Source of the DNA: Lingula anatina
Lineage: Eukaryota > Animalia > Brachiopoda
Length of the DNA stretch: 64,000 bases
NCBI GenBank assembly: GCA_051362555.1
Contig: CM120642.1
Coordinates: forward strand, 26,846,001 to 26,910,000
Reading direction: 5' to 3'
The notes beneath the pieces were generated by a model. The model saw nothing but the letters and a program-made list of their open reading frames with translations, was not told where the DNA came from and ran no database searches. The translations under genes were made by a program, and so were the position numbers. Shown here piece by piece: positions 1-64,000 of the stretch (its first letter is position 1; every line of letters starts with the position of its first letter).

Positions 1-170
1 ACAATCGAAGATGAAGGTGAGCATTTAGGGTACCTTGTAATATTAAGACAAAGATAGGGCAAATAAAAAGAGATGCAAGGGAAATTTACTGACCGACCTA
101 GATTTGGTTTTTAAGAACAAATAGAGTTAGAAATAGAGCTTCGGGGTCCAATGATTTTAGGCGATGTTTC

Positions 171-212
<42 letters not shown>

Positions 213-3200
213 GTTGTTGTTGTTGTTGTTGTTTGGTCGTTACCAGTCATTAACTATCGTCGTTTAAAAGAGAGATTGGCGATTTCCTGGTTCAAATGTC
301 TCCATCTTATATGGTCGTGTGAAGAACAATATATGATGACTAACTTGCATTTTAGAACGTGGTCCGAACATACTTCAGGCTATTGAAAACATGGGGTAAT
401 TTTGTAAAATGAAAGAAACGTGTAAGAAACGAAGCAAAGGTGGCGTGGGTTAAACAGGTCACACCATTAACACCAGGTCAAAAAGGTTTTGAGGGTGATT
501 CCATACGTTAGGGTCTAATTCCCCATCTACTAAGCTAATGCAAAGAAGAACATTGACATAAGATAAAACAGTTACACTGAAGATACAGAGCGAATTTGCG
601 AATTCGAGCTGATGATGTAACAACAGCGCTTCTGTGGTGAAATTGTGTTTTTGATTTGTTTTTTAAAGATCAAGATGACCCTTGCCTGAACAGCGCCAAG
701 ACCGTTTTAACGCCTATTAAATCGCGACTATAAGTATGTGATTCGTTGCCAGGAATTCTCCTTGAAAGGCTCAGTTCTGATTTTGTCAATAAAGAGGCGA
801 AATAATGCCTTTGTTGGATGTAACATCATTGTGAGGGGCTCATATCTCATCAACAAAAAATTCAAAAGCAAACGCTAAACAGTTTTCGTGATAACATCTA
901 AGTTCTGGAGGTAAGACGCAACCCGATCACTATCTTACAACAACGAAGCTCAACCGTAGCTTAAAAGCAGAAGCGCAAAAGGTAATGAATGAAAAAAAAG
1001 AAATTTTGATTTTTTTGCTCTTAAACTGTTCAATTTGATCGCACTTGTATCTATATAAGTATTTTACATAAAAGAAACGAGAAAATGGTTATCTTGACCA
1101 ATTTAGGCCGCTTTAACGAAACGAACCACCTTAAAAATCTTACAAAAGTATTATACATTTAGATGCCACTTCAGGTCTACAGCAAAGAAAAACGCTTTTT
1201 AGGGCAAAGTTTTTTAACCGTACTTAACAGTATGTTATCAGTAAAATGTTGCTCAACGTGGGGGGATCGAATTCAGAAGTGTATTGTTTTTAGGTCCAAT
1301 CACCCGTGATTGAAAGTATCGCACTTTACATGCTTTTTTGGCCTTCAGGTAATGGATATTTTATTCTGCTTTTTCTTTTAAACGGACGTAAATGGCCGTA
1401 TACAGGGGAGGCGTATTTTTAAGTGACACGCGCATGGAATGGTCTAAATCTGGTCAAATATTACTATTATTTGAGTTTTTAATGACAGGAGTCCAGGTGT
1501 TTATACATTCAATTGTCTAAAGCCAGTGGATTACAAGTGTAATATGTACACTCGCAATCCAACCCAAATACCTAAAGTTAGAGAGTTACTCAACGTCTCA
1601 AAGCCTACGTCTCTTATGTTTTTCAGCTGATAATAAGATAATCCACGGCGAAATTTCTATTAATCACGAAAATGCTTGTTTTGGGAGGATAAACCACTTC
1701 CGAAAAATGTGTCACTGTGTTTGGTAAAAACGCATATTTTGAAAATAGCAATTGGTGCCAATAACTGATAAAACTAAGAGATTAAAGAGACTTGGGGTTG
1801 CTCCCACTCCCTCTCGCCCACCCTCTCCACCCCCTTCCCATATACAAACTCTCTGAGTTTAAACTATGGTGCTCTTTAATATACGGGAAACGGACCCACT
1901 CTCTTCTTGACATCCAGAAACCCCCTTGTGTTATAAGTTTATTATTATTATTATTATTCGGGGGGGGGGGGGGATATTTTAAGGCCACCTGCAATTATTA
2001 CAAGACTGATCATTATTTTATTTTTCGCGGGGGGAGGGGGGGAGGGTTAGGACCAGTAATTTGACATCGAGAGATACAGAACTCAGTTGCAACGCTGAAC
2101 CCGGAAGGAAAATCTTTTAATGAAAGCGCGGACGTGAAACCAACCCCAAGCGTAATCGAGGAGCGAACACCCGGTGACGAGAAATAAGAAGCCAGAACGG
2201 TGTTATTTCTGTCGTATAGATTAATTAAAATAACTTGCCATTCTAATTTCAATCGAGGAGTGCACTCAAAGTGTGGTGTTGCATCGCGCTATTAACGGGG
2301 AAGGGCGTTATCAGCAAAATCGCCCTTTCCCCCTGCGATGTACGAAGCGTCTGCGTGGCGCTGTGTGCGTGATCTGTGCACCTTATGACCTGAAGTTGGG
2401 AAAAGTCCTTGTTATTTGAGAGAAAGGGTTATGTTTATTGCGTGTTGAAATGCTATTGAGGCATAAAACTTGTCTTGATTTGTGGTCATGTTGCACAGAC
2501 TTATGGGTGCTCATGCGTGCCTACATTTCTTTTTTTATCTTTTTTTTTTTTTTAGTAATTACGGAAGATGGTGTTGTACATGAGGGTTTACGTGATACAA
2601 AAGGATCGATGGTTAATTTGGTAAAGCAGATGCCAGATAAGAGGTTTTGCAGAAGTATTTCCATTTGTATTGATATTACGTCGTAATTACGCATCTTGAA
2701 CAAACAAACCTGTACAATGTGAGCCACATATCTTTTTATGGTTTACTAGTGCTGTCGCTGTAGCAATTCGTTACGATGCAAAGTTCATTGTTTTTGGATT
2801 TGCCTCCATCCTCTCTCTCTCTCTGTGGTCGTCCACCCATATTAGGGGTCAGTGAGTGCGTAAAATGGCATAATGATTCGAATGATTTTATGTCCCCTGA
2901 AAAGAAACAGTCCGCCACGGCTGGGTTTTCAGTTTCAAGGATTGGGTGTTAAATAACGCCCTCACTCAGGGTTTGGCCCTCTTTCAGCCTATCATAAAAG
3001 AGGCTTTGGTACTGCACCAGAAATATACTGTTATACTGTTCCTGGGCCCACCCAGCACTGCGACTACACCTCGATCACATTTATAGACACATCTTAAACT
3101 GGAAACCATGGGCATTGCAATCTAAGTAAGATGCGGTATCTGATTTGACTGGCGGCAAAATGAACTTGGAAATGAGGAAGTAAAAAAAATTCGTTCAAGA

Positions 3201-4182
3201 TTGAATAAAAAAGAAGAAAAATCAATAAAAAAGAGTATGCAAAGCGATAAACGTAATTTTACAATTGAAAACATCAAATTTCTTTTCAAAGGCTAATTTG
3301 CGAGTTTGTTATAAAATGTTTTAAAATGTGCGTTAGCAAAAAAAAAAAAAAAAATCAGCAATTTTTCTTAATCAAGTAGCTTTTGCCTATCCAAAACCGT
3401 TGACAAATTACGAATTTCATTTTATGTAGCTTTCCCATTTTTGTAATCACAAGTGAAATTCACCAATCTCTAACTGCATCACGAGTGTGTCTCAGAAACA
3501 AGAAACTCTGAACTCAAAACAGGTTTATGGATCATGCCTCTGTGAACAGTTTAATATGGTATGAAGTGATTAAGATTAAATTAACGTTCTAAAGGTCTAA
3601 CGAGCAGCGTGTGCCTTTTAGGCCTTATATCTAAAAAAAATATCTCATCTGTCTCATTTTTTCATTTCCTGTGCTCTTCAAAAATGTAAAGGAAAACTAA
3701 ATTGTATAATAAGTTGGTCCCCATGGTTGCTTTACTTACGTAGAATTACTCGATTAATTGCCATGTGTTTAACAAGGTCTCTGTTTATATTCAAAGCCAT
3801 TTCTTAACCGGGCATTTGTCTATAAAAAATTGAAATGCCTGCAAAATGAGATTTCACAATATTTTATCTCTATTAACAAAATCTTTGATATTATCAATAC
3901 TAGTATGTCTAATGTTAGAAAGGTAAAACTAAATTTTATCCCCTTTGGATCATATGTTTACCTGTATTGGGCACAGTTTCTGCTTTAATCTTTGCTTTCA
4001 AGCATTCTTTTCGAGCATTATTTTTGGTCAGATGCGACATGAATTAAATCATACACAGAAATACAAAGAGATGAGATTGCTTTTGAATGTAGCTTTTATT
4101 GTTTTTCATGTTGCTCTTCAATCTTGGAGGAAGGAAACGAAATGATAACAAGAAGCAACATCATCGTAAAATATTACAAATT

Positions 4183-7100
4183 ATGGCAGCTAAAAATGAT
4201 GATGATGTGAGTAAAATTACCTTTACGTGTCTTTTAAAAAATTGAGATGTTCAAGGATTTTTAAAGTTCAAATAAGACAAAATAAATATCAGGATTTAGA
4301 ATTTACTTACGTTTGATTCGTGATAGTGCTAGTTTTAATGTTACATACTGTAGGAAGCAAGCGTAGATAAGCAGCAACAAATGAAAATCACCACTACTAG
4401 CTTCTTTTACGACTCAAATAAAGTCTACATGGGATATACCAAATTAATCACTCGGTCAGACAAATAAAAGCTGTAGAATTGCACTTTATTCAAATTTCTG
4501 GTCGAAAATTTGACTTATTTATCAGCTAGCTATTCTTGTAAATTATAATTTATATGCTATTTGAAACTATATGGTGGCATTTGGTCAGGTTTAGTGGCAA
4601 TGCTTAGACAAATGTCAATTTTCTTCATATGCACCTTTAACACACTCTCTAGAGCAATACACTGGAAATAATAGCCCTAAGATGTGACTTGAAGACATCC
4701 TACTTTTTCATTTATATGTAATTAACTAATGACCCCCTGCTGTTGTAATTGTGCCTGTTTTAGCCCCTACAGCAAAACCATAAGGAGGACTAGCTTGATT
4801 TGCTCAATACTTGTGGTAAGTGTGGAACTTGAATATGCTTCACACTGAGGCAATCACAGGTGATGAAGTATACCCTCTGATATGGGGGGGGGGGGGGGGG
4901 GGCTTCTGAAATAGTACTGCCTCTTACCACCCCTTGAGCAGTGGCAGCAGCAGAGGAGGACAGTTGTGGGTTTGGGCGCAGTCACTCAGCTGAGCATCTG
5001 GAGTAAGTCTGAGGCTATGCTTGACTAGCACTACCTTATATAGGCAGGCCAGGCCCATAGCCAGAGGGGTTTAGGGGATTTGAAAGGACCACCCTTTTTT
5101 GTCATGAAAAGGTCCATTCTAGGTAAAATTTGATCTAGGTGCACAAAAGTGTAAAAGGTCCACTTTTTCAGAAAAAAAACCTTTTGAAATTGCTGGCTAC
5201 AGGCCTGACAGGGATGTGGGCTACTCGGCACCAATGTGTAAAACACCAAATACAAACTTAAGGGTGTGTCTGGCTTGGAAGTTGTTCTTGTTGATACCTG
5301 AAGTCCCACAGGGTGCGCTACAATAATTTGGTAACAGACTGCTGGCTTACCATGTGGTCAGAGAGTATCTGAGGTAGTCCATACCTGTACTAATGTCATA
5401 TATAAGAAGGAGTGACAATTATGATAATGACACACAGTGGTACAGAACACAACTCCTGAAAGAATATGGGGTTTAAGCATCAGATGTTATTTTTTCTCAA
5501 GAAAAGTAACCAATTTTCTTCTCCTCACAGATCATTGATGGATATCTCCTTGCACTTGGATGCAATGTTTTGTATCCTTTCTAATTCTATAATAAAATTC
5601 TTAACAAATCAAAATTTATTTATCACCATCTTGTACATGTACTGGGGTAAGCCTTGGTATGTTCTTTGTACAAGTTTTAAAACTTTTACAGTACATATCA
5701 ACATACATACATGTATACTATTACCGCATTATTTCAGGCTCAGGATATCCTTGGAGCCTGTCTAGGTATTTTGGTGGAGGAGGCAGACCCTGTCATTCTC
5801 AGGACTACTCTACAAACCTTGCTCAAGTTGATGAAGTAAGTTGGTGACGGGTGACAGATTTTGGTCTTGTTCTGTATTCCATGGTCTGTATGTGTTGTCA
5901 AGCAGTGATGCACTTTAAGTGGAATGATATTGTATTTATATAGCCCAGATTTGCTGTCTCTTTGTATAGGCACATACATGTATATCTGGTGTGTGTATGT
6001 GTGTGTGTATGTGTATGTGTGTGTGTGTGTGTGTGTATGTGTGTGTATGTGTGTGTGTGCGTGCATGTGTGTGCATAGCCCAGCTTTATTGACGACACAC
6101 AACCTTTTTCAAGATTGATGACTTTTGGGCTCACAAAATATACCTTATGACCTCAAACCAACTCCTCTCTTTTAAATTATTAGCAATCATTTTCAACATA
6201 ATATTGTTGCAAAAACACTTTTTGGGAGGAAAAGTGCCTAATTCATTTTGTGTGATTTTATTGATATACTACCATAATAATATTATAACTATATTTTTCA
6301 CAGAAATGCTGCTGAGAATCCGTCTGAGGAGAAGTTCCATCATGTACGGAAGGAAAATAAAGCATTCAGTAATAAAGTGTGGAGATATGCAGGTGCTCAG
6401 CAGTTTATGTTGGCGGCAGGATGGGCTGAGGTTCCTATATATTTATATCTTTGTTTAGTTATGATATTTATAGTAATGAGATTTTTCCAACAATCAGCAA
6501 ACTTCTGACTTTTTGGGAGCCAAAAATATCATTTTTGAGATCAATGCAAATAGCCCCCACATCATATTTTCAGGCTTTTTAACTAAATGGCAGTCTCATC
6601 CCTGTATTTAGTGTATGTGTAACTGTTAAAAATGCCATCTAATGTTGTCATTTAATGTATCACTTGTGTATTGTATTCTTCGATTTGATTCTGAAATCAA
6701 GATCACTATGGATTTGATCTGAATATGTTACTATTTGTCAGTAGATATTCTACTATTGAGAATCCTTTTAAACAAACTGGGTACATTTTCTTACTTGTTA
6801 TGTTCAAAGTAACACTTAAACAGTCTAATATACTGCATCGCTTTTGCACATTTATCATTATTATTAACCTGAAAATTAAATGTCATGGCCATGATTTGTA
6901 TGAGGTTGCTTTTTTTTTTCTTCAGGCAGATGATGCTGTAGTGTTGACAGATTCTGAGAGGTTAAAATGTGCCATTCAACTTCTTGAAGCAAAAATTCTG
7001 TAAGTTTGCATCTGCTTCCATATAAATGGTTTCAAACAACACTATTAGAATATACTAATAGTAATACTGTATATTTCTTAAACATATATGCCTTGAATAA

Positions 7101-7448
7101 ACATTTCCAGACAAGTATTACAACATTGTTTGCTTTGAAATGAAGTGCCCCCAGTAAAAAGATACTACATGAAGCATGTTTTCTTGCTACTTCATTAGAC
7201 AGTACACAGAGCAGTCGGCTGAACCCATTGAGAGTAAAAACAAACCATTGGCATCACCTATTCAGGCAAGCAAACCACAGTCTGGCTGGTCAGACAGAGA
7301 GGTAAACCTCCCTCATCACTCTCAAACCCCCCCTGGTCATAAATATTACATTGTATTTATCTTGTATGTTTGCCTTATTACATTTATCTGGTATGTTTAT
7401 CTTTGGAAGCCTGTCAGAAAAAATGTCTGGATCCGCCCCTGCTGATGC

Positions 7449-7497
<49 letters not shown>

Positions 7498-8800
7498 GGG
7501 GGGGGAAGTGAAGTGAAAAAAAATAGAAAATGGAAGTAATTGTGCAGACCCATAGGCAGGATGATGGTTGGGGTTTTGTATGAACCCCTTCTTTGCAAGG
7601 AAAAAGTCACCATGGGTAAAATTTGATCTAGGTACACAAAGGTTTCATGGTTAAAGTTTCAGAAAAGATCCCCCCTTTAAAATTTGTACCAAAAAAGTGT
7701 GTTTTCATATTCATAAAATTAAAATTTTTGTTGCTTAATCATCACAGCTTAGTGAAAAAGAAAAGCAAATTGCTGCTGAAAGAAAAAGACAACAGGCTCA
7801 GTTGAAAAGAGAAAAAGAAGAAAGGAAAAGAATTAGTGAACAGGTAGATATCATGATTTAAATATATTGGCATTCTAAGATAATTATTTAATATTTTTAT
7901 TTTCATTCTAGATTTTAGATTTTGTTGTGTTTATTAATAGATCCAAGAATGCTATTTCATTGGTTGCAATTCTACTAAAAAAAAGCTATTTATTAAAAAT
8001 AAAGGTATTTTTTTGTAATCTAAATTGTTATAATCAATAATTTTGATACTTGCAAATGCCAATTTTTAGTCATAGTGATTTCTTATCTGTTCCAGATTAA
8101 AGCTGATCGAAGGGAAGCTAATACAAGGGAAGTGAAAGAATCGGTGAGTTGTGGGCTAAGTTCAGATAAAATGTTTGATAGACTACAAAATAGCTTGGTT
8201 TGATTTAACTATAAATTTGAAATTATTGAGTCCTAGGTTAAGTCCACCTTAGAAGTCATTGGGTTCACTGAAGGAGAATACTGACTCCCAGCATGACTAA
8301 GTGTTTAATTACAATCAAACTTTTGACTTTCTAAAGAAAGTTTGAAAATGGCTCCAGTCAGAATGGTGCTGAACACAGTCTTTTTATTTTAAAAATAGCA
8401 TGCAAGACACTTTGATTCTGACGGTGGTATGAAGAGGTTTGATGACATAGGAATAAATCTGAATAAGGTAAAGTTTACTGAAAGGAAATTTTGTAAAAGA
8501 CCATTGACATACTGGTAGATATTTAAGACTTCATTTTCATTCAATTTGTGACAGCTTAATGTATGTATTTTCTATCAGCACACCCACATGATTTTTTAAA
8601 AATTTAAATCAGAAATTTGTTGTAAGGCCACATTCCCATTTCATTCTACTTTTTTTCTAGCAATCCTAAATCATATCTGAGCACACTGCTGATAATAATG
8701 GCCATATCTAACCAAAGGAGGCCAGTCACATAAATGTCAGCTTTTTAAAAAATATTTTTGATTCATTTTATTTTTTATTTAGGGAGGAGGATGAGGATAG
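4183..8800 (+). CDS. PUB-domain and coiled-coil protein with C-terminal GGG-U-G (putative selenoprotein), ~218 aa; exons 4183-4206, 5738-5835, 6304-6430, 6926-6999, 7199-7301, 7748-7843, 8096-8143, 8399-8467, 8783-8800
   Basis: All introns are GT-AG and phase-consistent. Spliced translation: MAAKNDDD-AQDILGACLGILVEEADPVILRTTLQTLLKLMK-NAAENPSEEKFHHVRKENKAFSNKVWRYAGAQQFMLAAGWAE-ADDAVVLTDSERLKCAIQLLEAKIL-QYTEQSAEPIESKNKPLASPIQASKPQSGWSDRE-LSEKEKQIAAERKRQQAQLKREKEERKRISEQ-IKADRREANTREVKES-HARHFDSDGGMKRFDDIGINLNK-GGG(TGA)G*. The segment TLLKLxxNxxxNPxEEKFxxVRxxNxAFxxKVxxxxGAxxFMxAxGW matches the PUB-domain consensus. The first exon is the least certain. Confidence 0.85.
5050..5207. mobile_element. 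Short non-autonomous TIR element (CAGGCCC(A/G)TAGCCAG termini); related copies at ~7545-7680 (+) and ~20945-21076 (-)
   Basis: Left end CAGGCCCATAGCCAG and right end CTGGCTACAGGCCTG are imperfect inverted repeats. The internal segment GGTAAAATTTGATCTAGGTGCACAAA...TTTCAGAAAA recurs at the other two loci. Confidence 0.6.
5988..6074. repeat. (TG)n microsatellite; others at 170-230 (TTA/TTG)n, 7449-7505, 11412-11473, 13848-13923, 14043-14085, 31897-31978, 35807-35940, 49694-49728, 50917-50948, 59192-59279, 63842-63886
   Basis: Directly visible simple repeats. Confidence 0.95.
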
Positions 8801-9426
8801 AATACCTCTTAACATCCAGACCAGATGTTAATCAGGGCTTATGAGAGGATTTTTGCACAAAAAAAATACAGATAATGAAGAAATTGGTAAAATGTTCAGT
8901 CAAGACCATGGGAGAACCTGATGGAAAATTTTTTTTTAATTTTGTAAATTGCCAAAGAAGGGAAGACTGTTGTGTTTTTTATTTGTTGTTTATTTTTTTA
9001 TCGAAGAAATAACTTTTTTTAATTGATGAAAATGATCTCCTATGAAAAACTTTAATATTGTACAGTGTTGATTAACTTTGTTTTAATTGTATACCACACA
9101 TTTCTTCAGACCTGATAGAAATTGGAATATTCACCCTTATGGCTGTGAACTTTTATAAAATTGAGTGTGAGTGACTCTTTACTAGGAATATAGTCACTCG
9201 CTGGTATTTAGTGCTATTAATTCCATCATTTCTATTATTGTAGTTTTTTAAAACAAAAAAAAATGCTATTAAATCCCCATTGCCCTGAGAGACTGGTCAG
9301 AGGTTTTAGAGGTTTTAGCCTAGAATTTAAACTGGCAAGTTTGACAGGGAGAAACTTGAATGTTACACCGGCTTGACTATTATCTATAAGATACGGAAAA
9401 GAATTGTGATTGCTTATTTTGAGTGA

Positions 9427-9497
9427 TGTCAAACTTTTGATGAAGGTAACTGTTTAAATCCTCAAAGGCAGAGCAGAAACCGGAAAGCCAGATTTAA
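9427..9497 (+). promoter_or_regulatory. Type-II eukaryotic SECIS element in the 3'UTR of the PUB-domain gene
   Basis: ATGAA at 9440-9444. Helix-2 strand GGTAACTGTTT (9445-9455) pairs with GAGCAGAAACC (9471-9481) at 9 of 11 positions, including 2 G-U. Apical AAA at 9456-9458, mini-helix CCT/AGG (9460-62/9466-68), 3' GGAA at 9482-9485 supplying the GA of the non-Watson-Crick quartet. Helix 1 is weak. Confidence 0.8.
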
Positions 9498-9498
9498 T

Positions 9499-9504
9499 AA
9501 TAAA
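9499..9504 (+). promoter_or_regulatory. Polyadenylation signal AATAAA immediately after the SECIS
   Basis: AATAAA lies ~14 nt downstream of the SECIS core; position is consistent with the 3' end of the PUB-gene transcript. Confidence 0.5.
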
Positions 9505-9595
9505 GGCGATTTTATATGTGATAAAAATGTAAGAATATGTGACAAAACTGTACTCTTCAAACATGTAAAAAGCAGTTGGTTTCCATTTGGACTTA

Positions 9596-9830
9596 GACTC
9601 CGTTCACATGGAAAGTCTATTTTCTAAAAAATCTATTTTCTATTCGCGGTATCTTGTAATCACGGTCCCTGTGCCCTGAATATCCCGAGAATTAATTACA
9701 GCTTTGGAAGTAACTGGCTCGCGCCGCCAGTATTTACGCCGCGGGTTATTCAGGGCACAGACCGTGATCATAAGATACCGCGAATAGAAAATTGATTTTT
9801 AGAAAATAGACTTTCCATGTGAACGAAGCC
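9596..9830. mobile_element. PIF/Harbinger-type MITE (near-perfect hairpin)
   Basis: ~90-bp inverted arms (CGTTCACATGGAAAGTCTATTTTCTAAAAA...TTTTAGAAAATAGACTTTCCATGTGAACG), flanked by TTA at 9593-95 and 9831-33. Confidence 0.8.
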
Positions 9831-11206
9831 TTAGTCCTATGGATCTAAGAAGACACCCCCCCCACCCCCACCCCCAACATATCATCTGATTAATTCTAGT
9901 AGTTTTCTGTAGAATCTTACCTCAGTAAGGGTTTTTTAAAAATAGGTATTAGGTTATTTATACTACCGTTACCACAATTTGGCTGACGTCCTTTTTATGG
10001 TTAAGTCGGTTTTATATTTTGTTGTACGTCAAAGGGACATTTGTCTTTTGGTTGAAACTGAGAAGTGCTTATTTAAATGTCAATTTTTATGTATCTGCCT
10101 TTAAATTGGTGTGATATTTGTACAGAGATCAAATGGGTATGGCCGATTTTGGTTTGTTGGTATTTTTGTGAAAAAATAAGAGGTCATTTGTATTCACAAG
10201 GAATTTGAGTTCTTATGTATTCAAAATATTTTATTGACTTTTTTTGCATCAAGACAGAAAATGGTGCGTGTATAGAGATCTTGGGATGTTGTATATAAAA
10301 TAATTGAATAAAATACAAAAAGGGACATCATTATTGAAAATTAATGAAGAAAAATGTATCCCCTTTTTGTTATATTGTACACAATGTGTATGTTGCTTTT
10401 ATTCTAGTTCGCGGACCCTACTCTCAAAACTTCGTAACTTATAACAATTTGAAAGTATTTCCGTGAAAAGTTATAAAAAATACGAAAGTTACATGTACAA
10501 CCATTCGAGAATACGGCCCAAGGACAAGAACATACTGAAATCGTTAATAGTATGGATGACGCCAGCAGACAAACAGGTTATCCATTCAAAGGGCTGATAT
10601 ATCAGCCGAGATTGGGGTTTCTATGTTATGTGGCTGTCTGGTGAAGTCACTAAGATTAGTGACATTTCTGGTTCAGAACGCAGCCCTGGGAATGAGATTC
10701 CAAGAATTCTACTACAATCATCTTCTTAGAAGCTTATTCATACCGATAGTTCTCGGTATTTTGTAGGTTTTTTAAACTTTAAATTTAAGTCAGTTTTGTC
10801 TGAAGCAACCAACGAAGAGCACGTGCTTGGTGTAATGTTGTCAGTTGCAAGCATTTCTCGTCTTGCAGGACGTCTGGAGAAAATTCTGTGAAAGACGGCA
10901 ATGGCGCAGCAACCTCCCACATCGCACTTTTTAAGTAGAAAGTGTACAAATGTGACGGCGCATGTCGAGTTTAACGCCCAACGTGCCATGTACAGTGTCA
11001 AACGTAGTACTACTGCCCAGTGTTATCACAGCACGAAAGGTTGAGACCGACTTTCGGTCTACTGTTCATGAAATGTATACCCCCCCCCCCCCCCCCACCC
11101 ACCCACCAAAAAAAAATAATAATAAAAATAAAATAAGGCTCTTCACATGTCCTTGGCCGCCATTTCATTTCTGGTATAATCTCATTGTGTCCTCAGACCG
11201 GAGATT

Positions 11207-11406
11207 TCAGTTTGTCTTCTCATTACTTGCTCCTTCAGATTCTGACACAATCACGTCCGGCGAGTCCAATAACGGCCCTTTTATCTGGAAATGCAATCGA
11301 CTTTGATGTATTGAATGACATCGTGTACTGCTATTTCTTCCTTTCTTTCTTTCTTTTTTTCTTTATTTATTGACATTAAACTGCCAACATCGGCGCAACA
11401 GAATCG

Positions 11407-11474
<68 letters not shown>

Positions 11475-13847
11475 CTATTTGTAAAAAAAATTAGAAGCGA
11501 ATACACGCTGTAGAATTTTATAGCACTTACCTCATCTCTTATTCCCTTTACTTTCCTTTGTTTATTCTTATTTCGAGTGTTTAATTTAAAGCCGTAGTGA
11601 TATGTAATAGCAGCAAGGATGCCCCCAAAGATCGGGCCTACCCAGTATACCTACAATTAATACCGATAAAATTAAAACAATACATATATGTAATTCTCAG
11701 TTACGATTAATACAAAAATAGTAATGTAATTTACACACTGTATCATCGTTCTTTATTCGAATTTATGAATCCTGAAGGAAATTGTCCTTAAATTCGCCAA
11801 TCGTGATGTCGACAAAATCTTTATATGGGCTTCATTTTGATGTTGTTGATTGAATATACATTGGCATGTTTCAAGTGCTATTCCAGTGGTTTTTAGGTGA
11901 ATGGTCGTACACTGACAATTTTTTAGCATATGTCTGTATATAAGAATCGCCTGACAGATATACTGTTACACCGTTACACAATGGAAGAAAATAGTAACAA
12001 ATTCCCTGACTATAGACTAGCACAGATAGGTCACACATACATAGCCACTAGCTCCACGTCTTGTTTGAGCAGTTCCAGATTGTTCTTCGCATACTTTTAA
12101 TTCCGGTCAATTGAGGAAGATTAGTTTGTGAATAATGAAATAAAGCTTGGAATTAATTGGGGAAACGGTACAGACGAATGGTAATCGGGAAAAGTCTCGA
12201 TAGACAGTAGCTAGCGGATGATGCAGGCGTATTAAGTTCACAGCGGACGACAGGACTAACAGATTCGCGGATTAAATAAGGACGACTCTCTTGAAAGCTT
12301 ACTGCGTAATTCTATTCGGTGTCTGTTAGGGGATTATTCAGCGCGCTTTCAAGTGGGTCGGCCATATTTGATACGCGGATCTGTTAGTCCGCGGACCAAC
12401 ATGTTCTGAATGCATCCTTACCCTACCCTCCGTTCACAACGGTCTCTGTAGTCTGTTACAAAAGTTAAAAAATTATTCGATTTTGTACCTACAGGGACAC
12501 CTGTGGCCGGAGGGGAAGTCTTACCCAATGGTTTTCCCATATATTGACATAAACAGCAGGCCCCAGGGAGCGGGCGGGGTTCATACTAGCACCAGTGTGA
12601 TTTATCTGGAAATAGTACAAAAATGAACCTGTTAAAAAGATTGTGATCTACTCACCTTGTCTCCCGACAGCTGCCTCGAAAGTCACGACCTTTCTAAAGT
12701 TATCACGGACAGATCTGTGGAAGTGAAGTCATGTGAAAAGATGAATCATGTGGACAATGTTACGGGACGTGAACAAGTGCATGGTAGTGCATTCAGGCGA
12801 GACTGAGAGAAGAAATGCTCACCCTAAGGATATTTTATATTTTATTTCTGTTTTAATTATTGAAAATCATATATATAATTAAAGAATTTAGTCTTGGGTG
12901 GCGAGGGATTTAAGGATTGACAAGTCGATTGAGTGAGTTACACGCACGGTTGAATAAAAGTTGACGAAGAAGAAAAATATAGGTTAGGGAAAAGGCAACG
13001 CAAATTTTTTTTATAAACAGAAACTGGGATCTTGCTATTTTGCTGCATAGAGGGTAAAGAGCATTCCAGAAAAGAAGTCGTCAAAGTCCTTGGAATGTCA
13101 AATGTCTTATGGCAACAGTCCTGGAAACTGTGGTTTTGGATATATCATATTATCCCAACCATCTTTCCAATACAAGATTATTCAGTGCCTATAACCTATA
13201 ACCCGCTGTATGGAGAGAGAGAGAGAGAGACTACGATCCTCTTCACAAAAGAAAAAACGAGGGGCTTACTCCAGTACAGATATTCATCGCCACAGCAAGT
13301 CCAATGACCAAACTCGGCATCGTGATCTTCTTCGCGCTGTCCGTGGCGCCAAAGATGACGAAGACGAGCATGAAGCTCAGGTACATCTCTACCACCATAC
13401 CCTGGGCGGGAGACATCAGGGGATTAACGACGGTCGTGGCAAAAGTCCCAGTTGCGTTGGCAGGAGTGACACTGTTCAAAATTTAAAGATTTGAAAGATT
13501 CCGGATTATCATTTAATTCATAAATTATTATTGATTTCTTAGTTTATCAATTTACTTTAAATTGTGTATGTTATTTTTAAGAGGAAGCGAAGAAGTAGAG
13601 TGGTAACACCAATTTAAGTCCCTTTTCATTCTCCCTTCTTCTGATCTTATATTCGTTTTAATTTTCTTAAAGCGTTAAGGGAAATTACATGAATTTGCAC
13701 TACTACTCTTAAATCGCCTGTGCACGCCTATTCAGGCCTGACTATCTGTATTCTAAATAATTCATAAGTAATTTTATCTTACACGTAAACCAGACCTGAG
13801 CCAAGTAGTGATCCCATGCATTGTGCCAGAATGAAAAGAATAGCTGA

Positions 13848-13879
<32 letters not shown>

Positions 13880-14040
13880 ATACATACATACATACATACA
13901 TACATACATACATACATACATACAATTTTCGTCTAATCCTACTCAATATTGAATTTTGTTGGATTTTCGTTTCTCTTTTCATGAACTTATTTGACCACAG
14001 ACTACCCCAGTATCACCAAAATGTAATTACATGCTTTTAT

Positions 14041-14087
<47 letters not shown>

Positions 14088-14553
14088 GCACAGTCGTCGG
14101 TCAGTGGTTTGTTTAATAAATGTTTATATGTTGAATGCAAAAAAATATGAAACTAAGTACAAAAGAAAATCGGGCTATACCTTTCAGTATGGAAAGTTTC
14201 CGTGCCACAAACATGGCCAGCGTCACTGTAGGATTTACTTGGGCCCCCGAAAAATGTCCGAAGCCCTCTATGAGACACATCACTACAAAACCCATTCCCA
14301 AAGCGATCTGAACCGTGGTGCCCGAGTCGTTATTTCCCGGCCATTTTAAAGGCACAGAACACTGGACTATCATCAGTATCGCAGTTGCTGTGATCTCTGA
14401 TATAACGGCTTTCCAGAATTTGGCCGTCTTCGCCTCCTGGAGACCGACCCAAACTTTCCAAGAAGGGGTTCCCATCTTCTCCGACTTTAAAGAGTTCACT
14501 GGATTGCAGCTCTCTCCCGGAAGTAATTTATAAACGTATGGCGACCTGGACAT
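11207..14553 (-). CDS. Aquaporin (MIP family, classical AQP1/4-like grade), paralog A; exons 14553-14181, 13843-13783, 13471-13270, 12605-12525, 11650-11531, 11284-11207
   Basis: Motifs [27 protein letters not shown] and [13 protein letters not shown]; phase-consistent GT-AG introns; ends ...SNEKTN*. Confidence 0.92.
12253..12390. mobile_element. Degenerate hairpin/MITE in aquaporin A intron 4
   Basis: GGACTAACAGATTCGCG...CTTGAAAGC is inverted as GCTTTCAAG...CGCGGATCTGTTAGTCC. Confidence 0.55.
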
Positions 14554-17500
14554 CTCAAACCCACTCGGCTCGGTTACTGATTATAAGTCTAAAGTTATCT
14601 GGCAGGCTATTGTAAGGACACACGCCAAATTAGATTACTCACTATGCGCGTGACTTAAAGAAAATGAGAAATGCCTATAACGCGCTCATGTAACTTTCAC
14701 CTGGACGATGAACTCGTGAGTTTTTTGTTATAACTGAGTTGCTCCTTTTTCTGTTGTTTTTTCAGACTTAAGCGACTGTAGGGGGAATCTTAGCCAGGTT
14801 TAACCGAAGGCCGCGGCTGCGGTATCTGTCGCAATGTGTCTCATCGTATACGATATGGTCGTTAACCTAGCCTTATGTACAGGAATACGCATATCATAAA
14901 TCTGCCATACTATCACCCATCCAGTTAGTTAATTGAAGGGCGCGACTCGACTAGAATCTGGTAGATCCCAGAGATCGATCTTAACGACACCGTACCGCAC
15001 TGATACAACAATATGAGGCGGTTCATATCCCTATGCGACAAGTAAGCCTACTTTGTGACGGGTACAGTGTAGCCATCAACATAGCATAGAAGGCTTAGGA
15101 ACTTTCTTCTCTGTGACCATGGGTGCGCTGGTAGTCTGTTACAAAATGATTGTATCGTCGATGCTCTATTATAGAGACCCTTGCTATCAGAAAGAAGGAT
15201 CTGCGTCTTTAGATCGATCCATGTTAGCCTAATGTGAACGCGTTCTAAGAACGTTACGCTCTGACGCAGCAGTCACGGCTGACATCATTTATGACATCGT
15301 TGATCAGCGGTTTGATTGTCGCACGCACGTGATCACGGACGCGAAGAGGTTGAACTGTTTCGAAAAATAAACAGTAGTAGTTGTAAGCCCAATTTATTCG
15401 AAGAATGATACTAAGCCAGCTGATGTCACATAAACAAACAATTAATCTGATATAGCAGTACAATTGTTGCACTTATTTGCTATGATAACAAATGGTGATA
15501 GTAATTATCAATGCATCAATATAACAGGGGCTTACGCGCATAGACATTTTCGGCAAATCAGATGACGAATTAGACGAATGAGAGAGAGAGAGAGAGAGAG
15601 AGAGAATTTGCTCACGAAGGTGTTTTTTCTCTTTTATTTACTCGTACATACAAACGACTAGAAAAAGCTTTTTTAAAGCAAAAAAAAAAAAAGGAAAAGA
15701 AAAAAAAGAAAGAAAGAAAAACGCTTTCGGTGAAATTACAGGTTTTGATAAGTGACATAACATGAATATTTGGAATATCAGTTCTGGTTCAGTGATAAGC
15801 GTATTAATAACAGGAAATAAATTGTAGACCTACCATCGGCCCTATTGCTACATGATGAAAATGTTGTTTAGATAAAGATATTTAACCTTTTTATTGAAAA
15901 GTATACAATAACAAATAGGTATCGAGATAATGGTATGAAAGTTTTTATGCACTGTTAAGCTTGTGTTGTGACTTTTAAAAAAAGGGAGCACTTGTGATAG
16001 AAAACCTTTCCTTAGGGATGGAGGGGGGAGGGTCCAGTTTTTATTCCGCTTTACGTTGACGAAACAATAGATAATGTGGCATGAACAAAACAGAATGTGC
16101 ACCGAAAGGTACATATATCAGTTCATCTCTTCATCGAGATAACATTTGTCGTCTGCTATCTATCATGTGACAAAGTCACCCCCCCCCCCCCAACACGTGT
16201 CCTTGACCTACGTTAGCGATCACTGACCTGAATAATGGATATCACACCATCATGGGGAGGAAATGGACACTTCTATTTGGCCCTTGGCGGATATTTTCAA
16301 GAGCATGATTTACACTCTTTTGTCCATTGAATACGATTTTGCACACCTTCCAAGAGGTTAATTTGGATTACACGGAGAATTTGTTTATTAAAAAAACTTA
16401 CATGTATATTTGTGTCTCTATTGATTTCAATTATACAAATTAGTGTGTTTATTTATTCAATTAAAGCTCAGAATATTGAACGAAATTGGTCTACGTTCAT
16501 CTTACGTACATACATATCTTGAAAAAGTATATCTATGAAACACGGATTTTTCCGTTTTGCAGATTAAATACATGGGAACAATTGATGGGAAGGCTACGAA
16601 AACATCGGGCTCATCATCTACAAATATTGTATAGAACACATAAATTTATCATTGTTTCTAAAATTAGTTTGAAGGTGCTAATTTCCTTGGAGGTATTTCA
16701 ACTGTCATATGCATGCTCTCGCGTACATCAATTGAATTGAAAACTTCGCATGGAAGTGTCTGTATCCAGTCGCAACAAACACAATGGACACATTTACATG
16801 TACTTTGCGGACTTGGTAGTGGTGCTTTATGGATTATTTTATAATCATAAATAAAGAATATATTACCTCACGTTTGTTTTTACTATAATAGCGAGTGATA
16901 GTGCATATTTTATGATGGTACAAATGGTCCTACACCAAAACATTATACTTTATTTCCGCGACAAATCTTTCAAGTGTATAATCTCTTTAAAAATGGCAAA
17001 ATCCCTCCCTTGTGTATTTCAACGCATTCTGTTATATCCAAAAGCACGGGAAATGCTCTTACAGTGTAGTGCCTACCCGTCAGTCATCATCAACTTCAGC
17101 TTTGCAGTCCACGTGTAAAAACAAAGAAAGAAAAGGAGAGGGTAACGGAAAGAGGCAAACAATTACTCCACGTTGACATGGTGTACAACGAACTTTGATA
17201 TTCTGGATCATTGGAACAAGAAAAATATTTAGCATTCATGTTTTTACCAGTGATATGGATAGAGCAGAAACAACCCCCCCCCCTGCCCCCAATACGTTCG
17301 TTTGATATGCTATATCAAAATACGCGACCCGAAGTTATTTAAAAGAACTAGAACATACAATGGCAACCTTTTGTTCAACAAGTTTGTCCAGACGTCTTTG
17401 TTCGTCAGTTTTTGCAAAGCGAAGTCGTGTTGCAGCACTTACAGGGACGAAGACACGGAAAACCGGGCATAATTGTATAAGCAGCCACGCTCAAATCATT

Positions 17501-19269
17501 TGGTAAGTCTTTCTGTTGCTACAATCAAATTGCATTTTGAAAGCGATTGTCAAGCAGAGGATGCGTCGGTTATCGAGACTCTCGCTAAATGACTGCTACA
17601 ATAGTGTACATGGGAAGTGTATGGGACCGAAATGGATTGTTTAACTTTAATCCATCATTAATTTTTAGTCAAAATATGGCCGTCGTATTAAGATAATCGA
17701 TGTCGCCCCGTCGTGAACCTTATATTCCGCAGTTATGGGGATTTGCCATTCACTGTTTTGGTAGTTAAGTGACTAGGGAACTGATATTTTACTTGATGGT
17801 TGACCATTCACAGTCACGTATGCCTATGTAATGTTTCCTCGTAATTTCTACTTGAGTCTTGAGTCTTTAGATAAATAAGTAAGCTCTCATTTGCCATTTT
17901 TTCAATAAACTTACGAGATACCGTGTACATGTTCATTCACCACCTACCGCCTCACCCTTGATACAATACAATGTAGCCGCTCTTTTCTGAGAAATGTTCA
18001 ATAATCTACATGCTCTTACTTTTTATCAGAATGGCAAGTTTAGTCATCAAACCAGAGGATATCTTGTGTCGGGTAACCCTGTAAAATATATAGACCATTG
18101 TGATTTTCGACTCAAAACTAGTCTCCTCTGTGTTTATAGAGGATAAACAAGCACCCTAACAACAAAAGCTAAAGTGGCACTGTATATAAGTCCATACAGT
18201 TCGGTATTACCCTTCTGTACTCAAACATAGGCATACAAAGAAGCGTCAACTACTGAACTCATACAGGTAAAAAAAGAGGGCGTAAAAATAAGTTTGTAGC
18301 GCGTTAATAGTAAACGACATTTGCGAACAACTGGGGACCTTTTTTAAAAAAAATCCTAACAAATAAATCCACTTTTCTGATAACTTGGACATTTGGAGAA
18401 AATAGATATTGGAAAATCATATCAAGATGAATATTAGTGATTTTCTGAATTTGGAGATCAAGATCCAAGCTCAGATTTAGACGTACAAATATTGTGATCT
18501 TCTGTTTTCATCTTAACCGAGACTACATGTTGATGTAAAAATAGGGGTATATAAATTTGGTACGCAACAGTAACCACGTTGAGGCTTTCGATCTAAATAT
18601 TGAGGTCGCCCCTGGTAGAATTCACAATAATAATCAGGCGGCGCACGCATGTTTCCGGAATGCTCGGCCGTAAGTACATTTCATACGGAAGTTGTACAGG
18701 TATGTAACAGGTGGGTTATATAGCACAGGTGTATACAGTTAGATATCATAGCTAGCTTCCCATGTAACTTTCATACGATCAGCATATTAAAAGGTTATTA
18801 TACATAAAAGGTAAACCAATGACATATGTAAGTTTTAATGGTGCCATGAAATATAAAGTTTTAAGGACATAACGTTGATGAGTTCCAGGGTCTGATAAAA
18901 ATACACGGATATGAAACACCCAACCACATAGACCCGGCTATTAATAAAGGGCTTTGTAGACGTAGAACTATATTGTTAAGTGTCACACAAAATGATTGCA
19001 GTGATGAATCTGTAAGTTTTGTAATCAATTTTCAGTTTTCTTTTTTTCAGTTTTTTAAAGATATTCAGTCATGACTGACATACTTTTTTTACATAATCCG
19101 TAGCGTGCGACTCGTTCGAGAATAATCCAGGTCACATTCTTGTACTTAATGTTCGCTGTTTTAGAACTGATATTTATATACCTCAGCGGAGCAAGGGATG
19201 ACTCGTGCAACGTAAGAAGTCCCGCAAATCCACTTTATATATGTCTGCTGTTTTTGTCATCTAGGTAAA

Positions 19270-21898
19270 ATGGCGAGCGACGTTCAAAAGTTTGTCGGAA
19301 CTGACGAAGTGAAAACGGTGAAGTTTTGGAAATCGGTGACGGCGGAGGTGCTTTCTACGGCGATAATGATGATAGTCCAGTGTTCTGTGCCTTTGAAATG
19401 GCCGGGAAATAACGACTCGGGGACCACGGTTCAGATTGCTTTGGGGATGGGGTTCGTCGTGATGTGTATGATAGAGGCTTTTGGTCATATTTCCGGGGCG
19501 CAGATGAATCCATCAGTATCGATAGCGATGTTGATTGCTCGGAAAATTTCATTATTGAAAGGTAGGTACGGTTGTAGTCTAAGCAAGATGTATGATACGG
19601 CTCCTTGGTCTACGTAAAAGCCATTGTAAAGTTATAAAACACAACAATAAAAATGGGTATATTTCTTATTCCATTTACGGCCATTCATAGAAATTTAAAC
19701 TAATGATATAAAACACTGTCGGTCGAGCGATATATGCCTGAAAAACCTATGTGTCAGCGAGAGAGGCATACATTGTTTGTCGCGAGAGGGTGACAGTGTA
19801 TTATTTGACATACATACTGGGATAAAATACTCGCATTGCACAGAAAAACATCCCTGCAACTAAATAAAGCGTGTATTGCCACGATCACATTACATCTCTT
19901 TTTATGTATAGACACAAGGGATGGAGATTCGTCGAAGTGTACGTATAAAGTCATATTGGAGTATTACATGTATATGCCATACTGTATTATGTCAATTCTC
20001 AAAAGGTAATATTTTTCTTCTATATTTCACAACCCTACGCTTGATCCAGATGTCGGGCTATTGATTTTCATTTTTTCAAAGAATCTTATTTTTGTCTACT
20101 CCTTCTTACCTTCTTATTCTTAATTTTCTTTTTTTTTTCTCTGCTGTTTTTAAGAGGTCTGCTTTCTCTTTTCAGCAATATTTTACATCATTGCACAGTG
20201 TTCAGGGGCCTTCCTCGGGTCTGGACTTATCTATATGTAAGTAAAATTCTTATCAAAAAAACGAGGAGGATACGGAAAGTATTATTCATATTAAACAATA
20301 CACATTACTTTGCTGTGGACAGTAGTTACTTCATGTACTATAGATTCTTGAACCCTTTCTATACATACCGCATATATGTCAAATGTTTTGACATATAAAC
20401 TTATCAAAAATATCGGCAAAGAATGGTAAATATATAATATTATGGTATTTATCCATATGTGAAATGCCGCTTAGAGGTGTCTAGAATAATTTTCATTTTA
20501 ATATATATACACTGACCATCGTGATCACATAAATATAAAATTCCATTATCAGTGTCAAACGGTCAAGAAATTTCATGGCACGTATTGGTCGTAAATTCGT
20601 GATATTATAAACGATGCTTTTATTTCTCTCTTTTAAATTTCTCTTTCTTAACTTTCATTTTTCAGTATAACGCCAGCTAACGCCACGGGCGGTTTAGCCA
20701 CAACTACCGTTAACCGCGATATGACCCCAGCACAGGGGATGGTGGTGGAAATGTACCTGACCTTCATGCTCGTCTTCGTCATTTTTGGGGCCACGGACAG
20801 CAGAAAACAGATCACGATGCCCAGTCTGGTCATAGGCATGGCAGTGGCCATGAATATTTGTACTGGGGTAAGTATCTTGTTAAGTCTTCAGAACATATTT
20901 TATGGATTTTATTCTTTAAATAATTTTATTATTATTATTTTTAAAAAAGGGGGGTCTTTTTCTGAAAAAGTGGACCTTTCGCCATGAAACCTTCGTGCAC
21001 CTAGGTGAAAATTTACGCAGAGGGGACCTTTTCTTTCGAATCCCCCGACCCCCCTTCCCCTTGGCAACGGGCCTGATTATTATTATATTTAAATGTAAAC
21101 GACGAATAACAAAACATTCACGAAGACTTATAAATTCAATTCATTTTCTATTTATTTCAGATCAACCACACTGGAGCCAGTATGAACCCAGCCCGGTCAC
21201 TGGGTCCTGCTGTCTACGTTAACATATGGACTGACCACTGGGTGAGTGTTTCTATACATACCGCACATTTTATTTATTCAATTATTTTTTATTCATTGAT
21301 TCATTCATTCATTCATTCATTTATTTATTTATTTTATTTTGTTATTCATTGATCTATCTATGTATCTATCTATCTTTCCATCCATCTATCCATCCATCTG
21401 TGTTTCATTTATTCAATTATTTCTCTGAAATTATGAAATTTTATTTCATATACTGTATATATTTTCTACAGGTGTATTGGGCTGGGCCTATCTCAGGTGC
21501 CATCCTGGCTACACTGGCTTATAACTTCGGCTTCGTCCTACACTGCACCAAGAAGGAAAAGGAACTTGAAGAAGAAAAGAAATATGCAGGTAATTTTTTT
21601 TTCTCTAAATTATCCGAAAGAATTAATTTTTCATTCCTTTAAATTGAGAAAAAAAGATAAAGATTTGGGTCCAAATGGCACCCAAAATGCCAGAAAAACT
21701 GGTTTTAATATTTTTAAATTAAAATTTTGAATTAAAATTCATTTTCTTTCAGAAACTTTACCTGACCCAACAGTTATAGAAAGGGTTTGCGGAAGGTACT
21801 GCGGCACACTGAACAGCGGGCTGATGCCAGCACGAGTTACAAGCGAATCCACGTTTACACTGGAAACATCGGAAAGCACAGTGCATTTTCAATTGTGA
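19270..21898 (+). CDS. Aquaporin paralog B; exons 19270-19561, 20176-20236, 20666-20867, 21161-21241, 21472-21589, 21753-21898
   Basis: Motifs [27 protein letters not shown] and [12 protein letters not shown]; same core intron positions as paralogs A and C; ends ...STVHFQL*. Confidence 0.93.
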
Positions 21899-22690
21899 TA
21901 GATGCGATTTCCCAGAGGAGGCGAGACGCATTCTTTGGTTAAACAATTGGATAGCTAAATTATCTTCTACAGCTGTAATTCCACCCAATCAGGAGTAAAA
22001 TTTTAAGCATTATTTCTCATAATGAGAAAGATTTAATAGAAATTTATAGCGATGTTTGTATTGTTAGGATTTTAATTATTGAATTTGTTTTTCAAATACT
22101 CTCATTGTTGGCAAGCATAAATGATGTCATAAGACCACACCATAGGAAACTTGGATTATCTGTACTTCAGAATATCAAATATTCACTTATATTTCTGTTA
22201 CCAAAAGTGCAGTTATGAAATCCTTAATATGAAGCGCTCAAGGCGATATCATCTACAAAGGGAACAAAAGGGAGGCTTTCATCAATGACTTTTATCTTCT
22301 GTTTTACCCCCCTCCCCCTTCTTCGTGTGCTGCATCGTTTGGGATTATTCCATTAGTGTTCTCCATTCCCTTCTTTTAAACCCACACATATTTTCACTTT
22401 TTACAAGCATGTACTGGAATTATTAAAAGCATCTCAGGTAAAAAATAGTAAGAATAAAAAGCGATCCGTTTTTTGGATACGAAAAAAAAGGATGCACATT
22501 AAAAACTGATAAAATTAGCTAATTTTTTACTGTTCTTTTTTCTTAACTTTGATAAAATTATTGTATTCATACATATAAGAATAAAGCAGTAATTTTTCTT
22601 CAACAATAGCTGGTGCTGAATTATTTGTTCACTTCTGTCTGACTAGAATGAGGCAATCTAGTGGAAAAGTTTCAATCCAGGAGTAAAATA

Positions 22691-23003
22691 TGGACCATTC
22701 AGAATGAGAAGAGCCGAGTGCTAGCTGGTTCACGGCCTAAATATGGCGGACCTAAATGAAAGGAAGACCGCTTAATCCTGTAATGGTCTCTCCGCCTCTT
22801 TCACGCCTCCCCACGCGTCGTCCCTGCAGGGGCACAGTAATTAAATCTCGTCTCAATTCGACCGGTCGAGGGACAACGCGTGGGGAGGCATGTGAGGGGC
22901 GGAGAGACCATTACATGATTAAGCGGTCTCCCTTTCATGTAGGTCCGTCATATTGAGGCTGTGGACCAGCTAGTACTAAGCTCTTCTCATTCTGAATGGT
23001 CCC
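22691..23003. mobile_element. Long palindromic MITE upstream of aquaporin C
   Basis: ~135-bp inverted arms (GGACCATTCAGAATGAGAAGAGC...GCTCTTCTCATTCTGAATGGTCC); ATA on both flanks as a possible 3-bp TSD. Confidence 0.8.
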
Positions 23004-23321
23004 ATACTTGCCCTCCCACACTAAGTGCCCTCCCACACTTGCCCTCCCATTCCAAGTTGTGACGAACTTCTTTTCTGATCAACATTCATATCATCAACAC
23101 TGTAAACACGATTCTGTGGTTAAATACCCCGTTCAGTTTCTCAACATAAGCATCAGCGTATACTGTAGATAGGGGCGTTATCTGAGAGCCAGTGCCTATT
23201 GTTTCAATTTAATCCGGGCATGACCACTTCAGCCAATGAACTCGCAAACTGGACAGGTCATTTTGACCGGCACGGATCGCTTTTAGTATCGAAATCGAAG
23301 TTAAGCGATAAAGATCGAACA

Positions 23322-26300
23322 ATGGCTGATCATTCCTTTCAAATCGGTCACCACGAAATTAAGACCGTGGCATTCTGGAAGGCGGTTTCTGCGGAGATTT
23401 TGGCCACTGCAATACTTATGATAGTCCAGTGTTCCACGCCTTTGAAATGGCCGGGAAATAACGACTCTGGTACTACGGTTCAGATTGCTTTGGGAATGGG
23501 TTTTGTCGTTATGTGCTTGGCAGAATCCGTTGGACATATTTCCGGGGCCCAGATGAATCCGGCGGTGGCTATAGCCATGTTTTTAGCTCAGAAAATATCA
23601 CTTTTGAGAGGTAAGTTATGCACCCATTACATATGTTCCTGCTCTCATTCTGTTTATTATTATTTATTTCTTTTCTTTTACTCGCAAGTCATTAATACAC
23701 TTATGCGAAAGTCACAATCTCTGTCGTACTGACATTTCATGCTGTCGAATATTTTACAAAATGTATCGCAAATCATAAGGTTTATGCTTTGAATTAAGAT
23801 ATGAAATCATACAACATTATATAACTTTTACATGAGAAGACACGTTCTAGTACAGTCTGTATGGAGTCATCAGCTACAGCTCAACCTGAAGAGAGTGAAA
23901 TTATTTCCATTTTTATGTTTTCCATTTATTTAACCTTTACTTCCATGTGGTCTGTTACGTGCGTTGTATGCTCTCACAATATTCTACATCCAGTGTCAGA
24001 ACACATTGCTAATTAATAATAAGTTTATTGAGCACTAAATGATATGAATACATTTGCAAGTTTCACTAGACTACATTATTTACACAATATATAAGGATAT
24101 ACATTTATATATGTTTACATATGTAGTATGCTAAATTACACATGCGTTAATGCATGTTATGCTATAAGATTAATTAATTAATTAAGCTATTCACAGCATT
24201 ATCAACAGTTAGTGGCTGTGATAATTAGAACTGGGCTTCTGCAAACGAAAGAAAAATTAAGTTAAAGAGTATAGAGTATTCCAATGCACAGTGGTAAACA
24301 TAAAAAACGCATTATTCAACCAGTTCACACTTAAGATATGAATTAAAAGAATGTATGAAGCCACCATTCTAATTTGCTGGGCAAAATTCAATTAGCAATT
24401 GAAAAACATTTATGTACATTTAAATTTTAGCCCCACGTTCTTTTCATGAAGTACGTCACAGAGAGTAGAGCCGCACCTGCCTAATGTGCAATCAATTTTA
24501 AGTATAATTTGTCCCACTTCTACTAACTGAGGATTGTCTTTGCTAAAATGAGGCATTGCAATGGTTAAGCGAGAACTGTCGCACCAGAATAGAAAAAATA
24601 TTGTGTACGGTTTCAGAGCATTCTATACTTTTAACAACGGTGTACACTTTTTTTCGTGGACATGTCAATAGAGAGTCAATGCGTTGATAGTAAGTACTAA
24701 CACTTAAGGAAAAAATGCTGCCTTATTTAAATATTTGAAAGCAAAAATGTTGCATTGATCTTGTTCATGCACAAAATATATGGGTATACACATATTGGAA
24801 AATATTTCCTAGAATGAAAAAAATGAAGACTCTAAATTCGAAGATAACTAACCGAGTCATCAATTTTTAATCTTAATCCTGTGAATCTTTTTCCACTTAA
24901 TTTCATTGCCCGCTCTTTTCGCCTTGTTTTCATTTGGATATACAGGGATGCAGGTACACTAACAACCTCCCATTACATTGGCCTGTCAAAAAATAGCAAT
25001 ACATAAATAAACCAATAAATAAAATAAATGAATAAATAAATAATAACAGGAAGCGTTACGAGTATGTACATGTATAAATGCCTCTACTCTTAGTTGGACA
25101 TTGGTTCTGTTCGTTCAACAGATTTGATTAAACGTACTCCAGGTAAATGTACTCTCTATCTCTCTCTCTCTCTCTCTCTCTCAGGTGTTAACCAACTCAT
25201 ATGTAGTGATTTTTCATTCCATTTCAGCAATATTATACGTAATAGCTCAATGCATAGGTGCAATTGCCGGATCCGGACTAGTCTACGTGTAAGTTTTACA
25301 ATCACTTTACAAGTAAATTGGTCAGTAAATATTACGAAGGGAAGGAGTTGAATTTTATATCAAAATACTGAAATTATTTTGCTGATGCAAATCGCTAGTT
25401 TTTCCGTTACTTCCGACCCCACTTCCTTCCAAACCACACGAAATCTCGCTTGATTTCTCGCTACGGCTCGAGACTGCGGGTTATATTGGATGATTCCCAT
25501 TCACTGATAAGGTTGAGCTCTTGTTACCCACTGCAACAGTGGTTTTAGAAGTCACTTTAACCTATTGCTACGGAACTGATTTAAACACCCAATGAACTAT
25601 GGTCAAAACGACGACAGAGTGAGGGAGGCAGCCGTTTTTATTTTATTGCGTATTTTTTGTGTTTTCATTAATTCATTCATTCATTTTGTGGATTGTATTA
25701 CATCATAATTTTCATCTAAAGTATAACAAGCTTGCATGACTTTCACATCCGAGTATTGTTGTACGGGTACACGTTATCGACACTATGTAGTAAATTATCA
25801 TATCACCACTGATAATAGTAACTGACCACCATTACAGCATCGATATAGGAACCTTCAATAAGGTGTTTGACCATAATCTGTGCTTAAGCTTAAAATACCC
25901 CAGCAGAATAAAACGTTTTAGCGTGTATTCAAAAGATTTCAGAAAAACACACTAGTGTAAAAAAATAGTTTATTATTCTAAATTTGCCGTGATAATTTAG
26001 TTTTGTTTTCTTAATATGATGAATGATACTTATTTTCAATTTATGATTGGATTTTCACAACGCGTGTACATCTCTAAGAATCACATTTTCTATAAACTTA
26101 GTGTAACCTCACCAAATGCGACGGGGAAATTCGCCACGACTACCGTGAACCCGTTAATCTCCCCCGCGCAAGGGATGGTCGTAGAGATGTACTTGACCTT
26201 CATCCTCGTCTTCGTCATCTTTGGCGCCACGGACAGTGCCCGGAAGTTGACCATGCCCGGGATTGCCATTGGACTGACCGTTGCCATGGACGTGCTGAGC

Positions 26301-27207
26301 GGGGTATGTTAAGATATATTTCTTAATTTGTATACAAACGTTCTATATCTAAACGTAAATTTGCTGTAAACCTGGGTGAGTTTTTGTATAGAAATTAGAA
26401 GAGACGCATAGTTTAGCTTCTTATGTCTACCTACCAATCCTCCTAGCTTGTCCTTTTTCATTATTTGATAAAGCTTTTATTCTCCGGACTTATGGCTTAA
26501 TAAGTTAAAACTTTTCCATTAAAAGTGCAAAAATTAATATTAGTGTAATTTATTTCAGATCAACCACACTGGAGCCAGTATGAATCCAGCCCGGTCACTG
26601 GGTCCCGCTGTCTACGTTAACATATGGACTGACCACTGGGTACTTACCACCAATTATATAGAAAAATTATATAAATCTATATTTTATAAGCATAGGTTTC
26701 TGGTATTTAAAGTGTTATGTTTTGGCACATTATAAATCGTAGTCTTCCTTTTACGTTACTGAAATCTTTTTATCGGATTGCTTCCGTATTGTGTTCTGTT
26801 GCTTCCATCGCGTGTATAATTGCTTCCGTCACGTGTAAAGATACAGCTTAAGTCACTATTTATCATTGTTACAACTTCAAATTTTTATCATATAACGTTT
26901 GCTTCATACACCGTAATGTTCGTTACGTGGAAATTGCTTTTGGCACGTGTAAAATTGCTTTCTACATGTATGCGTGTAAAATTGCTTTCGTTGCATATAA
27001 GGATGCTGGTAAAGTGATACGGATTGTTCATAATTGTTACAACTTGGAGTTGTTATTACAAAATATTTGCTTTACACGTAATATATCTGTTCTAGGTTTA
27101 CTGGGTCGGCCCTATCCTTGGCGGCGCACTTGCCACTTTGGTATACCGGTATGGGTTTAACCCTGTCAAACAAGGAGATGAAAACTGTAAAACGGGTAAG
27201 CATTCGT

Positions 27208-27251
<44 letters not shown>

Positions 27252-27804
27252 TCCTCTACCAGGGTGGCAGATTATATAGGCAGAGAGCGCAGACCTCCGC
27301 CAAGGCAGCAAAGTCTCTACCCAATGCCGTTCCGTTTCACCCCTAAAATTTCATTCTATAATGATTTAGTTTTTGATTTTTGATTATTGAATGATTATTG
27401 ATCCGGATCACCACCAAAAACTAATCATCTGTTCCTTGGCCCACTTCCGACAGTTCCTAAAAATTTCATCAAAATCGGTCCATAACTTTTTGAGTTATGT
27501 TAATGACAGACAAACAAACGGGTGAAAACTCCTTGGCGGAGGTAAAAACGGGAAAATCCACAGACACACAGCCAAATGACTGTCTATTTATCTAGAGGCA
27601 TATCTGTGAATATCCTGTGAAAAATCAATCTGTCGCCCTGGTAGAGGTACACACACACAAATTTTTTATCAGATTTGATTTGATAATTTTGTCTTCTATT
27701 TTATAGAAGTTATTAAAGAGCAAGAATTGCGCCATGTTGTAGAAGAGGTGTTTGGACGATTTCGACCCGAAGTTTCTGGTGCCAGGGAAAATGGAAACAC
27801 CTAG
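23322..27804 (+). CDS. Aquaporin paralog C; exons 23322-23610 (alternative in-frame ATG at 23220), 25228-25288, 26102-26303, 26559-26639, 27096-27195, 27707-27804
   Basis: Motifs [27 protein letters not shown] and [13 protein letters not shown]; ends ...ARENGNT*. Confidence 0.92.
27250..27649. mobile_element. TIR element of the same family as 59719-59879, carrying a nested element at ~27293-27545
   Basis: Ends TATCCTCTACCAGGGTG and CGCCCTGGTAGAGGTA, flanked by CACACACAC on both sides. The internal insert is bounded by the inverted repeat ACCTCCGCCAAGG (27293) / CCTTGGCGGAGGT (27531). Confidence 0.7.
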
Positions 27805-29041
27805 ATATTTTAAAGGATGTAATATCAAATCTACAATCAAGAAAGTACAGATACCGTATGTACGACGTAGCGGAAGGTTTTCACACTGCTTTCAACTTAA
27901 TGAACTAACATTTTTTGTTTTTTAAACTTTATTAGTTGACTGGGTCTTAGGACTGATAAATCAATTTTACCTAGTAAAATTTTGATTCATGAGACATTGA
28001 ACGTCTGAAATGTTGATATTAACTAAACACACTTGACTTTCAAACTATTCAAACTATTATTTTCTACGAACCAGTTTTTTCCCACTATTAATCAAACAAG
28101 AATTCTTGTTAAACTGCTTTTAAACTCAAGATAAATTTCTGTACATGTTATAATTTTTTCAATTATAAATTTTCATAAACGCCCTTAAATAACACCAAAA
28201 ATTAAATGGCATTGTTTTACACCCCTTTGTTACAATGAATACTGTATGTACAGTCCCGTAGAAAGATACATGTACACTAATGAATATTTACCACTTATTT
28301 TTTTCTTTTCATATTTTCTTAGATCATTTACAATTTTAGCGTCATCAAGCTCAAGTCCGTATTTAGCATGTATCACGAGGACGCAATATATTTCAAGTAT
28401 AACATGGAAATTCTCACCTGCTCAGAATAAACCTTGTCTAAGTAGAGTGGTAACAATTTTTGTCGTGACAAAGTATTTAGCTTCAATTGTTATTTCTCGA
28501 TGAGCCAACGATTTTTACAACTATCAACTAGGTCTTGATGACTAGTTTGTTTATCTGGAATATAAAATTAGGTTTGGTGATAACCAGAACGTTAACACCT
28601 AGGCATAACAAAATACTTTCATGTAACCATCTATCGAAATACTGACGAGCAATGGTTAGCCTACACTTTACATGCATTTTACTTTTATTTTAAAATATTT
28701 TTTCCCTGTTATATTTTATACAACAGGGTAATATAATATGTATATATAATATGTAAGTAAGAAAGCCTCTGCTATATCGCAAACGATATTAGCTGGTTTG
28801 CACCGCTTGTCAACTTTGAAATACGCCAATAGATGCATTTCCATAATACCACACCTCTTCCTTGCACAGTAACAAAACATTAACGGCTCCTTTAATTTAT
28901 AACTTCTAATACAATATGTAATTGCAAAAAAAGTAACTTCTTTTTTGTTGTCGTTGGTTTTGGCAAAGACTCTATATGTAGTAACTTGTGGTCTGGTTGC
29001 ATAACAGTAACTGTTTTCTTGTTGTTGTTGTTGGTTTATTT

Positions 29042-29268
29042 AAACCGCCTTTACACTGGGCGGCGTCCATTCTGCGTCCCGTAGTGCGCCCTGTTTGAGA
29101 GTAAAAAAAAAAACAATAATACTTTACGTGCCGACAACTGGCCGATCATTGAGCATTCATTTTGCAACCAAAGCGATGCTTGTGCCTCCTTTTTACGACC
29201 ACGGCGATGCCAGGTTCATGGTCGCACAAAGGACGCAGAAAGGACGCCCTTCAGTGTATAGGGGGTTT
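29042..29268. mobile_element. Harbinger-like MITE
   Basis: AAACCGCCTTTACACTG...GGCGTCCATTCTGCGTCC is inverted as GGACGCAGAAAGGACGCC...CAGTGTATAGGGGGTTT. Confidence 0.65.
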
Positions 29269-29273
29269 AATTA

Positions 29274-29488
29274 GACCCCATTCCCACAGATTTTAGATCG
29301 ATCAATCCCTGTGGGGAGTCTCACTAGATTACTGTCAGCTTAGCCGGCTTAAATGTCTGTACCGCCTACTAAAAGCTGTACGGGGGTAATGAACTATGGT
29401 GCGCGCTCGACTGACAGCAATTTAGCGTGAACCCCCAGGGAGTAAGGTCGATCCAGATGGATCGATCTAAATCTCTGGGAATGTACTC
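29274..29488. mobile_element. Harbinger-like MITE abutting the previous one
   Basis: CATTCCCACAGATTTTAGATCGATC ... GATCGATCTAAATCTCTGGGAATG inverted arms, with TTA on both flanks. Confidence 0.7.
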
Positions 29489-29558
29489 TTAGAGTCTCTC
29501 TATTTGAATACTTGTCATCTGTTTGCATACACGTCATGTGGTCTATATTTGGGTCGCT

Positions 29559-31896
29559 TCACACCATCGCGTCTCCCTCAAGCTTTGTGTTCTGGTTGAT
29601 TTCCTTGGTGTCAACGCTTTCAGAATCTGACGAACGCCCTCCTTTCTCCTCCTAAATGCAACAATAGAGACGAATTTACAAATGTTGTTTAGGATTTGCA
29701 AAATTTGAGGTATTCCCATTAGAATATCAGTAAATTATAACAAATAATATACAAAAGAAACCGAAGAAAATTCGACACAATACATATTCGATATACTATA
29801 TATTCAATGCGATGTAGTAAAATGCAACTGACCAAAGAATAAATTGTAACTGTAGTTGAACGTAAGTGAACCTCACATTTTCCCCATAAACACATCATTC
29901 TCCAACACAATAAATAAATGTTAACCACTGTAACATTTTCCATTAAATAAAGTTAAAAGTAAAATGCAAAGAAACGAAACCGTAGCCTACATTTTTCATC
30001 AAAAATAAAAAGAAAGAAAGAAAGAAAAAAATCAAAACTTGCCCAGTCCTCCGTGGTCACCTCCTTGCCTGGGAGGATATCGTCCAGCCACAGCAGCTCC
30101 CTCTGGTTGAAGACCCTGTCCAGGAGAACAATGCGGACCACACACATGGCCAGTACCTGGGGGCGTGGTCAAATACTGAATTAATAACTCAACTTTCTTA
30201 ATAACTGAATAGAAATTTACACACCCATATTTAAGAAAGTACATGCATGCGTGTGCACAGTGTTTTAACCAGTATGTGAATTTGTGATGTCTGCCAAGGG
30301 TTGTGCTCTATCATCATGACGACGTTGCATCCTCCTCGCAAGGACCTCGTCTGATATCTGATGGTTTAACCTGATAGTTTACTACCTGAGCGATAAATTT
30401 GTCAGATCTCCCGTGTAGGTTGTGCTATCGCAACGGTGAATTATCAGGTGGACTATCAGTGACCAGCCCAGGTCCACATGAGGTGGATGCAACATCGTTA
30501 TAGTCATACTATTCATCTATTTGACATAAATTGGAAGTATAGAAAGACATAAAATATGTATATAGCTTCTTAACTTTTCGAGATTTTTGAGTGACAATAC
30601 CACGCAATGTTGCTGTGAATCAATTTAACACGTACTGGGAACACGTGTGCGTGCGTGTATTGTGTTTCGTGGAAAATGGAGAAGTGAAATGTTGTGGAAC
30701 TTATAAATGGTCCCATAATTCTACACCGGTCTAAGCGCAGAACATGCATTTGTCAAAAAATAACATCCTCTTCTGAAACTCTCCCCTTTTATCTTTAACT
30801 ATACATACCTAGGCATGTTTTGACCGTGGCCGTGGCGATATACTTAGTTCGGTAAAATGCGAGCATTTTTAGTATGCATCTCACTTATATGCCATCATTA
30901 AATATCTTAAAAAACTCCCGTTTCTTACCATCAATGGGAACGCAATGGATATAATTTTGACCATCTTGACCACCCACAGGAGCGCCAGGCACACGACCTG
31001 GATCAGGGTGAAGATGTGGATTCTCTTGGTCTTCACGTGACGCAGGAACATGTAATCCGGCTGGTATTTCTGGGGCATGAAGATGATGCGGATTCTCTGC
31101 ATCAGCTTTATTAATAGAAAGAAAATGGTTAGTTGTACTATATCTACAAGTATTTTTATACAATTGCACAGCGACCATTAGAGTCCGTATACGAAGGGAT
31201 AGAGCCGACAGTGTTTGGAAAGTAGCCAAAGTCAAAATCCTATACAGAAAGCCGACACACAGTTTATTGTAAAGATTTGAATTTTAATTTAAAAAAAATT
31301 AATTTGAAGATCCTATAAAATAACTTATAACGCAGAATTGCAAATAAAATTAGGGTAATACATTTACCTCTTTACCCTTCAGTGCGCAGACGCCCATGTA
31401 TAGGAAAACCCCATAGAGCACCGGCATTGGGACATACTGAAATGATTTTAACAGAATAAAAAAGACAACATTCGTTTAAGTGATTAATTCATTAATTGCA
31501 TTCTACCATAAAGACCAAAAATATCTCATCTTGTGACCAATTGCATTTCAAGGCTAACATGATACGCGCAGTCTTACCTGCAAGAATCCTGATAAAAATA
31601 CCGAACATCCTATGAGAACAAATATGAAAAATCCTGTCACTCGTTGCTCTCTGTAATGGAACGAAAAGTAGTTTTATAAGTTATGCTATACAAATATTAC
31701 GATAGGCAGTGAACTATCGATAGTAAGGTGTACGTGCAATCACAAACAAGGACAACAGAACTCTACCAATATATCGTATGTACATGTGCAAAGAATGTTA
31801 AAACCTCTGACGAAGATGTTTAAATAACAGTAAAACCATTTTTTTTTTTCATTCCCATCATTATCATTTTTATCTTTATTTTCATTTTTTTCTTTT

Positions 31897-31984
<88 letters not shown>

Positions 31985-34900
31985 CGCGTAAACGTTTCAA
32001 AAAAAGGATGTGATCGCCACTCCCCTCACCTTACTCCGAGGAACTTGGGTTTCTCTCCTGGCGCCGTACACTCGCTCTCCTCCTTCAAACTGTCCACGTG
32101 GGTCAGCGACTCCACAGTGGCCGCCACGAACCAGGGGAGGCCGAAAATTGAGCACAGGCCAATTTGTACGGCAAGGACAAACAAGTCCAGATGGTATCCT
32201 CTTCCCTTCTGTTATAAAAAGACGAAACCAGTTTGATAAAAGGCGACGAACGATCGAAGATACTAGTAGCATTTCAAAAGGACCGATATATACTATATGT
32301 ATCGAATAAGTGATTGATGCCGAAATAAATACTTGGTGACCGTGGGTTTAACACCATTCATTTTATAATAAAGCATTAACCTTTGTCTAAACGACACTTG
32401 CTGCAGTCAATGAAGCACTATCGTATCTGGAATAACGATGAACAGAAATGGTGTGTCCTGTTACAGTCAAAAGCACCTAAAACACAACACTTACTTTACC
32501 TACCCTTAGCAAAATTTAAGGCTTCTTGCAAACAGTTGCTGCAAATTTGCAACAAATTTGCAAGAGGAAATTTACCATGTAAATTAAGTCTCTTGCAAAT
32601 TTGCTGCAAACTCCCCACAAACTTAATCAGCATGACAAAAGGGAATCTGTCACAGGTTTCTTGCAAATTTGCTGCAAACTCTCAAGAACCATTCATGCGA
32701 ATTTGCTGCAAACTCTCCACTACAGTTCTTGCGAATTTGCTGCAAACTCTCCAGAACTGTTCTTGCGAATTTTCTGCAAATTCACTAGAAGTTCTTGCAA
32801 ATTTGCTGCAAACCCTCCAGAACTGTTCTTGCGAATGCTCTGCAAACTCATAAGAAATCCTTCTTGCAAATTTGCTGCAAAATCTCCAGAACTGTTCTCG
32901 CGAATTTTTCCGGAACCCTCCCCCCCCCCCCCCCCCAAAAAAAAAAAAAAAAAAACAAATCGAAAAAACATTCTTCTGCAGTACCACTATTGCAGTAGAC
33001 TGCCAACTAATATTTAACCCAGTGATTATGCTTTTATTTATGCCAGTTTTTTTTTTTAATTAAATCTCAATCATGTATGCCATATTTGAAATCATGGAGT
33101 AGCAAAATTTTATTACTGTATTTTAGCCATATAGTGCAGCTGGCAGAACACATACAGAAAATTATCAAATGAATGAAAAAATAGCACACACAGAATATCA
33201 GTAAGAAACACCATAAACATTTTTCAATATTTTATTTTAGAAACTTGCACATTTAAATCAAATTAAATCAACATTTGGTAAAGATTGTTCAGATGTCTCT
33301 GATATAATGATACAACGTGAATCTGCTTATGCATTTTATTCATTGGAAAGAACAGTAACCAAGCTATAAAGGATGCTTTAATCTTTAAGAGGATTCAACA
33401 ACTTTATTTACATCCAAGTTTAAAGAAGTCCGAGTTTAATTATCGAGTCCTTAGTAATATTTCTTAATTCTGTTAACTGGCTTCAATATCTCAATTCTGT
33501 TAATGATTCACTGTAATGTATTTTGTGTGTATAAGTATATAAGGAGTAGAACTTAGTATAAGAGCTCAGAGTGAGTTTGGTCAGTTGAACTGATAGCTAG
33601 ATAGTCCCTGCTGTCCTAGGAGACTCCAAATCTGTCAGCCAGAGAAATAAACGTAGAGATCAGGCAGGTTGTAGTTGATCTCTGGAAAACATATCACCGC
33701 TGTTGTTTCACTCGCTAGAGAATTTCGACTGGGATACAAGCACCATATCACATCTGAAAGACAAGAAAAATAAAACTTGACATTTATTGTAAAATTTGTT
33801 GCACTCACAGGTAGTTTGTCAAGTAAGCTTCTAGTAGTTTCCATTAATAAAAACACCTATATATATACATATATATGATTTATGTTGTTAAGTAAAACTA
33901 AACTAAATTTAGCAGGCATGGTATAATCTAATCACAGTTAAAAATACTTTTCCTACCTTTTTTAAGGCCCTCTTTGCAGTGTGAATTTTTGCACTCATAG
34001 TGTGCTTAATTGCTGGCCCATCCATTTTCAAGTTGTTAATAACATACACTGAAAGAAAGAGAATTTAAACAATAAATAAAGAAAGCATGACTTCATTTAA
34101 AAAACTAAATGAGACAGATGGGGGGGGGGGTGGATATGGAGGGCACAGGGTATGCGTGTGGGGAGTTATGGAGGGCACAGGGTTGGATATGGTATGGGTG
34201 TGAGGAGATATGGAGGGCACAGGGTTGGAGATGGTGGGAGTAAGACGGGGGACAGATGATGCACGAGGCACTGAAACACTTTCTTCAACTGCTGCATTAC
34301 AAGCTGGCTCTGATTTTTTTCCTTGAATAACACAGGGAAAGCTTTATTAAATTTGAATTCATGTGTGTAAAATGTACTTATTATTTGAAAGAGGAAATTA
34401 CAATTTTTTCAGCATTTAGTGGAAAAGATATGCAACAGCAATTGCAGGTCAATTAACAATATACTTACACTACTACCATTGCTCTGGTTGTCCTTTTTAT
34501 CTAAAAAAGTTAAAACATAAAATGTTATTCTACCAAAAAAGTGATGCATTAAGAATATATATTTATATATATGAACAGTTCATCATAGGTTGCATGGTTG
34601 TTTGAACTAAAAAAAAAGTGGGGTTCCTGTTATTCAGAAGCAAGGCAACACTGAAACATTTTGGATTCTGTGTTACTATTAAAAAAAAAACAACAATAAT
34701 TATGGAATTATCAGACATATTAGTTTCACAAAGAAGAGATAAGTCAGTATGAGGGTGATACACTTAAATTCTTAGATTTGTTCAGAAGTCTTTGACACTC
34801 ACTGAAAATACATTTACTCACCTTTCACATATGCCTTCTTTTCCTTCTGACATGCATTTCTGTAATCTAAAATAAAAGGAGAATAGGTTTCAAAGCATTC

Positions 34901-35843
34901 TTTTAAAACACATGTATTTGCACTTTGATATTTCTCCTTTCTGTGGAAATGACCAAAACTGACTTTTAAAACCATCAAGACTATTAAAACTATAATTTTT
35001 TCCTGTGGCAGATATGATTGAATGTGCAAGTTTTTTTTTCAAGATTAAAAGTAATTTCAAGGGGCTAAGTTTAAAGGTGCATATGAAGTAAATTTTGGCC
35101 ATGCATATAAGCCAACAAAATGCCAGCATATAGTTTCAAGTAGTATAACTTAGAGGATTACCAAAAGGCATAGTTTAATTAACCCCCCCTCCAAAAAAAA
35201 AAAAAAAGAAAAGAAAAAATATTTGAACAGATTTTTCTGCTAGCACTCTATGCTGTATATCAATGGACAAAAAAATAAATAATAATAATAAATAAATAAA
35301 TAAATAATAATAATAATAGGTCATGAAAAAAGGCTAAATTTCTGGCCAAAAATTTAAAGAAAGGAGCAGTCTAAAGCTCTTTAATGACCAATCTGGTGAC
35401 TTATTCAGTTTACCCCTTGTCATGTTAAATTTATTTGAGTAATTAGGAAATTTGAAGAAGTAGTTTATGTGTTACTGGAAATCCATGTTACAGCGATGCT
35501 CTGTAAATATGTACCTTAAGTGCCGTATGAACCCTTCTGCCCTTTGAATTTATTTCACCTAAGCAAACTATACTAATTGAGAATACACTTACCACTAAAT
35601 GTAAATCACTTTTGCCAAATACATGCAACCATCCCAAGGAGCCATGAGTGTCTCTCCAACAGTAGGGACTTCCCCTTCTTACTCTTCCTCCCTCTCAAAC
35701 TTCGAAACGTCTTCCACTGATACAACTCCATCCTTGTCAAAACCAATAGTAATCCACGTCTCTATAATTTAAAAAGAATATAGTTACACACTTATTCAAC
35801 CGTTACAGAGAGAGAGAGAGAGAGAAAAAGAGAGAGGGGGTGA

Positions 35844-35882
<39 letters not shown>

Positions 35883-38775
35883 GAAAAAAAGGAGAGAGAG
35901 AGAGAGAGAGGAAAATAAGAAGAGAAAGAGAGAGAGAGAGAACGAGATGGCCTTCCCAACAAGTACCATACTAGCGCCCCCATACTAGAACTGTATTTAG
36001 AATCGGTTTACTTTCTACTTTCTACTCGCAGGCATGATGAGAATTCTCTGAGTGTAGTAAAATCCTATCTTGAATCAAACGTTCTGATAAACCTTTGCAC
36101 TCACCTGGCTTTGCAATCAACGCATAATAATTTCTAACTGGTTACACCAACTTAAAATCAGCTGCCGGTAAATCTCAAACCGTCTTCTTCTTCAAAATTT
36201 CCCGTGATGCATCAGATGGCGCATCAACCTATCACGATTAGTCGTTTTCATGACCATTTCCGGTTATCAGATAATCGCCGTTCATGAGAGCTCCGTGGAC
36301 CAAGAATCTTAAATTTGATCTAACTGTTAGAAAAGGTAGATTCTGCCAACACCACTACAGATCTGCTCCTGCATCCAGACCAACTATTGTTTACTGGGGT
36401 GGAATTGTTGAAAAGTCGTCAAGGCTGCGCGTGTCTTTATTTCGCGGAAGATGAATCCCAGCAATACTAGCAAACCATGCAGTGAAAGGTACGTAGCAGC
36501 TTATCTAGCAAGATAGTTAAATAGTGAGTGTTAGTAAATATTACTTTTTTTTCTTTCCATTCCTAAGTTACCATCAGATTTATATTATGTTTAAGGCATT
36601 GTTTTATTAAAAGGAGCATTTGGTTTGTGTATCTTTTATGAATTGACATTGATAAAAGTTAAATAATTTTAATGTCATAAAACTGATAAATGCCATATAA
36701 AATGCATTTTTACATTAAAAGCATCTTTTCTGCTTACATTTTAGCTTTGTGTCAAATAATGACGACATTTTAAATCAAGTCTATAACAATCCAGTGAAGT
36801 TAAATAGCCCAAATGTACTTATATGTCAGGTTACATTAAATTTTTTGAGTTACAGTTAGATTAGGCTCTGCTGTGCTGTATTCTTCAAAGTGGAATTGTT
36901 TAGGAAAGCTTATTAAGAGACAGTTTGAGTCTTAGGAGATGGGGACTTGCTTGTCCTAAACAACAAATAATTATTCACTTTACAATAGTCCCCGAATCTT
37001 TGATACAGATCAGTGCTATAGTAATTAACAGTCAGGTGTGAATAGGGCTCTTCCTCGCTAGCAGCACATCTTGTGGGCTGAGCATTTCAGATAGTTGTCG
37101 TCCAATTGAAAATTGTCACCTTTATAAGAGTGAGTGTCAACTAAGAATTTGGAAGGAGGATTCCCTTTAGTGTTTCTTAAGACATGACAGTTTGATACTT
37201 AACTGTGTATAAAATATTATCCTTGTCTACTGTCATTCCCTATTTAGTTTATTCTAGTTTAACAAAATCTAATAAAATTAGCTGTAGGTTTCTGTGTATA
37301 TTACCATAGTTAAAGGTACATTTTGAACTGAGTGTGGTGAAACATGGATTCTCAGTAAATGCTTATTAACTACTTCTACTAGTTTGTTATACAACTAGAA
37401 TAATTTATTAGACATGACGAGGAAAAATCACTTGATCAGCAAAAAGGAGCTTTTAACTGCTCCTTATTTTTAATTTTGGCTGAAAATTTAACATACAAGT
37501 ACATATCTTACTTATCTGCCTGGATTATATCGGCATAGCAAGCTAGCAGAAAATTTTGTTCAAATATCATTTTTCGGGCAGTATTGAATGATGTCTTGCG
37601 GTAATTATCTTAGTACTATTTAAAATTTTTACTAGCAATTGGTGAGCTTTTGTGGCAAAAATTTACCATTTATGCATCCTAAAATTGATAAAATTTTGAT
37701 GTCTCTAGGTATATGCATAACAAAATGCAATTTTCCATTATTAGAACCCCTTCTACAGTCATTTGGGTTATTTGTCAGGAAGTGAAATGCTTTTAATTGA
37801 ATCCATTATAATCCAGTGAAGCTAAATAGCTTAGGTAGTCCTAAAATATCTGTCAGATAATATAGAATTTAAAATTGAGTTGTAGTCACATTAAGCTTTG
37901 ATGACCTGTAAATACTCTTAGAAGTGGAATTGTTCAGCTAAGCTTGTTGAAAGACAGTATGTACCTTAAGGGATAGATACTTGTTTGTTGTTAAATGCTT
38001 CTCTAATAAGCAAGTAGGAATTTTAAGGTCCATGATCTTTACCTAGATACAGATCAGTTATTAACAGTCAGGTGTGAACAGGTTTCATCCTTTCTCTCAG
38101 CATCTTGCAAGATGAGCATGTCAGAGACTTGAATGGGGGGGATGGTGGGGGAATCTGGCAGGTGTCTCTTAAAAAATAAGTTTAATACATTGCAAAAATT
38201 TGAAGGTCAAAAGTGAAAAAAAAGAACAAAAAACTACAAGAAAAGATTCAGAAAATAATAACAAGTGCCAGGGAAAATATAATTTTCTAGCATTAAGGAC
38301 TATCAACATTTACTTGATCATTTTACAGTGCAATTCTATTCGAACAAGCCAATACCACAGACATAAGGAATATATACATGTATTGCTATATGAAGACTAT
38401 CAATGTACAAACTAGCAGAAGAAATTTAAAGGTATTCAGGCACTAATTAGAGTTTAAGAGCCTGTGATTTACATGATTTGAGTGACATCTAGGGTTTTAT
38501 TCTTAAATGTCCATTCCACAGCATGCTTAAGCAGAAATACATTTTTACTAGATTAAGAATGTCGGATTGGGGAGGGGGGGTGTTAAAGTCGAGGAAAATT
38601 AAATAATCAATGCACAAATAACTGTAAATAAAACTTTATTCATACTTCACTAATTATGTAAGCTAAAAATCCTGAAAACCGAGGATCCAAGTATAATGAT
38701 TACTTTTCAAGAAGGACAAATAATTGAAAAAAGGAATATATGCAACTGAACTTAATAAGCATGGGTTTGCTGTTT

Positions 38776-38807
<32 letters not shown>

Positions 38808-41800
38808 ATAATTTGCATTTAATTCTTTCATTGTTTCATTCTGATGAACCACAGGGCTTAGAGATTTAACAAATTGAATTGAAAGACCTCTCAGATAAGA
38901 ATCAGTGTGTAATATGTTGGTCTGCTTAGACAGTTAATTATCTCTCAGGTGTGTAGTTTCCATAAAAGAACCAAACAGCCATTCTGCTGCACTGTAATTA
39001 TCCATGAAAATTTGAAAGACCAGATGTGTCAAGGACACTGAATTTGAAGTTCCACCCTTACTAGTATGCATTTCAATTGAAGGACCACTGTTCTTTGCTT
39101 AGATAGAAATCAGTTTGTTTATGTAGGTGCTATATAATGAAATGAGAATCTTTCTGCTTTGAATACAATGCTACTTAGTAATCTATAGTAAATGGGGACT
39201 GAAAATGTACATCTTTTATTTAATCAATGAGACCTGTTATAATAAATTTGATCAATCTAGGCTTATTGTGACATATATTTTTCATAATTCTTTTTTTCTT
39301 ATTTTTTTTAGACAAGATGGCTGACCAACTTGGTAGAGTGAGACCCAAAAGATAAAGACCTTATCCTGAGAATGCCAAAGAGTTGGATGTACAGAATATT
39401 AAAGCAACAGCTATATGTGACATATCTGACACAATAACACAACTAAAAGAAGTTTGTGAAAATGACAATGGCAAAGAAAACTGTGGTCCTAACTTCTCTT
39501 ATAGCGAAGAAGAGTTGAGTAATGAAGTGCACTGTGATGGTGATTATAGTGACAGTGATGATGATTTCAATGGAGATACCTGTGATGACCCATGTGACAA
39601 ACCAATTTACCCTGATCATAACTTGACAATGCACCTTAGTATTTTGCTCATTTTTCTGTATGCCACTGCCCATGCAATTACTGGGAGTCAATTAAGTGAT
39701 CTTCACATGCTCATCAGTATACACTGGTTTGCAAACTCACCCTGGGCTAAAGAGTTTATTTGTTTTTAAGAAGTACTTCTCAGGAATGTCATCCCCTGTA
39801 GTGTTGATTTTTATGTTCATTGATAGTTGGTGGGTTACATCATAATTCAGTATTGCTCCAAATCTGCCTAAATCATGAAAACCCTATGAAATCTTAACAT
39901 CATCCTGGTTACTCGGTATTATAAGCAGTAAATCAAAGTATTAATTTGATAATAATACATAAGAACTTAAATTATATCAAGTACAAATGTTATTATGAAT
40001 AAATAATCATTTATATAAACCTTTGGAACTATTTTTTTTATGTGGGGTTATGTAAATAAATAAATTTGGCCAAAAAGTGGGCAAAATCCATAACTGAACA
40101 TGAATAGTTTGTTTTTTTTTTTTTAGTACAATTTTGTTAGTTTGAGTAAGGATGGTTTCGAGAATGGAAAAGAAGTTTTCAAATGCCTAAATCTTGATTT
40201 TTTCAAAAAAAAAGTTAATTTCTATTTTTATAAGTTTTTTGCAAACTGTAAGCTAATAGCCATTTTTTTTTTTTTTTTTGCAAACTTCTTGCGAACTGTA
40301 AGTTAATTTCTAAGTTTCTTGCAAACTTATCGCGAACTGTAAGTAATTGTCTAAGTTTCTCGCAAACGTCGCAAACTGTAAGTAATTGTCTAAGTTTCTT
40401 GCAAAGTTATCGCGAACTGTAAGGAATTGTCTAAGTTTCTTGCAAACTTCTTGTGAACTGTAAGTTGATGTCTAAGTTTCTTGCAAACTTATGGCGAACT
40501 GTAAGTAATTGACTAAGTTTCTTGCAAACTTATGGCAAACTGTAAGTAATTGTTTAAGTTTCTTGCAAACTTGTCGCGAACTGTAAGTAATTGTCTAAGT
40601 TTCTTGCAAACTTATCGCGAACTGTAATTAATTGTCTAAGTTTCTTGCAAAGTTATCGCGAACTGTAAGTAATTGTTTAAGTTTCTTGCAAACTTCTTGT
40701 GAACTGTAAGTTGATGTCTAAGTTTCTTGCAAACTTATCGCAAACTGTAAGTAGACTGCTGAGTATCTCGAAAATTTGATGCAAACTAAGTAAATGTCAT
40801 CTTGCAAACTTCTCCCAAACTATTAACAAATGTCTAAGTGTCTTCAGGTGTCTTCAGACTTCTCATAAACTAAAGTTTATAAATTTCTTAGTTTCATGCA
40901 AAAATCTCATAAGCTGTTAGTTAACTTGGCCTTTTTTTTTTTTTAACTTAATACTAATATTTTGGCTTGAAAATGGCACTTCCTGACACCCATGCTCAGT
41001 GCAAACATCATTAATTTAACTGTATGTTAGTAAAAAAAGGTATGGACTTTCTTGCAAAACTCAGGCTAACTTTTATATGAAAAAGAATTTGCAAATTTGC
41101 TGCAAACATGAAACAATTTCTTGCAAATGAATCAACTTGGTGTGTATAAAAGCTGAGTTTCTTGCAAACCTTTATGTAAATGAGGAGTTTATTGCAAATT
41201 TACTGCATTTGCAACAATGTTAGGCTTTCTTGCAAACTTCCTGCAAAATGTTATGTAAATGAAGGTTTTCTTGCAAATTTTCTGCAAATTTGCAACAGGG
41301 TATATTTATCCTTGCAAACTTTCTTCAGGCTTTTATGTAAATGAGCAGTTTCTTGCAAATTTGCTGCAAATTTGCAACAGTGTATAGTCTTTCTTGCAAA
41401 CATCCAGCAAACTTTTATGTAAATGAGGGTCTTCTTGCAAATTTGCTGCAAATTTGCAAGAAAATAGAAGCTTTCTTGCAAATTTGCTGCAAATTTGCTA
41501 GAAAATGATAGTTTTCTTGCGAACTACCTGCAAACTTTTAATCTTCCTGCAAATTTGCAGCAAATTTGCAACAACTCTGATTTTTCTTGCAACAACCTGC
41601 AAACAGTTTCTTGCAAACTATTTGGTTTGCAGCAAATTTGCTGCAAATTTTTTGCAAGTTTGCTGCAAACTTTTCATTTTGCTAAGGGTATTTGCGTTGC
41701 GTACCTTCAACTTGTTTTCCTTACGGTTCACAATGACAGCCGTTATCTGCTGGTCCAAGAAGATCAATATTGTTGCCAAGGCGGCTGGTAGGATGGCTGC

Positions 41801-44800
41801 TAGGGCCAACCACCATGGGTTGTTCTCGGTCAGAGGGTTGACAATCCAGCTGGTTCTGTTTTCATAGGTGGGCTGGAGATTGAATCAAAAGGGGTCATCT
41901 ATTTTCATCACAATTTTCATCAAGTCTACAAACCGTACACTGAGGAGGGGGTTGAGGGTAATACCCTTTGTACGCTTTAGAAAAAAAGAATGAAAATGAT
42001 GATCCAAATTGAAGGCAAAGGTAATCATGTTATCATGTTTAGCTTTTCACCTTGTATTCTCTGAAGGGGGGAGGGGGTCTGAAAAAGGAGTCTTTTATAC
42101 TTGGGAAAAAGGAGGATAAAAGTAGATGGCCCCAAAGTCAATATGTGTTCGCAAAACATAGTTAGTGTTCACGGTGCAGTTATACAAAATTAAATAAAGC
42201 AAACTTCAAATTTTCATCCGACCCAGAAAGAAAACACTACTGATACAACTTCATTTGCTCTTGATCTATTATTACCTGTATTTTGCTGGGAACGTTCAGT
42301 TTTGGCGTATCAATGGAAACAATACGATCAGCCCCGATCATGATGGCGAGAGCAATGGGAACGGCGAAGTCACTCACCACAGAGCGGACCTGTGTTTATG
42401 TGAATAGAAACGAAGGAAGTATTTATTGTTCAATAAAATAGTCTATTAACATTTCAACGTTATATTAAATGGACTGGCACGATGGCCAACAATATTTGAG
42501 AAAAACTTTGTGAAAACGGGTTATACATTTTTCTCGACGCTCATTTTAGTTTCATGTCCCCATTCATTAAAGACGTTATATGCAAACACATTTTTACAAT
42601 ATTTTAAATAAGCTCGCGCATCTCTCATCATTACTATGAGCTTCCAAGCGATCACAAATTTCTTCTGTGGTCAAGTCGCGTATTTAGACGTTATTTATAC
42701 TAACCCGTCTCAAATAATTCTAATATACACGGTAACCAATAACAAAACTCTTTTTATTTCGATGCAAACATAGCCCTATGCTCCTGAAGCAGTCTGTTAA
42801 AATGTAAAATCACTTAATATTAAAAACTTATTTTATATAATAACCTTGTGATGTATCGACAACTACCATTAGGTACATTGTATTGTGGCACCTTATCTCA
42901 TTTGTAAAACTCTGAGGGCTTTTCTCTATTTCAACATTTGCAAAACAAAGATTAAGCTGACGTGACAGTGTTTCACCTTTTATCAATTTACAAATGAAAA
43001 TTACCTTGCTTGGAAAATAATTACTAGCTCTAAATTGTTTCAACTTCCAAGCGATGATGAATGTCCCCAAAAATAGCAGTACAGAGAAGAAGAAAACGTT
43101 CTCTACAAATTTCTCCTCAAAGCAACCGGGACCATGTAATACACCTCCATCTGCTGTGCATTCGAACATTGACACTATGGGTCTGAAAAAAAGTGTAGTC
43201 ACTTAACTATTGAGATGGATAAATATATTGTATGAGTATATTGTCCACAAGTAAGGAATGGCGCGCTCACAACAGAAATGTCATGTTGGAAGACAGCAAA
43301 GTCCATGTTGCCTCAATGTTTGACGTAATAAAAAATATTACGGCATAGCCAAGTTGGAGACACGGTCCAAAAAATTGGCATTGGGTTAATTACTTTTAAT
43401 ATAGAGCAGTTAATATTCAAAGAACCGAAGTGAAACGCGCCTCTATTTTGAAAATAAAGGATGCCGAAAATAAGGTCAACATGTATAAACTTACAGTAAT
43501 GTATGGGTATCAATGTACTAAATCATGTAACTTGATAATATTATGATAATACATCGATATTGCCTCAGATAATCCTTTGACGTAGAGGTCTACATTTCCT
43601 TGTTATGTAGTAAAATTTAAAAACTATATGTAACATACAACTTTATACTAGAGCATTTTTACAATTTTATACTAGAGCACGTGTTTTGATCTCCACAAAA
43701 TCTCATGACCTGTGACGCAACTTCGGGGACTATGTCACCCTACGGTTTGTATTTAAGCCTGTTTGTTAAGATGGCATGAAATAACCTTCCATTCCAACGG
43801 TGCTTCCACAGGGGCGGATGACGAGATATTTCCTGACAGTCTTCCAAATTATCTTTGTTGATCTATTATCCATTTTTGACCGTCATCCGACAGAAAAAAA
43901 TTTAGATTCCTGTAAATGTAAAGTTGAAATTATGACCGTCTTCCGGAAGACCCAGAAGACGGCCTCAATCCGCTCCTGTTTCAGTACCGCTACCTTCAGC
44001 GTTTATTTCTCACCTGTTCATGCACTCGGGACCGTGGGGTAGATGGCCAAAGTCGTCTTCTCCTGGGTTGAAAGTGCAGTTAAACGGCAGATGCAGACTA
44101 GTATATATATCCGAGGAATTAAAGGTATCTGAAAATTACATGTATTGAGCACATATTAACGGCTTGATAGTGTCCCGACCCTTTGGGTGTCCTACCACTT
44201 CTTACATCGCCTATGTAAATGTACTTTCCACTTTATACAAGAACGCGCCCAAGTTTGACGCGGAGCACTTACCTGTCATGTTGGGATGCAGACAATAGCA
44301 CTCGTGTTTTTGTGCCCTTTCTGTATGCATGTGCACTGGGTAGTGGTCAGATATAGACACGGTCTTCTCGAAGGCCTCAAATATAAAGATCAAGGAAATA
44401 AGCATGGCGAAGCTCTCCTCGGTGAATTTTGTAATGTACCTGACCAGGGCGCTAAGGTCAAAGGCGACGATGACGAGAAGGATGATGCTTATCCACAGTC
44501 CGACCCACACCCTGGATTCCAGGTAATCCCAGCCACGGTCGCTATAAGCGAAAAGCAGGGGTATTTTAATGGCATATGTTATGAGTGTATTAAGTATTTC
44601 ACATTGAGTATACTTTAGCGCCTGTAAGTGTGTGTCGTGTTTAAATAGATGAATTATGGTTTCAAATTTGTCATCTTTGTAAAAAATTTGAACTACCGGA
44701 ATTCAACCTGTGGCAGAAATGCAATGACCGTTTATCGGTGCGTCAAACAATGTCAACATTTTCGCAATGGAGAAAGTGTTGTTATAAAAATTATAAACAT

Positions 44801-47800
44801 ATATATATTATAGATATCATAAAAATTGGAAATGAGACATCTTTCTTGGCCACTTCCAATACTGGAGTGAAGTGATCCCGACCATTTATTTTTTCCAAAG
44901 AACGGATTTGGGTTGATGTTAAATATAAAACTTCAACCACATGGAAAAGGGGGCCGAGGTGTCACGTTGTACCCGTAAGACTTGTAAAAACTTACTTGCA
45001 AAATTTGTAGTAAACTTTCTCGAAGATCAGCATGGGCCCAGTACTACTGATGATGGTTAACGGTTGGCCAGAGAATAGTGCGTACGTTGCTCCACAGATG
45101 GCAGCACCAAGGATGTTTTCAATATTTCCCTGAAATTAATAGACCTTTGTTCATAATACCCATGAATGCTGATAATAATGTACAGTAAGCCACAACATAA
45201 TTTTTTTTTCTTGAAATTTGACTCATCTGAAGATATGCTCTAAAACAGAATCTTCATTATGTTCATTGGAACTGAGAAGTCAAACGTAGAAAGAAACATA
45301 ATGACGAAACAGTCGAAACAGCATTTTTTTTTAAATTCATTTTAGCTTCATCTGTAGGACCATAACCGAAACTTACCAAATGCGAATGCGTTCCCTCAGT
45401 TAACAACCCACCAAACGTGACGTTCGAAGTCAGAAGAGCAAAGTACAAGAAGATGAAGGGCGCCAAGCATTTGTAATGAATAGCGTCTCTAAAATCCGAC
45501 AGGTACCATCGTATTTTCCTCTTGAAATCGTCAACAAGACCCCCAAAGGGCCTAGGAATAGAAATAAGTTAGAATGGAAGATAATATGGGAGCCAAATCG
45601 ACGTTTAATATTGAATTACGCATAGGTAGACCTGCATTGGTGTACAACGTTTTCAGTTGACGTGGATTTGAATTCCAATCACTGCCAAACAATACATAGT
45701 ATCTATAAATAATTTTTTACAAAAAGGATTTTGCATAGGGCCTATTTATTTTTATATCAAATACCAGTAGATGATATTCTGACACAAAAATATGTCTATT
45801 TGAAAACAAAACAAGGCCAATTATTTAACATAACAAAATGGGCCCATGTTGATTAAAATTTATTAACGAAAAAAATTAACAACCGTGCTTTACAACACTA
45901 AACAGTGACAGCACACCTCCCAGTCCGTATCAAAGTGGGGTCTGCATGACCAGGCACTTCTTCCTCCTCATCATCTTCATCCAATAATGAACTAAACCGA
46001 CGTGCTTTAAAATAGATGGCGCTGGCAACACTTGATCGGCGCCTTCCAATCATAGTTTTTTTCATTTTTTTCTTGCGTTTAGCCTGTAAAGATAAAAGAG
46101 TGGTTTTGAGTAATTTGATTTTATTAGAATAATATTTCCTGATGATGACTTGGTACATTAGCCCCGTATGTTTTCAAGGACATGCTATGGTTCAATATTA
46201 TCACGTCCCTCTTCTTTTCAACAGGCATTAACTTCAATAAAACTTCTTATTTATCATTTTCTTATTTTGATGAACTGAAAAAAAGATGACAGAAACACCG
46301 AAACAGTGATTTCTTTTGCAATTTTCAGTGCTATCATTTCTGGCATGTGAATCAAAATGCGCTTTTCAAATGCGTAGGCCTACCTGCGAGGGGATATTTT
46401 GTGGCGGCTCGACGCGTATGGCAGGGTTCCACTCGCTAGATGGCAGCACTGTAGTTGAATCTATGAACTCATCCACTCCATCCACCAGCTCCTGCATATT
46501 GTGGGCTTTGTAGGCGCATTCTTGAAACACCTTGACACAAAATGACTCTGAAAATTACTTTGAAAATGCAAGTATTCTACAGAAGATATTGCTAAAAATT
46601 GCTACAAATTTTAAGCGAGACATCCAAAACTTAAATCAACCAAAGGTGAGTCAAAATCGAAAATAAATTAAAACATATAACATATAATATACGTCCTTGT
46701 TTCGTTTAAGTCACCACGACCTACTTCATCACACATCAGAGCTCCCATAGCTCGGCCAAGGTCATGATAACTGCTTTCCGGATCCCTCGCTGGTCCCAGC
46801 AGTAAGAATATGAACCGCGTGGGCAGCGGTACTTCCGTCATGTCACCCAGAATGGAAGCGTTGGACAGGCGACAGAAGCAACACAGAGGATTCGGCAGAA
46901 AGTCCACGTTGCCCACAAGTATGTTACACACTTCGGCACCCTTTGGAATCTTTCTCATGAAATTTTGGTTCGGCTGAAATAATTTCGATAAAATAGAATA
47001 GAATAATTGGCACGTGAGGGTTCTGATATTTTTGTCGCAATTTTACAATAAGAACCTTCACCTAACATTTGTAACAATCAAACAAGCAGGTCAATTCTAT
47101 AATTTCAACCTTGGACATTATAACGTAATTTTGTCCATGTTTCAACAGAGCTTACAGAATGTACAAGAAGACTGGTTCAGTATCCTTTTAGTGTGAACAC
47201 AATAAAGAACACATTAACACATAAAGACAATGAATGAAATTAGTACACCACTTTTTCTGCAAATCTGGCCCGTTACTGAGATTATAGACAGTAAAATGTG
47301 ACATCTCAATGCATTTGAAAACCATAGACATTTCTGGGTCTCAGACACATCAATTTTAAACCCATGGGTTACCATGGCAACGGCTCGGCACTCACACCAC
47401 CACCAGTTTAATCTCACATAAGCTGAAAACAAAAGCTTATGACCTAAGCTATCATAAAAACAAAGTGAATGTAAATCGCTAACGGAGGATGATTTCGATT
47501 TTTTGCCCACGGGCTAATGTTGATTACCTTGTATATTTCATCACTGTCCTTAAATACGTCATCACCATCGGTCCCAAAACTCTCGGGGTCTTCGGGGTCA
47601 GTTCCATCAGTTTTGGTACTCTCACTTCTGCTGAATAATCTCCTATCACCTAGAAAATGGATAATTAAAATCTGATACATGATTTTCTGTAAATATTTAC
47701 GTTGTCAATGTATTTACAAATTACGTGTACTTTCAAGTTGACTGCAATTGATCTTTGCAGAAATCAGTTTAGTTGTTCATTATTCTGGTTTCTACGTTAG

Positions 47801-49692
47801 ATTCATAGTACACGATACGACAGAAATTACGATTCTTATTGGCTTTCGTAACGTAGCAGGCATCACCAGGGGAGCTCGATCACTTCATTTCTACTCCTTT
47901 ATAATGTAACACTATGATACTACGAATTCATCAGAAAATTAGAAATATTATCTCATGGTTATATATCGCTCACATTGGTAGGTAAAAGAGAAAGCATTGA
48001 GCGGTCTGTGTAACCATCATAGATTCATAATCATCAATGTTACCTGTGTTAATTAGGGAATAGTTTCTTCTGAGAGGTCTGGTTTTTCGAAGGTCGTTTT
48101 CAAGAGGCATCTGGTTGGATAAATTATCTTTCAATATGGGTGACGTACCGTTGGTAAAACTGGTTGATGTTGTCAATCCATTCTTTTTCTCAAAGCTTTT
48201 AAAGCCTGGTTAAAATGCAGTTTAAAGGCATGCGTTTGGCAAGTTATAATTGTTGCCTGAAGCACTGTTAAAGCAGACGACATATTAAGCAAAGAAAGAA
48301 CAGCAGGTTCCAGGGGGAAGGCATTTGGTATGGAATATAGGTTAAAGCTTCTGATTCAAAAGGAAATACATTTTAATTTAAAAAAAACAAATGCTTCATA
48401 AATGCAAATATATAAGAAAAGAAGAAGATCATCAGAATGATCAATACAATTCAATGTTTTGAAAATGGTCATATTTCTAAAAAAATTAATGTTGTCCATA
48501 TTGAATGCCAACCCAGCAAAATTTAACATATAAGCAAATTATCATTTACTGAAAAAAGGAAAAGCGCGATTGCACCACGCAAATATATAAATTATAAGTA
48601 TGCACGTACATATATTTTTATATGATTCAAAGCGATACAGATATATAGGCGATTTCGCTAATATAAGTATAATAAAATTTTAAATATTGCAGATTAGGCA
48701 TATACCAGTATTCATATTCTTCTTATGCCCGTACATGCAATTCCGGACACATAGTTTTCGTTATAAAACCATAATGCAAAGACCATGCGATTACAATATT
48801 CTAAAATTTTTAAGTATTAAAATATATGGGTTACAAGCCGTCCCACTCCACAACAAGCCACAGTAATTTGGTTTTGGTAAAGATCAATATTTTGGTATTT
48901 TATAGCGATATCTTATATAATTGCAAACTTTCGCCTGGTAATATGTATTAAAAAGCTTAACATTGCTTAGGAAGACGGTACAGTGTGTACCTCATGATAA
49001 AATTCTTAATTTAAAATGTTGCATTTATATTGCCTTACCGTTTGAAGCGGACGCCTCCTCCGATTTTGTCGTGGATAAACTCCGCTTAAAGTTGGCTAGC
49101 GAGTAGCTTGGCTTCTTTTCGTGCTGGTGATGATGTTTTCTCAGCAGCACGTCTTTCAACTTCTCCTCTGAAATATTTTCTGGGACTGCCCGTGATAGCC
49201 TTTCCACCAAAGAATCTAAAAGAAATAAAGATATCCATATGAGTGATATTCAGTTGGTTTGAAGGAAGGTCAAAAACTGTCAACAGCGATTATAGTGAAG
49301 GGCACTCGCATTCGACCGATTTCAGTGTTCATACGCGATTTTTAAATTTCTAGGCCACATATAAGTAAGGTGATATTTATAATAACTAACTTTGAATGGC
49401 AAATTTGATCATCCCATATTCATATTCAAACATTGTGTGTACGTTTTGTTTACGGGTTCTTAGACTTAACAGTTGGTTTTATTCTTACCGACAACCTCAG
49501 GGAATGTGTTGCCGTCCAGATCCTGGAGATATGCTCCTTCGGCCAGCAAATCACGGAATGTGCGAAGTTGGTTCATCTGCAGCGTGGCCACGCGGGGTTT
49601 GGACCACTTTCCACCGTCCAGCTCTACATCCTCTTCAAATTTGACCCACCTAGGTTTAGAAATGAGGAAAAAGGGCATATATATATGGTAAT

Positions 49693-49731
<39 letters not shown>

Positions 49732-49954
49732 AAACAGAGAGAGGGATTTCTCATGTTTAGATAATTTGAAATAACTGTTATACATGTATGAGATACGATA
49801 ACAAAAGCAAGGACGACCATGTAGTACATTTATATAATGTAAAAGTCCTTTCATAAAATGTCTAATAAATCTTCCTAAAATCACAATGTGGTTATAGAAA
49901 ATTATCAAGCCCATCCATATGACAAAAAAGATTCATACCTACCGTATATTGTTT

Positions 49955-49990
<36 letters not shown>

Positions 49991-50650
49991 GGATATCTTC
50001 TGTATACTTTTACACCAATGACGTCAAAGGTCAAACGGATGGAGAACGAAACTGCTGTTAAGTCTTTCATTTATGTTCCTTCACAATCAAAAGCCCTACT
50101 TGACCAGAAACTGTAAAGAGTTATAGCTGATGCCATATACTAGTACCTGGCGGTTTCAATCCACTCTTTATCTTCCGCACCTTTCTTGGACATTAATTCT
50201 GCCAGCTCACAGAATACATCTTTTACGTCTAAGAAGATGTTGCCTTCATAGTCGACCTTGAAGTCAACCTTCAGGTTATTCTTCTTCTGCCTTTTTAGGT
50301 GGGGAACATCATCATCATCTAGAATTGCAAAATTAGGTATTATTTTAAGTATATCAGCATTATAAAAATCTGTTTTTTTTTTCTTTATATCTTCTTTGAA
50401 TTCACTTGGAGCATATCCAGCAACGACACACTTATTGTGTGCTTCACATTTCGTGAAGAAAAATTTAAGGCAGAATGGCTATAACCTAAATAACATGCGA
50501 CCTGGGTGCTCTCGCTTTCCTACAGCCTGAAGCCCACCCTCTGCACCAAGTTTTTCATGTATTAACCCTCAGAAAAACTGAATACTCACCTGTGTGCGTG
50601 TTTTTCTCTACAATATCAGGTGCTTCAGAGTCTGTTGGGGTTGTGACAGT
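29559..50650 (-). CDS. SLC4-family bicarbonate transporter, Na+-coupled (NBC/NDCBE-like) type, 5' end unresolved; exons 50650-50590, 50318-50147, 49649-49489, 49215-49039, 48205-48044, 47649-47528, 46973-46725, 46530-46384, 46083-45917, 45551-45377, 45129-44996, 44541-44273, 44128-44014, 43182-43005, 42389-42276, 41872-41705, 32208-32030, 31650-31578, 31436-31368, 31105-30929, 30156-30043, 29651-29559
   Basis: Hallmark motifs [99 protein letters not shown] and LLWLDD. D in LIFLDQQIT is typical of Na+-coupled SLC4s (anion exchangers AE1-3 have E). Confidence 0.93.
30316..30501. mobile_element. Small degenerate MITE in an SLC4 intron
   Basis: ATGACGACGTTGCATCCTCCTC...GGACCT / AGGTCC...GAGGTGGATGCAACATCGTTAT inverted ends. 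Confidence 0.55.
33957..35762 (-). pseudogene. Decayed spliced accessory gene of the transposon (possibly BEN-domain-like)
   Basis: AG/GT-bounded segments: 35762-35593 [53 protein letters not shown]; ~34866-34821 [15 protein letters not shown]; 34047-33957 [30 protein letters not shown]. In-frame stops are present. The family call rests on resemblance only. Confidence 0.4.
39317..39800 (+). pseudogene. N-terminal remnant of an EnSpm/CACTA-type transposase
   Basis: Acidic tract followed by [41 protein letters not shown], then in a shifted frame [10 protein letters not shown]. This resembles the PLY...HxLT...DLL..I N-terminal block of animal EnSpm transposases. Early stop, frameshift, and no catalytic core seen. 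Confidence 0.6.
40270..40755. repeat. ~39-42-bp tandem minisatellite (~12 copies) inside the transposon
   Basis: Unit AAGTAATTGTCTAAGTTTCTTGCAAACTTATCGCGAACTGT repeated head-to-tail; shares the TTCTTGCAAA core with the subterminal repeats. Confidence 0.9.
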
Positions 50651-50894
50651 CTAGATAAAGAATAAATGAATGGAATGAAATATCAATACACAACAGTAAA
50701 TACGTAACCGCAAATATAACTGGATAAAAACACATTTGAAAACGAACCCTGTATTATACATAATATAGCAGTTTGGAGTTGGGAGGAAATATACCAGTAT
50801 CCTTATTTACGCCGCATCTTATTTGAAGTGAACTCTGTTGCATCATGTGCACTACCCTGCTATATGTTTCGCTAGCTTATTAGAAATATGTAAA

Positions 50895-50931
<37 letters not shown>

Positions 50932-53788
50932 TATGACACACAGCCCAGAGTTGGTTGACATTGTGTTTTAAACGTGCTTTACATCAATCGCTCAAATATT
51001 ACACGGTCTATTGACCATGAAGTGCACTCGTCTATTTTCAACAACTCAAAATGTGTCATCCTTCAACACAGTAGAGGCATTTATTGTCACCAAGGTGTTC
51101 TTTGTAGAATCAAATATTCTTCGCCATGTTCTTATTTATTTTTCATTTGTTTTTCGAGGGAGAGAGGCAAGCATGAGGTACATGTATTATGGGCATCTGA
51201 AATTATCATGAAATTGTATACCTTTAGATGTGCCACCTGTAATGATACCGTACGTATACCAAAGGTGTGCAGTTGACATAAGTCAACTTAATGGAAAGAG
51301 ATATTTTCGCTTTGTCTATAATACCACCAATTGAACCTCATTACAAGCACGCACGCGCACTGAAATTAACACCTGTACAGTGTAGACTGTAATTTGGCCA
51401 AGCATATAGTTACTAGTGGCGAGGAAGGTAGGTGCACGCTTATTGTAAACAGAATTGACATCTAATACTCATGTTGCTACTTGTGGATATATATTGTACA
51501 GAATATACATCGCATATATATAAATAACGCAGTTACAAGTAACACAAAACAGTTCAAATATAAAACAAAATGTTTGCCACGAAATGCAAATTTTGTAAAA
51601 GATGCAAACTGGGTGAAAAAAAAACACAACAAACTTAGAATTTTGATTACTCCAAAGTTATCCACCATGATTCAATGAAATGCCACTACATGTTTTGGTT
51701 TTCTCTTGACGTAAAAAAGTGGTTTGATATGAGCCACATATCAGCATAAATATTGAAAACTTGTATCAACCTGCCAGTCCTTTGCACATATATCTTATCT
51801 GGGTTAAGCTGCCCAGTTGACATTTTCTATTACCTTGTTTATAAAAAACGCATCGCACTCGGGCTGATTAAAAATGTTAGGTAGAAGAAAATATCCAGAC
51901 AGACGCTTTCTTTGTCTATATGTGAGGAATGGTAATTGGCGTCAATTTCGAAACAGACGTAAAGGTCAAAAAGCAAGTTGCGGACCGATTTATATTTTGT
52001 TTTGTTTATTTTCTTATTACACGACGCGACAGCCGTAAAAGTGACAGTCCTTGGCACGCACATGCAGATAACGGGTTTGCCAGAGGGGGCATGTGTCACA
52101 CATTTCATAGATATAATGTGTTATGACAGTGTGCTCGCTCATGGATTTTTTTTCGTTATTGTTGTTGCCGTTATGCAACACTAAAGTAAGTACTACTTGA
52201 ATGTTATGCCATTCGTGGAAAAAAAATTAACTACTTGTGATTATTTGTGTAACTTTTTTATGCTTTTTTTTTGGGGGGGGGGGCTTTGTTTTGTTTTGTT
52301 TTGTTTTGTTTTGTTTCATATGGAACATATTGCATTCTGGGTCATTCATATCTTTTTGTGATCTTCGGGATGTAACATAGTTCCTTTTTTATCAAAGAAC
52401 GGGGTTTAATCCACTTCATTCAAGGTTCTTTAAAGCGGGATGTTTTAAACGAATCATATCCATCTCTAACGCATGTAATCAACATACCCACACGTTTTGG
52501 TTTGGTTTTATACTCCAGTATAAGCTACCAAGGTGGTATGCATTTTTCTCTAAATTAAATAATTTCTTTTTGGGCCTAGCAGTGCCTTCATTTACGTCGA
52601 GATGAATGGCGTTTTTTCATCTTCTCAGGTTACCGAATCTCTTCATAATATTCATCATCAACCACCACTGAGCCTTTCAAGTGTGATTTCATTTAATTTA
52701 CAGGTCTTTCTTTCTTTGGTGTCACCCAGACTACTACTGTTATAGCAGAGAATACCAATGGGATTCTTTAAAGCTCTTTCTCAGTTCCCCAATGACAATT
52801 TGATAAGTGTGTGTAACTGCATGACCTTCCGCGCTAAATAGGACCCGGGTGAATTGTGCTGGAAACATGAGCTCTCTGACTTTAAAATTTGTGGTGTTAA
52901 AATAACTTCTGCTACATGCATCTTTAGACAAAGAGTTGTCATTTATCAGTAGTTCTTATTCAAAGGACAGTAAACCAGACTCTAACGGTGGAAAGATTCT
53001 TTAATCGAAATATATTGAATTCCTTTTAAGACACTCATTTCTTATGACTTATAATTGCAAGTTATATAAAGCTCTGTTATCAAGAAAACCCAAGTTGTTT
53101 TTGCATGTGCGTGCATGCGAATGCAAGATTCATGTGCTTGGCTTCTTCTGTGCACGAATGCGCGTGTGCGTGGGTGAGCGGGCGCGTGAGTGAGAGCGTG
53201 CTTGTTTTGCAAGCCAGGTGCTTTCTGTCTACGACCTTAGAAGTACTTTACTACATGTAGTATAAATCTTTCAGACACTCAAGTTACTTAGCTTTGTAAT
53301 ATTTTTGTCACCCGACACATATGAGACGTTAGTTTGAATGCATCGTACAAAACGGATTTGTGCTTTTCGAAATACCATAAAAGTAGAGAAAGACTGTCTC
53401 TACTTCTGTGGTAATACACACCCTCATTATAATTTCTTGTTTTCAATAGCAACTCAGATCATGTGTCTAAAAGGATCTTAGGTCGTACCTGAACGTGAAT
53501 TGGTTATAAATTGTAGTGAATTGCCTTTAATATGGACAGTGCTTGCCTGTATCCGTAATTCGTTATCAATTGTCAGATAGTGGCAGAAACAGTGTGCTCA
53601 AGCTAGTCATGCAATATACATGCGTGTTTGACAAGATTTATTTATTTATTTATTTATTTGCCTTGATTCTCTTTTTTGCCCATAGAAAAACGCCAAGATA
53701 ACCCCCTAACATGCAGTTTGAGACCTGGTAAGCAACGTTTCTTTACAGTTCCAAATAGCTTAATTCTACCAACTTGCCAAAGCATGTA

Positions 53789-55175
53789 CACACACTGGAC
53801 AAAAGAAGTGTCACCCCCTAACTCAGAGTAATAAAAGTAGGCAGATCTTGGGTACTTATAATGCCTGGTCTACTTATAATGTGACTAATTAGTATAAAAC
53901 CGCTATACCATGAAATTGTATTGTTGGTCTTGTACATGTACAGCAAATGTCATTCCTGTCTTCCTCCAATATGGCAAGATACAGGCAATTATCTAACGGC
54001 TATAGGTGCAAGTTATTAACCTGAAGAGGCGGAATATAAGCAATGTCAGAATATCGATACAATTGAATTGTTCAGTCAAAACCGTGCAGAGGGTCTGGTC
54101 TCGGTATAGAAACACTGGATCAAGAGACAAATTGCCTCTGATGGGTCGTCCAAGAAAAAATACTGGCCGTGAAGACCGACGACTGATTTTGATGTCGAGG
54201 TTGTCAAAGTTCGACACTGCTTGTCAGTTGACAACACAATGGAACAATTTCACACATATGAATGTGTCTGTGAAAATTGCTAGGCGTCGGTTACATGCTC
54301 AGAGAGTGTACAGCAGGGTAGCAAGACTGAAACCTCTTATATCGTTACAAAACAGGCAACGTAGAGTAAACTAGGGTCAACAGGATCTGGAACTGGACAG
54401 TTCATGACAATTGGTCCTATATATTTTTTCTGATGAGTGTCGCTTTTGTATGACCTCTGATGACATACGGGTACTATGCTGGCAAACTGCTGGTAAAGCA
54501 TTTGAACCACATGCACTGAATTTTCGAACCCGAAGCAGCATATTCATCATGGTTTGGGGCTGCATCAGCATCCATGGCTTGGGCGAATTGATAGTGGTTA
54601 ATGGAAACATGAATAACTAGAAATATATCGATGTTTTGGAGTCAGGCTTGCTACCATCTATTACTAACATGTTTGGTGACAGGAATTATCCATTTGTTCA
54701 CCAGGATGACAATGCTCCTTGTCACAGGCCCAGAGCAGTTGATGTTTGGTTTGACCAACAGGACATTCGCAGGGTGATGTGGCCTGCCTAGAGTCCGGAT
54801 GCAAACATAATAGAAAATGTGTTGAATGATATGTCAAAACTTTTTTACCAATTCCCGTCTAACCAGCAAAAAAACTCTGTTATATTCAGTGTTTCATGCT
54901 TGGGCCAGCATAAGCCCTGAACGCATCAGACAATTATATGAAACCTTGCTTCGTAGACTGGCACCTATTATTAGGTCACGTGGCTATGCCACTAAGTACT
55001 AATTTTGGACTTGAAACTGCATATTTTGGTAGAATGTATATTTTGTTCTTATTTTGTGATTTTTTGTGAATTTTGATGTTAATAAAATGATACCAGGAGC
55101 ATATCATTCCACAGTCATTTATCTCCCCCATAGTATTGGCTCAGTAGGGGTGACACTTCTTTTGTCCAGTGTGTG
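53789..55175 (+). mobile_element. Tc1-family DNA transposon, full length (1387 bp), inactive
   Basis: Perfect 29-bp TIRs CACACACTGGACAAAAGAAGTGTCACCCC with TA TSDs at 53787-88 and 55176-77. Confidence 0.95.
53971..55002 (+). pseudogene. Tc1 DD34E transposase pseudogene
   Basis: HTH and GRPRK regions, FSDECRF, IMVWGCIS, HQDDNAPCH, WPA*SPDANIIE (34 residues between D and E), GYATKY*; several stops and frameshifts. Confidence 0.92.
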
Positions 55176-58100
55176 TACGTATGTTACAAACACACGTGTA
55201 TATAGTAATATCTTTTAACATTCAGCTACATCACTCTCTTTAACTAAGCGTTTATTTATTAGGCCCCCAGTGCTCCTCTTCGATAACATAACGTATACTG
55301 GTCACGTCCTTTGGACATTAGTGCACATCATTAACTATCTCTAAGTGGTATCTGAGACGCCATGCTAGCGAAACTATTTTTATTGTTGTTCTTTTTAAGC
55401 ACCTGTCTAATTTGTCCTCCAATAACTCTTTGGGTGTCCCCCCTGAAGTTACCTCTGAAGCTTTGACTGACGAAGGCCTGAAAGTGTCTGCACAGGCAGT
55501 GAATAAACTGCGTCATACTGGTAGACCAGATGCTGTTTTTAAAAAATGTTGCAAACAGTGTAAGAGGTGCAGGTAAAGGGTTAAGACATGATGGTTTGGA
55601 ATACAAGTAAAACAAGCCCACTCTGATGTAACATGGCAGATGTACATGAATATTTCAGATTATTTTTCAAACTGCTATGAAATATTTTCATACATGTAGC
55701 TGATATACAGTATAGATGCAAGAGATCACGCGCAAGGGATGCCACACCCTTGCTTGAATTATTTCACGACTTCAACGGTCGACAAGGCAAAACAACCAGT
55801 GCACTGTTGCTGAGTACCTAATAACAACCAATTAGAGTATCTTTATTATTGAGCGCTTGAAAATAACACTTAGATAAAACTAGGGATATGTGTACAATTA
55901 TATGATAATTTAAAGATTTTATATATTACTTATATAATTGTTTGCGTATTCCCTTTATTGTTAACGAATTGGTAAAGTGGGCAAAAGTATTGCGGCATAT
56001 GGAAGCTAGCTGCTGGGAGATGCCTTGTTTTTCTTTTACCAGCACGCACAACTTTTTTCTTACATGTCTCGTAAACAGTTGAAGAGATAAATGAAAATTT
56101 AACTGCCCATAGCAAAATTCATTCAAATTTGCATTAGATAGCCTTTTTTCGGATTAAAAAATAGATGAACATATTATATGGACAATCAATATTGCCATCG
56201 ACGGCGTAATAATAATATCCTCTTAACTGATCAATTGTTTTTTGTTTTTTTTGCTTCCCCCCTCCTTAAAAATGACATAAGCCCGTATTTGCATTTTGTG
56301 TAAAATTGTTTTAAAAAAACGTACTTGTGATATACGCCACGTAGGGCTAGCAATAGATTCTCAGCGCACCGTTCCGTTTGGAGAAGTTGTACTAGTAGGC
56401 CGTTCCGGATGCTTTGACAGTAAAGGCAGGGTTTGTTCCGGTGTCTGCACTTCATACGGTGTTAGACCCAGTCTCGATTGTCAAGACGCACGGATTGGGG
56501 GGATGAGTAGTTTACAAACACTTGCACAAACTGTATTACCTTTCAGGTGTGGGCCATATTACGATTCTTTTGTCGCGTCTTTTATTGCTATATGCACTTG
56601 GATTGTGAAACCAGTACGTTTTCAGTGTGTGACTACACCCACTTAAACAATCTCTACAGTATCTTTATCTTTTAAACGTATCTCATTATGGATTATGAAT
56701 GGTTTGAATAATTCCAATCATAGTGTCTCTAATTGTAAGTAATTCGGTTTAAGCTTAATTAAAGCTGGGCTGAAATGAATGCACAACTCGTAAGACTGTC
56801 GTGAAAGGCGTTCATCCACATTTTGGTTATTGAACTTGTTGTGTAGGAAGTTTCATAATGCGATGGGCAAATTATTCTGTTTTAACCCGCTTTTGTTATC
56901 GTGATTGTTATCGTGATTTAAAACGTAAATTTCATCAACAACATTTGCACTACAGAAGCACTGGGGTAAGCGATTATGAAAACCACTGAGCTTGCCCCCG
57001 GCTGGTTACTTTGGGAACTCCAAATTACAGGGTCTGATTACTCAAAAATACAAATAATGACCGTTGTTGTTATATTATAGGTATTATCTGTATGATGTGC
57101 CCAGTTATTTGTGGGCTGCCCAGTCTTCATGGGATAACAGTGTTGGTGTCAATAATCAATGGAAAATACTCGAAACTTGTCTGTTGTCACGCAATTTGAT
57201 ATCATGTTTGAAACAAGGTGCGCTCTAGAAAATGCTACACAAGTAAACAAATGAAATACCTAATGTAGTTATTAAAGGGCCATTTAAGACTTCATTGGTA
57301 TGCAACTGGATCTAATGGTATCGAGTTTGGAAAGTTGAAGGACTAATATTCTATGTAAAAAAGGGCAACATTAGGTTAAATGGTCTACATTAAGAGTGAT
57401 TTATCAATTACACCATATCCTAACGCACTGAGCATACTTAATCTTAATGAATTAAATCATCGTATAGTTTCCGTTGATATTTTAATTTTTTTCTTTATGC
57501 CAACATTAATTTGTGGAATCATTGACGCATAATTAAAAAAAACATTTCAATAGTTAACAATATACATGTAAATGGACACTGCCATGTTTCTTTTTTCAGT
57601 TCGAACAATAAAAGTACGTGCACATTGTAGGTGGCTACAAACAGCAAATTCCACATATCAATTTAAGTCCATTATACCTGTGTGGTGCAAATGTAGGAAA
57701 TATTTCTGAGACAACCACCAATGTGATGACACTTTGGCACTTCTAATAAGCATACACATTTGTATACCGCCAAAGGTTAACCATTTTACGTGCTATCAAA
57801 CTGCGGATATATTGTTCCCGTTTCCATCTCATAAACGTGTACCAATAAGTTTGTGCATGTACATGTACGTACTATACACTAACAAAACTACATTTAATAT
57901 AATAATAATGATAATTTTATAATTATGCTTGAGGCTATAAGATATTAGAAAATACTCAATCACAGAATATCAACATCTATAATCTCTTTAAATCTGTTTT
58001 ATATGTTTTAAAAAGATGCAACTTATTTTTTCTTTTATAATGACGCATCATCTTCGTTACTGGAGCAAGTCACAAAGTACTTAAATTGTTCTATCCAACC

Positions 58101-59205
58101 TATATAGAGTAACTATAAATATATATCAAAATTATGATACGTTGTGACACCATTGTCTGTCACGAGAGCAAGTTATGTCACCTGAACGTTACAACTTTGT
58201 TGAGAAAAAAAGAGTTGTCAAATCGTCATAGAATATTGCACAATTACAGAGACGCAGATTTAAAGAGTGCCATCGGTATAAAATCGTCAACGCATAACAT
58301 GCAAGGTGCCTTCTTTGACCCTGAAGTGGGATTAAGGGTTAAAACGCATTTCAAAAAGGCAAATCACACTTACCAGGAGAGGAATGTCGGTCCCCTTGTC
58401 GTCCTCGATTCCCATCTTTAATCAATCGATCCTTGAGCTAGTTGCGTGCTACTCAAGCGTGGGTCTTCAATCCCGTTCTCAACTTTCCCGGTAGAGTAGA
58501 ATTATTTACGTACATGCACGCCCCGGCTGATAGTCCCAGGTAAAGTAATGCTTAAGTCACGACCTGACTTCAAATAAAAGACATAAAGCGAAGGTGTGTG
58601 ACAAATAGGTAGAGGTTTGGATCTTTAAAAAAAAGTCTGCGGGTTCCACGTGATCCGTGTGTAAGAGACCAGGCAGCACGTGGGGAAATTGCAAGTTGGC
58701 AAAGGGGACGCTGTGATGACCCTCAGCGACAGTGGTCAGTTATTTCCCTCGCTCTACTGCCCGAGCTAGACCGATGTCCTTCAACCGTTTATTCAAGACA
58801 CTGCGATCATGCAACAAAACAAAACGACGTCCACATATTTCGCATTACATTAATCAGACGAAACGTTTTGAGAATGCTAATTTTGGGTCGAGGGGCGAAG
58901 ACATGAAGATAATTTACAGAAGTTAAATAGGCATGCATTTTAACGTTGGAACGATTGGCTGTAAATCTAGTATCAACGTGAAAAATGCATGAATTATCGG
59001 ATAGTATATCATGCATAAATACTTTTCTATTACATGTAATAAAAGCCTCAAAAAGATAATAAAAAGGATGTGAGATATTTCAAATGCAAATTACTGAGGC
59101 GTGTCAGACAATCAAGGAGATAAGGCTGTTTGTACTTTAGCGAGAATCCCGCGCAGAGTTGGAATGAGGTCTAATATTGGTGTGATTTGAAAGAGAGAGA
59201 GAGAG

Positions 59206-59241
<36 letters not shown>

Positions 59242-59718
59242 TGTGTGTGTGTGTGTGCGTGTGTGTGTGTGTGTGTGTGAAAATCAGCGCACTGGTATTC
59301 CATTTTACACTTGTCCAAGAAATAGAAAAAAACATGAACACTTAGCGAAGACGGCAAGTGACGTGAATGGGAAAGATCTTACTCCCATTGAATTTATCTT
59401 GAGAGGGTAGCAAGTAATAATATCGATCATAAGTGACAGTTTCCATCCTGCTCACAACTTTAAAAAAATTAGCTTTTATCCATCAACCATGTCCCTTTTA
59501 ACCACAGTCTTAAACATTTTTTATTCATATAAATATTCAGTTTTTACATTTTCTTAACAACGACGCTTTTACAGAGCAACTTATTCCCGATATTCCATAT
59601 TTTATGTATTTATTGGCTAAATAAACCTTTATCTTATCTTAAGCATTAGAAGGCTACTGACCTATCTTAAACAGCAATGGGTTACAGCTTGTAAGTTCAC
59701 GTGCCTGAAGGTCTAGTG

Positions 59719-59879
59719 TACCCTCCACCAGGGTGAGTGATAGATTTTTTACAAATATTCACAGATATGTCTCTAGCTAGATAGATGGTCATTTTCAGCT
59801 AAACCCTTCAGCTGTAAATAACTAGAGATATATCTGTGAATATCTGTAAAAAATCTATCACTCGCCCTGGTAGAGGGTA
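59719..59879. mobile_element. 161-bp MITE with 9-bp TSD
   Basis: TIRs TACCCTCCACCAGGGTGAGTGATAGATTTTT / AAAAATCTATCACTCGCCCTGGTAGAGGGTA; GGTCTAGTG duplicated at 59710-59718 and 59880-59888. Confidence 0.85.
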
Positions 59880-60304
59880 GGTCTAGTGCCTGTAAGTCTT
59901 TTTTTTACGCGCGATATGTATTGTTGTATTGTACATAGAGGCACACCTAACTCAATGCTAGACGCACACCTAACGCAGTTCTAGACGTCTACGCAGTTTG
60001 ACTGGTCATCTGATGAGCTTTAGTTCATGCATTCTTCCTTTTAGGTCACACACTTAAATAAGTAGGCCTATCTTACTTACGGGAGGAAGTGCAATGGGCA
60101 AATGACCATAGAAGTAGATAATCAGATAACGTGTACGGAAAATGGGTTCATGCGGAAAATTTAGTCAGAATACCAGGCTTCTTGTCGATGCTCGTATTTG
60201 TATAATTGGTAGGCCCACTTCTGATGTCGCTGATGACCTAGTTGGTCTTGACCCAATTCAGACGTCGAATATAAACACACCTGTTGATTATGCGGATTAT
60301 GAAG

Positions 60305-60715
60305 ATGGCGACCGCAGTTCGTGCAGTTACAGTGCCCTTGCGCGTGCTTGCGCCTTCATGCGGGCGGACACCAAACTGCAGTCCATTCTGTACGCTGCAA
60401 CCTTGGACGGTGGGGCCATCGTTATCCTTACACCACACAGGCGGCAACGAAAAGTTCAGGTTGCTTTCTACCTCTGCAGTCCGTTCTGCTGTATTACAAA
60501 GTCCGCATCCCGAGATACATGTGCCAGATGCATCTTTTGCCGAGCATATGATGCGGGACTGGGAGAAGTACAGCAATAACGTGGCCTTGGTAAGTGAGTC
60601 TGGAATGTCACAGGTGTGCTGTGTCATTGATGCGTCTTGAAGGAAAAGATCCGCTGCAGCACCTCTTCCTCCCCCCCCCCCCATCGACACCCCCCTTTCT
60701 CACTCTCTCTCTCCC

Positions 60716-60747
<32 letters not shown>

Positions 60748-61129
60748 CTGGGGATTTTTGAAAAAGAAACTTTGGGGGGGGGGGGATCTTTGTAAAGCGT
60801 TTGCTTTTTTTTCTACAAGTCCGTTAGAAGTCTCATCAGTATACTTCTCGATCAGTGTCAGGACGACAGAGCTCCCTTTCCCATACATTTTTCTTAGCCT
60901 ACGACCTTGTACACGCAACGTCTGGTAGTTTGACTTTTGTTTGTCGTGAATATATGTAATGCATACCTTCTGATCTGAACCACGTACCACTCGTAATGCG
61001 TGCTCATGAGCAGTTCTTCAAATGCCTGCGCTTTGTACTGGTAGGGCCTACAGTTAATAAAAACTGACATTTGAATAAGCACAGATTGTGACAAACAGTT
61101 TCACTTTAATAGCACTATACATGCGTTGG

Positions 61130-61163
<34 letters not shown>

Positions 61164-63191
61164 TAATGTATGGTATGGTCTCTAAGATTTAGATAGACTC
61201 GTAGAGGATAAATTGTTAGAATCGTCTGTTAATACTATCGGCCTTATCTGTTTCTGCACTGATTATAGGTAGACGGAGCAACGGGAGAAACCGTCTCGTA
61301 CAGCATGCTGAAAGATCGTGTCATCCGCTGCGCAAGCGCCTTAACAAGGATGGGGTTCAAGAAGGGGGACGTGCTAGCTCTATACGCTCATAATGTGCCA
61401 GACTATGCCACAGTGTTCATAGCAGTTGGGGTCCTTGGAGGGACGGTGACTGCGCTCAACCCTTTGTATACGATAGGTATATAACAGATTTAATCTTTAT
61501 GTATATCCGCCATTGCTCTATGCTTTGAAGTTTTGGTAATTGTAGGCCGTGCTATCTCAAGTTTTTAATCATCAGATAATGTCACTTGAATAATTTTTGA
61601 CGTGTAGTACAGCTGGGTGAAATTTTGATCCGAGACTTAAGAGATGAGAGATAAAAGCAATGTACTTGAAAGCGTTGATGCTACTGGTACTTGCATTAAC
61701 CAGAGACCAAATTCAGCACTGAAATACATTTTTCGGGTCACCTTTGGATCAAAATCTGTAATGAAGAATATGACGTTTTTTTAGAAAACACTGTTTCTTT
61801 TATACTACATGTCTAATGCAGATGAATTATCCACGCAATTGAAAAGATCCGGTAGCAGTATTCTGGTGGTTGCGCCGTCTTCGGTAAAAAACGCTATAGC
61901 AGCGAAATCTCAGTGTCCAAATGTCAAGGTAAAATGGCTTTAGACTTGTGAAGATTATTTTGTCTCTAGCTACTGTCTCTACTACTGTCTGGTCTTACCA
62001 GCCAATATTTCGTCTACTTGCAGTCAGACTTCATCAGGGAATGAGGTTGTGACAGGTGTGACAACCTATCACCCTCTCTGGTGTGCTATTTGGTCAGATC
62101 TCCAAAGTGGAGAAATATTGCCTGGTAGGACCAGAAGAAATATTAGCTGGTAAGACCAGACAAATATAAGTAGCTATAGATAAAATAATCTTACAATAGC
62201 ATAGCTAATGAAACTGTTCTACACTAAAATTGCTTCGTTTTCTGGCATGTTGGGTTCGGCATCTGTATTTTACCTTTTCACTTATAAGCATTCAAACAAA
62301 ACTCTTTACAGTTCTTTGTTTTTTTTTCGCCGGTGGTTTAACTTTAATTTGCAGTTAAGTGTACCATAACTGCAGGTGTCCCCGAGGGAAAAATTAAAAT
62401 AGACTTTACGCGTGTTTTTATTGCAAAATAAGAAAATAAGAGGGATATGTTTTCACAGGAAGTGATTGTGTTCGGAAACGTTGACGGAATTAGGCCGTTT
62501 ACAAATCTACTGGAAGATGATGGCCATGCATTCCCAGAAAACGTTGATATTAACGTCGACGAAGACGTGTTAGCCTTACCATACAGTAGCGGTACGACGG
62601 GGCTACCGAAGGGGGTTATGTTAACTCACAAAAACGTTGTCGCCAATGTTGAACAGCTAAGGTAAGTTATTCCTTGTTTTATATTTGTATAAGTATTATT
62701 TGTCCTTAGGCGCACTTACATTAGAGATCGTTTGTCCCTTCTTGCTACTCTAGGGGTCGTCTGCTCATACTCAGTAGAAATTAGTGGAAATGTTGCAAAA
62801 TTTATAAAAGACCTCCTGTAGTTGATTGTTTTGAATATGCAAGATTCGGAAAGAACTGTTTTTGTGCATAGGATGAAAAATAAAACGCCTTTAAACCTTC
62901 TTTGCCTACTTGCATCAAATCAAGGTCCATTAAATACCAAACGACACGCATTTTTATTGTACAATTTCGGTGAAGCAAAGTCTAACATGCACATCACTGT
63001 TTTACAACTTTAGGCACCACGGTGTCATGGGATATGTCCCCCTCAGTGACTGCTTGGTGGGAGTGCTCCCGTTCTTCCATATATATGGCCAAGTGGTCAC
63101 TCTGTTCACTGGGCTTGCAGCGGGGGTAAAGATTGTTACTATGCCAAAATTTGACCTGGATGACTACCTGCACATCGTTCACAGACACCGG
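60305..63191 (+). CDS. 4-coumarate--CoA ligase-like / firefly-luciferase-like acyl-CoA synthetase (ANL superfamily), 3'-partial; exons 60305-60589, 61269-61476, 61822-61928, 62459-62661, 63014-63191
   Basis: AMP-binding P-loop [40 protein letters not shown] and MPKFD; phase-consistent introns. The remaining exons were not found and presumably lie beyond the window. Confidence 0.92.
61951..62192. mobile_element. MITE-like inverted repeat in an acyl-CoA synthetase intron
   Basis: AAGATTATTTTGTCTCTAGCTACT..TCTGGTCTTACCAGCCAATATTTC is inverted as GAAATATTAGCTGGTAAGACCAGA..AGTAGCTATAGATAAAATAATCTT. Confidence 0.65.
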
Positions 63192-63841
63192 GTATGACTG
63201 ATTTATTATTTTTTTATTTGGTTTATTATATTTCTTTCTTTCTTTCTTTCTTTTTAGTTATTAATTAATTAATTTGTTTATTTAAAAATCTATTAATTTA
63301 TTAGTTAGTTAGATAGTTAAGTTTTGCCGTATTTTTTGAGGCAGATAAAAAGTTAAGGCCATTCTCTATGAGCAGTCATTGTAAGCTCAGGACTATGCTT
63401 CAGAATGAGTGCCAGTAGGCCTATAAGTATCTGTATTATGTTGCTGTTCCCGTAGTGACTTCTAGAGACAAGGCGCCATATTTTGTTCCATAAGCACCGC
63501 GCTGCAGATTAAAGTTAACCCATTATCGTGACAAAGCTAGTCGCTTGATTAACCGATGAATAAAACCATTGTCAATTAAATAGGGAAATAATTGATTGAT
63601 TGTTTTCCTGCCAGCCAATACTGATGTTTATGACCTCGTCATGTTTAAGTAGTTAATAGTACGTCGTGTTTGTCTTATTTATCTTGTTGAGTTTTTTTCT
63701 TTTGTGGATGTACTAGTAGCAGTCTGAGAGTGATGTTTTACAATTTGTAATACTTTTCTTGGAGTAAAGCGTATGTTAATGTTCACTGATGTTGTCATGA
63801 TTGTTGGTTTTGTTATATTACTGGACCATTGCTCATCCGTG

Positions 63842-63886
<45 letters not shown>

Positions 63887-64000
63887 TTGTTCATGGCGAT
63901 TGGACGTAAAGGTGTGTAGGCCTATTGTTTATATTGAAAAAGATCAGACATGCGATGTTTTAAGCCGATTAAAGTAAAGGGCTCATTTCCATTGAAAATG

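Follow-up and report, generated by a model that had tools for sequence, protein, structure and literature searches.

A very likely selenoprotein with a PUB domain and a Gly-Gly-Gly-Sec-Gly tail, encoded in the brachiopod Lingula anatina and in other eukaryotes

Background

Two described selenoproteins, SELENOS and SELENOK, carry selenocysteine (Sec) within glycine-rich motifs at their C-termini. SELENOS, an ER membrane protein ending in Gly-Gly-Sec-Gly, is linked to p97 and possesses a long cytosolic helix together with a VIM motif; SELENOK is small and spans the membrane once. Binding of SELENOS to the N-domain of p97 proceeds through the VIM (PMC5468458), and truncated forms of both proteins carry a Gly-Gly (GG) degron (PMC7090344).

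The gene described here shares the glycine-rich Sec-type tail with both of them. Positions 8786-8797 encode Gly-Gly-TGA-Gly as in SELENOS, and a product truncated at the UGA would end in Gly-Gly, in the same manner as the degron-bearing forms of SELENOS and SELENOK (PMC7090344). In contrast to SELENOS, its product has neither a transmembrane segment nor a VIM, and the predicted binding site of its PUB domain is at the opposite end of p97; the membrane segment of SELENOK is likewise missing. Pfam families of SELENOS and SELENOK gave no match in 12 full-length proteins or 10 tails of the new family, which differs from both.

We propose that the gene very likely encodes a soluble selenoprotein of 218 residues, in which a PUB domain is predicted to engage the C-terminal tail of p97/Cdc48 and a helix would hold a putative redox tail.

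Gene structure and expression

The window, meaning the whole analysed stretch of 64,000 nt of Lingula anatina DNA (CM120642.1, 26,846,001-26,910,000, forward strand), provides all coordinates given below. Four raw RNA-seq runs from the same species were used to establish the gene model. The gene consists of nine coding exons on the forward strand, all eight splice joints of which are supported by reads, and stranded reads display expression from the sense strand. Spliced together, the exons form a frame of 218 codons plus stop whose sole internal stop is TGA at codon 217. The encoded order is PUB domain, linker, long charged helix and the terminal GGG-TGA-G-TAG.

Exon 1 (4183..4206) comprises the ATG and codons 1-8; the N-terminus is the same in homologs P0001 and P0054, and the 60 nt upstream of the ATG, read in frame, contain no further Met. 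Three of the four runs (7, 11 and 10 reads) contain its joint to position 5738, and the letter differences in these reads leave the length unchanged. We discarded a putative exon at 5531-5571, which has a GTATCCTT donor, as read depth there is about zero and exon 1 joins 5738 directly. Exon 2 (5738..5835, joint 5835/6304 in all four runs) encodes PUB helices 1 and 2, exon 3 (6304..6430) the PUB core with the PIM-pocket residues N42, K51, F52, R56 and N59, assigned by Pfam and by alignment to the PNGase PUB, and exon 4 (6926..6999, joints 6430/6926 and 6999/7199) the end of the domain. Exon 5 (7199..7301) corresponds to a variable linker: of the 14 coding variants listed, five change an amino acid, and three of these five fall here. 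The long charged helix is encoded by exon 6 (7748..7843), and charged residues make up 56% of codons 143-190; exon 7 (8096..8143) carries the end of the helix with an Asp-Arg pair conserved in the homolog alignment. Exon 8 (8399..8467) encodes a conserved tail motif, F-x-D-I/V-G-V/I-D/N-L/V-N. Joints of exons 5 to 8 are all supported by reads.

The last coding exon, GGA GGA GGA TGA GGA TAG, occupies only 8783..8800, with TGA, the likely Sec codon, at 8792-8794 and TAG at 8798-8800. The initial annotation had drawn attention to this tiny exon with an in-frame TGA one codon before TAG, and the sequence agrees. Its joint 8467/8783 (GT..AG) is present in all four runs with 112, 63, 13 and 41 reads, which settles the junction that the annotation had left to RNA-seq; the six other joints are also GT..AG, each in four of four runs. 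The absence of a clear transmembrane segment, proposed at the same time, holds as well: no such segment was found, and the highest 19-residue hydropathy, 1.41, falls within the first PUB helix. Cysteines occur at residues 16 and 98 only, none of them near the putative Sec to resolve it.

The UGA codon and the SECIS candidate

Homologous loci were collected using a pattern that ends at Gly-Gly and is blind to the following codon. Half of the 28 loci obtained belong to the family, the other 14 being unrelated matches. TGA follows Gly-Gly in 14/14 family loci and in 0/14 unrelated ones. Because the family loci represent 13 distinct tails and one locus, L014, follows code 6, whose sole stop codon is TGA, 12 loci are informative, and TGA is found in every one of these. 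The next codon is Gly in ten of the 14 loci (GGC 4, GGA 3, GGT 3), Ser in one, Arg in one and a stop in two (L004 and L014). One codon past TGA, TAA or TAG is present in 12/14 loci (TAA 7, TAG 5), compared with about 0.03 per codon expected from composition. Conservation of TGA-Gly-stop in orthologs had thus been correctly predicted.

The 3' untranslated region (UTR) extends in its long form over 8801..10330, judged from stranded read depth up to the 10286-10346 bin, and contains three hexamers of the poly(A) type (9268, 9499 and 10307). The AATAAA at 9499, near which the transcript had been expected to end, is present but is not the sole end, since stranded reads run to about 10330, beyond the signal at 10307. 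A type II SECIS candidate is located at 9440..9485 on the forward strand, 645 nt downstream of the TGA, where a SECIS-shaped stem-loop had been noted before; pattern scanning recovered it and reads cover it. It follows AUGA-N12-AA-N25-GA with the core UGAA/GGAA, a helix II of nine pairs with a 2x2 loop, apical AAA and a mini-helix of three pairs. A SECIS is defined by the core UGAN/KGAW and apical adenines (PMC3753652); the element at 9440-9485 has both, at modest strength. It is the single pattern match in 1.53 kb of UTR. Dinucleotide shuffles yielded any match in 67 of 1000 cases and an equally good one in 7 of 1000, and a lenient scan returned eight matches over 128 kb (both strands). The Rfam scan of 8000-10500 found nothing at E<=1, the plain minimum free energy fold of 9405-9500 was not above shuffles (z -0.10), and helix I does not form in the constrained fold. 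A covariance model built from two coral-like SECIS elements matched its own two sequences only, missing the window element and the other loci; the model is therefore too narrow and gives no support. MAFFT alignments of the SECIS elements placed the cores out of register and were discarded. The window SECIS is transcribed and canonical, but weak.

Downstream of the homologous tails, SECIS-shaped elements were detected in five of the 14 loci by the strict pattern and in seven by relaxed rules, two of them with weak Rfam SECIS_1 matches; the strict pattern on the reverse strand gave no locus. In the remaining seven loci no SECIS was found, and three of these have less than 90 nt of 3' sequence.

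Were TGA a true stop, the conserved C-terminal Gly-Gly(-Gly) would serve as a degron or conjugation end and the hairpin would have arisen by chance. Database models agree with such a stop: of 92 database proteins sharing the tail motif, 90 end at the position of the TGA codon. Neither U nor Cys occurs there in any of the 92, so that the Sec/Cys exchange expected among orthologs did not appear, and the failure of Rfam and of the two-sequence coral model to detect the window SECIS is also compatible with a chance hairpin. An ordinary stop, however, should vary, yet TGA is invariant in the informative loci while the second stop does vary. The Gly codon between the two stops is moreover kept by means of three synonymous codons, and SECIS-shaped elements recur in five to seven homologs. 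We consider a true stop very improbable. Slightly less probable still is programmed, selenium-free readthrough of UGA by near-cognate tRNAs (Trp, Cys, Arg), masking the Gly-Gly degron. Such readthrough would likewise conserve TGA and the next codon, but the leaky context is UGA-C, whereas TGA is followed by G in 10/14 loci; the two loci with a stop directly after TGA also stand against it, and the SECIS-shaped elements would be left without explanation.

The Gly-Gly-Gly-UGA-Gly-stop layout of an expressed gene, kept from corals to protists, makes a selenoprotein very likely. On the strength of the conserved TGA-(Gly)-stop and the downstream SECIS-shaped elements, which bear out the initial reading of the TGA, we infer with high confidence that UGA is recoded to Sec by way of a SECIS in the 3' UTR.

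The PUB domain and its predicted partner

On its own, exon 3 is enough for a match to the Pfam PUB family (PF09409) with E 2.8e-11, above the curated cutoff, in agreement with the domain assigned at the outset, and Pfam recognizes PUB in 12 of 12 homologs. A structural model of homolog P0010 contains helices at 9-30, 33-52 (start of the PUB domain) and 130-181 (the long helix). All eight Foldseek matches of a homolog model at E<=0.001 are PUB structures of UBXD1 or PNGase, among them p97 complexes (two of UBXD1, one of PNGase); against 2hpl the fold reaches a TM-score by target of up to 0.80 with rmsd 2.2 A. The fold and most pocket residues are held in common with PNGase/NGLY1 and UBXN6/UBXD1 (PDB IDs: 2hpl, 2ccq, 6sap and 8fcl), but the window protein lacks transglutaminase, PAW and UBX domains, has the first pocket Tyr replaced and carries the putative Sec tail in addition.

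The YxxN(x)9Y motif of the PUB pocket is termed 'essential' (PMC6995525). In the window protein it reads Leu-xx-Asn-(x)9-Phe, the first Tyr being replaced by Leu39. Across 81 family proteins this position is Leu or Ile in 64, Tyr in 9 and Phe or Trp in 8. No PIM binding is known for SPATA2-PUB, which is also devoid of the first pocket Tyr (PMC6995525). The protein may hence be a genuine selenoprotein whose PUB domain recruits a partner other than p97, as SPATA2-PUB does with CYLD, and acts outside p97 pathways. The prevailing Leu/Ile, the SPATA2 precedent (PMC6995525) and the lack of both a VIM (RX5AAX2R, in none of 92 proteins nor in the window protein) and a UBX domain favour this possibility. 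We nevertheless regard it as fairly unlikely, since the other pocket residues are mostly retained among the 81 proteins (K50 in 74, Tyr/Phe51 in 81, Arg/Lys55 in 74, N58 in 66), the first position is aromatic in 17 of them, and the top matches in both structure and sequence are p97-binding PUB domains. The K/RxxN motif, which contacts the terminal carboxylate of p97, is present in the window protein as R56-x-x-N59. By analogy with PNGase and UBXN6, the PUB domain appears reasonably likely to bind the PIM of p97.

With p97 as the partner, the PUB domain would anchor the protein to the C-terminal tail of p97/Cdc48, and the long helix would hold a redox arm formed by the flexible Gly-Gly-Gly-Sec-Gly tail. 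Its selenol might then, in a more tentative step, act on the disulfides of unfolded substrates as these leave p97, reducing or resolving them, and be recharged by the thioredoxin system; recharging of this kind is suggested by thioredoxin-PUB-tail fusions in protists (L004/P0078 and P0110). When Sec insertion fails, there is about an even chance that the product ending in Gly-Gly would be a degron of the type read by KLHDC1/2 on truncated SELENOS, and selenium supply would accordingly set the protein level. Predicted confidence of the tail is low (pLDDT about 46-51, whether 12 or 46 sequences were supplied), so neither a folded tail nor intramolecular docking is predicted. The tail profile has no match in PDB at E<=10, and ten tails gave nothing consistent in Pfam.

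If p97 binding is true, this would be the third selenoprotein tied to p97, yet soluble and placed at the exit end, and it would offer a small, tractable system for the role of C-terminal Sec in p97-dependent protein quality control.

Family distribution and relation to known selenoproteins

Records of the family come from brachiopods, molluscs, annelids, corals and protists. No UBX or transglutaminase domain was found; PUB is the only domain, joined in some protists by thioredoxin (the fusions above) or by EF-hand, as in the dinoflagellate Biecheleria. In a PUB-only tree of 59 rows, the window protein groups with ten rows, eight of them named as mollusc or annelid, with weak support (94/73); deep branching is poorly resolved in this tree, which does not establish monophyly of the family.

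The metazoan selenoproteome is regarded as a nearly closed list, to which brachiopods, molluscs, annelids and corals would contribute this family. Jiang 2012 tabulates 21 families across six invertebrates without a PUB family, and PUB, PUG and UBX do not occur in two supplements of the Seblastian paper. Seblastian requires Cys homologs for calling new families (PMC3753652). The family could be missed because its last exon measures 18 nt, its putative Sec is penultimate and Cys homologs are lacking.

The claim that the architecture lies outside described families is nonetheless doubtful: the animal lists consulted lack PUB, but the selenoprotein families that Jiang et al. 2020 list for algae include a 'PUB domain-containing protein', which ranks with the most narrowly distributed families and lies outside the 19 shared with animals (PMC7539508). 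Within the literature searched for novelty, this is the sole source tying PUB to a selenoprotein family. Both families are eukaryotic, Sec-containing and PUB-named, and ours has protist members including a dinoflagellate; the comparison is by name, as the text consulted shows no sequence and describes neither the Sec position nor the architecture or function of the algal family (PMC7539508). We judge it rather probable that the two are identical, in which case novelty may be limited to animals. Less probably, the family could be separate from the algal entry and undescribed: an ancient, apparently Sec-only eukaryotic family of corals, spiralians and protists, dinoflagellates and ciliates among them. 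It would then be the first selenoprotein to serve the p97 C-terminus as a soluble cofactor, with its selenol at the substrate-exit face, and its GG-U-G tail, convergent with SELENOS, would also act as a degron switch that senses selenium.

The public gene models examined for family members are mis-spliced or ended at the UGA, and the RefSeq names 'PNGase-like' and 'UBX domain-containing protein 6-like' attached to some of them derive from the PUB match alone.

A UGA codon conserved across a family of PUB-domain genes

The spliced frame of the PUB-domain gene (nine coding exons, 4183..8800, +) has 219 codons and ends in Gly-Gly-Gly-TGA-Gly-TAG, TGA (8792-8794) being codon 217 and TAG codon 219. 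We consider it very probable that the product is a selenoprotein. JGI contigs were scanned with a pattern that ends at Gly-Gly and leaves the next codon free. The 28 loci obtained comprise 14 family members and 14 unrelated loci; PUB was confirmed in all nine member ORFs scanned, and membership of L001, L010, L014, L016 and L028 is based on partial matches. All 14 members, but none of the unrelated loci, have TGA directly after Gly-Gly. The codon after the TGA encodes Gly in ten members (GGC 4, GGA 3, GGT 3), otherwise Ser, Arg or a stop (two members), and a second stop (TAA 7, TAG 5) stands one codon further in 12. Informative loci number 12, because the tails of L001 and L028 are identical and L014 uses code 6, with TGA as its only stop. 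Diverged tails, for instance in Haliotis and Gigantopelta (P0053, P0019) and in P0049/P0055, would escape this pattern.

Judged from sequence, recoding to selenocysteine (Sec) would predict that the TGA stays fixed, that the Gly after it varies synonymously and that the second stop swaps freely. This combination, which the loci display, is hard to obtain from an ordinary stop at the TGA. Most of the homologous loci carry the TGA-Gly-stop ending foreseen in the initial annotation, and TAA or TAG replaces the TGA in none of them.

Structure and expression of the gene

The window is AT-rich, eukaryotic DNA, and the gene is real and expressed. Four same-species RNA-seq runs, mapped over 3800-10500, all contain the GT..AG joints 5835/6304, 6430/6926, 6999/7199, 7301/7748, 7843/8096, 8143/8399 and 8467/8783 (+); the last, which leads into the TGA-bearing exon, is crossed by 112, 63, 13 and 41 reads. 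Exon 1 (4183-4206) is joined to 5738 in three of the four, with length-preserving letter differences. Nearly all exon reads of three stranded runs come from the + transcript. Among the variants listed, 14 are coding (nine silent, five replacements, the latter in the linker and helix), and none in either mapping touches the TGA. An exon-like stretch (5531-5580), ending in GTATCCTT, which we take to resemble a U12-type donor, was rejected, as reads give no support for its use. The closest records, two RefSeq Lingula anatina models, both lack the tail: XP_013390254.1 (126 aa) loses the frame after PUB and XP_013419099.1 (179 aa) runs into intron 6.

Reads of four other runs cover the SECIS candidate and continue to about 10330, past the 3' UTR end (about 9520) initially expected. 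Some transcripts may end near AATAAA at 9499, because depth in run X3, about 41 over 9432-9553, is down to 11-20 past 9859, a drop confounded by an intervening repeat. A MITE-like element with nested inverted arms (9589-9837; 42 nt, 93%) lies in the 3' UTR directly past the candidate and is likely polymorphic, since X8 and X9 have reads that jump across it (9596/9871).

Candidate SECIS elements

Strict rules (RUGA, N10-13, AA, N14-30, GA, helix II paired) reveal a single element in each of L002, L010, L018, L023 and L025, and none on the reverse strands of member loci; 0-17% of shuffled loci match. Relaxed rules, with higher chance rates, add L014 and L028, the latter without the AA apex. L001, L007 and L015 offer less than 90 nt of 3' sequence, and L004, L011, L016 and L017 have no element by either set of rules; L017 contains a plausible SECIS-like element by eye. 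Rfam SECIS_1 scores L002 at 26.7 and L010 at 23.3 bits, both below the gathering score of 35. The L014 element (1591-1630, +) has 11 perfect pairs but a core, GGA, that is non-canonical; it lies 48 nt past GG-TGA-TGA, where Sec would be the final residue, on a code 6 contig of 20% GC. The GUGA-type L025 element (1428-1464, -) follows its TGA by 32 nt, an unusually short spacing.

The window's own element (9440-9485, +) is the weakest link of the Sec case, because both Rfam and R1 (a covariance model from two coral-like elements) leave it undetected, its helix I does not form, and a lenient scan of 128 kb (both strands) gives eight matches, one other being equally stable. The SECIS claimed initially holds as to transcription, core and apex: it has the UGAN/KGAW core (described in PMC3753652), nine pairs, an apical AAA and a mini-helix (-7.6 kcal/mol), and is the sole match in the gene's UTR, equalled by 7 of 1000 shuffles. 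Differences shown by the divergent runs X8 and X9 at or beside it (9469, 9486) concern unpaired positions and are too few to weigh. A weak SECIS-shaped match at 52652-52697 (-), found by the strict scan and R1 (E 0.022), is probably due to chance.

Domain architecture and tail

Pfam places PUB in exon 3 (E 2.8e-11). The chiton homolog P0010 was modelled with AlphaFold from 12 and from 46 sequences; in these models a PUB domain of high confidence (pLDDT >90) is followed by a linker without order, a roughly 50-residue helix and a tail of low confidence. All eight Foldseek matches at E<=0.001 are UBXD1 or PNGase PUB structures. A membrane anchor is absent, as initially suggested, because the highest 19-residue hydropathy (1.41) falls within the first PUB helix. 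Neither a VIM motif nor a Cys near the Sec position was found in the window's protein.

Searches returned at least 151 homologs, many near-duplicates, 92 with the tail motif F-x-x-I/V/M-G-I/V/M-D/N-L/V-N/D. Ninety of these terminate 3-5 residues past the motif, where the window has its TGA; the remaining two, probably intron read-through models, carry on into unrelated residues close to where the last intron lies in the window's gene. None of the 92 contains U, or Cys at the TGA position, so the anticipated Sec/Cys exchange did not appear. Tail and PUB travel together, since all of at least 45 tail-profile matches except one short protein carry PUB. In the window (8399-8467) the motif is spaced F-x-x-x-G-x-x-L, presumably the spacing of an SHP box with Asp in place of the first Gly; Gly-rich SHP-like stretches occur in the L002 N-terminus and L004 linker.

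Possible role at p97

PUB domains bind the C-terminal PIM of p97 (PMC5468458, PMC6995525), for which YxxN(x)9Y is termed essential, and SPATA2, lacking the first Tyr, is described as having no known PIM binding (PMC6995525). Aligned to PNGase, the window's protein retains N41, K50, R55 and N58, with Y51 replaced by Phe and Y38 by Leu. The pocket is readable in 81 of the 92 tail-motif proteins, with register set by regular expression; Leu/Ile stands at the first Tyr position in 64 of them, Tyr in nine and Phe/Trp in eight, and the remaining pocket is mostly kept. Given this substitution, the SPATA2 precedent and the otherwise kept pocket, p97 binding is predicted as rather probable.

As to function, which we infer, the protein could be a soluble cofactor at the p97 exit face, the long helix serving as spacer between PUB and a Sec tail that would act on disulfides in unfolded substrates. 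Thioredoxin might recharge Sec, as protist thioredoxin fusions, the sole evidence, suggest. Failed recoding would leave a Gly-Gly end, a putative KLHDC1/2 degron by analogy with truncated SELENOS and SELENOK (PMC7090344).

Distribution and novelty

Named members come from Lingula, Liolophura, Solemya, Potamilus, Patella, Haliotis, Gigantopelta, Owenia, Paralvinella, Acropora, Pocillopora, Stylophora, Orbicella, Porites and the dinoflagellate Biecheleria. Protist-like members include thioredoxin (CGPC)-PUB-tail and EF-hand-PUB-tail fusions (L004:218-1249 -, P0110, L007, L011, L015). No vertebrate or arthropod is among the matches listed, which is no evidence of absence, and a PUB-only tree leaves deep relations unresolved. 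Clusters of PUB proteins of about 185 aa in the ESM Atlas (feature score 0.94), with Basidiomycota the commonest named phylum, could be non-Sec relatives.

The protein fails the tests for SELENOS, SELENOK, UBXN6 and PNGase. Its claimed absence from described families holds for Table 1 of Jiang 2012 (PMC3473315; 21 families, six invertebrates), but 'PUB: PUB domain-containing protein' stands in the list of 42 algal families of Jiang 2020 (PMC7539508), outside its three novel families and the 19 shared with animals. Identity of that family with the present one is moderately likely. The portions consulted of PMC12822975, PMC13134290, PMC7435645 and PMC3828610 mention no PUB selenoprotein family, subscription literature being thinly covered. 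The present family, broad among eukaryotes, has apparently gone unreported in animals; in algae it may have been named once.

Other features of the window

ORF translations point to candidate aquaporin-like genes on both strands (about 13000-27400) and a multi-exon candidate SLC4/anion-exchanger-like gene (about 30000-50500, -). The translation of 54006-54374 (+) is presumably a Tc1/mariner-like transposase fragment.
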